NCBI GenBank assembly: GCA_001595785.1
Contig: LSSJ01000038.1
Coordinates: 3,020 to 67,019, forward strand
DNA: 64,000 bases
From: Euryarchaeota archaeon SM23-78
GTDB taxonomy: Archaea; Nanobdellota; Nanobdellia; Woesearchaeales; SM23-78
Reading direction: 5' to 3'
Part shown: piece by piece, positions 1-64,000 of the stretch
Layout of the letters: the number at the start of each line of letters is the position of its first letter
Position numbering within the stretch: position 1 is the stretch's first letter
Made by a program: the position numbers and the translations under genes
The notes under the pieces: generated by a model
The model's input: only the letters and a program-made list of their open reading frames with translations
The model's database searches: none
Told to the model about the DNA's origin: nothing

Positions 1-147
1 AAGAATATAACCCTAATAAATGCTTCTTGTTGGACAGATATTACAGAGGACCAAGAGAAAAGAGGGCTTGAACCCCAACCAGCCAAGATTCCTTTAATTA
101 ATCTTAAAACAAGAGAGGTCAAGATAATTAATTTTTTGAAAGAATAA
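1..147 (+). CDS. 3' end of a gene cut by the window edge (48 codons); function unassigned
   Basis: Frame 1 is open from base 1 to TAA at 145-147 (...KIPLINLKTREVKIINFLKE*), 20 nt upstream of the DP2 start. It is too short for the ORF track. The position directly upstream of DP2 makes a PolD small-subunit tail possible, but that is a guess. Confidence 0.3.
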   Translation, partial: KNITLINASCWTDITEDQEKRGLEPQPAKIPLINLKTREVKIINFLKE

Positions 148-167
148 AAGCAAAAAAACACAGGAAA

Positions 168-3100
168 ATGAAAAAATACTTTGAGCAACTAGAAAAAGCA
201 ACCTTGGAAGCATACAAAATAGCTTCAAAGGCAAGAAGCAAAGGATATGACCCTAGTACCAAGCCAGAGGTTGTGCTGGCAAAGAACCTTGCTGAAAGAG
301 TAATTGGTCTTATAAGCGTGGTTGCTCCTCAACTACAAGGCTCGGGGGCCATTAAGAGGCTTGATGAACTAGAAAAAAAGTATGGGATGCTTGATTGGAG
401 GGTTGCCTTTGAAATTGCTCTTGAAGTTGCGCAGGAAAAATTTTGTAAATTTCAGGACAAAAGAGAGGCAATGGAAGTGGGGATAAGAACAGGCTTTGCC
501 TATGTTACTATGGGCGCTGTTTCAGCTCCTCTTGAAGGCTTTACAAAACTAGAGTTAAAGAAGAGGAATGATGGGAAAGGAGAATATTTCTGTATGTACT
601 TTTCAGGCCCTGTAAGAGCAGCAGGGGGCACTGCTTCTGCAGTGTGCGTTTTAATAGGAGATTATGTGAGAAAGAAGACGGGTTATGCAGAGTATGATCC
701 TACAGAAAAAGAAATCCAGAGATGCTATGCAGAACTCTCTGATTATCATGAGTATGTTACAAACCTACAGTATTACCCTTCAAAAGAAGAAACAGATTTC
801 CTTGTAAAACACGTTCCTGTTGAAATATCAGGGGACCCTTCTGAAAAATACGAAATCTCAAATGTCACTCTTAAAGACCTGCCTCGCGTAAATACAAACA
901 GGATTAGAAGCGGCTACTGCCTTGTCTATAGTGCAGGGCTGCCATTAAAAGGACCTAAGCTTTGGGCCAAACTAGAGAAATGGGGCGCAGAGACAGGGAT
1001 GGAGCACTGGTCTTTTTTAGAGGAATTTATTGAAATCCAGAAAAAGGCCAAGGCAAGAGAAGGGATTAGAGAAAAAGATGAAAAGGAAATTGGTGAGGAG
1101 GATAAAAAAGCTGAAAAAATAAAACCAGATTTCACCTATATTACAGACCTAGTTGCTGGCAGACCTGTGCTTGGGCATCCTCTTGCAAACGGAGCGTTCA
1201 GGCTTAGATATGGTCGTTCAAGAACCTCTGGCTATTCTGGCCAGAGCATTCACCCAGCCACCATGCAGGTACTTGATGACTTTATTGCAATTGCTACTCA
1301 GCTCAAGGTTGAGAGGCCTGGCAAAGCAACGGTTTTTACTTCTTGTGATTCTATTGACGGACCAATTGTTAAGTTAAGGGATGGCTCTGTTGTTTTTGTT
1401 GAAACAGAAAAACAAGCCAAGGAACTTAAAGGAGAAATTGAGGAAATCCTTTGCCTAGGCGATGTTCTTATTAATTACGGTGATTTCTTTGACAGAGCGC
1501 ACGCCCTAATACCTTCAGGTTATGTACAGGAAGAATGGGTGCTTGAATTAGAACAAGCCTGCACATATTTGTTTGGCATCTTTGACCTTGATAAAGTAAG
1601 TGAGTTGGTTGATATTAACAAGGAAAAACTAGAACTGCTCTTTAACAAACCTCTAAGAACCAAAATCTCTTTTAATGCTGCACGTGAGCTAAGCAAGAGG
1701 TTAGGAATTCCTCTTCATCCTCAACACATCTTTTATTGGAACAGCATCACACCAAAGCAGTTAAAAGATTTGGTTAAATGGTTTGCACAACACGCAGAAA
1801 TTACTAAGGAAGAAAAGAACACCAAAATTATTCTTCCTAAAGCAGAGGAGAAAAGATATTTAGAGCTTATAGGCGCGCCTCATTCTCTTATTAACAACGA
1901 GTTTGTGATTGTTGAGAAGGAAAATGCAAAGGCCTTGCTTGGAAATCTGGGCGTGAATGAGAAGCAGGATTTTGAGAAAGCAGGGTTATTAATAGATGAG
2001 CGTCTTAAAAACAAAAAAGAAAATAAGATAACAACCCTTGAGTTGATAAACCAGCTTAGTGACTTGGAAATAAGAGATAAAGGCGGCTGTTTTATTGGTT
2101 CAAGAATGGGCAGACCTGAAAAAGCCAAGATGAGAAAGCTAACAGGCAGCCCCCATGTATTATTTCCTGTGGGAAAAGAAGGAGGCAAGTTCAGGTCTTT
2201 TCAGTCAGCCCTTGAAAAAGGAGAGATAAACGCGCAATTCGCATCTTATTACTGCAAGCGTTGTCAAAAAGAGACTGTTTTCAGTGTTTGTGAGATATGT
2301 GATAAGCCAGCAGAGCAAATGAATCATTGCCAGAAATGCGGGTTTTTAAGTAAATTAGTGAAAGAAGTTGTAGAGAAAGACATTAATGGTAATGAAAGAA
2401 AATATCATTTTGTTAGTGGAGAAAAATGTTATGAAAAGTTATTGCCTTACAAGACAACAACCTTTAACATAAAAGAAAGCTTTCCCTTGCTCCTTAAAAA
2501 ATTAGGCACAAACATCTTCCCAGACTTAATAAAAGGCGTGCGAGGCACCAGTAACAAAGAGCACATCTCAGAGAATTTGATTAAAGGAATCCTGCGGGCC
2601 AAGCACAAAATCTATGTTAATAAAGACGGCACAATAAGATATGACTGCTCTGAAATACCCTTAACTCATTTCAAACCAAAAGAAGCAGCTGTGAGTGTTG
2701 AAAAGCTTAAAGAACTTGGATATTCTCAAGATATCCACGGTAATGCGCTTGTTTCAGAGGAGCAGATACTTGAGCTAAAACCCCAAGATATTCTTCTGCC
2801 CTGCAGTCCTGTTTCTCCTGAGGAACCTGCAAATGAGATTCTGTTCAGAACCGCCTGTTTTATTGATGAGTTACTGGCAAAGCTTTATGACATGAAACCC
2901 TTTTATTCTATGAAAACAAAAGAAGACCTTATAGGTCATCTGGCTGTGGGGCTTGCGCCTCACACCTCTGCAGGCATCCTGTGCAGAATAATTGGCTTTT
3001 CAAAATCCCAGGGCTTTGTGGCACATCCCTATGTACATGCAGCCATGAGACGGGATTGTGATGGTGATGAGGGGTGTATTCTCCTTTTAATGGACGCCCT

Positions 3101-3824
3101 TCTCAATTTTTCAAAAAAATATCTGCCTGAGAGCAGGGGAAGCACCATGGATGCCCCTTTAGTCCTGACCTATATTCTTAATCCTTCAGAGGTTGATGAC
3201 ATGGTGTTTAACATGGATATAGTATGGAAGTATCCTCTTGAATTCTATAAAGCATGCAAAGAGTACAAAATGCCTTGGGAGGTAAAGATAAAACAGGTGA
3301 GCCACGTGCTAGGAAAACCGTTGCAATATAAGAAAATGGGATTTACGCACGACACGAATGATATTAATAAGGGCGTGCTTTGCTCTGCTTATAAACTACT
3401 GCCTAGTATGGAGGATAAATTAAAAGGGCAAATGGGCTTGGCAGAAAAGATAAGAGCAGTTGACACATCAGACGTTGCAAGATTGGTCATAGATAAACAC
3501 TTCATGAAAGATACTAAGGGTAACTTAAGGAAATTCTCGCAACAAGAGTTTAGGTGTGTTGGTTGCAATGAAAAATTCAGAAGGCCGCCTTTATCTGGTA
3601 AGTGCTCTGAGTGTGATGGCAAGATAATATTTACTGTATCTGAAGGCTTTGTGATAAAGTACTTGGAGCTAAGCATGAAGTTAGCAGAGAAGTATAATGT
3701 TCCTGTTTATATGAAGCAGAGTCTTGAACTCTTGAAGCAGAGAGTTGAGAGTGTTTTTGGCAGAGCGAAAGAGAGGCAAGAGGCTCTTGGGGCTTGGCTC
3801 ACCACCCAATCTCAAAATCAATAA
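168..3824 (+). CDS. polC: DNA polymerase II (PolD) large subunit DP2
   Basis: 1218-aa ORF with archaeal DP2 hallmarks in the translation: SRMGRPEKA motif, several CxxC zinc modules (CKRCQKE..CEIC, CQKCG, CVGCNE...CSECDG) and the acidic catalytic loop AAMRRDCDGDE. No intein-sized insertion. Confidence 0.93.
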   Translation: MKKYFEQLEKATLEAYKIASKARSKGYDPSTKPEVVLAKNLAERVIGLISVVAPQLQGSGAIKRLDELEKKYGMLDWRVAFEIALEVAQEKFCKFQDKREAMEVGIRTGFAYVTMGAVSAPLEGFTKLELKKRNDGKGEYFCMYFSGPVRAAGGTASAVCVLIGDYVRKKTGYAEYDPTEKEIQRCYAELSDYHEYVTNLQYYPSKEETDFLVKHVPVEISGDPSEKYEISNVTLKDLPRVNTNRIRSGYCLVYSAGLPLKGPKLWAKLEKWGAETGMEHWSFLEEFIEIQKKAKAREGIREKDEKEIGEEDKKAEKIKPDFTYITDLVAGRPVLGHPLANGAFRLRYGRSRTSGYSGQSIHPATMQVLDDFIAIATQLKVERPGKATVFTSCDSIDGPIVKLRDGSVVFVETEKQAKELKGEIEEILCLGDVLINYGDFFDRAHALIPSGYVQEEWVLELEQACTYLFGIFDLDKVSELVDINKEKLELLFNKPLRTKISFNAARELSKRLGIPLHPQHIFYWNSITPKQLKDLVKWFAQHAEITKEEKNTKIILPKAEEKRYLELIGAPHSLINNEFVIVEKENAKALLGNLGVNEKQDFEKAGLLIDERLKNKKENKITTLELINQLSDLEIRDKGGCFIGSRMGRPEKAKMRKLTGSPHVLFPVGKEGGKFRSFQSALEKGEINAQFASYYCKRCQKETVFSVCEICDKPAEQMNHCQKCGFLSKLVKEVVEKDINGNERKYHFVSGEKCYEKLLPYKTTTFNIKESFPLLLKKLGTNIFPDLIKGVRGTSNKEHISENLIKGILRAKHKIYVNKDGTIRYDCSEIPLTHFKPKEAAVSVEKLKELGYSQDIHGNALVSEEQILELKPQDILLPCSPVSPEEPANEILFRTACFIDELLAKLYDMKPFYSMKTKEDLIGHLAVGLAPHTSAGILCRIIGFSKSQGFVAHPYVHAAMRRDCDGDEGCILLLMDALLNFSKKYLPESRGSTMDAPLVLTYILNPSEVDDMVFNMDIVWKYPLEFYKACKEYKMPWEVKIKQVSHVLGKPLQYKKMGFTHDTNDINKGVLCSAYKLLPSMEDKLKGQMGLAEKIRAVDTSDVARLVIDKHFMKDTKGNLRKFSQQEFRCVGCNEKFRRPPLSGKCSECDGKIIFTVSEGFVIKYLELSMKLAEKYNVPVYMKQSLELLKQRVESVFGRAKERQEALGAWLTTQSQNQ

Positions 3825-4077
3825 ACCCAGCTTCCTTTATTTCTTTCTCCTCTTTTAACTCAACACCTTTAACCTTTGAATAACCAGGGTTGTCCTTACA
3901 GAAATATAGAAGTTCATAAACCTTGTTTTTATCTCCTTCAACCAGCACCTCTACTCTGCTGTCAGGAAGGTTTCTTACAAAACCCCTTAATCCAAGCTGT
4001 TTTGCTTTCTTAGCAGCGTTGTGTCTGTAAAAAACTCCCTGCACATCTCCAGAAATAAAAAAATGAAGTCTTATCAT
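3799..4077 (-). CDS. acyP: Acylphosphatase
   Basis: 92 aa. The N-terminus, ISGDVQGVFYRHNAAKKAKQLGLRGFVRNLPDSRVEV, matches the acylphosphatase signature V.G.VQGV.FR. Its 3' end overlaps the convergent DP2 3' end by 26 nt (3799-3824). Confidence 0.85.
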   Translation of the reverse strand: MIRLHFFISGDVQGVFYRHNAAKKAKQLGLRGFVRNLPDSRVEVLVEGDKNKVYELLYFCKDNPGYSKVKGVELKEEKEIKEAGFIDFEIGW

Positions 4078-4086
4078 ATTCTGTTC

Positions 4087-4497
4087 TTAAATTTTTGAAT
4101 AAACAGAATGCCTTGCGCCGCAAGCCTGGCACTTAATAAAATATACGCTCCCTTCCTTTATCATTTTAGTATCAGGCTTACCACACTCTCTGCACACCAC
4201 AAAAGTATCCGCATACCTCTGTATTTTCTCATTTATGCGGCCAGCAGGAACCTTGGTTCCTAGGAGAACGAAATGCTTCTTTATCTCGCCAGGCGCAGCC
4301 AGTTCCTTTAGCACATACTTCAACATGTGCTCTGGTTTTCTACCCAGATACTGGGCTATCTGCATGAAGTTGCTAAGAATGGTCCTGTTCCCTTGGATGT
4401 GTCCTCTAATCTTTGGGATAATAAATCTTTCAGTGCTCTGCATAGTCTCAGGCAAAGCCTTTTTTCCACGCTCCAACAATGCTTTGTAGTCTTCCAT
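4087..4497 (-). CDS. eif2b: Translation initiation factor aIF2 beta subunit
   Basis: 136 aa, with a typical aIF2-beta/eIF5 core and a C-terminal zinc ribbon, CRECGKPDT...CQACG. Confidence 0.9.
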   Translation of the reverse strand: MEDYKALLERGKKALPETMQSTERFIIPKIRGHIQGNRTILSNFMQIAQYLGRKPEHMLKYVLKELAAPGEIKKHFVLLGTKVPAGRINEKIQRYADTFVVCRECGKPDTKMIKEGSVYFIKCQACGARHSVYSKI

Positions 4498-4600
4498 GGT
4501 GGTAGGAGAAAAAAGAGTTGTATATAAAGGCTTTGTTTTAGCCGGAGTAGTTGTAGATATTTAGAAAAGAGCTTTTACGCCAAGCCCGTATTGGCGGTTG

Positions 4601-5419
4601 CTACACCAAATTTGGTGTTTTTAATTTTTCTAAGCGTTTATAACTTACAAGGTATATATTTGATGGTCCTGGGTCATAATTTTCATTAGTGCCGATTATT
4701 AATTTTTTCATTATTCCTGAAGGTTGTAAATGGCTTAACGTAACACTCTTAGCCTCTCTTAAATTCAACTTTTTTTTATATTCACATTCATAATAGCCCT
4801 TGGGTGTTAACTCAAGCGATGAGGGTACTCCAGGCCCATAAATCCAGAACATAGAGTTCTTGTGCTTATCCAAAGCAGTCTTTTCTATCTTATGTAGCTG
4901 GCACGCAGCATCTTTTTTTAATTCTAAACCTTTTTCATTTGAGACAACAAAAAGTTCTAAAACGTCATTTCTCTGAGTTGCGATTAATAAACTATAGGTT
5001 GCTTTTTGCTCTCCCATTGCTTTCAAGAACTCGATCTGAGAGTAGTTTGTGTTATTACCTATATTATCAAAAACATGGTTTAGTGCATCGAAACGAAGAG
5101 CCGAGTCTGTTGATTGTATTTTATCTTTATCACTTTCTTTTCCTTTCTCATTCTTTTTTTCTATTGACTGATGTAGAATAGCCCATTGATTCATAGAAAA
5201 CGCAAGCAAAGGGGGTTTACCACTAAAGATGCCAATATGTTTTTCTCCCTTAAAAACCTTATCTGCAAAATAAGGAAAGTCTTTTTCTGCTTCAATTGTT
5301 ATTTTTTCTAAACCAAGTTCAATCTTCCTTTCTCTATCCCAATTGCTATCAGAACCTAATAGATATCCTGCATCTTCTGTTTTTTCATCAAAAAAACTAA
5401 CTGCAAAATGTATTGTCAT
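4601..5419 (-). CDS. Hypothetical protein
   Basis: 272-aa ORF that fills its intergenic space. No family recognised. Confidence 0.5.
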   Translation of the reverse strand: MTIHFAVSFFDEKTEDAGYLLGSDSNWDRERKIELGLEKITIEAEKDFPYFADKVFKGEKHIGIFSGKPPLLAFSMNQWAILHQSIEKKNEKGKESDKDKIQSTDSALRFDALNHVFDNIGNNTNYSQIEFLKAMGEQKATYSLLIATQRNDVLELFVVSNEKGLELKKDAACQLHKIEKTALDKHKNSMFWIYGPGVPSSLELTPKGYYECEYKKKLNLREAKSVTLSHLQPSGIMKKLIIGTNENYDPGPSNIYLVSYKRLEKLKTPNLV

Positions 5420-5541
5420 GACTGGTTAAGAAAGTTACATTAACTCTTAAATCTTTCTAATAATAAGATACTCATTATTGGCTGGCAAACAAACTTCTCC
5501 CTTCCAAAAGGTTTATAAACTCAAAAGCCAGAGAATAAACC

Positions 5542-6399
5542 ATGGTGCTTGAATCCCTAATCACTCCTTTTAAAGCAGAGCAAAGACCTTCAAGACTCTT
5601 ATTATTAGGAGCGGTCTTTAGCAGTGCGTCCATTATTCTTAGTCTGTGGATTTTTAAGGCACAGGCAAGCCTGATAATGGTGTTCTTAACAGCAATGGCA
5701 GCCCTGCCCTTAATATTTAACACTATTAAGATGGAGGAAGAGAAAGACCTTGAAGGCATGGAAGAGAAATGGTTGTTAAAAGAGCACAGCAAAGCCTTAA
5801 GGGCTTTTATCTTCTTATTCATAGGAGCAACCATTGCCTTTGCTTTCTGGTATGTTGTTGTATCCTCAAGCACAGTTAGTATTCTTTTTCAGACTCAAAC
5901 AGCCACTATTAATGCCATTAATAGCAAAGTAACAGCCCACCTTAGTTTTACTGCTAACATGAGTTATTTCTCTAAGATATTCCTTAATAATGTAAAGGTG
6001 CTTATCTTCTGCATATTATTCTCATTCATCTATGGCTCAGGAGCAATCTTTATTCTTACCTGGAACGCCTCTGTTATAGGCACAGCCATAGGTTACTCCA
6101 TAAGGTCAGGAATTGCAAACGCAGCCACACTTGTAGGCTTTGAGAGAATAGCGCATTATTTCCAAGTTATTAGTATTGGACTGCTAAGGTATGCTGTTCA
6201 TGGTGTGCCTGAGATTCTAGCCTACTTTGTAGGAGGTCTTGCCGGGGGAATTATTGGTATTGCTGTTATTAAGCATGACTTTGGAACAACCAAGTTTGAA
6301 CACATCTTATTAGATTCAGCAGATTTGTTGTTATTAAGTTTAGGAATATTATTTATAGCGGCGCTGTTAGAAGTGTTTGTTACGCCAGCGATGTTCTGA
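5542..6399 (+). CDS. SpoIIM/DUF95-like integral membrane protein
   Basis: 285 aa and multi-TM. The segment NNVKVLIFCILFSFIYGSGAIFILTWNASVIGTAIG resembles the SpoIIM family core. Confidence 0.55.
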   Translation: MVLESLITPFKAEQRPSRLLLLGAVFSSASIILSLWIFKAQASLIMVFLTAMAALPLIFNTIKMEEEKDLEGMEEKWLLKEHSKALRAFIFLFIGATIAFAFWYVVVSSSTVSILFQTQTATINAINSKVTAHLSFTANMSYFSKIFLNNVKVLIFCILFSFIYGSGAIFILTWNASVIGTAIGYSIRSGIANAATLVGFERIAHYFQVISIGLLRYAVHGVPEILAYFVGGLAGGIIGIAVIKHDFGTTKFEHILLDSADLLLLSLGILFIAALLEVFVTPAMF

Positions 6400-6403
6400 G
6401 AGG

Positions 6404-6420
6404 CCTGGTCGGCGCATACT
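6404..6420 (+). repeat. Post-stop intergenic motif, family A copy 1 (CCTGGTCGGCGCATACT)
   Basis: Starts 5 nt after the stop at 6397-6399. It shares the GGTCGGCGCA core with the copies at 7738-7768, 13118-13149 and 13573-13603. Confidence 0.6.
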
Positions 6421-6535
6421 TCCTCCTTCGAAACTTTTTTATAGTATCAAATCTGTGTAATGCTTATTGTTGTATCTTGTCAACTTTATATTATGCTTAT
6501 ATTGCTCTTTTGGAGCAGGATTAAAGGAGATATTA

Positions 6536-7720
6536 ATGAACCTTATACTCTTTTTAGCACTGGTTTTTCTGGTAACCTTTATTATAGGGAGATTACTGGA
6601 AAAGATTCGCGTTCCATGGATTTTCTCTGCTCTTCTTATTGGCCTGGGCTTAGCTGCTTATAATCCTTTCCCAGAGGTTACTTCCTCTTCTTCTTTTGGT
6701 TTTCTGGCAGAACTAGGGATGATTTTTCTTCTTTTCATAATCGGTTTTGAGCTTAATGTTAAGAGGATTTTCCAACAGAAAGGATTTATTTTCAAGACTA
6801 CCTTTGCTGTTATTGCTGCAGAGGCTATTGTTGGCGGTTTCATAATTCATTATGTCTTTGATACTCCTTGGCTGATTGCATTTCTTGTAGCTTCTTCTTT
6901 CGCAACTGTTGGTGAGGCTGTTTTATTACCTATTCTAGATGAGTTCAAGCTGGTTAAGACCAGGCTTGGGCAGACCATACTAGGGGTGGGTGTTTTGGAT
7001 GATATTATTGAGGTAATCACCATCATTGTTGCTGTCGCATTTATTGGCAGATCAGCTGGCCATGCTCATTTCAATATAGGGCTTAACCTTCTTATTCTGC
7101 TTCTCCTTTTTGGTCTGGTATTTATTTTTGTTGGCTTGCAGAAGAAAATCCATTCTTTTAAGTTCAAGGACATCCCTTCTTTTTTCCTCTTTATAATCTT
7201 CTTCATATTTCTTTTTGTAGGAATTGGAAAGTATGTTGAGTCAGTAGCATTGGGGGCTCTTCTTGCAGGCATTGCCTTGAGAAATATTGTTCCTCAGGAT
7301 AAATTAAGATTCATTGATTCTGAAATTAAAACAATGGCTTATGGATTCTTTGCTCCAATATTTTTTCTTTGGGTGGGCATTAGTACTGATGTAAATTATC
7401 TTTTTAAATTTCCATTCTTGGTCCTGCTCATTATAGCAATGACAAATATTACCAAGATACTTACTAGCTACTTTGTTGGCAGAAAGGTTTTGGGATGGCG
7501 AAAATCAATAGTGTTGGGCATAAGCCTTTCAGTGAAGTTCAGCACCAGCATTGTTATTATTAAACTCTTGTTTGAGAACGGGCTTATTCAATCAAGCCTT
7601 TATTCTGTTCTGATAGGCACGACTATTGCTTTTAAGTTTGTGGTTCCTTTCCTTTTGTCATATTTTATTAATGTATGGAGGATAGGGTTTTCAAGGATTA
7701 AGTCAAAACAGGCTGTGTGA
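6536..7720 (+). CDS. Cation:proton antiporter (Na+/H+ exchanger, CPA family)
   Basis: The ORF track starts at 6467, but ATG 6536 is preceded by AGGAGA and gives MNLILFLALVFLVTFIIGRLLEKIRVPWIFSALLIGLGL, a typical CPA2/Kef-NapA N-terminus. About 12 TM segments. Confidence 0.8.
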   Translation: MNLILFLALVFLVTFIIGRLLEKIRVPWIFSALLIGLGLAAYNPFPEVTSSSSFGFLAELGMIFLLFIIGFELNVKRIFQQKGFIFKTTFAVIAAEAIVGGFIIHYVFDTPWLIAFLVASSFATVGEAVLLPILDEFKLVKTRLGQTILGVGVLDDIIEVITIIVAVAFIGRSAGHAHFNIGLNLLILLLLFGLVFIFVGLQKKIHSFKFKDIPSFFLFIIFFIFLFVGIGKYVESVALGALLAGIALRNIVPQDKLRFIDSEIKTMAYGFFAPIFFLWVGISTDVNYLFKFPFLVLLIIAMTNITKILTSYFVGRKVLGWRKSIVLGISLSVKFSTSIVIIKLLFENGLIQSSLYSVLIGTTIAFKFVVPFLLSYFINVWRIGFSRIKSKQAV

Positions 7721-7737
7721 ATTGATGAGCCTCTTTA

Positions 7738-7768
7738 CCAACTTTCTTTCAGTTCCTGGTCGGCGCAG
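7738..7768 (+). repeat. Post-stop intergenic motif, family A copy 2
   Basis: CCAACTTTCTTTCAGTTCCTGGTCGGCGCAG, 18 nt after the stop at 7720. Confidence 0.6.
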
Positions 7769-7832
7769 TTTTTTACTTATTTGAGTTCTCAAACCGAAAC
7801 ATTATTTAATCTTTTATATATACCTTGTCAAA

Positions 7833-8267
7833 ATGCAAGTTAAGTATCATGATGTTTTGAAAAAAATAAAAAAGATGTATATCCAGTCTGATGACCCCAA
7901 ACAAATCGATAAGATTTGTTCTTTAATTATTAGCAGGAACGAGAATCCTGAGTTACTCATTACTCATGATGCCTTGAAAAATTTAATTGCTGTTTATCTG
8001 AATCATTCTGTGCATTACAAAAAGTTTGAAGATTATCTTAAAGAACTTCTTGGCTTTATTTTTAGAGAAACACAAGAACAAGAGAGGTGCCTGAACTGCA
8101 ATAACTTATTATTCAGGGCTTTTGCTTCCAAGCAAAACATATATGCATACTCAAAAATACATTTCTTTGATGCTTACTGCTTGAACTGTGCAAAAACACA
8201 CCATATAAGCGCAGAAGGAGAACAAAAAGAAATAAGAGGCTCAAATGGGTTTGAGTATGTTCATTGA
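7833..8267 (+). CDS. Hypothetical protein with a possible CxxC...CxxC zinc site
   Basis: 144-aa ORF containing CLNCNN and CLNCAK pairs. No family recognised. Confidence 0.45.
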   Translation: MQVKYHDVLKKIKKMYIQSDDPKQIDKICSLIISRNENPELLITHDALKNLIAVYLNHSVHYKKFEDYLKELLGFIFRETQEQERCLNCNNLLFRAFASKQNIYAYSKIHFFDAYCLNCAKTHHISAEGEQKEIRGSNGFEYVH

Positions 8268-8287
8268 TGTTTCCGGTTAGTGCATTC

Positions 8288-8563
8288 TCATAATTCAAAC
8301 TCATCTATAAATCCAAGAATTAGCTTGTACTTTTCTAAGTATTTGAATCCTTTATCTGTTAAGGTTATATATTTTCTTCCTTTTTTATTAGTGATTTCTT
8401 TTACAAATTCTTTTTTTAGAAGTTCATTCAAGTAATCAAAGAAACTCTGGGATGAAAGGTTTGAGTACCTAAGTAGTGGCGTAGGCTTGATAGAGTTATG
8501 TTGACTCTGAATTATTCTTAAAATATCGTAGATTACTTCTAAGCGCTCTCTTTTTTTAGTCAT
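8288..8563 (-). CDS. Winged-helix DNA-binding protein (small archaeal transcriptional regulator type)
   Basis: The ORF track extends to 8689, but the internal ATG at 8563 (MTKKRERLEVIYDILRII...) forms an ATGA start/stop overlap with the upstream membrane-protein gene. The body, PTPLLRYSNLSSQSFFDYLNELLKKEFV...GRKYITLTDKGFKYL, looks like a wHTH. Confidence 0.6.
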   Translation of the reverse strand: MTKKRERLEVIYDILRIIQSQHNSIKPTPLLRYSNLSSQSFFDYLNELLKKEFVKEITNKKGRKYITLTDKGFKYLEKYKLILGFIDEFEL

Positions 8564-9225
8564 TTTGTCCACTTGCTTACTCTGAAATAAATGATTGCGA
8601 AGAGGATGATTGATATTAATGGCGACAGCATTCTTAGTCCAAAGGGCAGGAACCAGATTGGGCCTAGCACAGATATGTTGAATATCCATATTATGAATAA
8701 CAAGATGTAAATAATAAACAACCGGGAATGCTTTTTGGATTTCTTATAACTAAAGTAGCTCATAATAACTGCAAACACCAACAAGATTAGTTGTGCTATT
8801 GTTAGGATTTCAGGCGTTCTAAACACAGCCACCAGCACTGCTATTATGATTGCAATTCCTTGGGCAACTTGTAGAAGTGGTTTATCCTTGGTTTTCTTCC
8901 ATAACGTGCTTAGCACTAAGAAGAATATTGCCATGGTGCTCAGATAACTTGTTAATACCAGGGATGCAGGAGCAATTATTTGCCTTGAAATATTGATATC
9001 AAAAAGAAACCTGCTTATTCTGAATAAATGAAATACAAACCTAAAAAAATATGCCAATCCAAAGAATAAGAATGCATTTCTGAAGTAATTTATTCCTCTG
9101 TGTTTTGTCAATGCATACATTTCTTTTGTCCTGAAATAGATTAATAAGGCCAGCAGTATTACAATAGCTGAAAAAATCAGTTCAATCACCAGAAAGTTTG
9201 GGTCCATAAATGGGGGTCTTGCCAT
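8560..9225 (-). CDS. Polytopic membrane protein, unknown function
   Basis: 221 aa with about 6 hydrophobic segments. Translationally coupled to the wHTH gene by a 4-nt overlap. Confidence 0.6.
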   Translation of the reverse strand: MARPPFMDPNFLVIELIFSAIVILLALLIYFRTKEMYALTKHRGINYFRNAFLFFGLAYFFRFVFHLFRISRFLFDINISRQIIAPASLVLTSYLSTMAIFFLVLSTLWKKTKDKPLLQVAQGIAIIIAVLVAVFRTPEILTIAQLILLVFAVIMSYFSYKKSKKHSRLFIIYILLFIIWIFNISVLGPIWFLPFGLRMLSPLISIILFAIIYFRVSKWTK

Positions 9226-9295
9226 ATTATCACCTTTGCTAATTCTGGTTTCTATTTAAAGTTTTATAAAAAATGTGGACTTACAGTCCATTTTC

Positions 9296-9303
9296 TTTAT
9301 AAA
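9296..9303 (+). promoter_or_regulatory. Candidate TATA box (TTTATAAA) for the ABC export operon
   Basis: Lies 26 nt upstream of ATG 9329, which fits an archaeal leaderless or short-leader transcript. Confidence 0.3.
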
Positions 9304-9328
9304 TGGTTTCTGATAGATTGTTTGAAGT

Positions 9329-10054
9329 ATGAAAAAAGAACCCCTTGTTGTACTTAAGGATGTGTGGAAGATTTATCAGATGGGAGAGGTAAAGGTTCCT
9401 GCCCTTAGGGGGATTACCTTAAATATTAACAAGGGAGATTTTGTTGCTATTATTGGTGCTTCTGGAAGCGGCAAATCAACCATGATGAACTTGGTTGGTT
9501 GCTTGGATATGCCTACAAAAGGAAAAATCTTTTTAAAATCAAGGGATATAAGCAAGTTAAAAGAATCTGACCTAGCATCTTTAAGAGGAATCACAATTGG
9601 TTTTATCTTTCAACTGTATAACTTAATACCAACTATGGATGCATTTTCGAATGTTCTTCTGCCTTTGGAATTACAGGAGATTCCTGATAGAATTGCTGTG
9701 CAAAGAGCAAGAGAAGTTCTAAACCTGGTGGGGCTTGGAGATAAGATGAATAATCTTCCTACCCAGCTTTCTGGAGGTGAGCAGCAAAGAGTATCAATTG
9801 CCAGATCTTTGGTTGGTGACCCAGAGATTATTCTTGCTGATGAAATTACGGGCGCCCTTGATAGTGTTACTGGTAAAGAGATTATGCAAATTCTTTACAA
9901 GTTATGGAAGGAAAAAGGAAAAACAATCCTTCTAGTCACTCATGATTTAAAGCTTGCATTATATGCCCATACTCTTGTTGAATTAAAGGATGGCAAAATA
10001 CTTAGTGTTAAACAAAAGGGTAATATGAAGGAATTTAAGAGTGTTAGAAAATGA
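9329..10054 (+). CDS. ABC transporter ATP-binding protein (MacB/LolD-like)
   Basis: Walker A GASGSGKST, signature LSGGEQQRV and Walker B ILADE are all present. Confidence 0.9.
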   Translation: MKKEPLVVLKDVWKIYQMGEVKVPALRGITLNINKGDFVAIIGASGSGKSTMMNLVGCLDMPTKGKIFLKSRDISKLKESDLASLRGITIGFIFQLYNLIPTMDAFSNVLLPLELQEIPDRIAVQRAREVLNLVGLGDKMNNLPTQLSGGEQQRVSIARSLVGDPEIILADEITGALDSVTGKEIMQILYKLWKEKGKTILLVTHDLKLALYAHTLVELKDGKILSVKQKGNMKEFKSVRK

Positions 10055-10407
10055 GATTTGCCTGGATTTTGATTTTGATTGCAGGATTACTTATTACTAC
10101 TGGCTGTTCCAGCCCATATGATAACAGAAGAGGCTTTCCTAACAGGGATGGCATGCCTAACTGGGAGAACATACCTGATAGGGATAGAATGAACAGGAAC
10201 TTTACTTTTGATAATGAGAGCATAAACCAAGTCACTGATTTTTTTGAGAATGCTCAAAGCCAAGAAGAAGTAAGCGAGTACCGCGCTGAGCACATGATGG
10301 AGTGCGGGTATTATTGCAGAGAAATTAATCCTGATAATGAGTTGTGCAGTTTTTTACCACAAAGAAACAGGCCGCCAGGGAACTGGACAAGGCCTGAATT
10401 TGAATAA
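10051..10407 (+). CDS. Small secreted or lipoprotein-like protein
   Basis: 118 aa. The N-terminus MRFAWILILIAGLLITTGCSS is a signal peptide with a Cys. There is a 4-nt overlap with the ATPase gene. Confidence 0.5.
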   Translation: MRFAWILILIAGLLITTGCSSPYDNRRGFPNRDGMPNWENIPDRDRMNRNFTFDNESINQVTDFFENAQSQEEVSEYRAEHMMECGYYCREINPDNELCSFLPQRNRPPGNWTRPEFE

Positions 10408-10438
10408 AAAATAAACAAGATAATGAGGTGCTAAAAAA

Positions 10439-11848
10439 ATGGAAAAGAAATTTGTTTTTGTAAGCCTGATATTAGTTTTAATGATAGGTTTGTTCTCAAA
10501 CTCAGTGTTTGCAGACATTGAGGACATAAAGGACATCACTCTTAGCCTGGTGAATCAGGATCCTGACCCGGCAATCACAGGAGACATTGTAGAGCTAAGG
10601 ATTGGTATGGAAAATCAAGGAGGCGTGGCTGCTGAAAACCTTGTGTTAGAAGTTATTCCTGATTATCCTTTTGAAGAGATCTCGGGCGAAGGACTTGTTC
10701 GGGATGTAGGTACTATACGAGCTTATCAGTCAGGAGAAGACATGAAGATAGTTAAGTTTAAGCTCAGGGTGAACAAGGATGCAACTGAAGGCCAGTATGG
10801 TTTGAAGATATGGGAGTATGAAGAAGGAAAAAGAGAAATATTTAGGACAGAAAGAACCTTTAGTATTGATATTCAGAGCAGGGAGAGTGCTGAGATAATC
10901 TATATTGACAAAGTTCAACTTGTTCCTGGAAGACAAACTCCTATGACTTTTACTATTAATAATGTAGGGTCTGCTCCATTAAGGGATTTGACTTTTTCAT
11001 GGGAGAATGAGGATGACATAGTGCTTCCTGTTGGTTCTGATGATACAAAATACATTAAGTATATTGATATAGGGGAAAGTGTTGAGCTAGAATATGATGT
11101 TATTGCTGATACAAATGCAGACCCTGGCTTGTACAAATTAGACTTACACTTAACTTATGAAGATCCTGCTACAGGAGAAGAAGAGGAGATTTCAACAATT
11201 GCAGGGATATATGTTGGCGGAGAAACTGATTTTGATGTTGCTTTCTCAGAGAGTTCTGGTACTGAAACCTCTTTTAGTATTGCAAACATTGGAAGCAACC
11301 CTGCATATTCTGTTTCAGTAATAATCCCCAAGCAGGATGGTTGGAGAGTTAGTGGTTCAAGCTCTGTTATTATTGGCAACCTGAACAAAGGGGATTACAC
11401 AGTTGCAACTTTTACTCTGCAATCAGCAGCTACAAGGTCTTCTGCCCAGCCTGTTAATAGAAGTAGCATGACCCAGGAACAATTACAAGAATTGATGAGG
11501 CAGCGCCAAGCAGAGCAGGAATCTAACACAGTAAAAGTACAGATTGCTTATACAGACACAATGGGTAGAAGAAATACTATTGAGAAAGAGGTTCAGGTCA
11601 GTATTCAAAGCGCAATTACAACAACAGAAGAAGGAGTGTCTTCGATTACTGATATGAGAGGATTTCAAGGATTTCAGAGAAACAGACCAAGTTTCTTTTC
11701 TCAATACAAATGGTACATTGTTGGTTTAGTAATTTTAGTAATAATAATTCTTGGCTGTGTTTTTTACCTCAAATATAGGAAAGAGAAACTGCTTAATCCC
11801 AAATACAAGTTTAAGGATTTGTTTAGAAAAAAGAAGAAGCAGACATAA
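10439..11848 (+). CDS. Secreted beta-rich (CARDB/COG1361 S-layer-like) protein with C-terminal TM anchor
   Basis: Has a signal peptide and repeated segments such as 'V.L.I.N.G...A.NL.L' and 'TFTINNVGSAPLRDL'. The C-terminus is WYIVGLVILVIIILGCVFYL plus a basic tail. This is the usual partner of MacB-type operons in archaea. Confidence 0.6.
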   Translation: MEKKFVFVSLILVLMIGLFSNSVFADIEDIKDITLSLVNQDPDPAITGDIVELRIGMENQGGVAAENLVLEVIPDYPFEEISGEGLVRDVGTIRAYQSGEDMKIVKFKLRVNKDATEGQYGLKIWEYEEGKREIFRTERTFSIDIQSRESAEIIYIDKVQLVPGRQTPMTFTINNVGSAPLRDLTFSWENEDDIVLPVGSDDTKYIKYIDIGESVELEYDVIADTNADPGLYKLDLHLTYEDPATGEEEEISTIAGIYVGGETDFDVAFSESSGTETSFSIANIGSNPAYSVSVIIPKQDGWRVSGSSSVIIGNLNKGDYTVATFTLQSAATRSSAQPVNRSSMTQEQLQELMRQRQAEQESNTVKVQIAYTDTMGRRNTIEKEVQVSIQSAITTTEEGVSSITDMRGFQGFQRNRPSFFSQYKWYIVGLVILVIIILGCVFYLKYRKEKLLNPKYKFKDLFRKKKKQT

Positions 11849-11854
11849 ATCAAA

Positions 11855-13096
11855 ATGAAGCTAAGAAAATGTCTTAAGCATGCCTTTAATATGGCTATTC
11901 ATAGCAGGCTGAGAAGCTGGCTAACCATAATAGGAATAGTGATTGGCGTAGGTGCTGTTATTGCTATCATGTCAATAGGCGGGGGCATGCAGCAAACATT
12001 AGAAGAGCAGATAGGCGGTCTTGGTAGTGACATACTAACCCTTTCTGCTGGTTACTCCAGAGGATTCAGTATGTTTGGGCCTGGCAGAGATAGAGATGGC
12101 CCTGGGGGAGGTTCAGCAGTAGCTACTGAGGAAGAAATTGTTCTGGGCAGAACAGATTTACAGGCATTAAAAGGCATACCTGATCTTGCTCTTATTGACA
12201 CCAGGATTAGAGGCAATGTTGATGTTTCTTATCTAGGAAAAACAGGTTCTGTGTCATTGACTGGTGTGGACCAAAAAGTGTGGTCCCAGATAACCACAGA
12301 TGAGATAGCAGAGGGAAGAATGCTTGATTCTGCAGACCAGAACGTTGTTGTTATTGGCGGAAGACTGGCAAGCTCTTATTTTGACCAGCCAGTAGGCATC
12401 AACAAGATGCTCACCATTGAGGACAGTGCTTTCAGGGTTGTAGGAATACTAGATGATAATAGCAACAGCATATACATGCCAATCCAGATGGCTTACCAAG
12501 TGCTTGATGATAAAGAGAACGATGTTTATGATTCTATTGTTATTAAGGTAAAGGATGAAGATAATCTGGATGCGACAATTGAGAAAATTGAGAAAAAACT
12601 AATGATAGTAAGACATGTAACTGAGAAGGACAAGGATTTCAGCATTAGTTCAAACAGACAAATGCAGGAGACAAGATCAGAGATGATGTCTTCTATGAAT
12701 GCCTTTCTTGTAGCAATAGCAGCGGTTTCGCTCATAGTGGGTGCTGTTGGCATAGCCAACACCATGTTCACATCAGTACTTGAAAAAACAAAGGATATAG
12801 GAATAATGAAAGCTATCGGCGCAAGGAACAAGGACATCATGATAATCTTTCTTCTTAACGCAGCATTAATAGGGCTTGTTGGTGGACTACTAGGGGTTAT
12901 TTTTGGAACCATACTTTCAGGGTCACTGCCTGCTTTAATGGGAGAAGTAGGAATGCTTCGTGCAGGAACCTTTGTCTCTTTACACTTAGTGTTAATTGGT
13001 TTGTCTGTATCAGTATCTGTTGGAATAGCTGCAGGAATATTCCCTGCTTATAAAGCTTCAAAACTAAAACCCGTGGATGCGTTGCGTTATGAGTAA
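11855..13096 (+). CDS. ABC transporter permease, FtsX/MacB family
   Basis: 413 aa with an N-terminal TM, a large periplasmic-type domain, three C-terminal TMs and an FtsX-like end, ...FPAYKASKLKPVDALRYE. Confidence 0.85.
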   Translation: MKLRKCLKHAFNMAIHSRLRSWLTIIGIVIGVGAVIAIMSIGGGMQQTLEEQIGGLGSDILTLSAGYSRGFSMFGPGRDRDGPGGGSAVATEEEIVLGRTDLQALKGIPDLALIDTRIRGNVDVSYLGKTGSVSLTGVDQKVWSQITTDEIAEGRMLDSADQNVVVIGGRLASSYFDQPVGINKMLTIEDSAFRVVGILDDNSNSIYMPIQMAYQVLDDKENDVYDSIVIKVKDEDNLDATIEKIEKKLMIVRHVTEKDKDFSISSNRQMQETRSEMMSSMNAFLVAIAAVSLIVGAVGIANTMFTSVLEKTKDIGIMKAIGARNKDIMIIFLLNAALIGLVGGLLGVIFGTILSGSLPALMGEVGMLRAGTFVSLHLVLIGLSVSVSVGIAAGIFPAYKASKLKPVDALRYE

Positions 13097-13117
13097 TATC
13101 AGAAAGCCTAAAATAGC

Positions 13118-13149
13118 AACTTTCTTCCTATTCCCGGTCGGCGCATACT
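13118..13149 (+). repeat. Post-stop intergenic motif, family A copy 3
   Basis: CAACTTTCTTCCTATTCCCGGTCGGCGCATACT, 22 nt after the stop at 13096. Confidence 0.6.
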
Positions 13150-13213
13150 TTTTATTTACTAAATCGTAGTTAAATTCGTAATCTTTTTAAATTATTATTT
13201 ATTACGGTGATTT

Positions 13214-13555
13214 ATGATTGATGAAATTTTACTGGAACTGAGGGCTAAAGATAAATTAGGAATTCATGAGAATGATTCTTGTGCGCGTTGTGGTGCGTGT
13301 TGTATATATTTTGACGTAAGAAATGATGATGGTTCAATGCACAGCAAGGCAGGAGAGATTTGCCCGGATTTAGATTATGATTTTAATACTAACATTGCAA
13401 CGTGCACTCTGTACAATGATAAGAGAAGGCCCTCTGAATGTAAAAATTTTGATTATTGTTCTTTAGATCATGTTATCTTTCTGGTTGAAGGCGGGAAACA
13501 TTGGGAGGGATTAAAAGAAACTGCTAAAAGGATGCCTACTTTTTTTAAAAAGTAA
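13214..13555 (+). CDS. YkgJ/UPF0153-type cysteine-cluster protein
   Basis: Contains the CARCGACC (CxxCGxCC) motif plus downstream C..LD and CTLY...RPSECKNF, as in the YkgJ family. Confidence 0.55.
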   Translation: MIDEILLELRAKDKLGIHENDSCARCGACCIYFDVRNDDGSMHSKAGEICPDLDYDFNTNIATCTLYNDKRRPSECKNFDYCSLDHVIFLVEGGKHWEGLKETAKRMPTFFKK

Positions 13556-13572
13556 AAGATGCGCCACTTTAT

Positions 13573-13603
13573 CAACTTTCTTCCTGTTCCTAGTCGGCAC
13601 ATA
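13573..13603 (+). repeat. Post-stop intergenic motif, family A copy 4
   Basis: CAACTTTCTTCCTGTTCCTAGTCGGCACATA, 18 nt after the stop at 13555, between convergent genes. Confidence 0.6.
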
Positions 13604-13605
13604 TT

Positions 13606-14226
13606 TTATTCCAGAATCTTCAACTTTCCAGGTCTTATCTCAAATATCTCTCCTTCTTCTATGAGTTTTCCTACTAATTCTTCTGCATTAGGAGCACCAC
13701 TCCTCTTCTTTACTTCTTCTATATCTGCCCCGTAACCAGCATCAAGGTCTTTTATGAATCCAAGGATTTTTTGAAAATAATTAATAGGCTGGGCTTCTTC
13801 TTTTATCAGGACTCTGGTCTCTGGTACTTTTCTTTTTTTCTTTATCTTTTTTTTAATAATCTCAAGTTGTAACTGTCTATAAGCCCCCCATTTCTGGTCA
13901 ACCTTTCTTATTATCTCTGGCAAAACATATTTCTCCTCATTATAAACCCTCGGTCTTCCAATAACCAACACCAAGTCCCCTATGTTTAAGTCTTGGAAAG
14001 TAACTGTGTCAAAGCTTCTGAGCAGAATCCTTCCGCTGCCATCATCAATAAGTATTCCTCCACTAGGCTCCTTACTTATCAACACACCCACCAGATTAAC
14101 CCTTGAGATGTCTCCTAAATCAGTCGAGAAATAACTAGGATTCCAGCCTTCTGTCCTAATAAAGCTGCCTCTGAGCAAGTCATCAATCATGCAGATGATG
14201 GCGGTTTCTCTCTTTATCTGTGGCAT
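13606..14226 (-). CDS. OB-fold protein with C-terminal winged helix (RPA32/Stn1-like architecture)
   Basis: The central segment RVNLVGVLIS...ILIDDGSGRILLRSF...GDLVLVIGRPRVY looks like an OB fold. The C-terminus, RSGAPNAEELVGKLIEEGEIFEIRPGKLKIL, looks like a wH. It sits directly downstream of mcm on the same strand. Confidence 0.45.
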   Translation of the reverse strand: MPQIKRETAIICMIDDLLRGSFIRTEGWNPSYFSTDLGDISRVNLVGVLISKEPSGGILIDDGSGRILLRSFDTVTFQDLNIGDLVLVIGRPRVYNEEKYVLPEIIRKVDQKWGAYRQLQLEIIKKKIKKKRKVPETRVLIKEEAQPINYFQKILGFIKDLDAGYGADIEEVKKRSGAPNAEELVGKLIEEGEIFEIRPGKLKILE

Positions 14227-14266
14227 AATCCCCCTCAGTTTTTCGCCCGTTCGCTACGCTCACTCC

Positions 14267-14400
14267 CAAAAACCGTCAAAAACATGGTTTTTGTGGGTCC
14301 AAAAATGCTTTGCATTTTTGAGACCTGGGAAAAGGCAGGCGACTCCTAGTCAATGCTCAGAAGCAGAGCTTCTGGCATCGCAAAAACCAGAAGTTTTTGC
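14267..14400 (-). other. Hairpin-rich GC-elevated spacer between mcm and the OB-fold gene (possible sRNA or structured 5' leader)
   Basis: Four stem-loops: 14267-14293 (CAAAAACC/GGTTTTTG), 14300-14320 (CAAAAATGC-TTT-GCATTTTTG), 14358-14374 (CAGAAGC-AGA-GCTTCTG) and 14380-14400 (GCAAAAAC-CAGAA-GTTTTTGC). Confidence 0.4.
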
Positions 14401-14432
14401 TGAAAACGACCGGAGCCCCCTTATTAAAATAA

Positions 14433-16457
14433 TCATATTTTTGATATAACCCCGTGCCTTGGACTAAATATATCTCCTGTTCGTTTTAGTTTTTCAATAA
14501 CCTCGTCTACTTTATCTTTTTCTATGCCTTTTATCTCTGCTTCTCTCTCAACATCTTCCATAGGAACGGCTTTTCCAAGCACTTTTTCAAGCTCATTAAT
14601 GATTTCTCTAATAATGGCTATCTCGTTTCTTTGAACAGCACTAATGCCTGTGACTAATCTGTCAATATCAATCTTGCCTGTTTCTGGGTCAAGACCTATC
14701 TGGGATAAGCAGTAGTGCACAAGTTCAATAGCTCTTTTAGCATCTTTTTTAAGTACTTTGTCTCTTAGCTCTGTTCTTGCACTGGCCTCGCTAAGCCTTA
14801 TTAGGGCTTCTAATTGTCGAGGACTTATAGGAATGGCTCTGATGGCTTCTTCTTTTTCTCCTATGTTACGCATGTTCACAAAGAAGTCTTGGATTTCTTT
14901 TCGTGCAGGGTCTGTTATTTTTGGATGAATATTTCTTCTTGCATAAGATACATATTTCTTTATCATCTCAGAGTTAACCTCTGTTTCTCTTCTCTCTGCG
15001 CTTTGATGTAGGTGCAGGATAAAGCTTGCCAGTTTATCATCATTCTCCTTATTTGGCAAGTCACGCATTGGAAAGATAAGGTCAAAACGATTAAGCAGGG
15101 TTGTTGGGAGCTCTATCTGCTTTGCAATCAGCTCATAAGGATCAAACCTTCCAAACTTGGGATTAGCAGCTGCTAGCACAGTGGTCTCTGCTTTTAGAGT
15201 TGCCTGAATATTAGCCTTACTAATGGTTATGGTTTGTTGCTCTAATCCTTCGTGCATAGCGCTCTGGTCTTCCTGTGTCATCTTGTCTAGTTCGTCAATA
15301 CAACAAATGCCTTTGTTTGTTAGGACAAGAGCTCCTGCTTCTAAGGCCCAGCCTCTTAAGAACTCATCCTTAACAACAGTTGCTGTTAGCCCTGCGCCTG
15401 TTGCTCCTTTTCCACTCACATACCTGCTCTTAGGAGCAACCACACTAATCCTTTTTAAAATTTGACTTTTCCCACTGCCAGGGTCACCTATAAGCAAAAT
15501 ATGAATGTCTCCTCGGGTAACATCTCCTCTATCTCTTTTTTTAATCACTCCTCCAAACATTTGCAGAAGCAAGGCTTCTTTTACTTTTTCATAACCATAA
15601 ATACTGGGTGCCAAGGAGTCTCTTAGTTTTTCAAAAATCCTTTTATCCTTACTCATCTCAAGAATCTTTTTTTCTTCTTCCTCACTAATCTCTATCTCAT
15701 AAAAGTCTTCTTGTATTGGCTCAACATTGTTAGCATCACTGAACAAGTCAAAACGAGTAGTCCTTACACCCCCAATCTCTATAGGAACCTCTTTTATAAC
15801 GCCTCCCACCAGTATTTTGCTTCCAGGATTGGTTTTTTTATCACTCATAGGACTAACCAAGTCGCTTTTTAAAAAAACATTCAATCTTTTTGGTTGTTCT
15901 CCTCCTTCTAAATCTTCAGGAGCTTCTTCTAACACTAGCTTTTGAGCATCTACAAGCTCTTTTGAGATAAGCCTGAACTTTCCTCTTCGGCCACAACTAC
16001 ACCTGCTGGGTTCTTTGAACTTAGTGTCTAGTTGAAGCACGGTTATGATGTTTCCACAACTAGGACACTCAAACCTGGCACTTGTAACCTGAGGTCTTAC
16101 ATCACTCTTCTGCCTTACCAAGCCTTCTATCTCTATTAGTTTTCCAATATCACTGCTCCTAATGTTTCTTATCTGGCTTTTCTGAGAAGCAGGTAGATTA
16201 TAGAATCTGACTTTAAAGTTCTTGGTATCCCCTTCAATATCAAAACTATCAATGGCTAGCTCAGCAGCCTTAACAGTTTCTTCTGGTTTCTCAAGCAAGA
16301 GCTCTGCTAGTTCAGGATTAAACTTGGATAAAGCATTAAAATCTATTTTAAGAAACTTGTGTCCTTTATTCACCTGGCTAAGCAAGTCCTTGTAGTACTC
16401 TGTTTCTATGAATTTGTAAAACAGGTTTATTTGTTCTGAAACATCCACCTCAACCAC
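14433..16457 (-). CDS. mcm: MCM replicative helicase
   Basis: 674 aa with zinc motif CPSCG...CSCG, Walker A GDPGSGKSQ, Walker B CCIDELDKM, the arginine finger region SRFDLIF and a C-terminal wH. No intein. Confidence 0.95.
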   Translation of the reverse strand: MVEVDVSEQINLFYKFIETEYYKDLLSQVNKGHKFLKIDFNALSKFNPELAELLLEKPEETVKAAELAIDSFDIEGDTKNFKVRFYNLPASQKSQIRNIRSSDIGKLIEIEGLVRQKSDVRPQVTSARFECPSCGNIITVLQLDTKFKEPSRCSCGRRGKFRLISKELVDAQKLVLEEAPEDLEGGEQPKRLNVFLKSDLVSPMSDKKTNPGSKILVGGVIKEVPIEIGGVRTTRFDLFSDANNVEPIQEDFYEIEISEEEEKKILEMSKDKRIFEKLRDSLAPSIYGYEKVKEALLLQMFGGVIKKRDRGDVTRGDIHILLIGDPGSGKSQILKRISVVAPKSRYVSGKGATGAGLTATVVKDEFLRGWALEAGALVLTNKGICCIDELDKMTQEDQSAMHEGLEQQTITISKANIQATLKAETTVLAAANPKFGRFDPYELIAKQIELPTTLLNRFDLIFPMRDLPNKENDDKLASFILHLHQSAERRETEVNSEMIKKYVSYARRNIHPKITDPARKEIQDFFVNMRNIGEKEEAIRAIPISPRQLEALIRLSEASARTELRDKVLKKDAKRAIELVHYCLSQIGLDPETGKIDIDRLVTGISAVQRNEIAIIREIINELEKVLGKAVPMEDVEREAEIKGIEKDKVDEVIEKLKRTGDIFSPRHGVISKI

Positions 16458-16538
16458 CCGTTGGCTTATAAAAAAAGTATTAATATAAAAAATCTTTGCA
16501 AAAAAAATTGAAAATATTTTGCTTTATCTAGCTTTTTT

Positions 16539-17483
16539 TCACTTAACTGCTTTTAGGGTTTCTACTAGTTTATCAAGAGCAGCATGCACCTCTTCCTCTG
16601 ACTTGGTGCCTGTGCACACCACCTTTCCATTACTGAACAACAAGAAAGTTGCTTTGGCTTCCATTAACTTATAGACAAGACCTGGGAACTGCTCTGGCTC
16701 ATACTCTGTGTTGTCAAGCTTCATTGCAAGAACATTAAGATTAAGATCCATGCCAATATTACCACTAGCAACAATGTTCTGGATATTAATCTTAGGAGTG
16801 ACAGTTATGTTTATACCAATCTTTTTTAAGCTGTCAATAATCCTAGTAATGCTCTCATGAACCTTGTCCATGCTCCTAGCTCCTGTGCACACCACTTTTC
16901 CAGAGCTAAAAATGAGAGCAGACGTCTTAGGATCCTTTATTCTAATAACAAGGCCTGGGAACTGTTCAGGATTATACTCTGTGTTACTAAGAGTAGCAGC
17001 CATTTTTTCAAGAGGAATATCATGTTCTAAGCTAGTAGAAACAACAATGTTAACCACGCGAATATCTCTTGGGCCTGCTTCTGCATATTTTTCAGGAACT
17101 TCTTTCTCAGGCACCTCTGCTTTTCTTTTTCTTACTGCTTTCTTTTTCACATCTTTCCTAACAGGTTTTCTGGCTTTTTTTGGTTTGACTTTTTTCTTTT
17201 TCAACACTTTCTTCTTTGCAGCTTTTTTCTTTACTTTCTTTTTTGCTACTTTTTTCTTTGCTTTTTTAACTGTTTTTTTCTTTACAACCTTTTTCTTTAC
17301 TTTCTTTTTTGCTACTTTTTTCTTTGCTTTTTTAACTGTTTTTTTCTTTACAACCTTTTTCTTTACTACTTTCTTTTTCTCCTTTTTTGCAACTTTTTTC
17401 TTAACAGCTTTTTTCTTTTTAGCCTTCTTTTTAACTGTTTTTTTCCTTGGTTTTTTCTTTGCAACCTTTTTCTTTTTTGCCAT
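16539..17483 (-). CDS. tbp: TATA-box binding protein with a ~135-aa lysine-rich N-terminal extension
   Basis: The C-terminal ~180 aa contain two TBP repeats (NIVVSTSLEHDIPLEKMA...YNPEQFPGLVIRI...SGKVVCTGARS and NIVASGNIGMDLNLNVLA...YEPEQFPGLVYKL...NGKVVCTGTKS). The N-terminus is KKKVAKKK-type low complexity. GGGAGGG precedes the ATG. Confidence 0.9.
   Translation of the reverse strand: MAKKKKVAKKKPRKKTVKKKAKKKKAVKKKVAKKEKKKVVKKKVVKKKTVKKAKKKVAKKKVKKKVVKKKTVKKAKKKVAKKKVKKKAAKKKVLKKKKVKPKKARKPVRKDVKKKAVRKRKAEVPEKEVPEKYAEAGPRDIRVVNIVVSTSLEHDIPLEKMAATLSNTEYNPEQFPGLVIRIKDPKTSALIFSSGKVVCTGARSMDKVHESITRIIDSLKKIGINITVTPKINIQNIVASGNIGMDLNLNVLAMKLDNTEYEPEQFPGLVYKLMEAKATFLLFSNGKVVCTGTKSEEEVHAALDKLVETLKAVK
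17229..17360 (-). repeat. Perfect 66-nt tandem duplication inside the lysine-rich tbp extension
   Basis: 17229-17294 and 17295-17360 are identical base for base. Each encodes the same 22-aa K-rich unit in the tbp reading frame (the block ...VVKKKTVKKAKKKVAKKKVKKK... occurs twice in the translation). Confidence 0.9.
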
Positions 17484-17522
17484 TGAAAATCCCTCCCGGG
17501 CTTTTAGTCGAGAGCTTTATAA

Positions 17523-17538
17523 ACCCTTTATAAAGGGT
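17523..17538. promoter_or_regulatory. Palindromic TATA element ACCCTTTATAAAGGGT upstream of tbp
   Basis: Perfect 16-nt palindrome centred on TTTATAAA, 40-55 nt upstream of the tbp ATG (17483). A second TTTATAAA lies at 17551-17558. Confidence 0.4.
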
Positions 17539-17898
17539 AAAAATAGGGTATTTATAAATGCTTTTATCTTAAAAAATAACCTTGACAAAGGATATATTAA
17601 AAAACATAAGCCCCCATGGTTTCCTATGGAAACCGGCTTTTCAAGGCTTATTAAAGCATAAAAAAGGGAAAAACATCCTTTCCTCCCCCATAACACCCCC
17701 TTATTTCAACTGGAAACAAGCCTGTTTTGAGCTTATTTTACTTGTTTTTACCTTTGTTTTTATTTTTGCTTTTTACTTTTTTTCTTTCTATCTTTGCTTT
17801 TCCTTTTTCTTTCTTTTTTTGCTTTTTCTTGTTGAAGTTCCAGACCTTCCATAAAATTTATAAACTCCACAGTAATAACAAAATTAAGTGGGCATAAA

Positions 17899-18435
17899 AT
17901 GCCAGTAATAGCAAAGTTAAATCAAGAAAGAATAGAAAGGCTTCAGGACGTATTGGGTCATGTAGCTGTGAAAGGTCTTACAAAATTAATTGCTTCTGAA
18001 GGTATAAGAATGGGAAGGCCTTTTTTCCTAGATAGAGATAAATGGGAGAATAAAGAGGATAAGAGATATTGGAAATATATGGAAACAGTATGGGTTCCTG
18101 GAGACCTGGTTCGTGAAAATGGAAAACCATTACATATTATTACAGCTTATCAACCAGTATTTAGAAGAATGCCTGTTGCAAAAGAAGAGACATATGCTCA
18201 GTTAAGAGATAGAATAGCAAAAGAAACAGGTATGTTGGCAAATTATGTTATGGAACAAACAAGTAAAGAAGTTAATGCTTTTCATCTCTCAAACCTTGAC
18301 ATGGAATATGTTATGAGTGACTCAGCTAAAGAAAGCATAGGCTTAGTAGGAGACGGCATTTTTCTTAACCCAAAAGAAGCTTTTGAGCCAAGAGCAACCT
18401 TTCTTACCTCTTTCTATGAGATTAAAAACCAATAA
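17899..18435 (+). CDS. Hypothetical protein
   Basis: 178-aa ORF. TTTATAAA lies about 35 nt upstream. No family recognised. Confidence 0.5.
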   Translation: MPVIAKLNQERIERLQDVLGHVAVKGLTKLIASEGIRMGRPFFLDRDKWENKEDKRYWKYMETVWVPGDLVRENGKPLHIITAYQPVFRRMPVAKEETYAQLRDRIAKETGMLANYVMEQTSKEVNAFHLSNLDMEYVMSDSAKESIGLVGDGIFLNPKEAFEPRATFLTSFYEIKNQ

Positions 18436-18517
18436 ACCTAGCAAAACTGATAAAGTAAAAGTAATTAATAAAAAAATCAATAAGTTTAATAAATAAAAAA
18501 AGCTTCTTTTCTTTACC

Positions 18518-19303
18518 ATGCCCCTTTACCTCATTAGATACTCAGAGATAGGATTAAAAGGTAGAAACCGCGCTTACTTTGAAAAAAGATTAGTTGAGAA
18601 TATAAGAACTGTTTTGAAAGACAAAAGATTAAAACCAAAAATAAAACGATTACAAGGCAGACTTCTCTTAGATGTTGATAAAGAAATTGATTTAAAAAAT
18701 ATTTTTGGGATTTCTTCTTATAGTCCTTGTATCCAAACAAAAGCTGAGTTAAAAAAAATAAATTCAGAATCTTTAAGCCTAGTTAAAAAAAACCCAAAAA
18801 CCAAGACCTTTAGGATTAGTGCAAGAAGATTAGACAAAAGGTTTGCTCTTTCTTCTCTTGAACTTAATAACAAAGTCGGAGCCTTTATTGTAAAGAAGAC
18901 AAAACTAAAAGTTAGCTTGGAAAAACCAGACCTAGAAATTGGTGTTGAGATAATCAATGATAAAGCCTTTATTTTTTGCAAAACCCTGGCGGGTTTTGGA
19001 GGGTTACCAGTAGGTGTTGAAGGCAAGGCCTTATGTTTGGTATCAGATAAAAACTCTGTTTTAGCAGGCTTGCTTTTGATGAAGAGGGGTTGCTCTATAA
19101 TAACTGTTGAGGAGTCTAAAATAAAGAATTTAAAAGAGTTGGATGAACTTGCCAAAACCTTTAAGTGCAGAGCCCTTATTGTTCCTGACACATTACAAAG
19201 CTTAAAGGATTATCCTATTGATGTTCCTGTGCTAAGACCCCTAATCGCTTTTTCAGAGCAGGAGATAAAGCAAGAATTAGAAAAGTATAAAAGCATTCTT
19301 TGA
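18518..19303 (+). CDS. ThiI-like THUMP-domain protein with degenerate, truncated PP-loop domain
   Basis: The N-terminus MPLYLIRYSEIGLKGRNRAYFEKRLVENI is the ThiI N-terminal ferredoxin-like/THUMP signature. Where ThiI has SGGIDS, this protein reads LVSDKNS, and it ends about 90 aa later at 261 aa total. Confidence 0.6.
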   Translation: MPLYLIRYSEIGLKGRNRAYFEKRLVENIRTVLKDKRLKPKIKRLQGRLLLDVDKEIDLKNIFGISSYSPCIQTKAELKKINSESLSLVKKNPKTKTFRISARRLDKRFALSSLELNNKVGAFIVKKTKLKVSLEKPDLEIGVEIINDKAFIFCKTLAGFGGLPVGVEGKALCLVSDKNSVLAGLLLMKRGCSIITVEESKIKNLKELDELAKTFKCRALIVPDTLQSLKDYPIDVPVLRPLIAFSEQEIKQELEKYKSIL

Positions 19304-19316
19304 TTAAATATATATT

Positions 19317-19865
19317 ATGAAGCTTGACATAGTTATGCCAAAGGATAATGAGCAAGAACTTATTGAAATAGCTGAAAAACTAGGCTTTAAAGAACTAATC
19401 TTTCTTTATGAAGATTTGAAGGAGAAGCCCAAGAAGCTTAAGTCAAATAAGATTAAGACTTGGACTGCTGGCTTGGTTAAAAACATAAAAGAAGTTGATA
19501 AAGCCAAGAAGAACTTTGACTTCTTATTTGGAGTGACTCAAAGAAACTTTTTTGAGAACAAGAAGGTAAAGTACTTGATAAATGCTGAGATTTCAGAAAG
19601 CAATGACTTTGTTTATCAAAGAAGAGCAGGGCTTGATGATGTGATGTGCAGGCTTGCAAAGGAAAAAGATAAAGTGATTGTTTTTAACACCAAGCTCCTA
19701 ACCACAGATAAACATACATATATATTAGGCAGGATGATGCAGAACGCAAAGCTGTGCAGAAAATATAAAATAAAAACCTTAATAGCAACCCTTGCAAGCA
19801 CACCCTTAGAGATGAGAGCACCCAAAGACCTGGATGGATTAGCAAGGATGCTTAAACTCTTATAA
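19317..19865 (+). CDS. rnp3: RNase P protein component 3 (Rpp30/p30 family)
   Basis: 182 aa. GLDDVMCRLAKEKDKVIVFNTKLL...ILGRMMQNAKLCRKYKIKTLIATLASTPLEMRAPKDL aligns by eye with archaeal Rpp30 (GIDHVLAKL...V.LGFSLRPLL...A.KLV.KY.V...SSA......R.PRDL). Confidence 0.7.
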   Translation: MKLDIVMPKDNEQELIEIAEKLGFKELIFLYEDLKEKPKKLKSNKIKTWTAGLVKNIKEVDKAKKNFDFLFGVTQRNFFENKKVKYLINAEISESNDFVYQRRAGLDDVMCRLAKEKDKVIVFNTKLLTTDKHTYILGRMMQNAKLCRKYKIKTLIATLASTPLEMRAPKDLDGLARMLKLL

Positions 19866-19927
19866 TTTTCTTCTCATATACATCAATTATCGTTAAATTT
19901 AAATAGTATTCTTATCATTTTAAAGAT

Positions 19928-22900
19928 TTGAAAAAAATGGGTGGGTTTATGAGAATTAAAAAGGAGGTCCTCTTCTTATTCCTACCTATTATCCTGCTAG
20001 TTATAGGCTCTGGAAGTGTTGGTGCCGCTTGTGTAGGTAATAATATCTTTGATTGCTCCCAACACACCACTCAATCATCCTGTGATGCCAGTCCTTGCTG
20101 TGCATGGAATGCGGCCTGGCTTTCAGGGGTTTGTATAAAAAAGAACTGTGCAAACATTGCCTCTGGTTCATGCGGAACCTGTTGTGATCCTGGAACACGA
20201 GATAGAATTGTTTGTGGTTATCAAAACAAGCCAGATGATCATGATGAGATGGACAAATTCTATTGCTGTGAAATATCAGGGGTGACTATTGATTATGGAG
20301 ATACTCATGAAAAAGACCCTGTTAATGTAGATGATTTTGAGCATTGTGATTATGGATATGCTATGTGTGGTTTTAAAAATAGCAAGAATAATGACCAGTT
20401 AACAGCGTTTCATTGTTGTAAAATTGTTGAGCCTGTAACTCTTGGAGCGTTTCGTTTAGCTGATTCAGATCAAGACGGAGGCAGTGCTTATGGTAATTCC
20501 AATGAAGTTGCTGTTCGCGCAACCAATGACCAAAGCGTAGAAGATGGGGTTGTTGCTTTAGACACTCTTCATTTTAGGACAATTACCCGTAATGACGGAA
20601 CCCCAGTATCCATTGATACCTCTAGCAGAGTGCTCGTTGATATTGCTGTTCCTCATGATTCAAAATTTTGTGATGCTGGTAGCCCTCCCCAACCTGAAAA
20701 CACCTTTCCTTGTGATGATTGCAAAACTAATCCTTCTAAACCTGGCTGTGCTGAGTGCTGCCAGTGCGGTGATGGCACGGGTACTGGTACTCCTAGTGGG
20801 GGTGGTGGCTGCTTCCTTGCTGGCACCAAGATTACCATGAGCGGTGGTTCTTTAAAAAACATTGAGGAAATCCAAATAGGAGATGTTGTCAAGGCTTATG
20901 ACAGTGAAAACCAGCGAATGGTTGCTGGCACTGTTACCAAGTTATTCCACCATTCTCCTGATGAAATGCTGCTTTCTTATTATCTTATTATTAATAATAA
21001 TCTTAGAGTTACGCCTGAGCATAGAGTTTTTACTGATAAAGGCCTGGTCTGGGCCAAAGCCTTGGCTTTTGGCTCTGTTTTGATTGATGAGAATGGAGAA
21101 CAGATAATGGTTGCTTCAATTGAAAAAGTGTACGAAAGAGTTCCAACCTATAATTTTGAGGTTGAAGAGTATAATACTTATTTTGCAGAGGGCTTTGCTG
21201 TGCACAATGCAAAAGCAATAGGCGACTGCGGTGACGGCTGGTGTGACCCTACAGAAGACAGCGCTACTTGTTATCAAGACTGCGGACACCTAGCAATGGC
21301 AGGACCCTCTCCTTCCCTGGACTTTGATTTAGGCAGCGCAATAACTGGCTTTGTTATAAAAGATGTTTCTGACTGCCCTAACAATGATATTATTCCTCAG
21401 GAATGTAAGGATATATATACTGTTCATGCAGGTATTTGTGGATGCGGCACCAAGCCAGCTGCTTGTCATTTAAGAGACCAAACGACTTGCCAGGCAGACT
21501 CTGATTGCAGATGGTGCGAACAGCCAACAGACACCATCAATTATCCTTATGCTTTTCCAATTCTTAACAGCACTGCTGCCACTGATTCTGCTTCTTGTGT
21601 TAATATTACCTGGGATGTTTTTAATTGCGGCCAATGCGGCTTTCCAGGAGGAGGAGCGCCTGTTACCCAGAACAATAAGGGTTTTTGTCCTGCAAATAAG
21701 CCTTATTGTGTGAAAGGAGAATGTAAGAGTAAAAGCCAAGCCAAAAGCCTTGGTTGGGACCAGGTTTATATTCCTGAAGAGCTAACTGATAATGGAGATT
21801 TTAACCCTGTTTATCGTTATGATGTAAAAAGCAGTGGAGGAGCCTATTATTCCGAGTGGTATGATAATTCTGGTAATGTGGCTGGTCAAACCCTGCCCAC
21901 TTATCTTTTACATGATATTGGGTCTAATGAAAATATTTGTTCTTTAGCCACTGGCGGTAGTTATAGCTTTGACTCTGCCTATGGTTGTTGTGGTGATAAG
22001 AAATGTTATGAGAAAGGAGGCACTGTTTGTAACACTGGTGCTATTTGTGATGGTAGCCAGTGGCATATTGCTTCTAACACAAACCAGCATGGAGAAGTCT
22101 TTCTTCTTGATAATTGCGAAGTTTTATGGGATAATTATCCTGTTGCTAATGTAGAAGGCACCTTTGTAAGATGTGTTGATAAAGATAGGGAAGGAAACTA
22201 TATGGCTGGGCGTTTGATTGGTACGCCTATTTGTTCTCCATCATACCCAGACTATGAGGGACAAGGCATTGATCCAGGTATTGCAGGCTTTATGCAGTAT
22301 GCTTGCAGTGCTGGTGAATATAGTGTGGGTGGTTTTAGAGCCATGCCTGACAACACGTGTGCTGGACATGGCCAGAATGTAGGAGACCTTCAACAATCAG
22401 ATATTGATGTACATTATGTTTGTGATTTGGATGTGGTTGATGATACTGCGTTTGCTTTTGCATATATTGTGGATACAGGCGGATTAGGTGGGAATAATGT
22501 AGCACCAGGCATTATTGGACGAGAAGGTGAAGACAGAAGTGTTGTGACTTATGAGCAATGTCCTGCAGGCATTACTTCTACCTGGGCAACAGGAGAAGAT
22601 TCTATGAGCACACCAGCTATTGTGCCTTGCCCTGGAAAACTAAAGGTTAATCCTATTAGTTTTAGTAATATCTATTATTATATTGAAAAACCAACCATTC
22701 CTAGGACATGGGGTTGGTCTCTTGGAAGACAATATCCTACTGCTGGCAGAACCCTACAAATTTGTAGAGCGCCTGACCCTACAGACCCAACAGACACGCC
22801 TGGTATGCATTCATTAAGAACCATGAAATATGTGCTTGGAGATGGTAGCAGCATGGGTCGTGTTAATGATCATGAGTATGTTTGTTATACAGATGAGAGC

Positions 22901-25645
22901 CTGCCTCCTCCAGATCAAGATAATGGTGTAAGAGCAAGGATAGGTATTTGTTGTGGAGGAGATAATTGTAATGGTATTCTGGGGGATATTGGCTCTAATG
23001 GAAAAAAATATTATCCTGGTGATTATGTGAATGTGAGTGGTAATGCGCTTTACTGCTTAAACAATGGCAGGTGGAGTTATGACTTGGATGATGAAACTAG
23101 ACAAAGCGAGTGTGCTGCACACTTTAGTGCCACAGACACTTATTGCTGTTCAGAAGGAGATGATACCACTAATTGGCTAAGTGAATCTTATAATGATCCA
23201 AACAGTAGTGTAGGCGCTTGTTTTAAGGGTGAGCCTCAATACAATGACCAGTATCTTAAATATAAAGGTCTTGATTACTCAAACGCATTTGTGAGCAATG
23301 GAACCTTTTATGGCTGTGGTTTTAATGATTCATTATTTATCTCAGAGTTTAAAATAGCAGAAGACCCTGGCTTAATGCCTGTAACAGGCAGCGTGGTTGC
23401 TAGTGCTCCTTTATTTGGCATTACTGGTTTTGGTGTTGAAGACATTCCTCCTTGGAATGATGGTCCTACATGCGAAGCAGCAGGTTGGGGCTGGGCTCTG
23501 GCTGCTGTTGGTACTGCAGGTATAGATTATTGTGATGATGATAATATAAATCAAGGACGCACACCTCAAGGAGGGCCTTATGCTTTGATTTGCACAGGCG
23601 GAGGCACTGGTTACTTATTGAACTCAGCTGTTGGCACTTGGAGTGGTGATAATCCAAGTAGTTGTGTAAATGACTTGACTCCTGGTAAAATAATCAAGCA
23701 GATTAGTTGTAATGGAAATCCTGTGCCTATTACCAATAGTGAAAGATTAAGCGCGACTCATTTAGGAGTATCAGGAGACTCTTCAAGAATAAGGCTTTGT
23801 GATAAGGGTGCAAGTTCGAGTCCTCCTGCCTTGGGCACAGTTCCTGCAAGCTCTTTAAGCACATGTATAAAAGAGTGTATCACAGAGATGTGTCATAACA
23901 CAGCTATAGGGCAAGAGCAGTGTAATGATCTTTGTGATCCGTCTGTACAGACCAAGCCTTGTGATATGAGTGATTGCCTTGGTCTTTCTTCTAACACAAA
24001 TGTTAATTGCAATAAAAATCCTTGCAAGGATTGTGCTGCTTGGTGTAATGTAGCAGCAACCCTTTGTAGTGGTGTTTGTAAACCTAATCATTATGTTGGC
24101 TGGGCTTGTTATCCACCTAGACCAGAACAACCCTTGGAATGTAGGAAATGCACTTACCCAATCATGCATGCAGGAGATACAAAAGAACCCCTTGTTTTCT
24201 GTGAAATGATAAATGATTCCAAGAAAACCACGCTTTGTGATTTAAATGCTTCTGGAAGAGTTAGTCATGCTTGCTTGCAAAACGTTGAGGATTGGCCTAA
24301 CCCAGGCACTGGGTGTAATGATACAAGAACAGGAGAGCCTTTAATAAAAGAAACAGATTATTGTACTATTCTTGGCAGCTCTTTTGGAGATGTTTATTGT
24401 TCTTATAATAATGCCTGGGAGAATACTGGTGGCAAGAATCTTTCTCATAAATCAGTTGTGCCTGGTCCTCTATTGGAGCTCTTTGTAAACATAACTCAGA
24501 ATCCTGATTTGCAACCAGCTAATTGTTGTGAGCCACAACAATGCTGGGATCCATCTGCAGACGGAGGCCAGGGTAAATGCATTCAACCCCAAGCAGGAGC
24601 CACTGTGTTTTACCAGGTGAATGGTACTGATAGATATCAGTGCTTGAATGGGGTATGGATTAATGTGCTTGGTGAAGGACAAAGAACCCCTGATAATTGT
24701 TATGCAGGTTATTGTCCAGAGTCAGGCCAGTGTTTGTATGATATTAATGGGCTTCCTGCTTTTAACAACAATGTTAGCCCTGGTGCACAACCCCAATGTA
24801 TAAAGAGTGGCCAATACATTGGTGACCTTGCTTGTGTTAGTGGTGAGTGGACTACTAGGACCAAGTTGTTGGCTATGAAGCTAGCTTCTATTGTCACAAA
24901 CCAGGTAGATGACTTTGTGCTTATGTGCGCACCTCAAGACGAGATTCTTATTAACCTGCAGAACTTTGGAGCCACTAATAATTATTGCGTGCTTAACTAT
25001 GAAGGTCAGAGGATATTAGGGACCACGCTTAACCAGCCCTTGTATGACCCTGTTACAAACGATGACTTTCTTACTGCTCTTGAGCAGAGCTTCTTATTAT
25101 CATATCCAGATGCAGCCACCCTTGATTTAAGTGGATGCCACAATGCTGATAAATTTCAAAGATGTGTTAATCACGAATACCTAAAAGTATATTATGATAG
25201 TACTAATAAAATGATTATTTTTAGTGATGAAGAAGTTTATGGCTTAACCCCTGGCTTTGGACAAACTATTTGCAATCTTCTTCCTTCCTGGCTCAAATGG
25301 CTCTGCCCAGGACCTACTAATCTTGAGGCAAGCCTAGAAGACCTCCAGCTTTTTAACAAGGTGTATGCTGCTAGGGAAGTGGTTGCAACCACAAGCAGAG
25401 AGGTGTTTGGAGTTGCAGAGCACATGTGTGATGACCCCTTAACCTACCCGCCTGTGTGGCGCTACTCTTTTAACTATACAGGTTTTTCTTCAGCAGACCT
25501 TGATTATCTTGTTAGATATGTTATTGCTAAGGACGCCATAATTACCCAGTCACAGAATCATATTTTTATCAAGGAACCAGACCCAAAGCTTAAGCCACGC
25601 ATCTGGACCTCACTCATACTTCTAAGAAACCCTGAGCAAGAATAA
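19928..25645 (+). CDS. Giant secreted cysteine-rich surface protein (1905 aa) with an internal Hint/BIL domain
   Basis: Uninterrupted 5.7-kb ORF. The TTG at 19928 is the track start; ATG 19937 or 19949 (MRIKKEVLFLFLPIILLVIGSGSVGAAC, a Sec-type signal) is more likely. Cys content is very high throughout, and there is no TM anchor at the C-terminus. Confidence 0.85.
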   Translation: MKKMGGFMRIKKEVLFLFLPIILLVIGSGSVGAACVGNNIFDCSQHTTQSSCDASPCCAWNAAWLSGVCIKKNCANIASGSCGTCCDPGTRDRIVCGYQNKPDDHDEMDKFYCCEISGVTIDYGDTHEKDPVNVDDFEHCDYGYAMCGFKNSKNNDQLTAFHCCKIVEPVTLGAFRLADSDQDGGSAYGNSNEVAVRATNDQSVEDGVVALDTLHFRTITRNDGTPVSIDTSSRVLVDIAVPHDSKFCDAGSPPQPENTFPCDDCKTNPSKPGCAECCQCGDGTGTGTPSGGGGCFLAGTKITMSGGSLKNIEEIQIGDVVKAYDSENQRMVAGTVTKLFHHSPDEMLLSYYLIINNNLRVTPEHRVFTDKGLVWAKALAFGSVLIDENGEQIMVASIEKVYERVPTYNFEVEEYNTYFAEGFAVHNAKAIGDCGDGWCDPTEDSATCYQDCGHLAMAGPSPSLDFDLGSAITGFVIKDVSDCPNNDIIPQECKDIYTVHAGICGCGTKPAACHLRDQTTCQADSDCRWCEQPTDTINYPYAFPILNSTAATDSASCVNITWDVFNCGQCGFPGGGAPVTQNNKGFCPANKPYCVKGECKSKSQAKSLGWDQVYIPEELTDNGDFNPVYRYDVKSSGGAYYSEWYDNSGNVAGQTLPTYLLHDIGSNENICSLATGGSYSFDSAYGCCGDKKCYEKGGTVCNTGAICDGSQWHIASNTNQHGEVFLLDNCEVLWDNYPVANVEGTFVRCVDKDREGNYMAGRLIGTPICSPSYPDYEGQGIDPGIAGFMQYACSAGEYSVGGFRAMPDNTCAGHGQNVGDLQQSDIDVHYVCDLDVVDDTAFAFAYIVDTGGLGGNNVAPGIIGREGEDRSVVTYEQCPAGITSTWATGEDSMSTPAIVPCPGKLKVNPISFSNIYYYIEKPTIPRTWGWSLGRQYPTAGRTLQICRAPDPTDPTDTPGMHSLRTMKYVLGDGSSMGRVNDHEYVCYTDESLPPPDQDNGVRARIGICCGGDNCNGILGDIGSNGKKYYPGDYVNVSGNALYCLNNGRWSYDLDDETRQSECAAHFSATDTYCCSEGDDTTNWLSESYNDPNSSVGACFKGEPQYNDQYLKYKGLDYSNAFVSNGTFYGCGFNDSLFISEFKIAEDPGLMPVTGSVVASAPLFGITGFGVEDIPPWNDGPTCEAAGWGWALAAVGTAGIDYCDDDNINQGRTPQGGPYALICTGGGTGYLLNSAVGTWSGDNPSSCVNDLTPGKIIKQISCNGNPVPITNSERLSATHLGVSGDSSRIRLCDKGASSSPPALGTVPASSLSTCIKECITEMCHNTAIGQEQCNDLCDPSVQTKPCDMSDCLGLSSNTNVNCNKNPCKDCAAWCNVAATLCSGVCKPNHYVGWACYPPRPEQPLECRKCTYPIMHAGDTKEPLVFCEMINDSKKTTLCDLNASGRVSHACLQNVEDWPNPGTGCNDTRTGEPLIKETDYCTILGSSFGDVYCSYNNAWENTGGKNLSHKSVVPGPLLELFVNITQNPDLQPANCCEPQQCWDPSADGGQGKCIQPQAGATVFYQVNGTDRYQCLNGVWINVLGEGQRTPDNCYAGYCPESGQCLYDINGLPAFNNNVSPGAQPQCIKSGQYIGDLACVSGEWTTRTKLLAMKLASIVTNQVDDFVLMCAPQDEILINLQNFGATNNYCVLNYEGQRILGTTLNQPLYDPVTNDDFLTALEQSFLLSYPDAATLDLSGCHNADKFQRCVNHEYLKVYYDSTNKMIIFSDEEVYGLTPGFGQTICNLLPSWLKWLCPGPTNLEASLEDLQLFNKVYAAREVVATTSREVFGVAEHMCDDPLTYPPVWRYSFNYTGFSSADLDYLVRYVIAKDAIITQSQNHIFIKEPDPKLKPRIWTSLILLRNPEQE
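20810..21208 (+). other. Hint (intein/Hedgehog-like, BIL-type) autoprocessing domain, 133 aa, inside the giant ORF
   Basis: GGGG|CFLAGTKITMSGG (block A with Gly-Cys-Phe junction), VTPEHRVF (TxxH block B) and YNFEVEEYNTYFAEGFAVHN|A (blocks F/G ending in His-Asn). The +1 residue is Ala, not Cys/Ser/Thr. There is no endonuclease domain. Confidence 0.8.
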
Positions 25646-25734
25646 TGAGACAAGAGAAACAGGATAAAAGAATCAGATAGAATCAGATAATTAAAAGGTG
25701 TTTTTTATGCTATTATTTTTTGAGGTGAGTGATT

Positions 25735-26595
25735 ATGAGAAAAGCTGCTTATGCTGGCTTGTTCTATCCTAAAACTATTGCTAGTCTTAGCAAGATGCTA
25801 GAAGAATGCTTTACTAATAAATTAGGACCAGGCGCTCTTCCTAGCAAGCCAAGACCAGGGGCAAAGTCACTAAAAGCAGCTATCTCTCCTCATGCAGGCT
25901 ATGTTTATAGTGGGATGGCAGCTGCCTGGAGTTATAAAGCCTTAGCAGAAGCAGAGCTTCCTGACTTGTTCATCCTCCTAGGTCCTAATCACCGCAGTAA
26001 TGAATCAGGTGTTTCATTGGAAACCTTTGAAACCCCTCTTGGCTTTGTAAGACCAGACCAGGAGTTTGGAAAAGCCCTTGTGAAAAAAGATAACATAGTA
26101 ATTAATGAAAGGATTCATGCGCATGAGCACAGCCTAGAAGTACAATTGCCTTTTTTACAATTTGCTTTTGGTACTAGAGCTGAGAAAATAAAGATTCTTC
26201 CATTACTAGTATCAGATGACCTAGACCTTGACAAAGCAGCCAAGGACTTAAAAGAAACAATTAGTGAGATGAAGAGAAAAGTCACTTTTATTGTGAGCAC
26301 TGATTTTACACATTATGGCTTTAGTTATGGTTACATGCCATTTAGTGATAATATCAAAGAAAACCTCTCAAAACTGGATAAAGGAGCCATTAACTTAATA
26401 CTAAAAGGAGATGCTCAAGGATTTGAAAAATATATTCATAAGACAGGAGCAAGCATATGCGGTTACCTACCCATAATCTTGCTCTTAAAAATCATTACCT
26501 TTGATAAAGCCTCCTTAGAGCAGTACTATACCTCAGGAGATGTTGTTGGTGATTATAGTAATAGTGTGAGTTATGCGAGCATTGTGCTTAGGTAA
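25735..26595 (+). CDS. MEMO1-family protein (AmmeMemoRadiSam system protein B)
   Basis: MRKAAYAGLFYPK...ISPHAGYVYSG...EHSLEVQLPFLQ are the family motifs. ATG 25735 lies 6 nt after GAGGTGA; the track start 25729 is a GTG. Confidence 0.85.
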   Translation: MRKAAYAGLFYPKTIASLSKMLEECFTNKLGPGALPSKPRPGAKSLKAAISPHAGYVYSGMAAAWSYKALAEAELPDLFILLGPNHRSNESGVSLETFETPLGFVRPDQEFGKALVKKDNIVINERIHAHEHSLEVQLPFLQFAFGTRAEKIKILPLLVSDDLDLDKAAKDLKETISEMKRKVTFIVSTDFTHYGFSYGYMPFSDNIKENLSKLDKGAINLILKGDAQGFEKYIHKTGASICGYLPIILLLKIITFDKASLEQYYTSGDVVGDYSNSVSYASIVLR

Positions 26596-26621
26596 GCCGG
26601 TCTGGTGTTTGAGGACCGATG
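26596..26621 (+). repeat. Post-stop motif family B copy (GCCGGTCTGGTGTTTGAGGACCGATG)
   Basis: Immediately follows the stop at 26593-26595. The same GTCYGGYGTTTGAGRAC box follows the stops of hydG (49763-49789) and porD (59531-59557, minus strand). Confidence 0.6.
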
Positions 26622-26645
26622 AATTATTAAATTTAAAAAATAAAG

Positions 26646-26786
26646 GTGTTCAAAAAAAGTGCCCGCTCGGGCCTACTTATGACACCGAGGGCTCCACCTC
26701 CCCGTAGGGGGCACGTCCCCCTGTTCCGCTTTGATTATTAAACGGATATATGCCCTCGCAAATTGGCACTTACTTTTTTTGAACAC
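26646..26786 (-). ncRNA. Structured GC-rich element, copy 1 of 3 (unknown family; candidate ncRNA)
   Basis: The reverse complement aligns with 37430-37587 and 38680-38813. A 15-bp closing stem (GTGTTCAAAAAAAGT at 26646-26660 pairs with ACTTTTTTTGAACAC at 26772-26786) encloses conserved inner helices. No ORF of 60 aa or more covers it. Confidence 0.6.
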
Positions 26787-26806
26787 TATTAAAAATTACA
26801 AATAAA

Positions 26807-28702
26807 ATGAAAAAATCCCAGATAACCATGTTTGTAATCCTTGGCATGGTCTTGTTAATAGGATTTATAATTCTTACTGCTATTATACGCAACACCAGCC
26901 CCCCTAAAGGTAATATTCAGGAGATTCTTAAGCAGTTGCAAACAGGCAGTGTAAAGAACCACGTGACTACTTGCATACTACAAACATCTATGGATGGACT
27001 TGAAAGCCTGGGTGCTAATGGAGGAGTGATATATAATTTTGAGGCAGGCACCATTCCTTTTGAGGATAAAATATTAGGGAGGGATTATCTTAATTACACA
27101 TATCTTAATAAACCTTATTTTGTGGATTATGCTTTGAAAAGGAACACCCTTTGTGAGAATGTTAGTTATAAGATTCCTGATTATCCATGCCTAGACACGC
27201 CTTTTAACAGGCTTACCTTTATATATAATGAGGAGTGTTTATTCAACTCTTTCTACTCTGCTTATGACGGCTTCTTTGGTCAGAATAATATGAGCAAACT
27301 GTGCTATATTGCTCGTGAATCCACTTGCGAAGGATATGCAAAAGGCATAGAACTAGCTCTGACCTTGCAAAAACAGTTAGAGGATTATATTGCAAACACC
27401 CTGCCTTTATGTATTGACCTTTCTGCTTTTTCAAGCAGATTAGACGCTAATATAACTGTAGAAGCAGAACCTGTTGTGGAATCCACGATTCATAACTCAG
27501 ACATCCTAGTGGTTGTTAAGTACCCTGTAAAAATTAATTTTAAAGGACAAGACCCAATAACAACAGTGGTTGATTACCAAGTCAACCTTAATATTAGGCT
27601 GGGCTTGATGTATAACTTTATATATAATCTGTATTCCAGGGATTCAAAAAACATAGACTTTAATCTTAATAATGAATTTATTAGTTCTTCTTTTTGGAGG
27701 CAAGGATTAGAGCTGAAAAAGATTAATAATCCTTGCACTACTTGCCCTCGACCTTATTATCATGATGATATTGTTGAGGTGCTTGACAGGAGTTCTATGG
27801 TAAAGGGAAGGCCTTTCTTGTTCAGAACAGCTGTTGAGAATAGGAAACCTGCTCTTGACAAGCTAGAAGATGTTAATATTGACTTAAAAAACACAAACTT
27901 TGTTAATATACGTCTAAATGGTTATGACCCTGATGATACAGGGTTAACATATTATTTCTTGTCTCTTGGAAAAGGAGAAGTCCAGTGTGCTGGCGCAGGA
28001 GGCCTTCCTGCAGGAGCAGTTCCTAGTGGTGGTACTGGTTGGTGTGAGAGTGATGCAAGAGTGTCAGGGGAAAAAGGAGAGCTAGTTCACCCAGGACTTT
28101 TGTGGATGCCTATTGACAGAGTAGATATTGGTTCACATGAAGTAGGAGTCCTTGTTATAGATGATAGTGGGTTGTTTGATTATCAGTTCTTTAGGATTAA
28201 TATTACTGACTCAAGCATGAATAATCCTCCTAGTGAGCAGTGTATTGATGAGTGCATCCTAGAAGCATGCTCTGATTATGCAGGAGAAGCAGACCAATGT
28301 AAAGCTCATTGTTATCATCCTAGCTGTCAGCTAGAGCTGTGTGATGTTACTAGTATTAAGGCTTCTGGTAAGAATCCTTATAAGGACTGTTCAATGTGGT
28401 GCTTTCATGCAGCAAATGCATGTAATATCTGGTGTGATGAGCATTATGTTGGTCCAAAATGCTTTCCTCCTGGCGATAATGTGAACAAAAAAAAGTGTAG
28501 ACAATGCGCATATGGCATTATGCACTCAGGAGAAAGAGAAAAACATGTTGATTGCTCTACCATAAATTCAAAGGCTGCCTGTATTAATAACATGCCTAAT
28601 TGTTTTTGGGTGGAAGAGGAACATAATAATTTTGTAGGTGCTTGTTTTAATGATACTTCCTTAAACAATACAAAATTTCGTGCTTATATAATTACTGAAT
28701 AG
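26807..28702 (+). CDS. Cysteine-rich surface protein (631 aa) with pilin-like class III signal peptide
   Basis: The N-terminus MKKSQITMFVILGMVLLIGFIIL matches the KK[GAS]Q-hydrophobic pattern. A central Ig/cadherin-like segment follows (NGYDPDDTGLTYYF...IGSHEVGVLVIDDSGLFDYQFFRINI). The C-terminal ~120-aa Cys module is shared with the 1905-aa protein. Confidence 0.8.
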   Translation: MKKSQITMFVILGMVLLIGFIILTAIIRNTSPPKGNIQEILKQLQTGSVKNHVTTCILQTSMDGLESLGANGGVIYNFEAGTIPFEDKILGRDYLNYTYLNKPYFVDYALKRNTLCENVSYKIPDYPCLDTPFNRLTFIYNEECLFNSFYSAYDGFFGQNNMSKLCYIARESTCEGYAKGIELALTLQKQLEDYIANTLPLCIDLSAFSSRLDANITVEAEPVVESTIHNSDILVVVKYPVKINFKGQDPITTVVDYQVNLNIRLGLMYNFIYNLYSRDSKNIDFNLNNEFISSSFWRQGLELKKINNPCTTCPRPYYHDDIVEVLDRSSMVKGRPFLFRTAVENRKPALDKLEDVNIDLKNTNFVNIRLNGYDPDDTGLTYYFLSLGKGEVQCAGAGGLPAGAVPSGGTGWCESDARVSGEKGELVHPGLLWMPIDRVDIGSHEVGVLVIDDSGLFDYQFFRINITDSSMNNPPSEQCIDECILEACSDYAGEADQCKAHCYHPSCQLELCDVTSIKASGKNPYKDCSMWCFHAANACNIWCDEHYVGPKCFPPGDNVNKKKCRQCAYGIMHSGEREKHVDCSTINSKAACINNMPNCFWVEEEHNNFVGACFNDTSLNNTKFRAYIITE

Positions 28703-28852
28703 AAAATTAAAGAAAATTAAAAAAAGCAAAACTCATAAAAACGCATATATAAAAGACACACATATTAAAGCCAAAAATTAATTATCAACAATCAAAACAA
28801 AAAGATTTATATATTTACAAAAGGAAAGCAAGAATAAAAAAGGTGGATGAGT

Positions 28853-31828
28853 ATGGTTTATAAAAAGCACATGGTATTGTTAATATTTAGTATCATATTA
28901 TTCTTATTTATTCCTGCTCTTGTAAGTGCTGGCTGCTGTATTTATCAGACCCTAGGGAGCAGTTGTGAGAACAAAGCCAGTGAAGCTCAGTGCACCACAA
29001 CCCCTCAATTATTTGTAACTGATGATTGCACTGACAGACCAGAATGTGTTACTGGGTGTTGCTGTCTTTCTGATATTGGATTAATTGATGTTGGAAGCAC
29101 CAATTACTCCTGTGTTTTTACTTTTATTCCAAGCCCTTCTATTAGTCCTGGTGATAATTGCTCTTGTGCAATATCTACCTATTCTATTTCAGGAACCATC
29201 TATAGAATGACAGGAGGCTATGTGTCTGGTGCAATTGTGAGTGCCGCAAGCATATCAACCACTTCTGCTACTAACGGAGCTTATACCATAAACAATGTGC
29301 CTGAAGGAGATAGTATCACAGTGGCTGCTCATAAAACATCCGAGGGGTGTGCACCTAATAGTGTAACTATTGACCTACATCAGGACAGAACAGGCATTGA
29401 TATTAATCTTAACTGTGAGTGCACACCAGGTGTTTGTGACCCTAATAATAATGCCTATTGTTTATCAAGCAAAACATGGAAAATCTATGATTTAACCAAT
29501 ACATCACAGAAAGACGAGTACTGTCTTAGGTGTGGCTTAGATGACCCTGCTGATTGCGGAGCACCAGCAGAGTGTGTAAGTGGTGATGGAAAGTGCCCTG
29601 TAACTTGCAGCCCAAATGTTGATAGCCCCAAGTACGATTCTGATTGTGTGTGCAGCATGACTCCTAACCGGGCTTGTCCTCGTTGGTGTACCAAGGATAA
29701 TGATGCAGACTGTGCTGCTTATGCAGCTGTGTGCGGAGATGGATTAGTAACCTATCCTTATGAGACTTGTGAAGATAATCCTCAAACAGGACAACTAAGT
29801 CTGTGCAGCCCTAATGATTGCACTAACCCAGGAGAATCAGGTGAGTGTAATTGTGTTGGTTTATCAGCCTGTGGTAATTATATAATAGAATCAGGAGAAG
29901 ATTGTGAGATAGGAATGAAATGCCCAGATGGAAGTGATTGCTGGGATTGCTCCTGTGGCACGCCTCAGTGCCAGGGCAGCGCAATGAATCCTAGTGCTAC
30001 AGCAAGCTTTGATTCTAGTGCAAACGAAATTCTAGTTGAGTGGTCTGTTCTTAGCACTTGTAAAGCAAATGTGCTTTACTATTCTGTGTTTAAGTGTGAA
30101 AAAACACCGAGTTTTGATTGTTCAAGCAAAAGCATGTTTTCGCCATTCCGTCTTAACATACCTAAGTATCAATTTAATATAACAGAGAGTTCTGTTCCTT
30201 CAAATTCTGAATTCTGCTATGTGGTTAATGCTACTTATGCTGGCGGAGAAAAAGGAACGTCTAGTATTAAGTGTGTTAGCACAGGCCATCCTTATTGCAT
30301 GAATGTTCATCCTGATGAGTTCTGCATGAATAATGTGAGGAGCAAGTGTGATGCAGATGATAATATTCAGCCAATAGAGGATTGTAACCCTGACAAGTTT
30401 TGCATGGGACCAAATAGGGATGGCAAGACTTGGTGCTCAGATATAGACGTATGTGACATGTGCAATGGCCTCTACGGCATGTTCTCTAATATTGATTTAA
30501 AAGTCAATGTTTTGGAAGGAGGTGTTATAAGACCTAGGTATTGCCATCCTGGCGCAGGCAGGTATGTAGTAGAGGGTTGTTATCTTGACAGAACAAAAAC
30601 CTTGTTCAGTGCCTTTGATTACTGCTCTAATATTGTAAGTTGCTATGATTATAAATCACAAGAAGCATGTGAAGATAATGCAGATCCTTGTGGAAAAAAT
30701 CAGGATTGTGAATGGGTGTGGTTAGATAACTCTTATCATGAACTAGGAGGAATATGCAGACCTAATGCTCGTGAATTACAGACCTGTGAGCTATGTGATA
30801 ATAAGGATTATAACTGGATAACCCCTGCTTGCACCCCTGAGGTGTGTGCCTTGTTTGGAGATGAGTGCAAGTACCAAGGAATGTTTGCTAACCCAACATG
30901 CACTAAGAAATCCACGCTTGCTTGTATTGACTATACCACACAACAAGAGTGTATAGGAGGAACCGCAGTACATGTGAATGCGGTATATAATAGTAGTGGT
31001 GCCAGGACAGGAGGAACGCACCAACTCACACCTAGCAATGACAAGTTTGGACTTGGAAAATGTTATTGGCATGCAGTCAATAAATGGTGCTTAAGAAACG
31101 CTGATAATTATCCTGAGAATAACCAAGGCACCTATGGTCACGACTGTCCTCTTAATCGCAGAGATTGTGAATCAGACTTTATTAATCCTGAAACCATTAT
31201 TCTGCAATCTGGTTTTAGTCTTTACCCTGCAAATGTAAGAATAGAGTATACTGTGAATGATGATACCTTTCCTAGGAAGGACATCAAGACCTACTTTGGT
31301 TTAGTGCCTGCAGGCACACCTTGTTATCCAGACCAACTAGTTAGTGGCGGAGCCTTTCAAACCCTGGTAGAGGATGATGGAGATAACCTGCCTTATATAG
31401 TATGCTATTATTCAGAAGACTTTGCAAAAAACCTAGAACTCGTGAAGTCATTCCCTATAAATGTTGATGCAAACCCGCCAGTAATTACTATTACTTCGCC
31501 AACAGAGAGCGAGTTCAAAACAGCATCAGGCACCGTGGTGCTAAAAGGAATTACATCAATCGATACAATGAATCTGTGTACTTATACCCATGGTTCAAGC
31601 ACAAAGACCTGTATTAACACCTGCTTTTACGGACAGACGCCTTGTATAAATGAAGTAACAGGAGAATTCAACATAACAGTTAGTGTTCCTGCAAACGGGG
31701 CCTATGATGTGTTGTTTGATGCAGAAGACCGTGCAGGTAACCAGGTTGTTGGCCTGAGTCTGTTAGCTATTTATCGTAATGATACCCAGCCAAGAAAACC
31801 AATTATTATAATAGAGGGTGTACAATAA
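28853..31828 (+). CDS. Cysteine-rich secreted protein (~990 aa) with CarboxypepD_reg-like domain
   Basis: The track start is 28847, but ATG 28853 lies 6 nt after AGGTGG. Sec signal ...IPALVSA|GCC. The segment ISGTIYRMTGGYVSGAIVSA...TNGAYTINNVPEGDSITVAAHK is carboxypeptidase-regulatory-like. CGDG and CTPGVCD Cys motifs are shared with the next gene. Confidence 0.8.
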   Translation: MVYKKHMVLLIFSIILFLFIPALVSAGCCIYQTLGSSCENKASEAQCTTTPQLFVTDDCTDRPECVTGCCCLSDIGLIDVGSTNYSCVFTFIPSPSISPGDNCSCAISTYSISGTIYRMTGGYVSGAIVSAASISTTSATNGAYTINNVPEGDSITVAAHKTSEGCAPNSVTIDLHQDRTGIDINLNCECTPGVCDPNNNAYCLSSKTWKIYDLTNTSQKDEYCLRCGLDDPADCGAPAECVSGDGKCPVTCSPNVDSPKYDSDCVCSMTPNRACPRWCTKDNDADCAAYAAVCGDGLVTYPYETCEDNPQTGQLSLCSPNDCTNPGESGECNCVGLSACGNYIIESGEDCEIGMKCPDGSDCWDCSCGTPQCQGSAMNPSATASFDSSANEILVEWSVLSTCKANVLYYSVFKCEKTPSFDCSSKSMFSPFRLNIPKYQFNITESSVPSNSEFCYVVNATYAGGEKGTSSIKCVSTGHPYCMNVHPDEFCMNNVRSKCDADDNIQPIEDCNPDKFCMGPNRDGKTWCSDIDVCDMCNGLYGMFSNIDLKVNVLEGGVIRPRYCHPGAGRYVVEGCYLDRTKTLFSAFDYCSNIVSCYDYKSQEACEDNADPCGKNQDCEWVWLDNSYHELGGICRPNARELQTCELCDNKDYNWITPACTPEVCALFGDECKYQGMFANPTCTKKSTLACIDYTTQQECIGGTAVHVNAVYNSSGARTGGTHQLTPSNDKFGLGKCYWHAVNKWCLRNADNYPENNQGTYGHDCPLNRRDCESDFINPETIILQSGFSLYPANVRIEYTVNDDTFPRKDIKTYFGLVPAGTPCYPDQLVSGGAFQTLVEDDGDNLPYIVCYYSEDFAKNLELVKSFPINVDANPPVITITSPTESEFKTASGTVVLKGITSIDTMNLCTYTHGSSTKTCINTCFYGQTPCINEVTGEFNITVSVPANGAYDVLFDAEDRAGNQVVGLSLLAIYRNDTQPRKPIIIIEGVQ

Positions 31829-31862
31829 CTTTTATCCTTAATTTTGTTATGTGAGGTGTTTA

Positions 31863-34800
31863 ATGATAAAAAAGAGGTTTACCTTAATTGGAATCCTGCT
31901 CTACTTTTTGATAGGGCTGCTATTAATTCCTTTAGTTTTCTCAGTAATAAATATTGTTGTTGATCAAAACAGAGTGAAGATCACTGCAATTTATGAAGGA
32001 GATGTGGGTTTAGAAAAGGCTAACATAACTGATTTAATAGGAGACCAACTTTTTTATATATATCCTACAAATATAACTGTACAAAAAATATATCAGTCTG
32101 GTAATACAACTCTTAGATTTGGCGGCACAGGTTGTCCTCTTGGCTACTCTCCTTTAGGCATGCCCTATAGACCTTGTTTTATTTTAAACCCAGGGGATTA
32201 TACTTTCTCTGTTTCTGGTAGAACTGCTTTTGGAACTGTGAGGATTGATAATCCTGAGGAGTGTGATGGATATAATCTTAGCAATACTAATTGTAGTACT
32301 TACACAGATCCAAATACAGGAAAGCAACCCTTTGGAGGAGGAACCCTTTCTTGCTATGACTGCTCCTTTGATGTCTCAGGCTGTTTGGTGTGTGAGCCTA
32401 ATCATTGCTCTATTTGTGATAACCAGATTTGTTCTGGTAATGGAAAACAGTGGACCACGATTAATTATACTTGGATGTGCGGTCCAAAAGACAGTAATCT
32501 TGGGACTCTAGGCACAAGCTGTACTCCAGGGGTATGTGATGTTTTTGCAGGCATGGTGTGTGATTCAAATGGGTTCTGGACCAGCACAGGCTTTTGCACT
32601 TATTGCTCTGATGAGGATAGCTCTTGTTATGGTTCATGCACTCCAGGTAACTGTGATATTAGTGCTAAGGCTTTTTGTGACCAAGGCAGCTGGGTTACTC
32701 CTTTAACCAATGATTACTGTGCTGTGTGTGGCAACTATGATAGTGAGTGTCTTGGTGGTTGCTCAGGCAGTGCGTGTGATACTAAGAATAACAAGTATTG
32801 TAGTAGTGGAAGCTGGGTTTCTCCTAGCAGCCTGAATGATTATTGTCAGCGCTGTGGTCAAGTAGATGCTGATTGTGGCATTCCCATATGTATTGATGGA
32901 ACCTGTGATATTTGCAATGATGCTAAGAAGTACTGTAATAATGGGGTGTGGGAGAGTCAAAATTATTGTGATTATAGTAGGTGTGGAAGTTATGATTCTT
33001 GGTGCAATAGAAGCTGTCAACACGGCACATGTGATACTGTTGCTCATAAGTATTGTAGGTATAATCTCTGGGAATCTGACTGGGACACTTATTGTAATAA
33101 TTGTAAATCTCAAGATAGTTCTCTTTACTGCTTAAACCCAGAGGACTGTGGTAATGGAGTGATAGACAGATGGAATGTTAGTGGCTTTTGGGTTGGAGAA
33201 GCATGTGATAAAAAAGGACCTAACCTGAACGGAGCTAGCTGCCTAACCTGGCCTCAGTTTGTAGGAGGCACTCTTGGATGTGCTGATAATTGTTTGAGCT
33301 TTGACAGGAGCAGCTGCATCCTTAGGAACGAGTCTTGTGGTGATGATATTATCCAAGGAGATGATATGTGTGATGGAGATGACCTTGGAGGTAAGGATTG
33401 CACAGACCCAATCTTTAATTTTATGGGAGGCACTCTTGGATGCACCAATGATTGCAAGTATGATACTAGTAACTGCATTCCTTTTCCTGAGTGTGGTGAT
33501 GCTGTTGCTAACCAGGATTCTGAGGACTGTGATAAAGATGATTTAAGAGGAGAAACTTGTGAGTCTTTGGGTTATGCTGGTGGATCTTTAAAGTGTGATA
33601 ATGATTGTAGTTATGATAAATCTGGTTGTTATGGTGGTGTAAAGGTGTGTGGTGATGGTGTTGTTCAGAAGCCTAATGATGCTGGTTTTAATGAGCAGTG
33701 TGATATGGCTGATTTAAATAATATGGATTGTAAGGATTTTGATGGCTATACTGGTGGCACCTTGGTTTGTAATGGTGATTGTACTTATGATTACACTGGT
33801 TGCTCAGGCGGAACCTTTAAATGCAGTGATAGAGTAAAAAATCAGGAGTCAGAGGATTGTGACTATCTTGACCTAGGCGGAGAAACATGCGAATCATTGG
33901 GTTATGATAATGGTACCCTGGAATGTTTTAGTGATTGTACTTTTGATAAGTCTAGGTGCTATTTTAATCCTGGTTCAAAGGTGTGCGGGGATGGTACAGT
34001 TCAACAGCCAAATGATGCTGGTTTTAATGAGCAGTGCGATGTGGCTGACCTAGATGGTGCGAAGTGTAAGGACAAGGATGATTTTACAGGAGGCCTTCTG
34101 ACTTGTCATGGAGATTGTACTTTTAATTATGATATGTGCACAGGAGACAGCGGTGCTGTTTGTGGAAATAACATCCTAGAACCAGGTGAGCACTGTGACG
34201 GAGATGTTGAGGATGATGACTGTACATCTATTGGTAAGAAAAACTTTATTGGAGGAACCCTTAGCTGTTCAGATAACTGTGAGTTTGATACAAGTGATTG
34301 CATAGTAAACATAACTCCTCCTGTGTGTGGTGATGGAATAGTAAATGGCTATGAAGGGTGTGATGGCACTAACCTTGCAGGGCTTACCTGCGGATACTTT
34401 ACCCAGTATGTTAGTGGCACTCTTAAGTGCAATCAGAACTGCACTCTTGATTTTTCTAATTGTTTAAAACAAGGACAAACAGCTGCTCATTGCGAGAATA
34501 ATGTGACAGACGAGGACGAGACAGACCTTAACTGCGGAGGATTATCCTGCCCTGGATGTCCAAATGGTAAGAGGTGCTTGAATCATTCTGATTGTATATC
34601 AAACTATTGTTTATCAAATATATGCACAGAAGCAAGCTGCTCTGATACAATAAAAAACGGTCTTGAAACAGATGTAGATTGTGGAGCCAACTGTCCTTGT
34701 TGTGGCTTAGATATGAGTTGTAATATTAATTCTGACTGTTGCGGTCTTTTCTGCCACCCAGACACTCGCAAATGCGATGTTCCTTCATGTGATGATGGTT

Positions 34801-35750
34801 ATAAGAATGGTGAGGAAACAGATATTGATTGTGGGGATGGTTGCCCAGAAAAATGCGAAGTCGGTCAGGGTTGCGTGTCTCCTAATGATTGTAAATCAGG
34901 TTATTGCGACTTAGGGGTGTGCGCAGTTAACCCAACCCTTGACACAGACATGGACGGAATGCCTGACAAATGGGAGCTGAAATATGGCTTAGACCCTAAT
35001 AATCCTGATGATGCAAACCAAGACATGGACGGTGATGGTTATTCTAATCTTGACGAATATTTAGATGGAACAGACCCAACAGATCCAAATGACCCTCTGC
35101 CTAAGAAGAAGCACACCTTGCAAATCATTTTCTTAATAATAGGGTTGCTCTTAATGCTTGGCAGCATAGGCTTTTTGGTGTACTCAAGAATGGTGCTTGT
35201 ACCCCAGCAAAGAGCTGCTACTAGAAAAGCCCAGCCTCAAAGACCAATGCCCATGGCACAAAGAAGGCCTTTGGTAGGAAGAGGACAACCCAGACCTGGG
35301 AGAAGGATGCCTTTGGCAAGAAGAGGCTTGACCCAGAGACAGGCTTCAAGAAAGAGTTTGTTAAAAGGCTTTGAAAAAGAAGATAAGACAAAAGCACTAG
35401 GTGTTAAAAGGCCTGAAGCAAAACCTTTTGAAAAGAAACCTGTTAAACCAGTACAACCTACAAAGAAAGTAGCAAAAAAACCTGCGGCAAAACCAGCGCC
35501 TGCAGAAGAGTTTATTCCTTTATCAGAACTAGGAGCAAAGCAAAAACCAAAAGAAGAAAAAAAAGAGGCTCCTAAAAAACCTCTTGGCGGAGCATTTGAA
35601 AAACTAAGAGAATTATCAGGAGCCCAGAAGAAAAAGGATGTAAATAAAGAATCAAAACAAGCTGAGGAAGAAGCTGGAAAGGAAACTGGGAAGGAAACAG
35701 GTAAAGAGGCTAAGAAAGCAGAACCCAAAAAAGAAGAAGCTGATAAATAG
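31863..35750 (+). CDS. Repeat-rich cysteine-rich surface protein (~1295 aa) with C-terminal TM anchor and basic cytoplasmic tail
   Basis: The track start is GTG 31851, but ATG 31863 lies 4 nt after GAGGTG (MIKKRFTLIGILLYFLIGLLLIPLVFS). Domains in order: about 7 'C..C...DS.C...C.PG.CD....C....W' units, 8 CGDG-type units, 3 'NG.ETD.DCG' units, Asp-rich thrombospondin-type-3-like Ca-binding repeats, TM IIFLIIGLLLMLGSIGFLVY, and a ~190-aa K/P/R-rich tail. Confidence 0.85.
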   Translation: MIKKRFTLIGILLYFLIGLLLIPLVFSVINIVVDQNRVKITAIYEGDVGLEKANITDLIGDQLFYIYPTNITVQKIYQSGNTTLRFGGTGCPLGYSPLGMPYRPCFILNPGDYTFSVSGRTAFGTVRIDNPEECDGYNLSNTNCSTYTDPNTGKQPFGGGTLSCYDCSFDVSGCLVCEPNHCSICDNQICSGNGKQWTTINYTWMCGPKDSNLGTLGTSCTPGVCDVFAGMVCDSNGFWTSTGFCTYCSDEDSSCYGSCTPGNCDISAKAFCDQGSWVTPLTNDYCAVCGNYDSECLGGCSGSACDTKNNKYCSSGSWVSPSSLNDYCQRCGQVDADCGIPICIDGTCDICNDAKKYCNNGVWESQNYCDYSRCGSYDSWCNRSCQHGTCDTVAHKYCRYNLWESDWDTYCNNCKSQDSSLYCLNPEDCGNGVIDRWNVSGFWVGEACDKKGPNLNGASCLTWPQFVGGTLGCADNCLSFDRSSCILRNESCGDDIIQGDDMCDGDDLGGKDCTDPIFNFMGGTLGCTNDCKYDTSNCIPFPECGDAVANQDSEDCDKDDLRGETCESLGYAGGSLKCDNDCSYDKSGCYGGVKVCGDGVVQKPNDAGFNEQCDMADLNNMDCKDFDGYTGGTLVCNGDCTYDYTGCSGGTFKCSDRVKNQESEDCDYLDLGGETCESLGYDNGTLECFSDCTFDKSRCYFNPGSKVCGDGTVQQPNDAGFNEQCDVADLDGAKCKDKDDFTGGLLTCHGDCTFNYDMCTGDSGAVCGNNILEPGEHCDGDVEDDDCTSIGKKNFIGGTLSCSDNCEFDTSDCIVNITPPVCGDGIVNGYEGCDGTNLAGLTCGYFTQYVSGTLKCNQNCTLDFSNCLKQGQTAAHCENNVTDEDETDLNCGGLSCPGCPNGKRCLNHSDCISNYCLSNICTEASCSDTIKNGLETDVDCGANCPCCGLDMSCNINSDCCGLFCHPDTRKCDVPSCDDGYKNGEETDIDCGDGCPEKCEVGQGCVSPNDCKSGYCDLGVCAVNPTLDTDMDGMPDKWELKYGLDPNNPDDANQDMDGDGYSNLDEYLDGTDPTDPNDPLPKKKHTLQIIFLIIGLLLMLGSIGFLVYSRMVLVPQQRAATRKAQPQRPMPMAQRRPLVGRGQPRPGRRMPLARRGLTQRQASRKSLLKGFEKEDKTKALGVKRPEAKPFEKKPVKPVQPTKKVAKKPAAKPAPAEEFIPLSELGAKQKPKEEKKEAPKKPLGGAFEKLRELSGAQKKKDVNKESKQAEEEAGKETGKETGKEAKKAEPKKEEADK
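33147..34463 (+). repeat. Array of 8 tandem ~45-55-aa CGDG...GGTL.C..DC.(F/Y)D.S.C modules
   Basis: Units 3-4 and 5-6 are a recent two-unit duplication. For example, AATGATGCTGGTTTTAATGAGCAGTG occurs identically near 33670 and 34010. The motif resembles the 'myxococcus cysteine-rich repeat' class (CGDG....E.CD). Confidence 0.75.
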
Positions 35751-35803
35751 CTGATAAATAAGAAGCTTAAAAAGCAGAACCTAGCAACAAGGGTGAGTCA
35801 TTA

Positions 35804-36307
35804 TTGAGAAGAAAATTGAAAAGAAAAGCCCAGATGAGTCATGTCTTTACTTACTTGGTAATCATTCTTGTAGTTGGAGTAGTAGCTCTAATGGGTTATA
35901 AAGCTGTTCTGTGGCTAATAGAGACTCAGTGCAAACAGCAAAGGATTGGTTTTGAACAAAGCCTCTTAGGGTTTATAGATGAGTATTCTGATTATGGTTT
36001 TTCAGAGGAGGAAACCTTAAAGGCTCCTTGTGACGTCAGAGAGGCGTGTTTTGTAGATTCAAAGTATTATGAGGAAGGAGCAGCTGTGCCAGGGGGGATT
36101 ACTGACAAGGTTATTAAGTCTCATGTTCTGGATAAGACAGATAATATATTCATTATAACAGAATTCACAGAGCCAATGGGCTTTTCAGACAAAATAGCCT
36201 TAAAGCAAGAAGACCAACCCTATAAGTGTTTTAAGCCAAGAGTAGGAGAGTTCAAGTTCTTGTTCAAAGGTCTTGGAAGAAAAACCCAGATAGAATCTGT
36301 TGACTAA
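35804..36307 (+). CDS. Pilin-like protein (class III signal peptide), 167 aa
   Basis: TTG start 6 nt after GGGTGAG gives MRRKLKRKAQMSHVFTYLVIILVVGVVALMGY. Confidence 0.6.
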   Translation: MRRKLKRKAQMSHVFTYLVIILVVGVVALMGYKAVLWLIETQCKQQRIGFEQSLLGFIDEYSDYGFSEEETLKAPCDVREACFVDSKYYEEGAAVPGGITDKVIKSHVLDKTDNIFIITEFTEPMGFSDKIALKQEDQPYKCFKPRVGEFKFLFKGLGRKTQIESVD

Positions 36308-36342
36308 ATTAGTTTTACCTGAGCAATCTTTATGGTGATTGA

Positions 36343-37392
36343 ATGAAGAGTAAAAAAGGCTTGAATAAAAGAGGCTTTGCTGTCCAATTCAACTGGTTGT
36401 TTGTGCTTATAGGAGGAGCAGTTATTCTTGGGTTTTTTATAAGTGTAATAGTTAATTACATATATGATCAGGAAATTCAGCAAAAAACTCTTTCGATTGA
36501 TGAACTTGATCAGATGCTAAAAGTTGATTTGAGTGCTGCAGACACAGAGAAAACAAGATTCTTTCAGCACAAGATCCTTTTTTCATGTGATGAAATATCA
36601 GAATATGTTGTTGAAGGAGCCTTAAAAGGCAGGCGTTATGACTACACCGCTATTTTCTCGCCTACAGAGCTAGAACCAGGAAATCTTGTAATAATGACCA
36701 CTTCTTTTGAAGCTCCTTACAGAGTGATGCCCTTAGTCTATGTTACCAGCAAAGACATAGAGTATGTCTTTGCAGGCACCTCCACTATTATTAATCTTGT
36801 TTATAACTCTATGCCTACAAACACAACCAAGAAATTTATTTCCACCAGCATAAGTAATTATCTTAATAATAATTATGACCACACGGTTTTTGTGGTTGGA
36901 GACAACGCTGATTTGACTCCTCTTAATGACTTTAATGGTTTTGAAGACAGAGTGTACGGGGTAGTTATCACCCCAGGCATGGGAAGCTCTTTTGAGTATG
37001 GCTCACTTAGCTTTTATCACTATGAGCCTGCTGGTTTTGTTTATGATGGAACCCTTCCTTTTCTAAAACCCGAGCTAGCCCTGGGAGGAGTTATTAGTCA
37101 TGATAATGAAAGTTATAAATGCAATCTGAAAAAGGTGTTGAAAAGAATAGAGCTCCTAAGTGAGTTGTACAAGAACAGAGCAGAGTATTATGCTAAAAAG
37201 GTTCCTAGTTATTGCCGCTCGCATTACACAGGTCCAGTAACAAGTGCAGAGATTTACCTAACAAGCATTCAAACCTATGCGCAGGAAGAAGTCTCTCTTG
37301 ATAATTTTAAAAATCTTATGCTTGCAGTTAATGAGTTAAAATCTTTGAATGAGCATGTTTTAAGGGGAACAGAGTGCCCAATCATATATTGA
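36343..37392 (+). CDS. Pilin-like protein (class III signal peptide), 349 aa
   Basis: MKSKKGLNKRGFAVQFNWLFVLIGGAVILGFFI: a basic stretch, Gly, then a hydrophobic helix. Confidence 0.55.
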   Translation: MKSKKGLNKRGFAVQFNWLFVLIGGAVILGFFISVIVNYIYDQEIQQKTLSIDELDQMLKVDLSAADTEKTRFFQHKILFSCDEISEYVVEGALKGRRYDYTAIFSPTELEPGNLVIMTTSFEAPYRVMPLVYVTSKDIEYVFAGTSTIINLVYNSMPTNTTKKFISTSISNYLNNNYDHTVFVVGDNADLTPLNDFNGFEDRVYGVVITPGMGSSFEYGSLSFYHYEPAGFVYDGTLPFLKPELALGGVISHDNESYKCNLKKVLKRIELLSELYKNRAEYYAKKVPSYCRSHYTGPVTSAEIYLTSIQTYAQEEVSLDNFKNLMLAVNELKSLNEHVLRGTECPIIY

Positions 37393-37429
37393 TTAAGATT
37401 AATTAGGTTATAGGTTATATTAAGCAGAT

Positions 37430-37587
37430 GCTGTCCTAAAAACTAGTGCCAATTTGCGAGGGCATTTATCAGCTTTACAGTCAAAGCGGAACAGGGGGTT
37501 GCCCCCTACGGGGAGGTGGAGCCCTCGACATTATAAGCGTGCCCGAGCGGGCACAGAGCGAGCGAATGCGAGCGATTTTAGGACAGC
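37430..37587 (+). ncRNA. Structured GC-rich element, copy 2 of 3 (unknown family; candidate ncRNA)
   Basis: A 12-bp closing stem (GCTGTCCTAAAA at 37430-37441 pairs with TTTTAGGACAGC at 37576-37587). Inner helices: AGTGCC/GGCAC, CGAGGGC/GCCCTCG, GGGGG-TTG-CCCCC and GTGCCC-GAGC-GGGCAC. Confidence 0.6.
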
Positions 37588-37624
37588 GCCTATTAAGCAA
37601 CACAATTAAAAAAGTAGAATCAGG

Positions 37625-38116
37625 ATGAAAAAGAAAGCCCAGATACAAATGACTGAAACCATTTTTGTAGTCTTTATTATTCTAATCATAATCATGCTTG
37701 GCTTTGTGGTCTACTCAAAGTATCAGCAAGGAGTGCTTGAGAATATTATGAAGCAGAGAAGAAACGAGGAGGTTATAAAGACTGGTCAGAGGCTTAGCTC
37801 CTGGCCAGAACTAGAATGCTCTGTTGCTGGTATTACAGAGTTTGCATGTCTTGATGTTGCAAAGATTCAGGTGATTTCAGACTTTATAAATGAGAGTAAG
37901 CATAAAAGCAAGTATGGATTTAATTATTACTATGACTTACTAAAAAATTCAAAGATTACAGTAAAACAAGTCTACCCTTTTGAAGAAGAATGGGTTCTTT
38001 ATGATAATCCTGGCATAACTCAGAGAACAGACAGAGTGCCTGTTCCTGTGAATCTTTATGACCCAATAACAGAGACATATGGTTTTGGAGTCTTGGAGTT
38101 GTTGATTTATGAATAA
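37625..38116 (+). CDS. Pilin-like protein (class III signal peptide), 163 aa
   Basis: MKKKAQIQMTETIFVVFIILIIIMLGFVVY, comparable to archaeal pilins of the ...KKGQIAMELG... type. Confidence 0.6.
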   Translation: MKKKAQIQMTETIFVVFIILIIIMLGFVVYSKYQQGVLENIMKQRRNEEVIKTGQRLSSWPELECSVAGITEFACLDVAKIQVISDFINESKHKSKYGFNYYYDLLKNSKITVKQVYPFEEEWVLYDNPGITQRTDRVPVPVNLYDPITETYGFGVLELLIYE

Positions 38117-38636
38117 TAACATAGATGATATGCATAATATGAATACAAAGAGGAAAAGAATGCTTAGGAAAAAGGCTCAGCTAGAGATGATTGGCTTGAT
38201 GATGATAGTAATCATTGTAATAGTGGGCCTCTTAATCTTCCTGGTATATAAACTTACTACTCCGACGCAGAATGTTCAGAAGAGATACATAGACAAGGAG
38301 ATAGCAACCAACATGCTAATAACCCTGACCAACACCCATGTCAAGGAGTGCCATGACCGCAGATTATCAGAGCTCATAGTGGACTGTGTAAAATCATACT
38401 CTGCCATGTGCGGAGACCAGACTCCTTGTGAAGTAGCTAACAAGACCATATTCACTATTCTTAACAACACCCTTGTAGAGTGGGATATAAGCTTTAACCT
38501 TTCAATAAAACGCACAGATATTACTTTTTCAAACCTTGGGTGTGGTCCGCATGCAAAAGCAAAGGAAAGAGGTTTTGAAATAATCCCCTTAAACCCAGGC
38601 TATGTTGAGATGATATTGGATATATGTGGAAAGTGA
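38109..38636 (+). CDS. Pilin-like protein (class III signal peptide), 175 aa
   Basis: ...RMLRKKAQLEMIGLMMIVIIVIVGLLIFLVY. There is an 8-nt overlap with the previous gene. Confidence 0.6.
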   Translation: MNNNIDDMHNMNTKRKRMLRKKAQLEMIGLMMIVIIVIVGLLIFLVYKLTTPTQNVQKRYIDKEIATNMLITLTNTHVKECHDRRLSELIVDCVKSYSAMCGDQTPCEVANKTIFTILNNTLVEWDISFNLSIKRTDITFSNLGCGPHAKAKERGFEIIPLNPGYVEMILDICGK

Positions 38637-38679
38637 GAGTTTTTTTCTTAGAGCAAAGATTAGTATTCTTATTTGTGGA

Positions 38680-38813
38680 GCAAGGGTGGTGGTTGCCATT
38701 TGTTGCGAGGGCATACATCAACTTTACACTCAAAGCAGAAGAGGGGGTTGGCCCCTTCGGGGAGCTGGAGCCTTCGGAAAAATAAGTGGGCCCGAGCCTG
38801 GCAACCCCCTTGC
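38680..38813 (+). ncRNA. Structured GC-rich element, copy 3 of 3 (unknown family; candidate ncRNA)
   Basis: Closing stem GCAAGGG..GGTTGCCA / TGGCAACCCCCTTGC. Inner helix CGAGGGC/GCCTTCG has one G-U pair, which is valid only for a plus-sense RNA. The CCCC-TTCG-GGGG tetraloop hairpin is present. Confidence 0.6.
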
Positions 38814-38825
38814 GAAGCAAGAACT

Positions 38826-39536
38826 TTAATCTAATTTAACTTCATCAAATCTATAAAGAACTCTTTTTTTTGGATCATAAGTAGCATTATAATATCTACC
38901 TAACTTTTTTGGGCTCTCCTGTGGTAGAAGCCTTTTTTGCCAGATATATATTTCTGGTTTAAACACAGGCCCTGGATACACGATTAATCTGAATTTATCT
39001 TTTTTTACCAAAGTCTTTGGAAAATCTATTAAGTGCTCTCGAATTATGTGCCCTACAGCAATTTCTTCTAGCATGAAATCAATGTTTGCTTGACAGGGTT
39101 CTCTTTCTCCTAATGCTTCAAGGAGATATTTTTTGAAATCTTTGTTTTTTTTGTAAAGCTTATACAAGGCTTCAAAAAAAGGCTGAAAACAGTCAGAGTT
39201 TAGAATAATGTAATCAAAAGGCAGGAAATGAAATGCGCCTGGCATATAAGTTCCCTTTTTCAAGATTAACCTTTTTAGAGCGTTTCTATGTGCAAGCATT
39301 TGCTGGGTTGTTCTTTTCCTGACAGTATAAGCAAATTCTTTTGTATTAAAATAAAGCCCGTTTGTGTAAAGAAAAACAACATCATTGCCAGGAATATTAA
39401 TTTTATCGTCCAGAACAGCCATGTATTCCATGCATTTCTCTGGGCTTTGATCTCCTTGCAATCTACTCATGGAAAGAGGAAAGATAACATATCCATCTGT
39501 TGGAAGCTTATTTATATCCTTGCCTTTAAGAGTCAT
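38826..39536 (-). CDS. Hypothetical protein; candidate tRNA-dependent cyclodipeptide synthase (CDPS)-like enzyme
   Basis: 236 aa. By-eye alignment to remembered AlbC/YvmC gives Ser22 (VIFPLSMS vs GISxxNS), AVGHIIRE (vs AVEYVIAE) and LIVYPGP (vs LLAYHRP). Spacings are Ser-to-Glu 145 and Glu-to-Tyr 20, as in AlbC. Not verified by HMM. Confidence 0.4.
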   Translation of the reverse strand: MTLKGKDINKLPTDGYVIFPLSMSRLQGDQSPEKCMEYMAVLDDKINIPGNDVVFLYTNGLYFNTKEFAYTVRKRTTQQMLAHRNALKRLILKKGTYMPGAFHFLPFDYIILNSDCFQPFFEALYKLYKKNKDFKKYLLEALGEREPCQANIDFMLEEIAVGHIIREHLIDFPKTLVKKDKFRLIVYPGPVFKPEIYIWQKRLLPQESPKKLGRYYNATYDPKKRVLYRFDEVKLD

Positions 39537-39548
39537 GTTGATTTCTCC

Positions 39549-39953
39549 TTAATTTTCTTTAATAACCCTAACCTCAACCTTTCTGTTGCTTCTAGGTCCA
39601 TCCAATTCAACCACCATGATTGATTGCCAAGTGCCGAGCTTTAGCTTTCCATTCTCCACAGGTATTGATTCGCTAGGACCAAGCACTGCTGCTTTGATAT
39701 GAGCACCAGCATTCCCATCAACTCTGTCATGCAGGTAGCCTGCGTTGTCAGGGATGGCTTTGTTAAGAGCCTTAAGAAAATCAACACACACATTAAGATC
39801 ATAGTTCTCATTAATGATAATGGCTGCGGTTGCATGAGTAATAAATATGTTGCATATGCCGTTCTTTACTTTGCTCTTCTTAACTATATCATTAACTTTA
39901 TCAGTGATATCTATTAATTCTTGCTTTTTAGATGTGTTAATAGTGATTTTCAT
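39549..39953 (-). CDS. YjbQ/UPF0047 family protein (secondary thiamine-phosphate synthase type)
   Basis: GICNIFITHATAAIIINEN...DGNAGAHIKAAVLGPSESIPVENGKLKLGTWQSIMVVELDGPRSNRKV is the family signature. Confidence 0.85.
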   Translation of the reverse strand: MKITINTSKKQELIDITDKVNDIVKKSKVKNGICNIFITHATAAIIINENYDLNVCVDFLKALNKAIPDNAGYLHDRVDGNAGAHIKAAVLGPSESIPVENGKLKLGTWQSIMVVELDGPRSNRKVEVRVIKEN

Positions 39954-40090
39954 TTTTTCTTTTACTATTTAATGTTTGTCGAGTTATGCTTTTTGTAGAA
40001 AACTCTTTGTTTTTTAATATTTTATTAATTAACCACTCTTGAATATATGGGAAAGTTTATATATCTCTTACTTTTAGTACTAGTAGAGGT

Positions 40091-41077
40091 ATGATGGATA
40101 GAGCGCCTGTTCTTAGGATTCAACGACTTACCAAGAGGTTTGGAAAGAATACTGTTCTTAAAGGAGTCTCTCTTGATATTCATGAGGGAGAAATCTTTGG
40201 GGTTGTAGGTGCTAGCGGGAGTGGTAAGACCACTTTGCTTAGAACCCTTATTGGTTATTTAGCTCCCGAGGAAGGAGATGTTAGGTTTAGGTATGATTAC
40301 TTTGTTAAGAGAATCGTTCAGAGTGACAAGCCCATGTACGCCTCTATTTATAAGATGCCAAAGCTTTCTAGGAATATCTTTGGCTTTGCTAGTCAAGAGC
40401 CTTCTTTTTATAAAAAACTTACAGTAAGGGAGAATCTTAGGTATTTTGGTTCATTATACAATCTTCCTAAGAGAGCCCTTGATTCAAACACAGACATCCT
40501 TTTGGCTTTGATGGATTTAAAACGAGCTCAAAACACTCTTGCAGGTGATTTATCAGGAGGCATGGAGAGAAGACTTGATATTGCGTGTGCCTTAATCCAT
40601 GATCCAGAAATACTAATCTTGGATGAACCCACATCTGATCTTGATCCTCTGCTTCGAGACCATATCTGGAGTCTTGTTCAGAAGATTAACAAGAAAGGAA
40701 CCACCATTATTCTTGCGAGTCATCATCTCTCTGAGGTCGAGACTTTTTGCTCCAGAATAGCCATTATTAAGGACGGTAGAATTGTTGATGTTGCCAGTCC
40801 TGCAAGATTAAAAACCAAGTACGCGGAGTCTCAGGAGATAAGGATACAGACTTATCCTGGTAATTATGCTAATATTAGTCGAAGTATAAAAAAACCTGGA
40901 AGCAGGGTTTTTGATGTCCAGATAAAAGGTTCAGAACTCTTAATATATTCTGACCAGCCTCAAATCGTGCTGCATGATTTGCTTCACACCCTTAATAACA
41001 TGAAGGAGGAGCTGATTGATATCAAGGTTTCAAGGCCTGGCTTGGATGAATTGTTCCTTAGAATTACAGGGAAATGA
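40091..41077 (+). CDS. ABC transporter ATP-binding protein (ABC-2/drug-exporter type)
   Basis: Walker A GASGSGKTT, signature LSGGMERRL and Walker B LILDEPTSDLD. Confidence 0.9.
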   Translation: MMDRAPVLRIQRLTKRFGKNTVLKGVSLDIHEGEIFGVVGASGSGKTTLLRTLIGYLAPEEGDVRFRYDYFVKRIVQSDKPMYASIYKMPKLSRNIFGFASQEPSFYKKLTVRENLRYFGSLYNLPKRALDSNTDILLALMDLKRAQNTLAGDLSGGMERRLDIACALIHDPEILILDEPTSDLDPLLRDHIWSLVQKINKKGTTIILASHHLSEVETFCSRIAIIKDGRIVDVASPARLKTKYAESQEIRIQTYPGNYANISRSIKKPGSRVFDVQIKGSELLIYSDQPQIVLHDLLHTLNNMKEELIDIKVSRPGLDELFLRITGK

Positions 41078-41090
41078 GCATTAAGAAAAA

Positions 41091-43106
41091 ATGAAACTAA
41101 TCAGCATCATAAAAAAGAATTTCAAGCTCTTATTAAGAGCCAAGGCTTCTGCTTTCACAGTACTAGTAGGCCCTCTTCTTATCGTCCTCTTGGTAGGCCT
41201 GGCTTTTAGTGGTAAGACTTCTTATGAACTAAGTATTGGCTATTATGCTCCTACATATAATAATCTCACAGACGATTTTATTGAGGGTCTTGAGCAGAGT
41301 TATTACTATATTCAGGAGTTCAAGAACGAGCAGAGTTGTGTTAAGAAGATAGAGGAGGGCATTATTCATACCTGCATAATCTTTCCTAAGGACTTTGAGA
41401 TAAGGAATGAGCAGAGGAATGAACTTAGATTCCTAGTTGATTATTCTAGGATGAATCTGGTGTATAAGGTGATAGAGTCTGTTTCTGATATTCTTGAGAT
41501 TGAGTCTAAGGAGCTGAGTTATTCTTTAACCCAGGTTCTTCTTTCAAAAATCAACATCACAGTTCATGACTTAGATGAGGACATCGTTTTTGTATCAGAC
41601 CTGAATCCTCGCTTAAACCTGCTCATGGCTGATTTACAAAAGGCAAATACCAACACAGAGGCCATGAGGTTTGACTTAGAAGAGGTTAGTGTTGCAAGCC
41701 TGAACACCAGGTTTTCTGCTCTTAATAAGACCATTACTGAGATACAGAACAAAGGTCTTGAGCTTATTAATGAGAGCATGGATTATATTGAGATTATAAA
41801 GGATGATGCTGGCTGGGATGAGAATGAAACAGCAGAGCTTGAAGAGGATTTTAATGAGTTGAAAAATGAGACCTTGGAGTTGTATAATGCAACACCTGAG
41901 AAGATTCAGAGCGTGGTGAGTGCTATTACTAAGCTTTCCTCTTCTCTGGATGAATTAGAGTCAGACCTTAATAAGAGTAAGCAGCTCAAAGAAGATACAA
42001 TGGAAAAACTAGCCTCTGCTAAGGATAATCTTTCAAGCCTGCAGACCAGTCTCTCTGATTTGAAAAATGCTCTGGAGAAAAGCAGAAATAATCTTAAGAG
42101 CATAAGCATCACAAGAGCAGAGACCATTGTGAGTCCTGTGAACACCAAGATAGAGCCTGTTATCTCAGAAACCTCTAAACTTACCTTTACCTTCCCTTTC
42201 CTTTTGGTGCTTGTAATCATGTTTGTTGCTCTTCTCTTATCCAGCACCATAATAATATTTGAGAAGAACTCAAAGGCTTTTTTCAGGAGCTTTATCACTC
42301 CTACAAGACCAGAGTTCTTTGTGCTAACCACCTTTCTAACCAGCTTTATAGTAATAATCTTACAAACCATAATCATCCTTGGGCTGGCTAATTATTATTT
42401 GCAAGTACCCTTGTTTAAGAACGCTCTTTCAACTGTTTTAGTCCTTCTTGCAACAACCACCTTCTTTATTGTGCTGGGAATGGCTGTTGGCTACCTATTC
42501 TCAACTCAGGAAGGAGCAATAATGACTTCTATTGTTCTTGGTGCAGTGTTCATGTTCTTATCCAACTTAGTGGTGCCATTGGAAAGCCTTGCGCCTGCTT
42601 TTTCAAAAATAATAAAGTACAATCCCTATGTGATATCTTCAGAGCTTTTAAGAAAATCCTTGTTATTCAAGATTGAGACCTCAGAGACATGGATGCTGAT
42701 TCTGATTTTATTAGGAGCAGCATTAATAATATTGTTATTAATACTCTTATTTCAAGGAGTTATGCGAAAGAAGAGGATAAGACAACCCCTAGATATGCTT
42801 GAGAACATGCTTTTACACCCTGAAAAAGCAGCAGCAAAAATACCTACCAAGGAAGGGGTTTCAAGGGCCGGCAATCTAAAGCTGTTGTTAAAAAAGGTTT
42901 CAGATATGACCCAAGCAGAGTTTGAAGAGAATGTTAATCTTAGGCAGAACAAGGTGACTGAGTGGGCTAAGAGCATGGGGAAAAAGAAGCTTGCTTCTAA
43001 AATAAAAAGAACTCTTTCTAAGAATGAAATAATGAAGCTTTTGGTTGAGGAGATAAAGAAAGAGGAGAAAAAGGAGAGGAAAACCAAAAAAAAACATGAA
43101 GACTAG
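41091..43106 (+). CDS. ABC-2 family permease with large coiled-coil ectodomain and K/E-rich C-terminal tail
   Basis: 671 aa: an N-terminal TM, a ~330-aa extracytoplasmic region with heptad-like stretches, five C-terminal TMs, and the tail ...EEIKKEEKKERKTKKKHED. Confidence 0.7.
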   Translation: MKLISIIKKNFKLLLRAKASAFTVLVGPLLIVLLVGLAFSGKTSYELSIGYYAPTYNNLTDDFIEGLEQSYYYIQEFKNEQSCVKKIEEGIIHTCIIFPKDFEIRNEQRNELRFLVDYSRMNLVYKVIESVSDILEIESKELSYSLTQVLLSKINITVHDLDEDIVFVSDLNPRLNLLMADLQKANTNTEAMRFDLEEVSVASLNTRFSALNKTITEIQNKGLELINESMDYIEIIKDDAGWDENETAELEEDFNELKNETLELYNATPEKIQSVVSAITKLSSSLDELESDLNKSKQLKEDTMEKLASAKDNLSSLQTSLSDLKNALEKSRNNLKSISITRAETIVSPVNTKIEPVISETSKLTFTFPFLLVLVIMFVALLLSSTIIIFEKNSKAFFRSFITPTRPEFFVLTTFLTSFIVIILQTIIILGLANYYLQVPLFKNALSTVLVLLATTTFFIVLGMAVGYLFSTQEGAIMTSIVLGAVFMFLSNLVVPLESLAPAFSKIIKYNPYVISSELLRKSLLFKIETSETWMLILILLGAALIILLLILLFQGVMRKKRIRQPLDMLENMLLHPEKAAAKIPTKEGVSRAGNLKLLLKKVSDMTQAEFEENVNLRQNKVTEWAKSMGKKKLASKIKRTLSKNEIMKLLVEEIKKEEKKERKTKKKHED

Positions 43107-43239
43107 GCTTTTCTCTTATTAATTATAAGTTTTTAGACTTCTAAAATGATAGAATATTAGATAAACTTTTTAAATAAAGCCTTTTAACTCTTTCTAAAAC
43201 CAAGCAATTTAGCAATTAATACTTAAATATTTGTAGGGG

Positions 43240-45117
43240 GTGTTATCCTTGAAAACTTCAAGAAAACCTAAACACAAAGAAGAACATGAACATATGGAAC
43301 ACAAAGAACATAAAGAGGAGCATAAAGAGCATAAAAAGCCACAGAAAAAGATAGTTGAGAAGAAAGTTGAACCAAGGCCTGAGCAAAAACTGCCAGGAAC
43401 TTCTTATTACTGGGTTTCAGGAATAATAATAGTTGTGCTCCTAGCTCTTATTATCATTCTCTTGGTAAGAGATGCGGGCCCTCCAACCGGGCCTGGAGAT
43501 ACTGGAGGTACTGGTGGTCAAGAAATACCTGATGAGGATAAAGTAAAAGTAGAGTTCTATGTTATGAGTCAATGCCCTTATGGAACTCAGGTAGAAGATG
43601 CGTTTTATCCTGTGCTTGAGAAAATGGGAGAAGCAGTAGATTTTCATCTAGACTACATTGTGACTGAGACCTCACCAGGAACATTCCAATCCTTGCACGG
43701 CGAAAAAGAGGTAAAAGGCAATATTGTGCAGCTATGTGCAATGAAGTATTACTCTGAGGATTACAAGTACATGGACTTTATTATCTGCCAGAACAAAGAC
43801 GCAGCAAATGTTGACACCAACTGGGTGAAATGCGCAGCAGATAGTGGCCTGGATGCTGTAAAGCTAAGAACCTGCTTAGAAGGTGAAGAGGGCAAACAAC
43901 TCTTAAGAGAGTCAATGCAGAAAGCCCAGGCAAGAGATGCAACAGGAAGCCCTACTATGTATATCGATGATGTGCCTTATCAAGGGCAGAGAGATGCTTT
44001 GTCATTCCAAAGAGCTATTTGTCAGTTTACAGAACTTGAGGAATGTGCTGATATTCCTGAATGTGCAAGTGATGCTGATTGTACAGAAGAACAGGGCATG
44101 ATAGGGGTGTGTAATAATCCTAATCAGGCAAATGCTTTCTGCACTTATGAGGAGCCTGTAGAAGTGGATTTTATTGTCCTAACTGCTGATGACTGCACAG
44201 GAGACGCGTGCGATACTACCAGGGTTGTCCAAATAACCCAGCAATACTTCCTAGGAGCAAAGAAAAAGGAGGTGGATGTTGATAGTGCAGAGGGCAAACA
44301 ACTTGTAGAGAAATACAACATAGAGGTTGTGCCTGCTTACCTCTTTGATGCAAGCCTTGCAGATACCAGAACCTGGAAGACAATGACAAGCATACAAAGT
44401 TCTTTTGAAAAAATAGATGACAAGTACAAGTTATTGGATAAGGCAACAGGAGCCACCCATTTTGTTAGTGAAGAGGCAAGGCAAAAGTTTTATGATGCAA
44501 TCGGAGTTGTGCTTGGGGATAACAAGCCTCAGATTGATTTCTTTGTGATGAGCTACTGTCCTTATGGTAACCAAGCAGAAGAAGGCATAGAGCCAGTTTA
44601 TCAGCTATTAAAAGGCAAAGCTGATTTTAATCCAAAATATGTTATTTACAGTAACTACGGAGGAGGCGGCCCTAATTATTGTATAGATAATGATAACCTG
44701 TGTTCAATGCACGGCATACAAGAGCTTAACCAGAATGTTCGAGAGGCTTGTGTTGGTAAGCACATGGGTATGGATGAGTGGTTTGAGTTTGCTCTTGCAA
44801 TGAATGATAAGTGTACCTCACAAAATGCAGATACCTGCTGGGAGCCAGTAGCAGAAGACCTTGGGCTTGATGTTGAGACCATAAAGAAGTGTGAGGAAGA
44901 AGAAGCAGTTGCTCTTATGAGCGCTGATAAAGAGCTGGGTGACAAGCTTAAGGTATCAGGCAGCCCAACAGTGTTTATTGATGGCGAATCTTACAGTGGT
45001 GCAAGAACACCAGAGGCTTACAAGCAAGCCTTGTGCGCTGCGTTTGATGAACCGCCAGAGGAGTGTGATGCTGTGCTTGGAGGAGATACGCAGGCAGGGA
45101 CTCAAGGACAGTGCTAA
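43240..45117 (+). CDS. Membrane-anchored ectoprotein with two thioredoxin-fold (DsbA/GILT-like) domains and a His/Lys/Glu-rich cytoplasmic N-tail
   Basis: GTG 43240 or TTG 43249 is the start, after GGGGGTG. The tail is KHKEEHEHMEHKEHKEEHKEHKK, followed by a TM. The two repeated domains begin VEFYVMSQCPYGTQ and IDFFVMSYCPYGNQ and each ends with ...GSPT(M/V)(Y/F)IDG-like motifs. Confidence 0.6.
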   Translation: MLSLKTSRKPKHKEEHEHMEHKEHKEEHKEHKKPQKKIVEKKVEPRPEQKLPGTSYYWVSGIIIVVLLALIIILLVRDAGPPTGPGDTGGTGGQEIPDEDKVKVEFYVMSQCPYGTQVEDAFYPVLEKMGEAVDFHLDYIVTETSPGTFQSLHGEKEVKGNIVQLCAMKYYSEDYKYMDFIICQNKDAANVDTNWVKCAADSGLDAVKLRTCLEGEEGKQLLRESMQKAQARDATGSPTMYIDDVPYQGQRDALSFQRAICQFTELEECADIPECASDADCTEEQGMIGVCNNPNQANAFCTYEEPVEVDFIVLTADDCTGDACDTTRVVQITQQYFLGAKKKEVDVDSAEGKQLVEKYNIEVVPAYLFDASLADTRTWKTMTSIQSSFEKIDDKYKLLDKATGATHFVSEEARQKFYDAIGVVLGDNKPQIDFFVMSYCPYGNQAEEGIEPVYQLLKGKADFNPKYVIYSNYGGGGPNYCIDNDNLCSMHGIQELNQNVREACVGKHMGMDEWFEFALAMNDKCTSQNADTCWEPVAEDLGLDVETIKKCEEEEAVALMSADKELGDKLKVSGSPTVFIDGESYSGARTPEAYKQALCAAFDEPPEECDAVLGGDTQAGTQGQC

Positions 45118-45124
45118 ATTTTTT

Positions 45125-45160
45125 ATTTATTTTTATCTAATTATTTATTTTTATCTAATT
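45125..45160 (+). repeat. Perfect 18-nt tandem direct repeat (ATTTATTTTTATCTAATT x2) upstream of hypC
   Basis: 45125-45142 equals 45143-45160. The repeat ends 20 nt before the hypC start and contains TATA-like TTTATTTTTA. Confidence 0.8.
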
Positions 45161-45179
45161 TTTAAAAAAAGGGATTAAG

Positions 45180-45398
45180 TTGTGCCTAGCAATACCTGGT
45201 AAAGTAGTAAGTATTGATAAGGAGAAAGGCTTTGCAACAGTTAATTATTCTGGGGAGCAGAGAAAGGCAAGCACACAGCTAGTTGAGGTTAAGCCAGGGG
45301 ATTATGTAATTGTACAAGCACAGTTTATTATCCAGAAGATTCCTAAAAAAGAAGCCTTAGAGGCGATAAAGGTATGGCAGGAGAACGAAAAGAAATAA
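45180..45398 (+). CDS. hypC: Hydrogenase assembly chaperone HypC/HupF
   Basis: TTG start giving MCLAIPGKVVSI..., then GDYVIVQAQFIIQKI. This is the canonical HypC N-terminal Cys and OB core. Confidence 0.85.
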   Translation: MCLAIPGKVVSIDKEKGFATVNYSGEQRKASTQLVEVKPGDYVIVQAQFIIQKIPKKEALEAIKVWQENEKK

Positions 45399-45880
45399 GC
45401 TCTGAAACTCCTGAAAGGTATTTCTTGAAATATGCTTATCCTTGTTCTTTTGTGCTTGTTGATTTAGGCAAGATAACAGATGAAAAAAGAAAAGAATTGG
45501 AGAAACAACTCTTAAACAATGAGCCAATTGACAGAACAGAACTTGAGAACATTTTCAAAGCAGCCTTTAAGAGACTAAAAGAAATTGCAAAAGAGATGAA
45601 AAAGGATTACTGGGACTTAGAGGTTATTAAGGAGTATTTTTTTGGAGAAAAACACAATGATTTTATTGATAAACAAGAAGGCATGTACTCTGAGTTTAGC
45701 CCTACTATTAGAGAGCTTTGCAAGGTTCATAAAGCAGAGGTTACTGAAAAAAGAGAAAATATTCTGACAGTGAAGTATGCAGGTATTGCAAGAAATGTGT
45801 TTGCTACTTTAGTACCAGATGCTAAAGTTGGTGACAAAGTTACTGTTCACTGGGCTTTTGCAATAGAGAAGGTTGCTTGA
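45374..45880 (+). CDS. Hypothetical protein with HypC-like C-terminal segment
   Basis: 168 aa, overlapping hypC by 25 nt. The C-terminus, VGDKVTVHWAFAIEKV, echoes the HypC GDYVLVHAGFAI motif. Confidence 0.45.
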   Translation: MAGERKEISSETPERYFLKYAYPCSFVLVDLGKITDEKRKELEKQLLNNEPIDRTELENIFKAAFKRLKEIAKEMKKDYWDLEVIKEYFFGEKHNDFIDKQEGMYSEFSPTIRELCKVHKAEVTEKRENILTVKYAGIARNVFATLVPDAKVGDKVTVHWAFAIEKVA

Positions 45881-46758
45881 AGTTTCTTTAAGATTGTTGA
45901 GAACCAAACAACAGAGGTTAAGCCTAGGACTAATAGAATTATTCCAACAATCTGAGAAGGCACGATTACTACATCTGCAAAGAGAAGGTTAAGAACCGTT
46001 GTTATTACAGAGCCAAGCAGCAAAATACTTGTTGCAACACTTGCTTTTATATGCTTTAAACCAGAGTACCAGGTAAATACATAGCTAAGCAAGAAAAGAG
46101 ATGTTACAAGTATCCATAGGAAGTGTGAGCTTGTTAATGATGTTACTAAAACCAGTTTTCCTGTTGCTACTAAAAACACAATGATTAGCAATGAACCAAA
46201 GAACATCCTGCCAAAAGCAACCACTTTACTATCTAATGTTTTTAGAGCATGTTTTGAAATAACAGTTTCTATACCCCAGAACAAGGTTGCTGCTAGTATC
46301 AATATATCACCTGTTGCAAACACAAAATTATTTAGTTTTAGTAAAAGGAAATTGCCGGTGAGCAGAAGAATGGCTCCAATAATTATTCCTTTGTTCAGTT
46401 TTTCTTTTAAAAAAATCAGTGCCAAGATCCCAACCCATACAAACATGGTCTTATGAATAAAAGCTCCTTGGGCTGCACTAGTTAATTGTAAGCCTCTAAA
46501 GAACAATAAGAAAGGAATGCTGCCTCCGAATAATCCTATTAAGAATAGCTTTCCAAGGTCTTTTTTTGACAGGGCTCTTAATTTCTTAAAGTCCATTGCC
46601 AGCAGAATTAATGAGAACAAAAAGATAGCCACAAGTATATTTTTTGCACCTGTGAAAAGAAAAGCATCAATTCCTCTAACCCCAAATTTATTTATGAATA
46701 TAGATACTCCTGAAATAACTGCGGTTCCTAGAACAAAAAATAACCCTCTCCTCTTCAT
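45847..46758 (-). CDS. EamA/DMT-family transporter
   Basis: 303 aa with 10 TM segments in two similar halves. Confidence 0.75.
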   Translation of the reverse strand: MKRRGLFFVLGTAVISGVSIFINKFGVRGIDAFLFTGAKNILVAIFLFSLILLAMDFKKLRALSKKDLGKLFLIGLFGGSIPFLLFFRGLQLTSAAQGAFIHKTMFVWVGILALIFLKEKLNKGIIIGAILLLTGNFLLLKLNNFVFATGDILILAATLFWGIETVISKHALKTLDSKVVAFGRMFFGSLLIIVFLVATGKLVLVTSLTSSHFLWILVTSLFLLSYVFTWYSGLKHIKASVATSILLLGSVITTVLNLLFADVVIVPSQIVGIILLVLGLTSVVWFSTILKKLQATFSIAKAQ

Positions 46759-46809
46759 GACAATCTTTAAATAAAGGGTTGTATTTATATGTTTTGGTGT
46801 GAGTGAAAA

Positions 46810-47187
46810 ATGAAAAAAATCTTAGTGTTTGGTAACCCTTATCTAAAAGAAGATAATCTTGCTGTTAAGATAGCAAAGAAAATCAAAGTGGCTGGAGTTG
46901 AGATTGTGCACTGTACAAACCCTGACGACCTCTTAAACCATGACATGAACCAAAGCATTATCCTGGATGTTGCCAAAGGCATAGATAAAGTTGATGTTTT
47001 TGATGATATTGACAGCCTTGAGTTTAGTGTGATTTTTTCTCTGCATGACTTTGATTTAAGTTATTTCTTAAAAATATTAAAAGAGACTGGAAAGCTTGAA
47101 AGAGTTAAAATAATAGGGATACCGCAGACATATGATGAGGCTAGAGCTGTTAAAGAAGTTAAAGAATTAATCAATAAAATAACTTAA
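46810..47187 (+). CDS. Hydrogenase maturation endopeptidase (HycI/FrhD-like)
   Basis: 125 aa. ILVFGNPYLKEDN, IILDVAKG, SLHDFDL and IIGIP correspond to the metal-ligand Asp/Asp/His layout of HycI-type proteases. Confidence 0.6.
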   Translation: MKKILVFGNPYLKEDNLAVKIAKKIKVAGVEIVHCTNPDDLLNHDMNQSIILDVAKGIDKVDVFDDIDSLEFSVIFSLHDFDLSYFLKILKETGKLERVKIIGIPQTYDEARAVKEVKELINKIT

Positions 47188-47204
47188 GAAAGAAAATAAA
47201 TAAT

Positions 47205-47876
47205 TTAAGGATATCTGGCTGACAAAATTCCAGTGGCTGTTTGCTCATATGTACCTCCTGATAAAAGATATTTAATAGTAATATCTTGTGAATAAGTTTC
47301 ACCACTTATTCCAGGAGTTCCAGGGCAGGTAAATTTAACTGTTTCTCCATTACTTATAGCAACCCCTGCTGGCGTACACTCGTTTTCAACAGTTACAGTT
47401 ACTGAACTAATATCCCTTCCCTGAGCATTAAAAAGCGAAAAAGTGACTGTTCCGTCTGCGCCAATATTATAATCAAAGCAGTCAAAGCCTGCTTCTATAG
47501 TGCATCTTGTCGGTATAAAGGCAGTTGGTTCCATTACTCCATAATAAGCTAAGAAGACAGTTACTATTAGTACAAATATTATTATAGGTAACACAATGCT
47601 AAGGATTATTCCTGTAACTGCCAAGCCTTTTCCTTTTTGATTAGGGTCTTTTTTTATTTGAACCAAAGCAATTATTCCAAATATTAATCCTAAAAGAGGA
47701 AAAAGAAGGGCAAATATTAGTGATAAAATGGCCATAACATTAGTTTTTTGCTCAGTGGGTAGCTGTGGTGCTTGAGTTGGTTGTTCAGGTCTTGGTAGGG
47801 GTGTTGATTGAGATCTAGATGGGGGTGTTGGCGGAGAATTTGGTGGGGGTTGTGGAGGAGTTTGAATAGATACCAT
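47205..47876 (-). CDS. DUF4190-like membrane protein with Pro-rich N-terminus and small Cys-containing ectodomain
   Basis: N-terminus QTPPQPPPNSPPTPP..., then two TMs with IALVQIKKDPNQKGKGLAVTGIIL, then a beta-rich C-terminal domain. Confidence 0.55.
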   Translation of the reverse strand: MVSIQTPPQPPPNSPPTPPSRSQSTPLPRPEQPTQAPQLPTEQKTNVMAILSLIFALLFPLLGLIFGIIALVQIKKDPNQKGKGLAVTGIILSIVLPIIIFVLIVTVFLAYYGVMEPTAFIPTRCTIEAGFDCFDYNIGADGTVTFSLFNAQGRDISSVTVTVENECTPAGVAISNGETVKFTCPGTPGISGETYSQDITIKYLLSGGTYEQTATGILSARYP

Positions 47877-47987
47877 TATGTTTCACCTCTAATTTATCAA
47901 TCGGTTTTTATCTTTAAATAACTTTTGATTAATTATTATCTATTAATAATAACCTTTAAATACCTGCTTTTGCTTTTCTTATTGATT

Positions 47988-48941
47988 ATGGGTAAGGTTT
48001 TGGGAAAAAAGAGGTTGTATGAGTTCCTAGAAAAGGTTTCTAAAGGTGCTGACTTAATTGCTCCTGTTAAAACAGATACGCTTAGGTTTGGAATTATTAA
48101 GGATTTTAATGACATCTGCCTTGAGGGCAGGCCTCTTTTTCCTCTTAAGAAGTTCTTTTCACCTGCAAAACAAGACTTGTTCAGGTTGAACCTTGGTGAA
48201 AAAGACGAGCCTTTCAAGGAAGAGAAAATAATGATTAAGCCCAGGGTTATATTCGGCGGTAGACTATGTGATTTTAACGGCTTATTAAAGCTTGATAAAC
48301 TTTTCTTGTCAGAAGAATTCCAGGATGATTATTACAAGGAAGCCAGGGAAAAAACCTTGCTGATTGGCATTAACTGTGACCCACCTCCCAGCAAGTATTG
48401 TTTTTGCGAGTCAATGGATTTAGAGAAATATTATGATTTATTCTTTCATGACATGGGAGATAAGTATTATATTGAGTCAGGCAGTGCTAAAGGACAAGCC
48501 TTAATAATGGATTTAGAGGATTATGACTTCTTGATGCCTAATATTCATTGTGAAAAAAAGCTGGTTAGGAAAGAGCTTGCTCAGCACTATGAAGACCCTG
48601 CTTGGGAGCAAGAGAATGAGAAGTGTCTTAGCTGTGGAAAATGCACTTCTCACTGCACTACTTGTCTCTGCTTTGATATGCTTGATGAGATGCAAGCTAA
48701 TCTTAAAAATGGTAAGCGCTCCAAGGAATGGGATTCGTGCCAGTTTGAAAACTTCACTCTTGTTGCAGGAGGTCTTGTTTTCAGAAAGGAGCGGCTTCCC
48801 AGGTTTAAACACAGGATTTATCATAAACTGCAGTACTTTAGGGAAAAGTTTGGCATGGACATGTGCACTGGGTGTGGCAGATGCATTGAGGCTTGTCCTA
48901 GGTTGATTGATTTTACAGAGGTGATTAATAAGTTCAAATAA
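47988..48941 (+). CDS. hydB: Sulfhydrogenase (group 3b NiFe hydrogenase) beta subunit, 4Fe-4S protein
   Basis: ATG 47988 (MGKVLGKKRLYEFLEK); the track start 47925 adds an unlikely hydrophobic leader. Cluster motifs are CLSCGKCTSHCTTCLC and CTGCGRCIEACP (AsrA-like). Confidence 0.75.
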   Translation: MGKVLGKKRLYEFLEKVSKGADLIAPVKTDTLRFGIIKDFNDICLEGRPLFPLKKFFSPAKQDLFRLNLGEKDEPFKEEKIMIKPRVIFGGRLCDFNGLLKLDKLFLSEEFQDDYYKEAREKTLLIGINCDPPPSKYCFCESMDLEKYYDLFFHDMGDKYYIESGSAKGQALIMDLEDYDFLMPNIHCEKKLVRKELAQHYEDPAWEQENEKCLSCGKCTSHCTTCLCFDMLDEMQANLKNGKRSKEWDSCQFENFTLVAGGLVFRKERLPRFKHRIYHKLQYFREKFGMDMCTGCGRCIEACPRLIDFTEVINKFK

Positions 48942-48953
48942 AGAGAAGGAAAA

Positions 48954-49754
48954 ATGTTATTCAAATCAGAAACTTTCAAGATTGTGAAAAAAGAGAAGCA
49001 AACAGAGGATGATTGTTTGTTTAGGCTAGAGCCTGTTGGCAAGAAAAAAATAAAGCTTAGTTATGAACCAGGCCAGTTCTTTCAAGTATCTGCTCCTGGA
49101 ATTGGAGAAGCACCTTTCTCTGTTTGTTCATATGATAAAGAGTTTATTGAATTCAACATCCGAGGATTAGGAGATGTTACTAATCATTTATTAAAGCTAG
49201 AGCCAAGCGATAAAATATGTCTTAGAGGTCCTTATGGCACCAGCTATCCAATGGAACAATTAAAAGGTAACAGCCTGGTGATTATTGGTGGAGGCACAGG
49301 CGTGGCTCCTCTTAGAGGGGTGTTAAAGTATCTTGAGAAGCACAGAGCTGATTATGATAGAGTGCATCTCTTCTTTGGTTTTAGAGATCCTAATGAAATC
49401 TTGTTTAAGAAGGATATGGAGCAGTGGAACAGAATCTTTGACCTAAACCTGACTGTTGATAAAGCACCTGATAGTTATACAGGCAAGGTTGGTTTAGTCA
49501 CTAAGATTGTTGAGGAGTCAGGTCTTAATAACAAGAAAAAAGCAGTTATGATATGCGGTCCTCCAATAATGATAAAGTTCACAATCCTGACTCTGGAGAA
49601 GCTTGGATTTCACCATGACCAAATCTTTGTGAGCTTTGAGAGAAGAATGAAGTGCGGGGTTGGCATGTGCGGTCACTGCATGATATCAGGTTTGTATGTT
49701 TGCAAGGATGGTCCTGTTTTTAGATATGATAAGGTTAAAGGGTTGCATGAGTAG
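48954..49754 (+). CDS. hydG: Sulfhydrogenase gamma subunit (FAD/NAD(P)-binding, 2Fe-2S)
   Basis: Ferredoxin-NADP-reductase-like fold (GQFFQV, GGGTGVAPL) with the C-terminal motif CGVGMCGHC. Confidence 0.8.
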   Translation: MLFKSETFKIVKKEKQTEDDCLFRLEPVGKKKIKLSYEPGQFFQVSAPGIGEAPFSVCSYDKEFIEFNIRGLGDVTNHLLKLEPSDKICLRGPYGTSYPMEQLKGNSLVIIGGGTGVAPLRGVLKYLEKHRADYDRVHLFFGFRDPNEILFKKDMEQWNRIFDLNLTVDKAPDSYTGKVGLVTKIVEESGLNNKKKAVMICGPPIMIKFTILTLEKLGFHHDQIFVSFERRMKCGVGMCGHCMISGLYVCKDGPVFRYDKVKGLHE

Positions 49755-49862
49755 AATTAATAAGTCTGTCCGGCGTTTGAGAACTCGATACTTATTGTTT
49801 AAAATTTTGAAGTTAAAATAAAAATAATTATTTGCTCGCTCGCTTTGCTCGCGAGGGAAAAG
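49755..49862 (+). promoter_or_regulatory. Conserved ~110-nt intercistronic module (hydG-hydD spacer)
   Basis: Reads AATTAAT..GTCCGGCGTTTGAGAAC, then an AT-rich stretch with GTTTAAAAT and AAATAAAAAT, then GCTCGCTCGCTTTGCTCGCGAGGGAAAAG and ATG. The same layout and boxes occur in the porD-porA spacer. Confidence 0.6.
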
Positions 49863-50666
49863 ATGAAAAAGACAAAAAAAGCATCAAAAGCAAAAAAGCC
49901 TAGAGTAGGCATCCAGAGCATTACTGGGTGTGCTGGCTGCCAGTTAAGTTTATACTTCATAGAGGATGTCCTGCTTGAACTGTTTGATAAGATAGAGTTG
50001 GTTGCTGCTCCAATGATTAAGGGTAAGAATGAAGAAGAAAATTATGATATTTTATTTGTTGAGGGCAGTGTTAGTTCAAAAGAAGACTTGGAAAATCTGC
50101 TTAAGTGGAGAAAACAAGCTAAGTTCTTGATTGCTCTGGGGGCGTGTGCTTCTCATGGTTGCATGCAGTCAATGAAGCACATGATGCATGAAGAAGAAGT
50201 AGAAGCAGCTGTTTATAATAAGTTTCCTTCTGATAAAAGATTAAAGCCAATTACTGCTGTTCCTTTACATAAGCATGTTCAAGTTGATTTTTACATCCCT
50301 GGTTGTCCTCCTGACAAAGAGGAAATTGAAAGGGTGCTTAAATGGCTTTTACAAGGCATAAAACCAAGGGTTTATGACAAGGCTGTTTGTCATGAGTGCA
50401 GTTTAAAAGAAAATTATTGCTTGTTAGATCAAGGGATAGAATGCTTAGGGCCTTTGATGAACGGTGGATGCAAAGCCTTATGTCCTGATTATAATCATCC
50501 CTGTACTGGATGCAGAGGCATGCTTGATGATGCTAATCTTAAGTCAGGCAAAGAGATATTAAGGGATAAAGGCTTTGACCCTGACTTAATGATAAAGAGG
50601 ATGACTAAATATAATACTTTACAGTTCATGGAGTTTGAGAGTAAGCCTAAGGAAGAGAAAAAGTAA
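49863..50666 (+). CDS. hydD: Sulfhydrogenase delta (small) subunit
   Basis: ATG 49863 follows GAGGGAAAAG. GCAGCQLS, GACASHGC and PGCPP are NiFe small-subunit/NuoB-like motifs. Confidence 0.85.
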   Translation: MKKTKKASKAKKPRVGIQSITGCAGCQLSLYFIEDVLLELFDKIELVAAPMIKGKNEEENYDILFVEGSVSSKEDLENLLKWRKQAKFLIALGACASHGCMQSMKHMMHEEEVEAAVYNKFPSDKRLKPITAVPLHKHVQVDFYIPGCPPDKEEIERVLKWLLQGIKPRVYDKAVCHECSLKENYCLLDQGIECLGPLMNGGCKALCPDYNHPCTGCRGMLDDANLKSGKEILRDKGFDPDLMIKRMTKYNTLQFMEFESKPKEEKK

Positions 50667-50672
50667 AAATGA

Positions 50673-50734
50673 CAAAAATAAAATTTTTGAATTCACAAAA
50701 GCAAAGCTTTTGGGACTCAAAATCAAAGATTTTG
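50673..50734 (+). repeat. Three consecutive 16-17-nt hairpins CAAAANN-AA(A)-NNTTTTG in the hydD-hydA spacer
   Basis: CAAAAAT-AAA-ATTTTTG (50673-50689), CAAAAGC-AA-GCTTTTG (50696-50711) and CAAAATC-AAA-GATTTTG (50718-50734). The inner two positions co-vary. Confidence 0.7.
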
Positions 50735-50763
50735 TTGTTTCAAATAAAAAACAAGATTTGAAA

Positions 50764-52047
50764 ATGCCAAGCATAAACTTAAATCACATCTGCAAAGTAG
50801 AAGGCCATGGTAGCTTGCACGTTGAGATAAAAGGCAGTAAGTTGATAAAGTGTAAGCTTGGTACTGTTGAAGGGGCTCGTTTCTTTGAAGGAATTGTTAA
50901 GGGTAAAAGACATGATGATGTTCAGGAGATTACTTCTAGGATTTGCGGTATCTGTTCTTGTGCTCATACAGTTGCAAGCTTGCAAGCCCTTGAGAATGCT
51001 ATGGGTGTAAAGGTTTCTGAGCAGACCAGGAGGTTGAGAGAACTCTTATCTATTGGCGAAAGGATTAGGAGTCATGCAACCCATCTTTACTTCCTTGCTC
51101 TTCCTGATTATCTTGGCTATGAATCAGCACTAGCAATGGTTAGCAAGTACAAAAAAGAGGTTCTCAGGGCTTTGCACCTGATAAAGTTGGGTAATAACAT
51201 GGTTCAAAGGATTGGGGGTAAAGAAATGCATCCCTTTACCAGTGTTATTGGAGGCTTTACTCATGTGCCTGATAAAAAAACTGTTAAGTATTTGCAAGCT
51301 GAGTTAAAAAAAGCTCTTCCAGAAGCAATATCAACTGCAAAGCTGTTCTTGAAATTAAAGCAACCAAAATTTGAAGCTGAAAAAGATTATCTTGCTTTAA
51401 ATCCAGAAAAAGACTCTCCGCTTATATCAGGAGACCTCATCTCTCTCAGCAGCCTGAACATAAAGCCAGCAGAGTACGACAAATTCATTGATGAGGAAGT
51501 AATGCCTTACTCAACAGCCAAGTTCTCAAAACTAAATGGAAAACTCTTTTGTGTTGGCAGCCTTGCAAGGATTAATACGAATTATGATAAGCTAAGCCCT
51601 ACAGCAAAGCAACTGTTTAAACAAGCAAAACTAGAATTACCAATACATAATCCTTATTATAACAATTTAATGCAGGCAATAGAGCTTGTTCACTGGGTTG
51701 AGAGGGGTTATGCTCTGCTTGACTATGATTTTAGGTTTGAGGGGCTTCCTAAAGTAAAGGCAAGAAGGGGTAGGGGAGTAAGTGCTGTTGAGGCTCCTAG
51801 AGGAATACTTTTCCACGACTATACTATTAATGAAAAAGGAGTTGTTGAGAAATGTAATATAATAACACCAACAGCTCAGAATCTTAGAGCAATAGAGGAT
51901 GATGTTAGGCTGTTGATTGAGCAAATGCTTAAGCAGAAAAAGAAAAAGTATAAGATTATCCTTGAAGTGGAAAAGCTTATAAGAGCTTATGACCCTTGCT
52001 TTTCATGCAGTGCTCATTTCTTAAAAGTAAAATGGGTTAAGAAGTGA
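50764..52047 (+). CDS. hydA: Sulfhydrogenase alpha (NiFe large) subunit
   Basis: ATG 50764 (MPSINLNHICKVEGHG). The N-terminal RICGICSCAH and C-terminal DPCFSCSAH Ni-binding motifs are followed by a short cleavable tail. Confidence 0.9.
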   Translation: MPSINLNHICKVEGHGSLHVEIKGSKLIKCKLGTVEGARFFEGIVKGKRHDDVQEITSRICGICSCAHTVASLQALENAMGVKVSEQTRRLRELLSIGERIRSHATHLYFLALPDYLGYESALAMVSKYKKEVLRALHLIKLGNNMVQRIGGKEMHPFTSVIGGFTHVPDKKTVKYLQAELKKALPEAISTAKLFLKLKQPKFEAEKDYLALNPEKDSPLISGDLISLSSLNIKPAEYDKFIDEEVMPYSTAKFSKLNGKLFCVGSLARINTNYDKLSPTAKQLFKQAKLELPIHNPYYNNLMQAIELVHWVERGYALLDYDFRFEGLPKVKARRGRGVSAVEAPRGILFHDYTINEKGVVEKCNIITPTAQNLRAIEDDVRLLIEQMLKQKKKKYKIILEVEKLIRAYDPCFSCSAHFLKVKWVKK

Positions 52048-52061
52048 TTTTTTTATCCGAA

Positions 52062-53042
52062 TTATTTGAAAAGCTTTTTTTCTAGCTCAGCAATCTTAGC
52101 CTGATAAGGCAACCATGCTTCAGGATATTTATCCCTGTCTTTTTCCTCAGTTTTTAAGAAATCGCCTAGGATTCTAACATACTTCTCCAGATGTGTGCCA
52201 TATTTCTCAGAATATTTCTTTATGTTTGTAATGGTTTCTTTTAGGAAATCAGGAGGAAAGTTTTCTGCGCTGTCCAAAATTCTTTTTACTCCATAACTAG
52301 AACCAACACCGCCTGCTATTGTATAAGGCGGAGGTGAGATTTTTAGGCGTGTAACTGTTTTTGGAGCAATTACATTCCTGAAGTTTAGGTTTCCAAAAAC
52401 AAAAACATCCTCTCCTATAAAACACTCAGGATAAATGATTGTGTTGCTAAAGCTTCTGCCTTGCGCCCATAAAGTCTTATCAGGTGCCTTGAATTCATGG
52501 TCATGCGTAAAGATGCTCACACCAGAAGCACAGTTAAAAGCACCATAAATGATTATTTTTCCACTACCATCTAGGTAAGTGTCTCCTCTAAGGCCTGTTA
52601 TGAACACTTTTTTGCCCCCTGTTAAGATGGTTATATTTGAAGGGTTGAATTTTACTAGGTCTCCTCCTTCTGGATTATCAAATCTTACTCCTGTTCTTAT
52701 GTCCAGTTTAGAAAAATCATCACATTTTATCCCAGAGTATTTCCACATAAGGCTCCTTAGTTTAGAAGTAGAACCGTCTCTTACTGAGAGCGGATGAGAG
52801 TCGACGTATTTTAATAGGAACTGGATAAATTGGTTCTGTACTGTTCTAATCTTTCTTGCTTCCTCGTCCTTTTCATCCTTTTGGTATTTCAAGTCAATAC
52901 TCTCAGATAAAAAGTTCTCAATAGAATCCAGTTTTTCCTCTCCATAGAACCAGCTATCAATAAGCTTTTCTGCTAGTTCAACTTTGTTGCGTGAAAGCAG
53001 GTCAGTTACCATTTTTCTTAATACACTCATCCCTTTTTTCAT
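52062..53042 (-). CDS. Hexapeptide-repeat (left-handed beta-helix) acyltransferase-like protein
   Basis: The C-terminal half, ...VSIFTHDHEF...CFIGEDVFVFGNLNF.NVIAPKTV...IAGGVGS, resembles LbH O-acetyltransferases. The N-terminal 120 aa are unassigned. Confidence 0.45.
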   Translation of the reverse strand: MKKGMSVLRKMVTDLLSRNKVELAEKLIDSWFYGEEKLDSIENFLSESIDLKYQKDEKDEEARKIRTVQNQFIQFLLKYVDSHPLSVRDGSTSKLRSLMWKYSGIKCDDFSKLDIRTGVRFDNPEGGDLVKFNPSNITILTGGKKVFITGLRGDTYLDGSGKIIIYGAFNCASGVSIFTHDHEFKAPDKTLWAQGRSFSNTIIYPECFIGEDVFVFGNLNFRNVIAPKTVTRLKISPPPYTIAGGVGSSYGVKRILDSAENFPPDFLKETITNIKKYSEKYGTHLEKYVRILGDFLKTEEKDRDKYPEAWLPYQAKIAELEKKLFK

Positions 53043-53102
53043 ACGAGGAGAGAAAGAACACTCCTTTTTTAAACATTTTGCTTTTATTAAGTGATAAATA
53101 AA

Positions 53103-53112
53103 CTTTAAATAA
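53103..53112 (+). promoter_or_regulatory. Candidate TATA box (CTTTAAATAA) for pta-ackA
   Basis: Lies about 25-34 nt upstream of ATG 53137 with no SD in between, which is compatible with a leaderless mRNA. Confidence 0.3.
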
Positions 53113-53136
53113 GCTCTTTGGTGCTATATATTTAAA

Positions 53137-54117
53137 ATGAGGACTCTACTTGATAATTTAAAGGAAAAAGCAAAGCAAGATCCAAAGACTATCGTCTATG
53201 CAGAAGGCAGTGATGAAAGAGTTATAAGAGCAGCAGAGAGAGTGACAAAAGAGGGAATTGCAAAGATAATTCTTGTTGGTGATGAAAACAAGATTAATAA
53301 CAAGGCTCAGGAGCTAGGTGTTAGTCTGGAAGGCGTGAGAATAGTTAATCCTGCTAATTGTGCAGACTATGATAAGTATGCTAATGCTTTTTTTGAGCTA
53401 AGAAAACACAAAGGCATAACCTTTGATCAAGCAAAAGAAACCCTTCAGGACTGTGCTTATTTTGGTACCATGCTCGTGCAACTAGGAGAAGCTGATGGTC
53501 TTATCTCAGGAGCAGCACACCCAACAGCCCATACTCTGAGACCTGCGCTCCAAATAATTAAGACGCACGAGAAGTTCCACAAAGTATCTAGTGTTTTCTT
53601 GATGATGCTTGAAAACAGGCTTATCTTGTTTGCAGACTGCGCGGTTGAGATAGAACCTGATGCAAAAGACTTGGCTATTATTGCGATTGATACCGAGAAA
53701 ACTGCTAAGAAGTTTGGAATAGAGCCAAGAGTGGCAATGCTGTCATTCTCGACGCGTGACTCAGCAAAGCACCCCTTAGTTGACAAGGTGAAAGAAGCAA
53801 CTGCAATTGTAAAAGACAAAGCTCCTGATGTAATAGTAGAAGGAGAGATGCAGGTAGATGCTGCTCTTGTACCTGAAGTATGTGAGAAAAAGTTTCCTGG
53901 TTCAAAACTAAAAGGAGATGCTAATATTCTTATATTCCCAGACCTTAACTCTGGCAACATAGCTTATAAGCTGGTGCAGAGACTGGCCGGAGCCCACGCT
54001 GTAGGTCCTATCCTCCAAGGTCTTAGAAAGCCGGTTAATGATTTGTCAAGGGGCTGCAATGTTGAGGATGTAGTGGATGTAACTGTAATAACCGTTGTTG
54101 AGGCGCAGGGAGAATAG
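53137..54117 (+). CDS. pta: Phosphate acetyltransferase (short, Pta-I type)
   Basis: 326 aa with DPKTIVYAEGSDERVIRAA, ADGLISGAAHPTAHTLRPALQII and a PTA_PTB fold throughout. Confidence 0.9.
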   Translation: MRTLLDNLKEKAKQDPKTIVYAEGSDERVIRAAERVTKEGIAKIILVGDENKINNKAQELGVSLEGVRIVNPANCADYDKYANAFFELRKHKGITFDQAKETLQDCAYFGTMLVQLGEADGLISGAAHPTAHTLRPALQIIKTHEKFHKVSSVFLMMLENRLILFADCAVEIEPDAKDLAIIAIDTEKTAKKFGIEPRVAMLSFSTRDSAKHPLVDKVKEATAIVKDKAPDVIVEGEMQVDAALVPEVCEKKFPGSKLKGDANILIFPDLNSGNIAYKLVQRLAGAHAVGPILQGLRKPVNDLSRGCNVEDVVDVTVITVVEAQGE

Positions 54118-54156
54118 ATAAAATAAATAACAAAGATAATATAAAAGAGGTTTTTT

Positions 54157-55332
54157 ATGAAAATCCTAGTTTTAAACTCAGGCAGCAGCTCCTTAAAGTA
54201 CAAGTTATTTGACATGATAAAGCATAAACTCTTATTAGCAGGTCATGTTGATGGTATTGGTCTTGACAGATGCATTGTAAGAATAAAGCATGATGAAAAA
54301 ACTGAAGAAAAACACCATGTTGTAAAAGACCATGTAGATGCAGTAATGATAGCTTTGAAATCATTAAAAGAAAAAGAAATAATAAAAGAGTATGCTGAGA
54401 TAGGAGCTGTTGGCCACAGGGTTGTGCATGGAGGAGAACACTACTCTGATCCAACTCTTATTGATGAGAAGGTGATAAGAACCATAAGATTATTATCAGA
54501 CCTTGCGCCTCTACATAACCCTCCAAATCTTGCAGGAATCCTGGCTTGTAAAAAGATGCTTCCACACACACCCCAAGTAGCTGTTTTTGACACAGCCTTT
54601 CACCAGACTCTAGAACCACATGCTTATCTCTATGGATTACCTTATGATTTATATGAGAAGTATAAGATAAGAAAATACGGATTTCATGGTACCAGTCACA
54701 AGTATGTTGCTCACCAAGCCATAAAGCTGCTAGACAAAAAAGAGTCAAAAATAATTACTTGTCATCTAGGAAACGGGGCTTCACTAGCAGCTGTTAAGAA
54801 TGGAAAATCTATTGATACAAGCATGGGCTTCACCCCTCTTGAAGGCTTAATAATGGGGACCAGGACAGGTTCAATGGACCCTGCAATACCCATCTATCTA
54901 GCAAGGGATAAAGGCTTTAAGCTTAATGAACTGGACAAGATGTTTAATAAGGAATCAGGCTTGTTAGGCGTGTCTGGTTTAACCCAAGATGTAAGAGACT
55001 TACACAAGGCAAGTCTTAAAGGCAATAAAAGAGCAAAGCTATCCCTTGAATTGTTTGCTTATAGAGTAGCCTTCTATATAGGAGGATACCTTGCTTTGCT
55101 CGGAGGACTAGATACTCTTGTATTCACAGCAGGCATAGGAGAAGGAGCCTGGTTCATGAGAAAAGCCATCTGCAAATATTTAAAGCCAATAGGAATAGTA
55201 ATGGATGATAAGAAGAACAGAAAAGACGAAGCCATAATCTCAAAACCTCATTCAAAAGCAAAGATATATGTAATACCAACCAACGAGGGGCTGCAGATAG
55301 CAAGAGAGACTAAAGAATTGGTTGGAAAATAA
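54157..55332 (+). CDS. ackA: Acetate kinase
   Basis: MKILVLNSGSSSLKYKLF, GHRVVHGG, FDTAFHQT and GFHGTSH are the canonical AckA motifs. Confidence 0.93.
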   Translation: MKILVLNSGSSSLKYKLFDMIKHKLLLAGHVDGIGLDRCIVRIKHDEKTEEKHHVVKDHVDAVMIALKSLKEKEIIKEYAEIGAVGHRVVHGGEHYSDPTLIDEKVIRTIRLLSDLAPLHNPPNLAGILACKKMLPHTPQVAVFDTAFHQTLEPHAYLYGLPYDLYEKYKIRKYGFHGTSHKYVAHQAIKLLDKKESKIITCHLGNGASLAAVKNGKSIDTSMGFTPLEGLIMGTRTGSMDPAIPIYLARDKGFKLNELDKMFNKESGLLGVSGLTQDVRDLHKASLKGNKRAKLSLELFAYRVAFYIGGYLALLGGLDTLVFTAGIGEGAWFMRKAICKYLKPIGIVMDDKKNRKDEAIISKPHSKAKIYVIPTNEGLQIARETKELVGK

Positions 55333-55421
55333 GCTACTTCTTTAAGAACATTTAAATATGAGTATTTCTAAAGATAAATATAGACTAGTACAAAATGGAA
55401 AAAGAAGAGGGGTGATAAAGA

Positions 55422-55820
55422 ATGCAGTTCAGAACAAAAACACCACAATGGTTTCTGGTTCTCTATGCTGTGCTAATAACTGTGCTAGGTATTTTTTCTC
55501 TAATAGACTTGATAAAAGGCACAGAATGCGTTGTAGGAATATATTATACAATGATATTTGTGTTGTTCAGTATAGCAATGGTAGTCTATTTTATGTCAAA
55601 AGGTTATGAGATTAAGAGTTGGTTAATGCCTTTATGTTTCTTAGTATTAGCCTTTGTAGGGATTTCCTTACAAACCTTTTTTGACAGGGTCTGGTCTTAT
55701 GCAGGAGCAAGAGCCATCCAGTACCTTAAGACTATCCTGTTCTGGGTGTTCATCTTCTTTATAGACCTCTTGTACTTACACCCACATGTTAAGAGGAAGT
55801 TTAAGAGGAAGAGGAAATAG
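55422..55820 (+). CDS. Small membrane protein, unknown function
   Basis: 132 aa with 4 hydrophobic segments and a basic C-terminus. Preferred over the overlapping ORF at 55358-55609. Confidence 0.5.
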   Translation: MQFRTKTPQWFLVLYAVLITVLGIFSLIDLIKGTECVVGIYYTMIFVLFSIAMVVYFMSKGYEIKSWLMPLCFLVLAFVGISLQTFFDRVWSYAGARAIQYLKTILFWVFIFFIDLLYLHPHVKRKFKRKRK

Positions 55821-55952
55821 ATTTTTTGTTTTTTCTTTATTATTTTACTTAAGGGTTATAGTTAGAAATAGAGACAAAAGAGTTTATTTAGATACTCCTT
55901 TGTAATAGTAAAAAGGACAAATTTTATAAATAAGGCGCTCTTTCTTTAATCA

Positions 55953-56237
55953 ATGGATAAATTACCTAAAAAAATGAAAATACCTTTGGCTTTAGGATAT
56001 GAAAGACTGCATGATTTACTAGAATCTCAAGGTTATTCTTTGCTTAGTAGTCTAGATTGTAAGTCAGAAAAATTTCATGAGAACATTAAGAATGTATCTG
56101 AATATCTTGTTGGCGAGTACAAACAGAATCAGTATGAGATAGTAATTTTGCCTAGATTATTAGCTCTCCATCCCCGTACTTGGAACATTCCTGAGAAAGA
56201 CTCTGTACATTGTGTTTATGTTAGATCAAAGAAATGA
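55953..56237 (+). CDS. Hypothetical protein
   Basis: 94-aa ORF. No family recognised. Confidence 0.4.
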   Translation: MDKLPKKMKIPLALGYERLHDLLESQGYSLLSSLDCKSEKFHENIKNVSEYLVGEYKQNQYEIVILPRLLALHPRTWNIPEKDSVHCVYVRSKK

Positions 56238-58268
56238 TTATCCTTTGCCACACCATCTCTTCAGCTCTTCCCATCTAGTATCAATATTCTTTTGGAGCTG
56301 TTCAATGATGTGTTGGTTTTCTGGCTTCATTAAATGCCTGAACCTTTTCTGCATCTTAAGCCATTCAATTACTGTCTTTTTATTATCGCCAGGGTCATAG
56401 TTCAGTATCCACTTACCATTATCCACTTCAAATAAAGGCCAGAAACAAGTGTCAACTGCCATCTTAGCAAGCTTTAAGGTTAAGTGCATTGGATATTTCC
56501 ATCCAGGAACACAAGGACTTAGCACATTGATAAAGGCAGGTCCTTTGACTGCAAAGGCTTTTTCTGCTTTTCTAACCAAATCCATATAATTATGAGGGCT
56601 GGCTTGAGCAACATAAGGGATATGATGACCTGCAACCACTGCTGTCAAGTCTTTTTTGAACTGTTCTTTACCTTTATGCACTTTTCCTACTTGAGATGTA
56701 TTGGTCCATGCACCAAAAGGAGTGCTGCTACTTCTCTGAATGCCTGTGTTATGCACCACTATACCGTCAGCCACAAAGTTGTGCTCGCCTTCAACTCTTA
56801 AGTCTAAAGTTGGTTGTTCCTTTACAAACTTAACAGAAATTATTTTTTCAGAGCTAAACCATTCATTATCTGCTAAGAAGTCTCTTTGTTTTGTTTGAGA
56901 AAGATATTTTTTAATGTCAGGTTGTTTCTTTTTACTAAAACAGATGTATCCATAACTGGAATCTTCTAATAACTCTCTGTAAACTACGAGGCTTCCCTTC
57001 TTTTTCTTTTGTTGATGTATCTTTCCCACTCTGTAAGTCATTGTTTGTAGCAATAATCTTAGTGTTTTTAACAACTCAATACTTGCAGATACATATCTGT
57101 GGCTTCTTCCTATTTTGTATCCATCTGAAAGCATTAATCCTTTGAGAAAGGCTTCTTTTTCTTCTTGTGGTAAGGTAAAAAGCCAGCTTGGAATGATTTT
57201 ATTCTTTGCTCCATTACCAAAACCAAGCGAATCAATAAATTTAGCTAGATTTACTGAGTATATGTAAAAATAATTTTTATCTTTTTCAGATAATTCTTTT
57301 CTAAATATTTTTCTATAAACCTCTTTTAATCTCTTTCTTGCTTTTGTGTTTCTTGGGAGAGCAAAACCTGTTTCTGCTTTATGAGTTCGAATCCACCCAT
57401 CGCCTACAAAGAGCCCTAAGAATTCCATTAATGCAGGAGAACTCTTCTTCGGGATCTTAACCTCATTAATCTTGTTTACCTTGTAATCTCCTTTTTTAGA
57501 TAGCTTAATAGCAGGGAAATTATAACTCTTGCCTTGTCTCAGTTTTTTTAACACTATTACCTCATCATTAGGTTTTAGTTGTGCTAGTGTTTTCCAGACT
57601 AACTTATTCTCTTTTTTACTTCTGCTTCTTTTAACAACAAGGAAAGGATGGTTTGAAGTGGCTTTTATTGTGTGGTGTAAGGTGCTCAACTCATAAACTT
57701 TCTTGACACCATTATCAAAAATACCAGTGCACCTTTTCAAAACTAGGCTTCCATTTTTCTGGTTAAAAGCATAAACTTTTTCTCCTATTTTTATCTCTGT
57801 AATTCTTTTCAAACCTTTTTCTGTCATTATAAGAGCGTCTAAACTTAAACAATTCATGTAGCCTTCATTATCAACGCATACATAAACAAAGTTATGTCCT
57901 CTTTCTAAGGCTCCTGAAAGTGACTGGAGTCCTATGTCATAGGTTCCTCCGTCCCCACCAAAAGCAAGGAATTTTATTTCTTTCTGAATCTTACCTTTCT
58001 TTTTCAAAACTTCATAAGCAGCTTCTGCTCCACTAATAGTAGCTGCAGCATTCTCAAAAGCATTATGAATCCAAGGAACATTCCAAGCAGTATATGGATA
58101 GATAGTTGTGCTAACCTCTAAGCAGCCAGTAGCAGTGGCTACCACGATTGGATCTTTGGTGCCTCTCATAACAGCTCGAGCAATAATACTAAGACCACAA
58201 CCAGGGCAAAGCCTATGACCAGGTGCTAATCGTTCTCCGGTTAATGCAAGTTCTCTAATGTTTGGCAT
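56238..58268 (-). CDS. porB: Pyruvate (2-oxoacid):ferredoxin oxidoreductase beta subunit, interrupted by an intein
   Basis: The N-extein has CPGCG and the TPP motif [10 protein letters not shown]...[10 protein letters not shown]. The C-extein resumes [15 protein letters not shown].... Joined exteins total 308 aa, a normal PorB size. Confidence 0.9.
56748..57851 (-). mobile_element. LAGLIDADG-type intein (368 aa) in PorB
   Basis: Starts at the Cys codon 57851-57849 (N|[13 protein letters not shown]) and ends at the His-Asn codons 56753-56748 (GIVVHN|T). Two dodecapeptide motifs are present: [10 protein letters not shown] and [10 protein letters not shown]. The +1 residue is Thr. Confidence 0.9.
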
Positions 58269-58269
58269 T

Positions 58270-59454
58270 TTATTCTCTCACTCCCAAATATCTCACTCTT
58301 TCACCAAGATTACCTTTCTTTACTTCTTCTAACTCATTAAACACTTTTTTTATCTGTTCTAAATCCAGTTCTCTTCCTCCTAGTCCATAAATGTAATCAA
58401 TAATATTTGGTTTTTCTTTTATCTCATGGAATGAGCTTCTTATCTCACTAAAGATAGGTCCTCCAAAGGCTCCAAAGCTATCGCTTCTATCAAGCACAGC
58501 AACTGCTTTTATCTTTCCAAGCTTTTCAACAACCATTTCATTAAGCCAAGGCCTGAACACTCTCATCTTTAACAAACCGACTTTTTGTCCTTTTGCTCTT
58601 AGCTCGTCAACAACCACTCTTACTGTTCCTGCACTGCTATTAGCGCACACAATAACTTTTTCAGCGTTTTCAAGCTTGTAGCCTTCAAAAAAGTCATATT
58701 TTTTTCCTGTTATTTTACCAAATTCATCAAACACTTCTCTTATAACACGCTTTGCATTCTGCATTGCTAGTACTTGTTGTCTTTTATGCTCAAAATAATA
58801 ATCAAACAAGTCAAGAGGACCATAAGTCACTGGTTTATCAACATCAAGCAAAGGATAATGACCTGTATGTTCTCCTACAAAATTCTTAACAGTCTCATCA
58901 TCAAGGATTTCTGCTGTTTCAACACTATGACTGGTAATGAATCCATCTTGGCAAACCATTACTGGCAATAAGACATCTTTGTGCTCACCAATTCTTACTC
59001 CCATAATTGTGTTTTCATAAGCTTCTTCTCCATTCTCAGAATACATTTGAATCCATCCAGTGTCACGACAACCCATGCTATCAGAATGGTCACAATGAAT
59101 ATTAATAGGAGCGCTTAATGCCCTGTTCACAACGTTCATAACTATTGGCAGCCTGGTGCTAGAAGCAATATAAACAATCTCCCACATTAATGCTAAACCA
59201 TTAGCACTGGTTGCTGTCATTGCACGAGCACCAGCAGCACTAGCCCCCACACAAGCACTCATAGCACTATGCTCAGACTCAACAGTAACCAAATCAGTAT
59301 CAATAATACCATCAGCAACAAACTGGGAAAAAGAATGCATGATATTAGTCTGAGGAGTAATAGGATAAGCAGCAACAACATCAGGATTAATCTGACGCAT
59401 AGCCTCTGCTGTGCACTGAGCTCCTGTGTATGCTTTACGAGTTTTTTGTACCAT
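58270..59454 (-). CDS. porA: Pyruvate (2-oxoacid):ferredoxin oxidoreductase alpha subunit
   Basis: 394 aa with AYPITPQT and [20 protein letters not shown], typical of PorA. The stop is 1 nt from the porB start. Confidence 0.9.
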
Positions 59455-59568
59455 TTTTTCCCTCGCGAACGTAGTGAGCGAGCGTAGTTATTTTATTTTT
59501 AATTTTTATTTAATTTTAAACTAAATTTTTCATTGGTCCTCAAACGCCGGACTGGCTTAAATTAATTC
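59455..59568 (-). promoter_or_regulatory. Conserved ~110-nt intercistronic module (porD-porA spacer)
   Basis: The minus-sense sequence reads GAATTAAT..GTCCGGCGTTTGAGGAC, then an AT-rich stretch with GTTTAAAAT and AAATAAAAAT, then CGCTCGCTCACTACGTTCGCGAGGGAAAAA and ATG. It is collinear with the hydG-hydD spacer. Confidence 0.6.
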
Positions 59569-59955
59569 TTAGTCTTTGAACTCCTTTTCCTCTTTCATCT
59601 CAATTGCTTTGAAAGGGCACTCCTCTGCGCAGATACCACAACCCTTGCAATAATCCAAATCAAAGCCTCCGAAGTTGCCAAGATTAGCTTTATCACTCAC
59701 TCCTTTTTTGCCTTTGTTAGGATCATCAACCCCTCCGACCTTTACGCAGGAATCAGGGCATACCATCCAGCAAATCATGCAATTAGTGCATTTCTCAGGT
59801 ATATGTATTGGTCTGAAAGTCCTCCAATCACCTGTTTTGTACTCCTTGCTATTACCTGCTTCAAGGATTTTTCCTCCTATAGGTATCTCTTTCCAATTCT
59901 TTAATTTCTGCTTATGCTCTTCATGATGTGTGTGCTGAGAGTTTGCTTCTGTCAT
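59569..59955 (-). CDS. porD: Pyruvate:ferredoxin oxidoreductase delta subunit (2x4Fe-4S ferredoxin)
   Basis: CTNCMICWMVCP and CKGCGICAEECP cluster motifs. N-terminal His-rich stretch. Confidence 0.85.
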   Translation of the reverse strand: MTEANSQHTHHEEHKQKLKNWKEIPIGGKILEAGNSKEYKTGDWRTFRPIHIPEKCTNCMICWMVCPDSCVKVGGVDDPNKGKKGVSDKANLGNFGGFDLDYCKGCGICAEECPFKAIEMKEEKEFKD

Positions 59956-60521
59956 ACATTAACCTCATTATATGCTCTTTCAAAAGCCTTAACATTCTTT
60001 TCAGCAAGGTCTTTGCCAAGGAGATATTCAAAATGCTTGAACATATGATTTTTTAGGAATTCAAAATCAACAATATTAGTTGCTTTTTCAACAACACCCA
60101 GCATTGCAGTGTTAGTCACTGCTCTTCCCAGCTCTTCAAGAGCAATCTTAATAGCATCTATAACAATGATTTTACCCTTAAAATCAACCACGCTCTTAAC
60201 TTCATTAACAGATTGATTAGCATTAATAATAAGAAGTCCATCATCATCCAAACCCTCTGTCACAGGAATACTCTTAAGCAAGGTCTGATCAACAACCACA
60301 ACAACATTAGGATTAGTAACACCAGAATGAAGATAGATCGGCTTATCACTAATCCTAGTATAAGCCTTAACCGGCGCTCCCTGTCTCTCAGCACCATATT
60401 CAGGAAAGCTCTGAACAAATTTACCTTGCTCAATAGCAGCTTCTGCTAAGAGAGCAGCAGCTGTTTTAGCACCCTGGCCACCCCTACCATGAAACCTTAT
60501 CTCAAAGATGTCTTTGGACAT
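59952..60521 (-). CDS. porG: Pyruvate:ferredoxin oxidoreductase gamma subunit
   Basis: IRFHGRGGQGAKTAAALLAEAA...FPEYGAERQGAP is the gamma-subunit signature. There is a 4-nt overlap with porD. Confidence 0.88.
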   Translation of the reverse strand: MSKDIFEIRFHGRGGQGAKTAAALLAEAAIEQGKFVQSFPEYGAERQGAPVKAYTRISDKPIYLHSGVTNPNVVVVVDQTLLKSIPVTEGLDDDGLLIINANQSVNEVKSVVDFKGKIIVIDAIKIALEELGRAVTNTAMLGVVEKATNIVDFEFLKNHMFKHFEYLLGKDLAEKNVKAFERAYNEVNV

Positions 60522-60667
60522 GAAGTTTATTCCTCTTTTTTAATAAAAAGGCTTAGTCAAGAAGGGTTTATAAGTTTTTTGGAAGATGGTTCTGGATTTT
60601 TTATTATAAGGGCATTATTAAATCTTCCCAGCAAAACATTTATACAACAGAGGCAGAGCTTCTGAGC

Positions 60668-60693
60668 ATAAATCTTTTTAGCAAAAGATTTAT
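60668..60693. promoter_or_regulatory. Perfect 11-4-11 palindrome ATAAATCTTTT-TAGC-AAAAGATTTAT in the porG/ppsA divergent region
   Basis: Preceded at 60648-60664 by hairpin CAGAGGC-AGA-GCTTCTG, which also occurs at 14358-14374. The right arm runs into TTTATATA. Confidence 0.45.
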
Positions 60694-60755
60694 ATACCTT
60701 GCATTCATATCTAGATTTTAGATAGTTATGCCAATAAAAAAGAGGTGAACCTGAC

Positions 60756-63176
60756 TTGGACAAAGAGAATGCTTTTATTCTGTGGTTTGACCAGATCGGT
60801 ATAGAGGACGCGATTCTTGTGGGAGGTAAGAATTCTTCTCTTGGAGAGATGTACTCTAACCTTGTTAGCAGAGGAGTTAATATTCCTAATGGCTTTGCAG
60901 TAACAGCAAAAGCTTACTTCTATCTTTTAGAAAAAGCAGGTATTAAGGATGAGATTAAGAGGTTACTAGATGGTCTTGACACCAGGAACATCCCTGATTT
61001 ACAAACCAGAGGGCACATGATTAGGGAGCTTATAAAAAAAGCCCATATACCCAATCACTTACAAAGAGAGATTGTTGAGAATTACAGAAACCTGTGCAGT
61101 GTTTATAGCCCTGAGAAGAGTGATGTTGATGTTGCTGTTAGGAGCAGTGCCACAGCAGAGGACTTGCCTGATGCTAGCTTTGCAGGCCAGCAAGAAACTT
61201 ATCTTAATATTAAGGGAGAGACTCAATTATTAGATGCTTGTAAAAAATGCTTTGCAAGTTTATTCACCAACAGAGCCATTAGTTACAGAGAGGACAAAGG
61301 CTTTGACCATTTCAAGATAGGCTTAAGCATTGGTGTGCAAAAGATGGTGCGCTCTGACAAGGCTTCTTCAGGAGTTATGTTTAGCATAGGTACAGAGTCT
61401 GGTTTCAAAGACATAGTTATTATTAATGGTTCTTATGGCTTAGGAGAGAATATTGTACAAGGAGTGGTTAACCCTGATGAATTCATAGTTTTTAAACCCA
61501 CTCTTAAACAAGGCTTCAGATCTATAATTGGGAAGAAGCTGGGTTCTAAAGAGATAAAAATGGTTTATGATACTCATGGTAATAAGAGCACTAAAAATAT
61601 TCCGGTACAAACAGAGGATAGGAACAGGTTTGTGCTTAGTGATGATGAAATCCTGACTCTAGCAAAATGGGCTTGTGTTGTAGAGGAGTACTATTCTGAA
61701 AAAGCAGGGCATCATAAACCAATGGACTTAGAATGGGCCAAGGATGGCATAACCAAACAGTTATTCATTGTGCAGGCAAGGCCAGAAACAGTGCATGCTC
61801 TTAAAGATCTTACCAAACTAGTTCAGTATGTTCTTAAGGAGAAGAGTAATGTATTGCTCAGAGGAGAATCAGTGGGTGATAAAATAGGAAACGGGAAGGT
61901 AAGAGTGATAGAAGAAGCCCATAACATTCACCAGTTCAAAGAAGGAGAGGTGCTTGTGACTGACATGACAGACCCTGACTGGGAGCCTATTATGAAGATA
62001 GCAAGCGCTATTGTTACTAACAGAGGAGGCAGAACCTGTCATGCAGCTATTGTGTCAAGAGAGCTAGGCATACCTTGCATTGTAGGGACAGAGCATGCAA
62101 CAGAGACCTTACATGATGCTCAAGAAGTAACCATTGATTGTAGTCAAGGAGCCCAAGGGTTAGTGTACCAAGGATTATTAAAGTATGAGAAACAAGAGCA
62201 TGACCTTGGCTCAGTGCCTAAGACCAAGACCAAGATAATGATGAATGTTGCTAACCCAGACCAGGCCTTTGAGGAGAGCTTTATTCCTAATGACGGGGTG
62301 GGGCTAGCACGAGAAGAATTTATCATAAACTCTGAGATAAAGATTCATCCCTTAGCCTTGCTCAAGTTTAATGAGCTTGAAAGTGAAAAACTAAAAGCAA
62401 AGATTAATTCTTTAACCAATGGTTATTCTGATAAGGAAAAATTCTTTATAAATACGCTCGCAAGAGGGATAGGTAGAATAGCAGCAGCCTTTTATCCAAA
62501 GCCAGTAATTGTGAGGACAAGTGATTTTAAGAGCAATGAGTATGCTAATCTAATTGGAGGCCATTTATTTGAACCAAAAGAAGACAACCCTATGCTTGGA
62601 TGGAGAGGCGCTTCTCGTTACTACAGTGAGAACTACAAAGAAGCCTTTGCTCTTGAATGCAAAGCCCTGTTAAAAGCAAGAAATGATTTTGGGCTTACCA
62701 ATATCAAAATAATGATACCCTTCTGCAGAACAATTGATGAAGCAAAAAAAGTGATAGCAGTGATGAAAGAGAACGGCCTGGTACAAGGAGAGCATGAGCT
62801 AGAGATTTATGGCATGTGTGAGATACCCAGCAATGTATTGCTAGCAGATGAATTCTTAGATATCTTTGACGGTTTCTCAATAGGTAGCAATGATTTAACC
62901 CAGTTAGTCCTTGGCTTAGACAGAGATTCAGAGCTGGTTAATGAGATATATGATGAGAGGAATGAGGCTGTGAAGAAATTAATAAGAGAAGTAATAGAGG
63001 TGGCTAATAAGAAAGGGAAATATATTGGAATATGTGGGCAAGCACCAAGTGATTTTGAAGACTTTGCAGAGTTTCTAGTAGAAGCAGGCATTCATAGCAT
63101 TAGTCTAAACCCAGACACGGTAATAAAAACAACTTTTAAGATTGCTGAGAAGGAGAAACAGATAGGAATTAATTAA
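60756..63176 (+). CDS. ppsA: Phosphoenolpyruvate synthase (pyruvate, water dikinase)
   Basis: 806 aa, TTG start. N-terminal ATP-grasp region (VGGKNSSLGEM), phospho-His domain (TNRGGRTCHAAIVSRELGIP) and C-terminal PEP-utilising TIM barrel (GSNDLTQL). Confidence 0.92.
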   Translation: MDKENAFILWFDQIGIEDAILVGGKNSSLGEMYSNLVSRGVNIPNGFAVTAKAYFYLLEKAGIKDEIKRLLDGLDTRNIPDLQTRGHMIRELIKKAHIPNHLQREIVENYRNLCSVYSPEKSDVDVAVRSSATAEDLPDASFAGQQETYLNIKGETQLLDACKKCFASLFTNRAISYREDKGFDHFKIGLSIGVQKMVRSDKASSGVMFSIGTESGFKDIVIINGSYGLGENIVQGVVNPDEFIVFKPTLKQGFRSIIGKKLGSKEIKMVYDTHGNKSTKNIPVQTEDRNRFVLSDDEILTLAKWACVVEEYYSEKAGHHKPMDLEWAKDGITKQLFIVQARPETVHALKDLTKLVQYVLKEKSNVLLRGESVGDKIGNGKVRVIEEAHNIHQFKEGEVLVTDMTDPDWEPIMKIASAIVTNRGGRTCHAAIVSRELGIPCIVGTEHATETLHDAQEVTIDCSQGAQGLVYQGLLKYEKQEHDLGSVPKTKTKIMMNVANPDQAFEESFIPNDGVGLAREEFIINSEIKIHPLALLKFNELESEKLKAKINSLTNGYSDKEKFFINTLARGIGRIAAAFYPKPVIVRTSDFKSNEYANLIGGHLFEPKEDNPMLGWRGASRYYSENYKEAFALECKALLKARNDFGLTNIKIMIPFCRTIDEAKKVIAVMKENGLVQGEHELEIYGMCEIPSNVLLADEFLDIFDGFSIGSNDLTQLVLGLDRDSELVNEIYDERNEAVKKLIREVIEVANKKGKYIGICGQAPSDFEDFAEFLVEAGIHSISLNPDTVIKTTFKIAEKEKQIGIN

Positions 63177-63205
63177 AATAAAAATAAGGATAATAAAAAT
63201 TTTCT

Positions 63206-63997
63206 TTACTCAGGGCACTCACCTTCTGTCCAGTACTTAACTATCTCTTCAGAGCAAGCAGTGCAAGGATTACTGTAAGTAGCAGCGCAGGGATACTTAA
63301 TGCACAGTATGCTCTCATTAAACCATCCGCACACAGGCCTGTAATCCATGGTGCAAGCCACTGTTCCTCTCTGCTCTGGTTTACAAAAGGTTTTTTCGAG
63401 CTCAGGGCATTCTCCTCTGAAATAAGCCCATTCATCGCACTCAGTTCCATCCTCCAATACGCAGATTCCCTGAGTGCCTGCATCTGTTTCCACCATTTTC
63501 AAGGTCCCGCCTTGCTCTTCGCAATACACTGATGCAGGATTAGGCAATCCTGTGCCTCCTGTTTCTCCGGGGCAAGGGTCGAACTCACAGTTAAGTTCAG
63601 GGTTTCTTGCAACAACAGTCTTGCCATCAGGGCAAATTTTTGCCTCTTCTGTGCAAGCCTTAGGCTCTGTATCATCCTGGGTGGCTACCTTCCAGTCAAC
63701 CAGCTTGATAGTTTGCATCGCTTGGTTATCATTTCTTTGCAGCTTGACATTAAAGCAGCCAGTGCACTCAAGCACTTCAACTTCGACAACAGTTACTGGA
63801 TAGCTGAGTGGCGCAACAACAAGCTTTGCAGCTTCTCTTTGAGCTTCATTAAGTTCCCATTCCCTTACGCAAGCACCGATAGTGGCATTCCAGGAGTAGC
63901 CAGCGCTAATCAAGCAGCCGTGCTCGTCCTTGTCACCACCAATTATTTGCTCTTTAGCACAACCAGCAACCAGAAGCACTCCAAATATCAGTCCCAT
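63206..63997 (-). CDS. Secreted or lipoprotein-like protein with DUF333-like and Kazal-like Cys modules (N-terminus may run off the window)
   Basis: ...LLVAGC lipobox-like start. NPASVYCEEQGGTL...GICVLEDGTECDEWAYFRGEC resembles DUF333. CTMDYRPVCG...YSNPCTAC resembles a Kazal loop. The frame is still open at base 64000. Confidence 0.55.
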   Translation of the reverse strand: MGLIFGVLLVAGCAKEQIIGGDKDEHGCLISAGYSWNATIGACVREWELNEAQREAAKLVVAPLSYPVTVVEVEVLECTGCFNVKLQRNDNQAMQTIKLVDWKVATQDDTEPKACTEEAKICPDGKTVVARNPELNCEFDPCPGETGGTGLPNPASVYCEEQGGTLKMVETDAGTQGICVLEDGTECDEWAYFRGECPELEKTFCKPEQRGTVACTMDYRPVCGWFNESILCIKYPCAATYSNPCTACSEEIVKYWTEGECPE

Positions 63998-64000
63998 AAT

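What the first reader, a model, noticed from the sequence alone, without database searches (positions are those of the whole stretch)
20810..21208. Hedgehog/BIL-like Hint domain with a Gly-Cys-Phe junction embedded in a secreted 1905-aa archaeal protein
Residues 295-427 of the giant ORF carry all the intein/Hint blocks: CFLAGTKI, TPEH and ...YFAEGFAVHN. Four features argue against a canonical intein. The domain is only 133 aa and has no endonuclease. It sits in a non-conserved, signal-peptide-bearing Cys-rich protein. It is preceded by GGGG|CF, the same G|CF junction used by Hedgehog autoprocessing. It is followed by Ala rather than a Cys/Ser/Thr nucleophile. This fits bacterial intein-like (BIL) or Hog-type domains, which cleave or re-ligate surface proteins rather than performing canonical splicing. 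Autocleavage here would release a ~265-aa N-terminal Cys-rich fragment, or transfer it onto another nucleophile, away from the ~1480-aa C-terminal part. That would be post-translational processing of an archaeal surface protein outside the cell.
Basis: partly seen in the sequence, partly recalled or inferred. Interest (0 to 1): 0.75.

Follow-up and report, generated by a model that had tools for sequence, protein, structure and literature searches.

The report
Intein-like self-cutting domain, archaeal surface protein
A 133-residue self-processing Hint domain of the known "bacterial intein-like, type A" kind sits in a glycine linker of a giant secreted protein of a DPANN (Nanoarchaeota-type) archaeon; it is real and probably active, but it is a new member of a known class, not a new mechanism.

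Summary
Window 20810-21208 encodes a complete 133-aa Hint domain with Cys1, block B TPEH and a terminal His-Asn, followed by Ala-Lys.

It is best classed as an A-type BIL / Pfam PT-HINT domain. PT-HINT scores 49 bits, above its cut-off, while Intein_splicing and Hint_2 fall below theirs. The closest solved relatives, by sequence and by predicted fold, are Tetrahymena BUBL BIL2 and the Clostridium thermocellum BIL. Mini-inteins rank next, and Hedgehog only 31st-35th.

Across 123 related Hint copies:
- Cys1 is present in 106/106.
- The terminal His-Asn is present in 76/78.
- Residue +1 is non-nucleophilic in 74/78; the orthologue has Lys.

The host gene is not "non-conserved". It is a syntenic Nanoarchaeota gene with 344 relatives, and at least three positional orthologues lack the Hint. 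With the Hint removed in silico, the window protein aligns collinearly with these orthologues. The Hint is therefore a clean insertion in a poly-Gly linker of the variable N-terminal region.

The Hedgehog reading is not supported, because Gly at -1 is not conserved and no sterol-recognition region follows. The mechanism is inferred: a Cys1 thioester plus Asn cyclisation excise the domain after export. Whether the flanks are then cut apart, re-ligated or conjugated cannot be decided in silico.

Verdict: a new member of a known kind, of moderate interest.

The parts
19937..25645 (+). Host gene: a 1902-aa secreted, Cys-rich giant protein. The mechanical ORF starts at TTG 19928, but ATG 19937 is the likely start.
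   Evidence: The MGGF N-terminus is shared with orthologues. The gene is a positional orthologue of P0002, P0060, P0062 and P0070. It has no Pfam family outside the Hint.
19937..20026 (+). N-terminal signal peptide or signal anchor (MGGFMRIKKEVLFLFLPIILLVIGSGSVGA).
   Evidence: It is the only hydrophobic segment of the protein in a Kyte-Doolittle scan. Cleavage after VGA is inferred, not tested.
20027..20809 (+). N-extein: a 261-aa Cys-rich module (24 Cys) ending in the Gly linker.
   Evidence: Cys count. It is weakly homologous to the N-modules of the Hint-less P0060 and P0063.
20768..20809 (+). Gly-rich linker GDGTGTGTPSGGGG; its last Gly is the -1 residue of the scissile bond.
   Evidence: An equivalent poly-Gly linker follows the CxxCCxC motif in the Hint-less P0066, P0067 and P0070.
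20810..21208 (+). Hint domain, 133 aa, A-type BIL / PT-HINT.
20810..20812 (+). Cys1 (block A), the predicted thioester nucleophile and the only Cys in the domain.
   Evidence: Invariant in 106/106 homologous copies and in alignment A2. Cys count.
21011..21022 (+). Block B, TPEH (Thr68 and His71 of the domain).
   Evidence: Thr and His are invariant across 31 diverse copies. Coordinates.
21203..21208 (+). Block G terminal His-Asn, the predicted site of Asn cyclisation and C-terminal cleavage.
   Evidence: HN in 76/78 copies and invariant in A2.
21209..21214 (+). +1 Ala and +2 Lys of the C-extein.
   Evidence: Family-wide, +1 is C/S/T in only 4/78 junctions, and Lys is at +1 or +2 in 48/78.
21215..25642 (+). 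Rest of the C-extein (88 Cys in all): a CGDGWC...CYQDC module, a conserved middle region (about 21389-23356) and a conserved C-terminal 480-aa domain (24203-25642).
   Evidence: The C-terminal domain models at pLDDT 83 but has no PDB fold match.

Best explanation
The element is an A-type bacterial-intein-like (BIL-A; Pfam PT-HINT) autoprocessing domain. It is inserted in a poly-glycine linker between the variable N-terminal Cys-rich module and the conserved core of a lineage-specific secreted giant protein of a Nanoarchaeota-type (DPANN) archaeon.

Inferred mechanism:
1. The precursor is exported unfolded through Sec by its N-terminal signal sequence.
2. The Hint folds outside the cytoplasm.
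3. Cys1, helped by block B Thr/His, converts the Gly(-1)-Cys1 peptide bond into a thioester.
4. The terminal Asn, helped by the penultimate His, cyclises and cuts the Asn-Ala bond.

The domain therefore excises itself without the trans-esterification step of true inteins, because there is no +1 Cys/Ser/Thr. The thioester is then resolved in one of two ways. Water can hydrolyse it, giving two fragments of about 261 aa and 1478 aa. Alternatively, the freed amino group of the C-extein can attack it, giving a re-ligated protein that has the same architecture as the Hint-less orthologues. In characterised BIL-A domains both outcomes occur and cleavage dominates.

What is shown here: the domain identity, the conservation of its catalytic residues, its status as an insertion and the secretory context. 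What is inferred: the chemistry and its outcome.
For: Family assignment:
- PT-HINT is the best Pfam hit and lies above its gathering score. Intein_splicing (33.4 < 35.8) and Hint_2, the B-type BIL model (24.6 < 28.4), lie below theirs.
- The closest solved sequences are Tetrahymena BUBL BIL2 (E = 1.4e-10) and C. thermocellum BIL 2lwy (E = 1.9e-8). The best intein reaches only E = 5.6e-4.
- An AF2 model (pLDDT 89.9) gives the same order in Foldseek: BIL2 6e-11, 2lwy 3.4e-10 (TM 0.85), mini-inteins >= 3e-8, Hedgehog about 1e-5.
- Internal control: a true LAGLIDADG intein with +1 Thr in the PorB gene of the same window scores the other way round, with Intein_splicing 64.5 bits and PT-HINT 20 bits.

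Activity:
- Cys1 is present in 106/106 copies and the terminal HN in 76/78. Block B Thr and His are invariant.
- Between the orthologues P0001 and P0002, the Hint is the best-conserved segment: 69% identity, against 43% for the middle region and 56% for the C-terminal domain.

No canonical splicing:
- +1 is Ala here, Lys in the orthologue, and C/S/T in only 4/78 junctions.

Insertion:
- The Hint-less proteins P0060, P0062 and P0070 occupy the same syntenic locus: MCM, TBP, [giant gene], Memo, a ~600-630-aa gene, a ~990-aa gene.
- The window protein with the Hint deleted in silico aligns collinearly with P0066, P0067 and P0070 across the junction: CxxCCxC, poly-Gly, CGDGxC.
- Only 2 of the 149 other listed family representatives carry any Hint.

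Secretory context:
- There is a single N-terminal hydrophobic segment. The exteins hold 24 and 88 Cys, and the Hint holds only the catalytic Cys.

Definitions and chemistry of BIL-A come from PMC4031507 and PMC7765530.
Against: - No biochemical evidence exists for this protein or for any member of this Hint subfamily.
- The block F position that is His in most homologues, including the orthologue (EDYHTY), is Asn here (EEYNTY). This could slow C-terminal cleavage.
- The named family is 'bacterial', whereas this organism is archaeal.
- Classical PT-HINT domains lie just upstream of a C-terminal toxin (PMC3482391), which is not the case here.
- Cys1 must stay reduced in an extracellular, disulfide-rich protein.
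- The data cannot distinguish cleavage from re-ligation.
Confidence: 0.78

Rival explanations
1. BUBL-like conjugation. The Hint acts as a single-use ligase. The thioester at Gly(-1) is attacked by a lysine epsilon-amine, either of the protein's own C-extein (Lys at +2) or of another surface protein or the host-cell envelope. This attaches the N-terminal Cys-rich module by an isopeptide bond.
For: - The closest solved relative by sequence and by fold is Tetrahymena BIL2. It forms a Lys(epsilon-NH2)-C-terminus isopeptide and 'dispenses' its N-extein onto substrates (PMC8616854).
- Lys occupies +1 or +2 in 48/78 family junctions, against a 4.8% background. Here the sequence is Ala-Lys, and the orthologue has Lys at +1.
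- The N-exteins often end in a Gly run, as ubiquitin-like domains do.
Against: - The Lys enrichment is inflated by related sequences (the alpha-2-macroglobulin (A2M) group and the tandem arrays).
- Identity to BIL2 is only about 25%.
- The N-extein is not ubiquitin-like.
- No target is known.
- Simple aminolysis by the new alpha-amine explains the same data.
Confidence: 0.1
2. Hedgehog/Hog-type processing. Only the N-terminal junction is cleaved, and the N-terminal fragment is transferred to a small-molecule nucleophile such as a lipid or sterol-like alcohol.
For: - The junction reads G|CF.
- Pfam Hint (PF01079, the Hedgehog model) is above its cut-off at 37.8 bits.
Against: - The PF01079 match covers only profile positions 10-91 of 213, that is blocks A and B.
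- The terminal His-Asn is conserved in 76/78 copies, whereas Hog domains lack it (PMC7765530).
- No adduct- or sterol-recognition region follows, because a Cys-rich module starts 7 residues after Asn.
- Gly at -1 is found in only 38/106 copies.
- Hedgehog structures rank 31st-35th in the fold search.
Confidence: 0.04
3. A canonical class 1 mini-intein that splices by the standard four-step route, with the +1 Ala being an error or a recent mutation.
For: - Blocks A, B, F and G are all present.
- NCBIfam intein_Cterm is above its cut-off.
- The flanks are collinear with Hint-less orthologues.
Against: - +1 is Lys in the independent orthologue and non-nucleophilic in 74/78 family junctions.
- Pfam Intein_splicing and NCBIfam intein_Nterm are below their cut-offs.
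- The insertion is in a low-complexity linker of a variable region, not in a conserved functional motif.
- A real intein in the same window gives the opposite score profile.
Confidence: 0.03
4. A catalytically dead or purely structural Hint, or a PT-HINT that releases a C-terminal toxin of a polymorphic toxin system.
For: - PT-HINT is the best Pfam family.
- The block F His is replaced by Asn in this copy.
Against: - All primary catalytic residues are intact and invariant in the family, and the domain is the most conserved segment between the orthologues.
- The Hint is near the N-terminus.
- The 1478-aa C-extein is a conserved, mostly Hint-less family and is not polymorphic.
- The downstream gene is a syntenic Memo homologue, not an immunity gene.
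Confidence: 0.05

Closest known systems
A-type bacterial intein-like (BIL-A) domains (Amitai et al. 2003; Dassa et al. 2004; C. thermocellum BIL, PDB 2lwy)
   Same: - About 130-140 aa Hint fold with no endonuclease.
- Cys1, block B TxxH and a C-terminal His-Asn.
- No +1 nucleophile.
- Located in a variable region of a secreted, lineage-specific protein.
- 2lwy is among the top matches by sequence and by fold.
   Different: - The host is a DPANN archaeon, not a bacterium.
- The insertion lies in a poly-Gly linker and is demonstrably present or absent among positional orthologues.
- Activity is untested.
BIL2 of the Tetrahymena thermophila BUBL1 polyubiquitin-like locus (PDB 6y75/6tmm)
   Same: - It is the best match by sequence (E = 1.4e-10) and by fold (E = 6e-11, TM 0.77).
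- It has Cys1 and a terminal Asn.
- The N-extein ends in Gly, and Lys lies close to the C-terminal junction.
   Different: - BIL2 is eukaryotic and cytoplasmic, is flanked by ubiquitin-like domains, and is shown to form isopeptide bonds.
- Here the flanks are Cys-rich extracellular modules, and no conjugation has been shown.
Pfam PT-HINT (PF07591), the pre-toxin HINT peptidase of polymorphic toxins
   Same: - It is the best-scoring Pfam model, matching 121 of 137 profile positions.
- The context is a Sec-exported large surface protein.
   Different: - Classical PT-HINT lies immediately before a variable C-terminal toxin and comes with an immunity gene.
- Here it lies near the N-terminus of a protein with a conserved C-terminal region, and there is no immunity gene.
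Canonical mini-inteins (e.g. Ssp DnaB, Mtu RecA splicing domains)
   Same: The same fold and the same blocks A, B, F and G; the domain is a precise in-frame insertion relative to insert-free orthologues.
   Different: - There is no +1 Cys/Ser/Thr.
- The insertion is in a non-conserved linker.
- Asn replaces the intein block F Asp (YN instead of YD).
- Scores are weaker.
Hedgehog/Hog autoprocessing domains
   Same: The Hint fold and a Gly-Cys-Phe N-terminal junction.
   Different: - This domain keeps the terminal His-Asn and lacks a sterol-recognition region.
- Gly at -1 is not conserved in the family.
- It is only a distant fold match.

Membership tests
HINT superfamily | Hint fold with blocks A (Cys/Ser1) and B (TxxH) | tested here: met
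   Pfam PT-HINT and Hint are above their cut-offs. The AF2 model has pLDDT 89.9, is all-beta, and gives Foldseek probability 1.0 to more than 50 Hint structures. C1, T68 and H71 are invariant.
A-type BIL | Conserved C-terminal His-Asn (block G) | tested here: met
   The domain ends ...FAVHN. HN is present in 76/78 related copies. The feature is defined in PMC4031507 and PMC7765530.
A-type BIL | No Cys/Ser/Thr nucleophile at +1 | tested here: met
   +1 is Ala here and Lys in orthologue P0002. Only 4/78 family junctions have S or T, and none has a true Cys.
A-type BIL | Sits in a variable region of a non-housekeeping, often secreted protein; no homing endonuclease | tested here: met
   The Hint lies in the Gly linker of the variable N-terminal region and is absent from positional orthologues P0060, P0062 and P0070. 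The domain is 133 aa with no insert. A signal peptide is present.
A-type BIL | Closer to known BIL-A domains than to inteins, B-type BIL or Hog domains | tested here: met
   The PDB sequence and fold rankings put BIL2 and 2lwy first. Hint_2 and Intein_splicing are below their cut-offs. No explicit phylogeny with reference sets was built.
A-type BIL | Autocatalytic N- and C-terminal cleavage, with or without ligation | not testable with these tools
   Needs expression and mass spectrometry.
A-type BIL | Bacterial host (as named) | tested here: not met
   The window encodes archaeal MCM, TBP, PolD DP2 and an RNase P p30-like protein. The relatives are named Nanoarchaeota or Nanoarchaeia. This is a matter of distribution, not a biochemical criterion.
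PT-HINT of polymorphic toxins | Located immediately upstream of a variable C-terminal toxin domain, with an adjacent immunity gene | tested here: not met
   The Hint is at residues 292-424 of 1902. The C-terminal region is conserved in 344 relatives. The downstream gene is a syntenic Memo homologue.
Canonical intein | +1 Cys/Ser/Thr, and insertion in a conserved site of a conserved protein | tested here: not met
   +1 is Ala or Lys, and the insertion is in a poly-Gly linker. By contrast, the PorB intein in the same window has +1 Thr, a LAGLIDADG domain and Intein_splicing at 64.5 bits.
Hedgehog/Hog domain | Hint followed by a sterol/adduct-recognition region; no terminal His-Asn; conserved Gly-Cys-Phe | tested here: not met
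   HN is present, and a Cys-rich module begins 7 residues later. Gly at -1 is found in 38/106 copies. PF01079 matches only profile positions 10-91 of 213. Hedgehog structures rank 31st-35th in Foldseek.
B-type BIL | Pfam Hint_2-type sequence; lacks intein block G | tested here: not met
   Hint_2 scores 24.6 bits against a cut-off of 28.4, and block G HN is present.

The most novel reading that the evidence does not exclude
The Hint is not just a self-excising passenger but a single-use, ATP-independent ligase. After export, its Gly-thioester would be captured by a lysine amine, as in the ciliate BUBL BIL2 domain. The target could be Lys429 of the same chain, an S-layer protein or a host-cell surface protein. 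This would covalently anchor or cross-link the Cys-rich N-terminal module. That would give DPANN archaea, and CPR bacteria that carry the same Hint subfamily in alpha-2-macroglobulin-like and other giant surface proteins, a sortase-free way of making covalent attachments to their hosts.
Probability: 0.1. Interest if true: 0.8.

Novelty: new member of a known kind. Interest (0 to 1): 0.4.

Why it matters
BIL/PT-HINT domains are described as bacterial (plus the ciliate BUBL case). This is a well-supported example in an archaeal (DPANN) secreted protein. It comes with an unusually clean natural experiment: positional orthologues with and without the domain.

The Hint belongs to a subfamily shared by DPANN archaea, Thermoplasmata and CPR bacteria. 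In that subfamily the catalytic residues are invariant, +1 is almost never a nucleophile, and Lys is strongly enriched next to the C-terminal junction.

If the domain is active, it adds post-export autoprocessing to the little-understood giant surface proteins of ultra-small episymbionts. That processing could be shedding, re-ligation or covalent transfer. The domain is also a compact, Cys-poor Hint that might be useful for protein engineering.

It does not reveal a new mechanism, and NCBI already labels the orthologue 'Hint domain-containing protein'.

Tried and rejected
1. Canonical intein: rejected. The +1 residue, the sub-threshold intein models, the linker insertion site and the opposite score profile of the genuine PorB intein in the same window all argue against it.
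2. Hedgehog-type: rejected. HN is conserved, there is no sterol-recognition region, Gly at -1 is not conserved and the fold rank is low.
3. Polymorphic-toxin release: rejected on architecture and synteny.
4. Function of the host protein, which led nowhere:
   - Pfam finds no family in 30 members of the host family, apart from occasional lectin/CBM-type accessory domains.
   - The conserved C-terminal 480-aa domain models confidently (pLDDT 83) but has no significant PDB fold neighbour (best E = 7e-3, TM about 0.1).
5. A scan of GTDB species-representative genomes with the C-terminal domain found nothing.
6. Compositional signs of recent insertion are not informative. The Hint has GC 0.388 against 0.42 for the flanks, and GC3 0.35 against 0.29.
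7. tRNA and Rfam scans of the window found nothing.
8. Literature: Makarova et al. 2019 (archaeal polymorphic toxins) is not held. Full-text searches for 'Hint domain' with 'Candidate Phyla Radiation', and for 'intein-like' with 'Nanoarchaeota', found nothing relevant; 'Hint domain' with 'DPANN' found one paper, on intein homing.
Full report
**1. The observation**

It lies inside the uninterrupted ORF 19928-25645. The domain is preceded by ...CAECCQCGDGTGTGTPSGGGG and followed by AKAIGDCGDGWC....

The likely start is ATG 19937. It gives MGGFMRIKKE..., and orthologues begin MGGLL or MGGFL. The protein is then 1902 aa and the Hint is residues 292-424.

The window is archaeal. It encodes MCM, TBP, PolD DP2 and an RNase P p30-like protein, and its GC content is 38%.

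**2. Is it a Hint domain, and of which kind?**

Pfam scores for the domain with short flanks:

| Model | Bits | Cut-off |
|---|---|---|
| PT-HINT | 49.3 (E = 7.9e-13) | 27.7 |
| Hint (PF01079) | 37.8, N-terminal half of the profile only | 29.7 |
| Intein_splicing | 33.4 | 35.8 |
| Hint_2 (B-type BIL) | 24.6 | 28.4 |
| Vint | 22.4 | 27 |

In NCBIfam, intein_Cterm is above its cut-off and intein_Nterm is just below.

Against PDB sequences the best hits are as follows:
- BIL2 of the Tetrahymena BUBL1 locus (6y75/6tmm), E = 1.4e-10.
- The C. thermocellum bacterial intein-like domain (2lwy), E = 1.9e-8.
- An Rhs-type protein (8w20).
- True inteins begin only at E = 5.6e-4.

An AlphaFold2 model built on 31 homologous domains has pLDDT 89.9. 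Foldseek against the PDB ranks the matches in the same order: BIL2 (6e-11, TM 0.77), 2lwy (3.4e-10, TMt 0.85), mini-inteins (3e-8 and weaker), and Hedgehog 1at0/6tyy only at ranks 31-35 (about 1e-5).

The window supplies its own control. ORF 56238-58268 (-) is a pyruvate:ferredoxin oxidoreductase beta subunit interrupted by a 368-aa intein (56748-57851). That intein has a LAGLIDADG domain and +1 Thr. It scores the opposite way, with Intein_splicing 64.5 bits and PT-HINT 20 bits.

**3. The Hint subfamily**

A search with the whole protein found 58 proteins. Only one, P0002 (Candidatus Nanoarchaeia, N-terminally truncated), is an orthologue of the whole protein. The others share only the Hint.

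These others are giant proteins from Thermoplasmata, CPR bacteria (Levybacteria, Parcubacteria), Dehalococcoidales and Omnitrophica. They carry alpha-2-macroglobulin (A2M), PKD, FG-GAP or RHS domains, and often several Hints in tandem.

Over the 123 Hint copies:
- Cys1 is present in 106/106 copies.
- The terminal His-Asn is present in 76/78.
- The +1 residue is K 26, A 16, D 7, E 6, Q 5, and S or T in only 4.
- The -1 residue is G 38, S 24, V 15, T 12.

In a 31-sequence alignment, the invariant positions are Cys1, block B Thr and His, one Gly, and the terminal His-Asn. The block F motif is Y-N, where inteins have Y-D. The block F His of most members is Asn in this copy but His in the orthologue.

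Lys occupies +1 or +2 in 48/78 junctions, against a 4.8% background. Related sequences inflate this count.

**4. The host protein and the insertion**

A full HMMER scan with the last 1200 residues found 344 relatives, 174 of them at E <= 1e-10. They share a middle region and a C-terminal domain of about 480 aa. The members that carry names are Nanoarchaeota hypothetical proteins. No Pfam family covers them.

Only 2 of the 149 other listed representatives have any Hint (P0111 and P0150). In both it lies near the N-terminus; in P0150, whose N-terminus is complete, it directly follows the signal sequence.

The gene is syntenic. In the window, the order is MCM, TBP, a ThiI/THUMP gene, an RNase P p30-like gene, [giant gene], Memo, a 631-aa gene and a 993-aa gene. 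The same downstream neighbours flank P0002. The same neighbourhood flanks the Hint-less P0060, P0062 and P0070.

P0002, which has the Hint, is 75% identical in the C-terminal domain to the Hint-less P0062. It is only 57% identical to the window protein. Hint presence therefore does not follow host-protein relatedness. The variable N-terminal cassette, the Hint itself, or both have been exchanged or lost repeatedly.

Deleting the Hint in silico gives ...CAECCQC-GDGTGTGTPSGGGG|AKAIGD-CGDGWCDP..CYQDC...GSAITGF. This aligns collinearly with two Hint-less proteins:
- P0070: ...CELCCKC-SSGGGGGGGGG-TCGDGICES..CPRDC...DNLITAN.
- P0067: ...CSTCCNC-ATTGGGGGDDD-RCNNDGTCDAD..CPDDC...DNLLTGF.

The Hint is thus a clean insertion in a poly-Gly linker between two Cys-rich motifs. 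The poly-Gly run is a linker feature and not a Hedgehog-like signal.

Between the two Hint-bearing orthologues, the Hint is the best-conserved segment: 72/105 identical (69%), against 43% for the middle region and 56% for the C-terminal domain. This argues for selection on the Hint's function.

**5. Secretory context**

The only hydrophobic segment is the N-terminal one. The N-extein has 24 Cys, the C-extein 88, and the Hint only Cys1.

A protein with an N-terminal signal sequence must remain one chain until it is translocated. Processing is therefore expected after export. This step is inferred.

**6. Mechanism**

Type A BILs have the terminal His-Asn and lack the +1 nucleophile. They form the N-terminal thioester and cleave at the C-terminus by Asn cyclisation. 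The flanks may then be ligated when the freed amine attacks the thioester, although cleavage products dominate (PMC4031507; PMC7765530).

All the residues needed for these two steps are present here and invariant in the family. I therefore conclude that the domain excises itself. The evidence does not decide between two fragments (about 261 aa and 1478 aa) and a re-ligated protein. Both outcomes are compatible with the Hint-less orthologues for two reasons:
- In P0060 and P0063 the N-module and the core are contiguous.
- P0061, P0062 and P0065 lack the N-module entirely.

A third possibility is raised by the closest solved relative, BIL2. BIL2 forms Lys isopeptide bonds and transfers its N-extein to substrates (PMC8616854). 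The Lys enrichment at +1/+2 fits this reading. I give it about 10%.

**7. Comparison and novelty**

The domain meets every sequence- and context-based criterion of A-type BIL except the 'bacterial' label. It does not meet the criteria of a canonical intein, a Hog domain, a B-type BIL or a pre-toxin HINT in the architectural sense (PMC3482391).

NCBI already names the orthologue 'Hint domain-containing protein'. Full-text searches found no paper that links Hint or BIL domains to CPR bacteria or Nanoarchaeota, and only one paper, on intein homing, that holds both 'Hint domain' and 'DPANN'.

Verdict: a new member of a known kind, of moderate interest. The value added here is the presence/absence polymorphism among the syntenic orthologues and the definition of a CPR/DPANN/Thermoplasmata Hint subfamily.

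**8. Dead ends**

- The conserved C-terminal domain models well (pLDDT 83) but has no PDB fold neighbour.
- The scan of GTDB representative genomes found nothing.
- Base composition gives no clear sign of a recent insertion.

Noticed in passing
window 56238-58268 (-); intein at 56748-57851: The pyruvate:ferredoxin oxidoreductase beta subunit (TPP-binding) is interrupted by a canonical 368-aa intein (GYMN|CLSLDALI...GIVVHN|TGIQ). The intein has a LAGLIDADG endonuclease and +1 Thr. It served as an internal control, and I did not check whether this insertion site is already catalogued.
   Followed up: partly
homologues P0017, P0019, P0020, P0029, P0003-P0009: Several homologues carry tandem arrays of catalytically intact Hint domains. 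P0017 has seven back-to-back copies joined by 1-3-residue linkers (HN|KGG|CF). P0019, P0020 and P0029 have four copies directly after a signal peptide, followed by a TM segment; P0019, the one inspected, also has a Tim44-like domain. Thermoplasmata giants carry 4-7 copies near the C-terminus. The purpose of these self-excising arrays is unexplained.
   Followed up: partly
homologues P0028, P0043 and about 20 other A2M-family proteins: In alpha-2-macroglobulin-like proteins, including one from the CPR bacterial group Levybacteria, the same Hint subfamily is inserted between the bait-region domain and the A2M domain. The junctions are conserved as (E)GGGG|CF...YVHN|[EQD]KG. A self-cleaving bait region would be an unusual way to trigger an A2M.
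   Followed up: partly
window 24203-25642 (+) and 21389-23356 (+): The host protein defines an uncharacterised Nanoarchaeota family (344 relatives) of giant Cys-rich secreted proteins. Its conserved C-terminal domain of about 480 aa models at pLDDT 83 but matches no PDB fold and no Pfam family.
   Followed up: yes
window 26807-35750 (+): Three further large ORFs (631, 993 and 1299 aa) lie downstream of Memo. They have no Pfam hit above its cut-off (the best is a sub-cut-off CarboxypepD_reg match). They are syntenic with the neighbours of P0002, P0060, P0062 and P0070, and one homologue has faint DUF4215 hits. Together they look like a conserved block of surface-protein genes.
   Followed up: no
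Hint C-terminal junctions across the family; window 21209-21214: Lys is strongly enriched at +1/+2 after the terminal Asn: 48/78 junctions against a background of about 5% per position. The window has Ala-Lys and the orthologue has Lys at +1. The count is not corrected for relatedness, and its mechanistic meaning is unknown.
   Followed up: partly
window 21173-21175 (residue 122 of the Hint): The block F position that is His in most homologues and in the orthologue (EDYHTY) is Asn in this copy (EEYNTY). This could modulate the rate of C-terminal cleavage.
   Followed up: no
homologues P0150, P0111: Two distant members of the host family carry a different, longer Hint near the N-terminus. In P0150 it comes directly after the N-terminal signal/anchor sequence (..FVFGGGS|CLLPGT...FLVHN|KGD); P0111 is N-terminally partial. 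The Hint may release the protein from a membrane anchor in some lineages.
   Followed up: no
window 19928 vs 19937: The mechanical ORF begins at TTG 19928. The conserved MGGF N-terminus of the orthologues points instead to ATG 19937 as the real start.
   Followed up: yes

Follow-up and report, generated by a model that had tools for sequence, protein, structure and literature searches.

We interpret the locus as two unrelated features superimposed on each other, an inherited cluster of pilin-like and adhesin-like genes and a dispersed structured repeat situated in its spacers (we put the probability of this reading at roughly 0.55). Judged from gene order and homology in related genomes, the genes at 26807-38636 constitute a vertically inherited, lineage-wide surface-structure cluster of the Woesearchaeota type in a small-genome archaeon. 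The structured element is a dispersed repeat that landed in the intergenic gaps of the cluster and is apparently restricted to this species, the only one in which it was found here. We regard it as a probable MITE-like insertion, with a predicted transcript that would form a long hairpin around a conserved core; functionally, nothing ties it specifically to the cluster. The window referred to below is the whole stretch of DNA that was analysed (64 kb).

Gene content and conservation of the cluster

ORF calling recovered all seven same-strand genes that the initial annotation had reported, together with the gene of a giant protein further upstream:

19928-25645, plus strand: giant protein of 1905 aa, N-terminal Sec signal peptide, 5.9% Cys
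20801-21208 (aa 292-427 of the 1905-aa protein): Hint/intein-like module, Pfam PT-HINT (E=3.5e-11) and Hint (E=6.7e-8)
25729-26595, plus strand: Memo/AmmeMemoRadiSam-B gene, Pfam Memo (E=1e-63)
26807-28702, plus strand: 631-aa protein, class III-signal-like N-terminus KKS-QITMFVILG...
28847-31828, plus strand: 993-aa Sec-secreted protein, 8.1% Cys, weak CarboxypepD_reg match (Pfam)
31851-35750, plus strand: 1299-aa protein, 9% Cys, C-terminal TM helix, Lys-rich cytoplasmic tail
35804-36307, plus strand: s1, small pilin-like protein of 167 aa, N-terminus RKA-QMSHVFTY...
36343-37392, plus strand: s2, pilin-like protein of 349 aa, N-terminus KRG-FAVQFNWLFVLIGG (G/F type of site)
37625-38116, plus strand: s3, small pilin-like protein of 163 aa, N-terminus KKA-QIQMTETIFVVF
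38109-38636, plus strand: s4, small pilin-like protein of 175 aa with 6 Cys, N-terminus KKA-QLEMIGL...; shares its first 8 nt with the end of s3

The giant proteins are indeed Cys-rich (5.9-9.1% against a background of 1.1%), and the Hint domain claimed for the 1905-aa protein was recovered by Pfam as well as by NCBIfam, where the protein also matches the intein C-terminal region. The likely start of the 1299-aa ORF is the ATG at 31863 (MIKKRF...), which yields a protein of 1295 aa. This protein carries CGDG-type Cys repeats (DUF4215-like) and TSP3-like Asp-rich repeats; a weak Pfam match to DUF4215 was obtained for its counterparts in two relatives (L003 and L020). Its ectodomain ranges from 540 to 1953 aa across genomes and the tail motif FIPLS.LG...F.KLK.LS is conserved. 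Between strains, the gene shows a 54-nt in-frame indel at 32251/32252.

At least six further genomes of Woesearchaeota/Nanoarchaeota contain the same locus. Gene order and flanks are shared with L001, L003, L005, L019, L020 and L021, and partly with L022, the order in the relatives being Memo, the 631-aa family, a Cys-rich protein of ~997 aa, a variable Cys-rich anchored protein and four small proteins, separated by spacers of only 12-102 nt. Common flanking genes are MCM, TBP, ThiI and Memo on one side and YjbQ and an ABC transporter on the other. The Memo gene, a conserved housekeeping neighbour, immediately precedes the cluster in all relatives. The 993-aa protein has kept its length (~981-1015 aa) and its post-signal N-terminus (GCC...) in all relatives. 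Counterparts of the 1905-aa Hint protein (1337-1529 aa) were found in five of the six fully syntenic genomes and are absent in L019; we class this protein as a variable accessory of the locus. The synteny bears out the co-conservation of the pilin-like and the giant Cys-rich genes. It contradicts the proposal that they form an acquired cassette, since relatives without the element have the whole cluster at the corresponding place in the chromosome.

Pilin-like N-termini and a possible surface structure

The pilin-type signals proposed in the initial annotation are upheld by sequence comparison, in that five proteins (the 631-aa protein and s1 to s4) have N-termini that resemble class III signals and have been conserved from genome to genome. 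In all five families a variable leader is followed by [K/R][A/G/S], then by Q or F, and then by a highly conserved helix, a layout that matches archaeal class III (type IV pilin) signals, which consist of a short charged leader, a [K/R]-[G/A] cleavage site and some 20 hydrophobic residues at the extreme N-terminus. In each family, conservation is highest in the cleavage-site-like motif and the helix after it. A regular-expression scan for the motif over all ORFs of the window returned only the pilin-like proteins and one multi-pass membrane protein, a false positive. In four of the five families the -1 position, canonically Gly, is taken by Ala or Ser; the Gln at +1 resembles that of the euryarchaeal DUF361-type pilins.

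The 631-aa family comprises 34 homologues (38-56% identity), in which KK[A/S/T]QITxFVIxGLxLL is near-invariant after leaders of 4-36 aa. Besides a globular region, the protein has Ig-like beta-sandwiches and, at its C-terminus, a Cys-rich module. Its AF2 model (pLDDT 74, helix 5-30) matched only cadherin/SraP-type (Ig/cadherin-like) sandwiches in Foldseek, and we predict it to be a large pilin-like subunit or a tip adhesin. Alignments of six genomes showed Q10, S12, V14, F15 and Y17 of s1 and G11, F12, Q15, F16 and W18 of s2 to be invariant; for s4, which has a weak Pfam match to DUF7288, motif and helix were likewise conserved. The N-terminal modules of s1 and s4 align in register (hhalign), and s3 and s4 are probable paralogues (hhalign 82%, E=1e-5). 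The s3 family is large (1174 representative clusters at E<=1e-3), and its diverse members keep the motif. The AF2 model of s3 (pLDDT 85) has a 57-residue N-terminal helix (2-58) and a head formed by a 4-stranded beta-sheet; in Foldseek against the PDB this model, the one among the five proteins built to look for a pilin fold, gave a best E of 6e-3 to an unrelated domain and no significant solved pilin.

The five conserved class III-like N-termini and the co-conservation with the Cys-rich giants make a role in attachment or as a surface filament a reasonable assignment for the cluster. Its predicted products are five prepilin-like proteins, one of 631 aa and four small, and two disulfide-rich giants, one Sec-secreted and one membrane-anchored. 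A prepilin peptidase encoded elsewhere would cleave the leaders before Gln or Phe, after which the hydrophobic conserved helices could assemble into a short pilus, a pseudopilus or a tip complex by means of a type IV pilus ATPase and platform encoded in trans. Such a structure may present the Cys-rich giants as adhesins, or cooperate with them, in cell-cell or surface attachment. In agreement with the initial annotation, Pfam scans of 48 out of the window's 51 independent ORFs with a length of 110 aa or more detected neither a T2SSE-type ATPase nor a TadC/FlaJ platform nor an A24 peptidase. Peptidase, ATPase and platform were also absent from the precomputed Pfam tags of called genes in the 10-kb flanks, which brings the scope of the search to ~84 kb (window and flanks). 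No candidate for a major pilin was identified.

The five N-termini may instead be uncleaved signal anchors, in which case the five proteins and the Cys-rich giants would make up a membrane-anchored envelope or S-layer-like complex and no filament. Such an arrangement would agree with the predicted Ala or Ser at -1, with the lack of a peptidase or ATPase in the window and with the envelope-like appearance of the 1299-aa protein, which combines a TM anchor with a conserved cytoplasmic tail. It would also agree with the absence of matches to curated pilin models and solved pilin structures: neither Pfam nor NCBIfam gave a pilin family match for the five N-termini, even at E<=10, nor for diverse members of the s3 family, and PDB profile searches with the pilin-like proteins did not return solved pilins. 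Generic anchors, however, do not keep a near-invariant motif after leaders of 4 to ~36 or more residues, and in each family the helix is the best-conserved part. Moreover, the model of s3 suggests the lollipop architecture of pilins, and diverse s3 members keep a conserved Glu a few residues into the helix. We consider uncleaved anchors unlikely and retain the pilin-like reading of the cluster.

The structured element in the intergenic spacers

The presence of three structured element copies (~125-160 nt) in the window, the first in the opposite orientation, was confirmed:

26641-26791 (core 26655-26775), minus strand: element copy 1, covariance model 137.8 bits
37430-37587 (core 37445-37555), plus strand: element copy 2, covariance model 137.3 bits
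38680-38813 (core 38690-38812), plus strand: element copy 3, covariance model 124.9 bits

A fourth copy lies ~7.5 kb past the window in an unrelated BatA/VWA/MoxR operon (covariance model, 60.6 bits, E ~5e-17), which gives four copies in ~84 kb. The element is non-coding and ~125-185 nt long. It is situated in short gaps between genes, where it may point either way, and only spurious ORFs overlap it. The window copies are ~77% identical, with a chance expectation of zero for the core pattern, and each folds stably with its own flanking inverted repeat. Copy 1 has a perfect outer stem of 13 bp (GTGTTCAAAAAAA/TTTTTTTGAACAC) and a 20-nt flanking inverted repeat (MFE -60.5 kcal/mol, z = -4.6). Copy 2 has a perfect outer stem of 12 bp (GCTGTCCTAAAA/TTTTAGGACAGC, inverted repeat 12/12) and an extra 3' hairpin of 21 nt (-68.2 kcal/mol, z = -3.7). 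Copy 3, the most divergent in the window, has the stems GCAAGGG/CCCTTGC and GGTTGCC/GGCAACC and a UUCG loop. Every outer stem is perfectly paired, but the sequence differs between copies, only the arms of copies 1 and 2 being alignable; the 46 outer-stem pairs are without exception Watson-Crick, and none is G-U. With four similar copies, covariation in the core was not significant, and there was little to choose between two mutually incompatible folds of the core. Searches of the window against Rfam 15 gave no match at the gathering thresholds and chance-level hits only at E<=10, including sensitive single-copy runs; neither tRNA or tmRNA genes nor empty palindromes of at least 12 bp were found in the window.

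The distribution of the element is that of a dispersed repeat. Covariance-model searches showed it to be absent from the loci of the nine relatives examined. In five strain-level assemblies (the window, L017, L018, L031 and L032) the copies are identical, in the same orientation and collinear, and Logan short-read contigs end inside them. Copy 2 lies between perfect 9-nt direct repeats (TATTAAGCA at 37418-37426 and 37591-37599; P ~0.0065 per site, ~0.03 for four copies). A low-complexity 7-mer is repeated at copy 1, and no direct repeats were found flanking copies 3 and 4; copy 2 alone has a convincing target-site duplication. A transposase was not found in the ~84 kb (Pfam scans of the window ORFs and precomputed Pfam tags of the flanks). 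As to the suggestion that the copies bracket the gene cassette, the flanking copies are real, but copy 2 sits inside the set, between genes 5 and 6, so that the set is interrupted as well as flanked. The copies do not define the set. The clustering of three copies within 12 kb of the 64 kb is not significant (our estimate, P ~0.1).

Independent RNA genes, which the initial annotation had also offered, are a viable though doubtful alternative. The copies would then be paralogous genes for small RNAs and not mobile DNA, and would form a new family of structured non-coding RNAs with a conserved core and a closing helix that is free to vary, their position being incidental or mildly regulatory (e.g. 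as a 3'-end stabiliser or terminator). The hairpin loops of the four copies (UACG, UACG, UUCG and UCCG) are all UNCG tetraloops that vary solely at N, and in all four copies folding is better on the RNA-sense strand than on its complement. Changes in the terminal stem are mirrored on both strands, and the hairpin shows one compensatory change (C-G to G-C). The copies have diverged by 15-25%, yet each is intact and 100% conserved among strains; their GC content is 53-57% in a genome of 38%, and a T7 run follows copy 1. On the other hand, three of the four copies are sense-oriented in operon spacers with no obvious room for a promoter of their own, and the all-Watson-Crick outer stems fit a DNA palindrome equally well. 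The direct repeat at copy 2 also speaks for insertion, and the absence of the element from all relatives examined implies that it is not an essential RNA.

A function as cis-regulatory RNA of the operon (attenuator, processing site or insulator), which would set the stoichiometry of the pilin-like genes upstream and downstream, seems improbable to us. Copy 2 is sense-oriented 38 nt upstream of the s3 start, copy 3 lies at the 3' end of the operon, copy 1 fills the spacer ahead of the first gene and a switch could operate between the two alternative pairings of the core; however, the relatives have the same cluster with short spacers and no element, copy 1 is antisense to the operon and copy 4 belongs to an unrelated one. 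Finally, the proposal that the inverted copies delimit an acquired or invertible cassette, in which recombination of copy 1 with copy 2 or 3 would flip the surface genes (phase or antigenic variation), can draw on the 85% identity of the mutually inverted copies 1 and 2 over 120 nt at a distance of 10.7 kb and on surface-protein genes being a typical target of phase variation, but it is largely refuted, and in our view highly improbable, given that at least six relatives hold the cluster between the same housekeeping flanks without the element, that five of five independent assemblies are collinear with one orientation and that the window yielded neither a recombinase nor an integrase, to which may be added the copy elsewhere, the base composition of the region, which is not atypical, and the fact that an inversion would cut the genes off from any upstream promoter with none supplied at the other end.

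A more far-reaching interpretation than that of two superimposed features, which we offer only tentatively, is that the cluster encodes the conserved organelle with which a large clade of Woesearchaeota/Nanoarchaeota attaches to hosts or surfaces. It would be made from a pilin family too divergent for current models and would be to the DPANN what the type IV pili behind episymbiosis are to Saccharibacteria; separately, the element could be a new class of structured RNA with a conserved core that switches between two folds. If true, the attachment organelle would span a large clade, the s3 family alone having ~1,200 representative clusters.

Comparison with known systems

Prokaryotic MITEs and intergenic repeats such as ERIC/RU-1, Correia and REP/BIME are, like the element, non-coding, multi-copy sequences of this size that lie in short spacers in either orientation. 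The element also resembles them in folding as a long hairpin, in breaking short-read assemblies and in being absent from the orthologous sites of relatives, and one copy has a 9-nt flanking direct repeat. It differs from a classical MITE in that the terminal inverted repeats vary and the internal core is conserved, which is the reverse pattern, and in the RNA-specific features of this core (UNCG tetraloop, strand-asymmetric fold); no cognate transposase is known. Unlike the known repeats, it has so far been seen in one species only. Unlike an inverton or shufflon, its inverted copies come without a recombinase found in the window and in one orientation in five assemblies.

The likeness of the cluster to the bacterial tip complex (FimU-PilVWX-PilY1; GspHIJK) holds in gene count and arrangement, with about four unequal small pilin-like proteins and a large adhesin, pilin-like or not, in one operon without assembly machinery, and is an analogy only. 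The large proteins lack the beta-propeller, vWA and DUF2341 domains of PilY1 (Pfam), the model of the 631-aa protein is Ig/cadherin-like only, no sequence or fold match to PilY1 or to GspK/PilX was obtained, and the organism is an archaeon without an outer membrane.

Closer counterparts exist among the archaea, so that the statement in the initial annotation that no characterised system matches was too strong. Archaeal type IV pilus loci with several minor-pilin-like proteins and large Cys-rich adhesin- or S-layer-like proteins have been catalogued, e.g. the Methanococcus Epd pili and the Thermoproteales clade 4 loci, and in the catalogued loci the ATPase and TadC can be encoded elsewhere (Makarova et al. 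2016, PMC4858521). The cluster shares with such loci the adjacency of class III-signal-like genes, the large secreted or anchored proteins with conserved Cys and the location apart from ATPase and TadC. It differs in that its members match no arCOG-derived, Pfam or NCBIfam pilin model, have mostly Ala or Ser at -1 and include a pilin-like protein as large as 631 aa with Ig-like and Cys-rich domains, and in that its giant proteins have, in place of DUF2341, DUF4215-like CGDG repeats and, in a part of the genomes, a Hint module. [quoted passage not shown] 2016 (PMC4858521) and for which, as for CPR organisms, pili-mediated attachment has been described (PMC9938205).

Gene content and inheritance of the cluster

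An ORF check recovered the seven plus-strand genes of the cluster and the upstream gene for a 1905-aa protein at the positions that the initial annotation had assigned to them.

Features of the cluster region (window coordinates)
19928-25645: gene for the 1905-aa Hint-bearing protein
26641-26791, minus: element copy 1
26807-38636, plus: the cluster, encoding the 631-aa protein, proteins 2 and 3, and the small pilin-like proteins s1 to s4 (167, 349, 163 and 175 aa)
28847-31828, plus: protein 2, Cys-rich and secreted (993 aa)
31851-35750, plus: protein 3, anchored (1299 aa)
37430-37587, plus: element copy 2
38680-38813, plus: element copy 3

The 631-aa protein has 34 homologues (identity 38-56%), and gene context was compared at six of their loci (L001, L003, L005, L019, L020 and L021) and at one locus with a homologue of s3 (L022). 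The order in the relatives is constant: MCM (minus), TBP (minus), a gene of ~226 aa, ThiI/THUMP, an optional giant, Memo, the 631-aa family, a protein of ~997 aa and a variable large protein. In L001, L003, L019, L020 and L021 these are followed by four small genes of ~171, 360, 170 and 170 aa and then by YjbQ (minus); the L005 locus stops within the variable large gene. An ABC transporter lies beyond YjbQ in all four loci that extend there (L001, L003, L019 and L020). The upstream giant is accessory, because it is missing in L019. The composition of the cluster region is unremarkable and, together with the shared gene order, excludes the recently acquired cassette that the initial annotation had considered. 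The cluster, conserved in the relatives where the flanking elements are absent, is inherited rather than acquired.

The s4-YjbQ spacer is a hot spot of variation among the relatives. The 236-aa gene that shares it with copy 3 was considered as a recombinase or transposase and rejected, having no match in any search.

Content of the s4-YjbQ spacer
Window (38637-39536): element copy 3 and an unannotatable 236-aa gene
L022: ParE toxin, 62-aa gene, 1064-aa gene and 236-aa gene
L003: tRNA-binding-domain gene
L020: PHP gene
L001: empty

The window (GC ~38%) holds archaeal genes for PolD DP2, MCM, TBP, NiFe hydrogenase, POR and Pta/Ack, and the source databases label the homologues as Woesearchaeota or Nanoarchaeota. 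The window has 51 independent ORFs of 110 aa or longer, and the Pfam survey took in 48 of them (all but 5475-5873 and 8288-8689 on the minus strand and 39288-39623 on the plus strand). Neither an ATPase nor a platform protein of type IV pili, nor a prepilin peptidase, occurs among the surveyed ORFs, in agreement with the initial annotation, and they include no recombinase. The ORF at 8288-8689 encodes 133 aa, and its L028 counterpart carries an HTH_45 tag. The Pta/Ack pair at 53137-55332 represents a bacterial-type acetate pathway, which has been reported for Woesearchaeota and Pacearchaeota (PMC8204110) and is consistent with the taxonomic placement. The TPP-binding subunit of pyruvate:ferredoxin oxidoreductase (56238-58268, minus) is split by an intein that contains a LAGLIDADG homing-endonuclease domain. 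The TBP ORF (16539-17483, minus) encodes 314 aa, and 314 and 292 aa are called in two same-species assemblies; the TBPs of relatives have 232-255 aa, and the greater length points to either an extended N-terminus or a wrongly called start. Orc1/Cdc6, PolD DP1 and PolD DP2 are consecutive, and the 590-nt intergenic region ahead of them (6726-7314 of L027), ~3 kb upstream of window position 1, is probably the replication origin, so that the window start would adjoin oriC. The element has no covariance-model match in this region.

Pilin-like proteins and their cysteine-rich partners

In the 631-aa family the motif K-K-[A/S/T]-Q-I-T-x-F-V-I-x-G-L-x-L-L is almost invariant, and the leader that precedes it varies from 4 to ~36 residues. 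The families of s1 to s4 follow the same pattern.

Motifs of the small pilin-like families
s1: [K/R]-A-Q-[I/V/M]-S-x-V-F-x-Y
s2: [K/R]-[K/R]-G-F-x-x-Q-F-x-W-x-F-V-L-I
s3: K-K-A-Q-x-Q-M-T-E-T-I-F-V
s4: K-A-Q-L-E-M-I-G-L

A regular expression for this layout, run over all window ORFs, recovered four of the five pilin-like proteins and one multi-pass membrane protein; s3 was missed solely because of its conserved Glu. The s3 family comprises 1,174 representative clusters (E<=1e-3), and its diverse members retain [K/R]-[A/S]-Q-[I/M]-x-M-x-E-T. By profile comparison (hhalign 82%, E=1e-5) s3 is probably a paralogue of s4, and hhalign also places the N-terminal modules of s1 and s4 in register. The AlphaFold model of s3 (30-sequence alignment, pLDDT 85) has an N-terminal helix of 57 residues and an alpha/beta head that includes a four-stranded sheet. 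In the model of the 631-aa protein (pLDDT 74), the N-terminal helix is combined with a globular part, with Ig/cadherin-like sandwiches and, at the C-terminus, with a Cys-rich module.

None of the five proteins was identified as a pilin in Pfam, NCBIfam or PDB-sequence searches. Pilin matches were likewise lacking when the N-termini were compared with the Pfam class III/pilin models (E<=10), in PDB profile searches with s1 to s4, and in Foldseek searches with the AF2 models of s3 and the 631-aa protein; the PDB matches of the latter are generic adhesin-type sandwiches, and s3 has no significant pilin hit. Residue -1 is mostly Ala or Ser, which, like these negative searches, counts against pilin membership.

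The giant proteins contain 5.9%, 8.1% and 9.1% Cys versus 1.1% in housekeeping proteins. Both the length of protein 2 (981-1015 aa) and its Cys content (8.1-8.2%) are conserved, and after a Sec signal it starts with G-C-C. In protein 3 a Sec-type N-terminus is followed by a Cys-repeat ectodomain of highly variable length (540-1953 aa) with DUF4215-like CGDG repeats and by a conserved Lys-rich cytoplasmic tail, with a TM helix in the window copy. The same-species loci L017, L018 and L031 carry an extra in-frame 54 nt (18 aa, a KEDFTVDLTPCDNDGIVEPP-type segment) at 32251/32252, and L032 stops short; through this indel the Cys-rich ectodomain differs in length between strains.

The Hint domain reported earlier for the 1905-aa protein was found as a Hint/pretoxin-HINT module at aa 292-427 (window 20801-21208). 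It carries an intein C-terminal splicing motif within a Sec-secreted, Cys-rich giant protein, and may be an autoprocessing domain. The module also occurs in the L021 counterpart, and was undetected in the precomputed Pfam tags of the remaining relatives. A gene 4.6 kb downstream of the cluster (43240-45117) encodes a 625-aa protein that combines GILT, DsbA and thioredoxin-like domains, a candidate enzyme for disulfide formation in the Cys-rich proteins; the L022 gene at the matching position carries DUF2341, a PilY-associated adhesin domain, instead.

A dispersed structured element

The three element copies described in the initial annotation are real: they are ~77% identical, with copy 1 in opposite orientation, and a 34-nt core pattern occurs 3 times versus zero expected. 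A covariance model built from them scores them at 125-138 bits. With 10 kb added past either window end through look-up of the window-edge genes, a more divergent fourth copy (60.6 bits, E about 5e-17) was found ~7.5 kb beyond the 3' end.

L024 (look-up locus) 17779-17929, minus: element copy 4, between two genes of a BatA/VWA/MoxR/DUF58 operon, in sense orientation

In copy 4 a 27-nt insertion separates the outer stem from the core and repeats part of the core motif (TTTGCGTAGCGAGGGTG vs TTTGCGAGGGCAT). One Logan contig terminates within copy 4, and another covers exactly the stretch between copies 2 and 3, with an end inside each, as expected of a multi-copy repeat; given these breaks and the copy elsewhere, the element is dispersed. 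Three copies in 12 kb are not a significant cluster, and a role specific to the pilin-like genes is unlikely. The idea that the copies bracket an acquired or invertible cassette is unsupported; five strain-level assemblies (the window, two ENA, two JGI) are collinear with no sign of inversion, and the copies that they cover are 100% identical to those of the window.

The model has no match in the loci of nine relatives, whose intergenic spacers at the matching sites are just 12-102 nt. Exact-pattern scans, which demand identity at 21-25 positions and which diverged homologues would escape, gave nine matches in GTDB representative genomes (all high-GC bacteria with poor model scores; ~7 expected by chance on our own estimate), one 64%-GC chance match in JGI metagenomes and zero in IMG/VR. 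A cluster look-up of spurious ORFs in the element returned ORFs of this species alone, and a profile search with translated copies the window's two ORFs alone. No Rfam family matches the element at gathering or E-value thresholds (window and single copies), and ARAGORN found no tRNA. The element is best read as a non-coding repeat that has spread into short intergenic spacers, so far found in this species only.

Its conserved core (~105 nt) has invariant blocks including UUGCGAGGGCAU, UCAAAGC, AGGGGG, CCCCU-N-CGGGGA and GGAGCC, and is closed by a helix (GUGCC/GGCAC) whose pairing is kept despite changes in copies 3 and 4. The terminal stem beyond it (13, 12, 7+7 or 7 pairs, all Watson-Crick) varies in sequence from copy to copy, copies 1 and 2 being alignable with mirrored changes. 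The hairpin loops (UACG, UACG, UUCG, UCCG) are always UNCG and C-G closed, and in 4/4 copies folding is better for the RNA-sense strand than for the complement. Two mutually exclusive core pairings both fit the four similar copies, among which core covariation is not significant: model A pairs 84% of cells (126/500 shuffles equally good), and model B, derived from the same alignment, 95% (19/500 as good).

A MITE-like insertion is the most likely identity of the element. Copy 2 is flanked symmetrically by a perfect 9-nt direct repeat (P about 0.0065), with nothing convincing at copies 1, 3 and 4. A family of paralogous small-RNA genes is a serious rival, favoured by the RNA-specific features and because it is the core, not the ends, that is conserved. 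Insertion into pre-existing palindromes was rejected, because the window contains no empty palindrome of at least 12 bp and the stems are hence not pre-existing targets. 5S rRNA, H/ACA, C/D box, BHB-flanked circular RNA, DGR template/variable repeat, integron attC and ORB origin boxes were dismissed: Rfam gave no signal, the expected boxes are missing, the bulge geometry is wrong, differences extend beyond adenines, the core and not the ends is conserved, and the copies lie 10 kb apart. The repeat is a rare case of a structured dispersed element within a streamlined archaeal genome and a practical source of assembly breaks; should it be transcribed, it may represent a new RNA family.

Proposed attachment function and precedents

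In the most likely mode of action that we propose, the leaders would be cleaved by a prepilin peptidase encoded elsewhere, the conserved helices would assemble, on a type IV pilus platform supplied in trans, into a tip complex or a short pilus, and the 631-aa subunit and the Cys-rich giants would provide adhesion. The main rival to this pilus reading takes the helices as anchors that stay uncleaved in an envelope complex. A host-attached life is generally assumed for DPANN archaea, and few of the molecules that mediate it are known; seven syntenic, lineage-wide genes with explicit motifs and family alignments offer concrete candidates, and a misleading mobile or invertible-cassette reading has been removed.

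The attachment apparatus suggested in the initial annotation remains plausible and is now backed by comparative evidence; its placement outside characterised systems is overstated in view of archaeal pilin/adhesin precedents. No published description of this particular cluster was found in the literature. Attachment via pili has been described in DPANN/CPR organisms (PMC9938205). In the census of archaeal type IV pili no cognate pilins were found for nanoarchaeal ATPases, pilins may be encoded apart from the ATPase, and minor pilins are combined with large Cys-containing adhesin or S-layer-like proteins (Makarova et al., PMC4858521). As an attachment apparatus, the cluster would belong to this known kind of system, which it resembles in joining pilin-like proteins to large Cys proteins, with no ATPase among the surveyed window ORFs.

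Follow-up and report, generated by a model that had tools for sequence, protein, structure and literature searches.

A GC-rich, hairpin-closed intergenic repeat family of Woesearchaeales that probably consists of MITE-like mobile elements

When a GC-rich sequence that folds into closed hairpins recurs between the genes of an AT-rich archaeal genome, it can be asked whether it represents an RNA gene, a cis-regulatory RNA or a mobile repeat. This question is raised by a 64-kb contig stretch (64,000 nucleotides, hereafter the window) of a Woesearchaeota (DPANN) metagenome-assembled genome (MAG); the same contig is available from NCBI as GCA_019322785.1 JAHWID010000001.1. The window encodes PolD DP2, MCM, TBP, a [NiFe] hydrogenase module, pyruvate:ferredoxin oxidoreductase and PEP synthase, as well as Cys-rich surface proteins of very large size and small proteins whose signal peptides are of the archaeal class III (pilin-type). 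The initial annotation had reported three copies of a GC-rich element and proposed that they represent a novel structured RNA. All three copies (c1, c2 and c3) are recovered by direct reading and by alignment, and they have the following layout.

26646-26786, minus strand: copy c1, subfamily A (26643..26789 as bounded by direct repeats; covariance model score 123.5 bits)
26772-26786 / 26646-26660: outer inverted repeat of c1, which follows a 3-nt end
26658-26770: core of c1, with the inner stem AGTGCC/GGCACT
37430-37587, plus strand: copy c2, subfamily A (full element 37427..37590; 130.9 bits)
37430-37441 / 37576-37587: outer inverted repeat of c2, with GAT before it and GCC after it
37445-37554: core of c2
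37555..37575, plus strand: 21-nt insert AGAGCGAGCGAATGCGAGCGA of c2, between the inner and outer 3' stems
38680..38813, plus strand: copy c3, subfamily B (109.3 bits)
38680-38686 / 38807-38813: outer stem GCAAGGG/CCCTTGC of c3, followed by a 4-nt bulge
38691-38698 / 38799-38806: inner stem GGTTGCCA/TGGCAACC of c3, which encloses the core

The similarity among these copies is far above chance. When the window is compared with itself by BLASTN, c1 and c2 are 85% identical over 120 nt (E 5e-30), c2 and c3 are 83% identical over 95 nt (E 2e-21), and c1 and c3 are 78% identical over 97 nt (E 8e-15). The 19-mer CGGGGAGGTGGAGCCCTCG within the core occurs three times versus 0.01 expected. A shared core had been described previously, and it is indeed present in all three copies as a conserved stretch of ~100-113 nt that extends from AGTGCC or GGTTGCC to GGGCAC or GGCAACC. 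The GC content of the element is 54-63% (54-58% for the cores in the window) versus ~38% for the genome, and c1, c2 and c3 are the only intergenic islands of the window with at least 58% GC per 60 nt (maxima 0.67-0.72). The 21-nt insert is found only in c2 and is missing from the other copies in the alignments; as read by eye, its reverse complement resembles the 5' motif of a second repeat, called family-2 and described below. Since the c1 sequence is identical across six assemblies of the same species, this copy is fixed in that species.

The element is non-coding: when the six frames were checked in seven copies, none was open in every copy, and c1 and c2 differ by a 2-nt indel. When 1.84e9 representative proteins were searched with phmmer for relatives of the c2 ORF, only the ORF itself and an unrelated tandem-repeat protein were returned. 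The annotation also found no known RNA family to which the element could belong, and this assessment agrees with our searches, which gave no relevant match either at gathering thresholds or at E<=10. Specifically, Rfam 15 at gathering yielded 0 matches in the window and only two tRNAs in six related loci, and nothing relevant was found at E<=10 in the region of c2 and c3. The reported lack of C/D, H/ACA and tRNA hallmarks is likewise upheld, in that C/D and H/ACA boxes were rejected by sequence reading and ARAGORN found no tRNA in the window. As far as we have checked, the element is new to Rfam and undescribed.

Several other resemblances were considered and set aside. A k-turn at the bulge was rejected by sequence reading. 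An archaeal bulge-helix-bulge processed RNA (an intron or a circular RNA) needs two opposed 3-nt bulges with a 4-bp helix between them, whereas the element has a single bulge on its 5' arm and an inner stem of 5-10 bp. The sequences GUGCCAAUU, GAGGUGGAG and GCCCGA resemble motifs of the SAM-I riboswitch, but they occur in permuted order and without an Rfam match, and we regard the likeness as coincidence. Separately, the core of c1 (26686-26700) and of c2 (37513-37527) includes GGAGGUG, a full Shine-Dalgarno-like sequence that can pair with an adjacent CCCCCU run and that has no start codon at a useful distance.

Further copies were sought with two covariance models (R1 and R2) in the DNA around homologues of two proteins, namely the Memo-like protein that adjoins c1 and an antiporter encoded beside the copy called L008. 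This sample comprises ~350 kb from roughly 10-12 related genomes. There are five additional copies in these relatives, four of which are intact or decaying and one of which is broken by a nested insertion, for a total of eight; no others were found in the sample, and five of the sampled lineages have none. The L numbers below are our own locus labels.

L029:20884-21006: copy c4, subfamily C, intact (R1, 107.7 bits)
L027:16042-16173: copy c5, subfamily B, intact (R1, 107.7 bits)
L033:5601-5712: copy c6, subfamily C, identical in three assemblies (R1, 70.6 bits)
L032:10080-10194: copy c7, subfamily A, degenerate (R1, 49.8 bits)
L026:8812-9154: the L008 copy, subfamily A, disrupted (R1, 61.9 bits)

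A pattern scan of species-representative genomes gave a single match, in a Roseicyclus MAG, which is attributed to chance. The corresponding scan of JGI metagenome contigs gave seven matches, six of them chance occurrences in GC-rich contigs and one real, which is the L008 copy. Three patterns had 0 matches in viral contigs. The sample ERZ27275860 contains both the window and the L026 contig, and proteins identical to the L026 antiporter are found in 'Euryarchaeota archaeon SM23-78' and in an MBW30... MAG; the L008/L026 contig and the window are probably from the same species. If so, there are four copies in ~83 kb of that species. Horizontal transfer was entertained because c2 and the L008 copy are 97% identical, and was dropped given this probable identity of species. 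It can also be noted that the spacer that holds c4 in L029 carries two tRNA genes in L032 (14200-14348, minus strand).

The closing stems listed in the annotation are all present, including the 15-bp GTGTTCAAAAAAAGT/ACTTTTTTTGAACAC, the 12-bp GCTGTCCTAAAA/TTTTAGGACAGC and, in c3, GCAAGGG..GGTTGCCA/TGGCAACC..CCCTTGC. Among the eight copies these stems are of three inherited types, which define three subfamilies.

Subfamily A: (G)TTCAAAAAAAGT as the outer stem with AGTGCC as the inner one, in c1, c7 and the L008 copy; c2 shares the AGTGCC stem, and its outer stem has diverged
Subfamily B: GCAAGGGTGG as the outer stem with GGTTGCC or GCGCC as the inner one, in c3 and c5
Subfamily C: stem G(A/G)TTAGC(A/G)TC, in c4 and c6

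The ends of the element can be represented as GGTGTTCAAAAAAAGT, GCAAGGGTGG or GRTTAGCRTC. Considered as terminal inverted repeats, the stems measure 15 bp in c1, 12 bp in c2 (15 with 2 mismatches), 7+8 bp in c3, 10 bp in c4 and c6, 10+5 bp in c5 and 14 bp in the L008 copy. The outer stem of c2 was not found as a separate repeat. Matched substitutions, and also matched one-base insertions on both arms, separate the stems of c1 from those of c2 and the stems of subfamily A from those of subfamily B. Shared closing stems are located at unrelated loci of different genomes (c1/c7/L008, c3/c5 and c4/c6) and therefore must be part of the element rather than target sequence. Thus, the suggestion that they might be variable target-site flanks does not hold, because the variable stems are inherited with the element and are common to copies at unrelated loci.

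Do these stems indicate an RNA? One possibility is that the copies are small structured RNA genes or cis-regulatory RNAs, wherein the plus strand folds into a closed multi-helix structure that possibly switches between pairings of its G-runs and C-runs. Structure tests were conducted with a model-based alignment (A6) of seven intact copies. The previously noted covariation of the stems is evident for the closing helix, in which all five pairs exhibit double changes and 100% of the cells are paired. Mismatches in the closing stems of the seven copies are limited to two plus-strand G-U pairs, A-C does not occur, and G-C to G-U changes opposite the G-runs are tolerated. The full-length sequences of c1 (z = -5.8) and c2 (z = -4.6) fold better than shuffles. 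The GGGGG/CCCCC hairpin that had been pointed out is present with its loops ACGTG, TTG and TTGG, and the variable loop length, the core that is conserved across subfamilies and the lack of an Rfam match would all suit an RNA. Like Rfam-type structured RNAs and riboswitches, the element forms a GC-rich island in an archaeal genome that is AT-rich, its closing helix co-varies, and it folds into a closed structure of several helices.

The inner stem AGTGCC/GGCACT had been assigned to both c1 and c2, and it is fully formed in c1, whereas c2 has only the 5 bp GTGCC/GGCAC since its 3' strand reads GGCACA. This inner 'stem', which has 5-10 bp, runs on into the invariant sequences GCGAGGGC ... GCCCGAGC, whose pairing includes a tandem G-A/A-G mismatch. 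A single bulge of 3-4 nt is present, on the 5' arm of subfamilies A and B. Against the RNA interpretation, copy c3 is not clearly better folded than shuffles (z = -1.35), and three mutually incompatible folds of the core fit equally.

Fold 1, proposed in the annotation: CGAGGGC/GCCCUCG and GGGGG/CCCCC
Fold 2, minimum-free-energy structure of single sequences: GC-GA-GGGC/GCCC-GA-GC, with GGGGG/CCCUC around CCCC/GGGG
Fold 3: four-way junction from RNAalifold

Each of these folds has 90.5-91.8% paired cells, a covariation score of 0.31-0.36 and one or two isolated double changes, as calculated from seven sequences only. The inner G/C helices of the seven copies are invariant or exhibit only G-C to G-U changes, and helices that are mostly invariant are uninformative on the core fold. 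The mutually exclusive pairings that had been described do exist in the sequence, and they are real possibilities that seven copies do not discriminate, because G-runs can pair with any pyrimidine run and the helices are nearly invariant. The proposal that the layout resembles a switch or attenuator is not sustained: a switch cannot be shown when three rival core folds score equally, and the placement of the copies is unlike that of a cis-regulator.

The plus strand folds slightly better than the minus strand (alifold energies of -28.9 versus -23.7 kcal/mol, and mean single-sequence energies of -39.2 versus -37.2), and this preference is weak. The C-to-T change in GCCTTCG of c3, which creates a G-U pair and had been taken as valid only for plus-sense RNA, is present. 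A T7 run does follow GCCCGAGCGGGCAC in c1, and it is just the 3' arm of an A7/T7 outer inverted repeat.

All eight copies are intergenic and start 8-47 nt from a stop codon. Six of the eight are oriented like the upstream gene, c1 and c4 run antisense to the genes on both sides, and c3 is located between convergent genes. Copies c5, c7 and L008 begin only 10-15 nt past the stop codon, too close for them to have their own promoter. The arrangement expected of a riboswitch or attenuator, which would be a sense-oriented 5' leader with a terminator or antiterminator, is not what the copies exhibit, and the T-run is confined to subfamily A. Positions near stop codons and mixed orientation fit insertions that have survived in the sole harmless place, and are unlike those of a leader-type regulator.

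There are direct repeats outside the stems of two copies.

37418..37426: left target-site duplication of c2, TATTAAGCA
37591..37599: right target-site duplication of c2, TATTAAGCA
26634..26642: proximal direct repeat of c1, TAAAAAATA (plus-strand sequence)
26790..26798: distal direct repeat of c1, TAAAAATTA, AT-rich, TATA-like and just upstream of the gene starting at 26807

The repeats of c2 match at nine of nine positions (shuffle P = 0.002 over all offsets) and are located 3 nt outside the perfect palindrome on both sides. Those of c1 match at eight of nine positions and share this 3-nt spacing (P = 0.006 when the offset is fixed). At both copies the duplicated sequence is AT-rich, TATA-like and immediately upstream of the next gene. 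Direct repeats at c3-c7 and L008 are not above shuffle expectation (P 0.14-1.0); perhaps they have decayed, or the ends of these elements have been misplaced.

Comparison of the same sites between genomes reveals that the insertions are polymorphic between species. The Memo-like protein has relatives in Woesearchaeota/Nanoarchaeota MAGs, and the distance from its gene to the next is 7, 30-64 or 132 nt in relatives, where the element is absent, versus 211 nt in the window. The distance from the antiporter gene to the next is 65-125 nt in four relatives versus 417 nt in L026, which has the L008/L026 copy; in L032 this spacer is 187 nt and is occupied by another GC-rich element with a closing hairpin. 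Five relatives (L026, L027, L029, L032 and L037) have an empty c6 site. Gene order around the copies is conserved in relatives that lack the element. The L008/L026 copy has itself been invaded, such that 26 nt of its core are replaced by ~229 nt made up of two inverted family-2 units.

The spacer between an AP-endonuclease-like gene and a nucleotidyltransferase gene is an insertion hotspot, whose contents differ among six genomes.

L026:13434-13609, L029:15999-16255 and L033:16004-16178: spacer with family-2
L027:16014-16262: spacer with c5
L032:10043-10288: spacer with c7
L037:16048-16175: spacer with AT hairpins alone

A promoter-proximal AAAAGCAAAAGTTTAATAAAAG is kept in this spacer whatever its content. 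The annotation had named decaying copies of a MITE as the result that would speak against an RNA, and this is largely what the 9-bp duplications at c1 and c2, the empty syntenic sites and the decayed and nested copies amount to. Given that the element is not conserved at orthologous loci, that the direct repeats indicate insertion, that three copies lack promoter room, that two of the eight run antisense to the adjacent genes and c3 sits between convergent ones, and that some copies are decayed or disrupted, we consider small RNA genes or cis-regulatory RNAs to be an unlikely explanation. The absence of a family match and of cross-species synteny, the mixed orientation and an inner fold that covariation leaves unsettled likewise set the element apart from Rfam-type RNAs.

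We therefore favour the view that the element is probably a family of non-autonomous, non-coding, MITE-type mobile repeats in a Woesearchaeales (DPANN) lineage. Direct repeats, inverted repeats, a non-coding core, AT-rich intergenic targets and nesting match the description of prokaryotic MITEs, and the co-varying closing helix is the folded look of terminal inverted repeats. MITEs have been described as consisting of direct repeats, terminal inverted repeats and a core of ~110-145 bp, as giving stable stem-loop transcripts, as inserting into one another and as typically AT-rich (PMC10969869). For QMITE2 of Coxiella the direct repeats are 7-9 bp, the terminal inverted repeats 23-29 bp and the core 113-145 bp (PMC10969869). 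In a survey of 8220 archaeal genomes, a Woesearchaea genome was among the densest in MITEs, with 105 per Mb (PMC11602168).

The element resembles Coxiella QMITE2, the Correia elements of Neisseria and SM1-SM4 of Sulfolobus in being small, non-coding and multicopy, in having terminal inverted repeats and short direct repeats, in occupying AT-rich intergenic sites, in nesting with other repeats and in having a predicted transcript that forms a stable stem-loop. Its size lies within 50-800 bp, its terminal inverted repeats are at least 10-15 bp, it is present in some genomes and absent from others, and duplications within the 2-10 bp range flank c1 and c2. Duplications of 9 bp are made by several DDE transposase families (IS1, IS4/IS10/IS50, IS903 and IS256). 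There is also likeness to the palindromic repeats of bacteria (REP/BIME, ERIC/IRU and the pneumococcal BOX/RUP/SPRITE), which are GC-rich or strongly folding, are located after genes and insert into each other. These repeats are co-transcribed and clustered, and they can act on 3'-end stability or termination. However, REPs are only 20-40 nt, lack direct repeats and depend on RAYT, and they have no sequence relation to the element. We know of no REP/BIME, ERIC/IRU or BOX/RUP/SPRITE family from archaea.

According to this model, the mobile unit would be ~120-165 bp, with terminal inverted repeats (the 'closing stems') around a conserved GC-rich core. A transposase, presumably encoded outside the window, would cut an AT-rich, TATA-like target with a 9-bp stagger and thereby leave 9-bp direct repeats, perhaps by cut-and-paste chemistry. 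Insertions would survive only where they are harmless, which is in the gap that separates a stop codon from the promoter or stop codon of the following gene, and surviving copies would then decay or receive insertions of other repeats. In a read-through transcript the inverted repeats and the G/C runs would necessarily fold into a stable, closed multi-hairpin structure, which may incidentally influence termination or the stability of 3' ends. In subfamily A, the A7/T7 arms would provide a T-run in both orientations.

Some features do not accord with a MITE. Direct repeats were found at only two of the eight copies, and an autonomous partner whose ends match was not encountered; the window ORFs that were scanned include no transposase, integrase or reverse transcriptase. 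The transposase-binding ends are usually the conserved part of a MITE, whereas here a single core is conserved and the ends differ between subfamilies, which is the reverse of the usual pattern. Instead of family-wide terminal repeats common to an autonomous IS, there are three unrelated stem types, and the element is GC-rich within an AT-rich genome, unlike typical MITEs. The matched changes of the arms and the mismatches restricted to G-U also fit selection on a folded single strand.

These features leave room for other arrangements. The GC-rich core might be a functional RNA module, serving in 3'-end protection or termination or as a small RNA, and be carried as cargo, from one Woesearchaeal genome to others, on mobile units with interchangeable terminal repeats. 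Such a cargo would account for a core that is conserved between changing ends, for arm changes that occur in pairs and for mismatches that are only G-U and only on one strand. The GC-richness, the subfamily-specific ends and the failure to find a partner transposase leave room for a functional core, whether RNA or single-strand DNA, as a minority possibility; as regards the RNA cargo in particular, we are doubtful. If it were true, the family would be a case of a structured RNA that is spread by transposition in archaea.

It is quite improbable that the unit moves as a single-strand DNA hairpin, either with a Y1/HUH transposase (as an IS200/IS605-derived PATE or a REP/RAYT-like element) or with a tyrosine recombinase (as an attC/VCR-like site). 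The closing stems are conserved by structure rather than by sequence, the 5' arm of subfamilies A and B has a 3-4-nt bulge, copies directly follow ORFs, and a related genome encodes an IS200/IS605 TnpA (L039 6407-6856). Integrons have been reported in DPANN archaea. The attC sites and the Vibrio cholerae repeats (VCR) are imperfect palindromes of ~60-140 nt that have bulged bases, follow ORFs and are recognised by their structure, with a branched central part in long sites. However, neither IS200/IS605 nor attC recombination would be expected to leave the 9-bp direct repeats that flank c1 and c2, and the end hairpins of the L039 IS200 element (GCCC-TTTA-GGGC type) are unlike the ends studied here, and for these two reasons a PATE or REP derived from IS200/IS605 is disfavoured. 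An attC site was rejected as well, in that the stems GTTC...GAAC, GCAAGGG...CCCTTGC and GATTAGC...GCTAATC lack the R''/R' boxes (RYYYAAC...GTTRRRY), the GTTC...GAAC of c1 and L008 being reversed. The window has no integrase, and copies are solitary rather than arrayed in cassettes.

Finally, although the stems vary between copies and all copies are just downstream of genes, the idea that a conserved core was inserted repeatedly into the loops of existing palindromes such as terminator hairpins, whose stems would then be target sequence, is far-fetched given the same stems at unrelated loci (c1/c7/L008, c3/c5 and c4/c6), the empty sites of relatives without a matching palindrome, and direct repeats that lie outside the stems.

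With the MITE-like interpretation preferred, the element is most likely a new family within a known class of mobile repeats. It adds a repeat family with subfamilies, a 9-bp target duplication and post-stop hotspots to a lineage whose mobile elements are almost uncharacterised. It also indicates that GC-rich, well-folding intergenic islands of AT-rich DPANN genomes can look like RNA genes to both the eye and the algorithm, yet can be mobile repeats, and that covariation of a closing stem alone fails to separate the two.

Other repeats were observed in the same DNA. There are representatives of family-2 at 14238-14422 of the window, where it stands alone, and at L026:13446-13531, L026:8840-9068 (two inverted units), L029:16012-16180 and L033:16016-16105. 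Its layout consists of the 5' motif TTTTCGCCCG(Y)TCACT..CGTTCGCTC, one to three AT-stem hairpins, AAAAGGCAGGCGAC, a hairpin with a co-varying stem, and then GTCCCCTT. At one orthologous site it begins 1-2 nt past the stop codon in three genomes. Family-2 lacks obvious terminal inverted repeats and does not match any Rfam family.

A repeated intergenic module with 74-80% identity is located at 49753-49865, 59452-59569 (minus strand) and 26593-26644 of the window. It carries the hairpin motif GYC.GTCYGGYGTTTGAGRAC right after a stop codon, followed by an AT-rich stretch, and its 3' part is the GC-rich block GCTCGCTC...CGCGAGGGAAAA-ATG, located just before the next start codon. This block resembles the 5' motif of family-2 and the 21-nt insert of c2. 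Unrelated GC-rich elements with A/T-run stems are found at L017:10880-11010 and L032:5668-5790 (AAAAACCGCAC...GTGCGGTTTTT and AAAAATCGCC...GGCGATTTTT, respectively), and they occupy the same sites at which the window and L026 hold the studied element. This suggests that there are many such element families in the clade.

The IS200/IS605-type TnpA mentioned above (Y1_Tnp, 149 aa) belongs to an insertion at L039:6290-7075 that has GCCC-TTTA-GGGC end hairpins and is located upstream of a proteasome gene. It is present in one assembly and absent from the otherwise near-identical L037 and L038. Within the window, the TPP-binding subunit of a 2-oxoacid:ferredoxin oxidoreductase (56238-58268, minus strand) contains an intein with a LAGLIDADG domain, and a 1905-aa Cys-rich surface protein (19928-25645, plus strand) contains a Hint domain. 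A 1299-aa Cys-rich ORF includes an internal tandem repeat of ~290 nt, wherein the units 33510-33793 and 33840-34129 are 71% identical.
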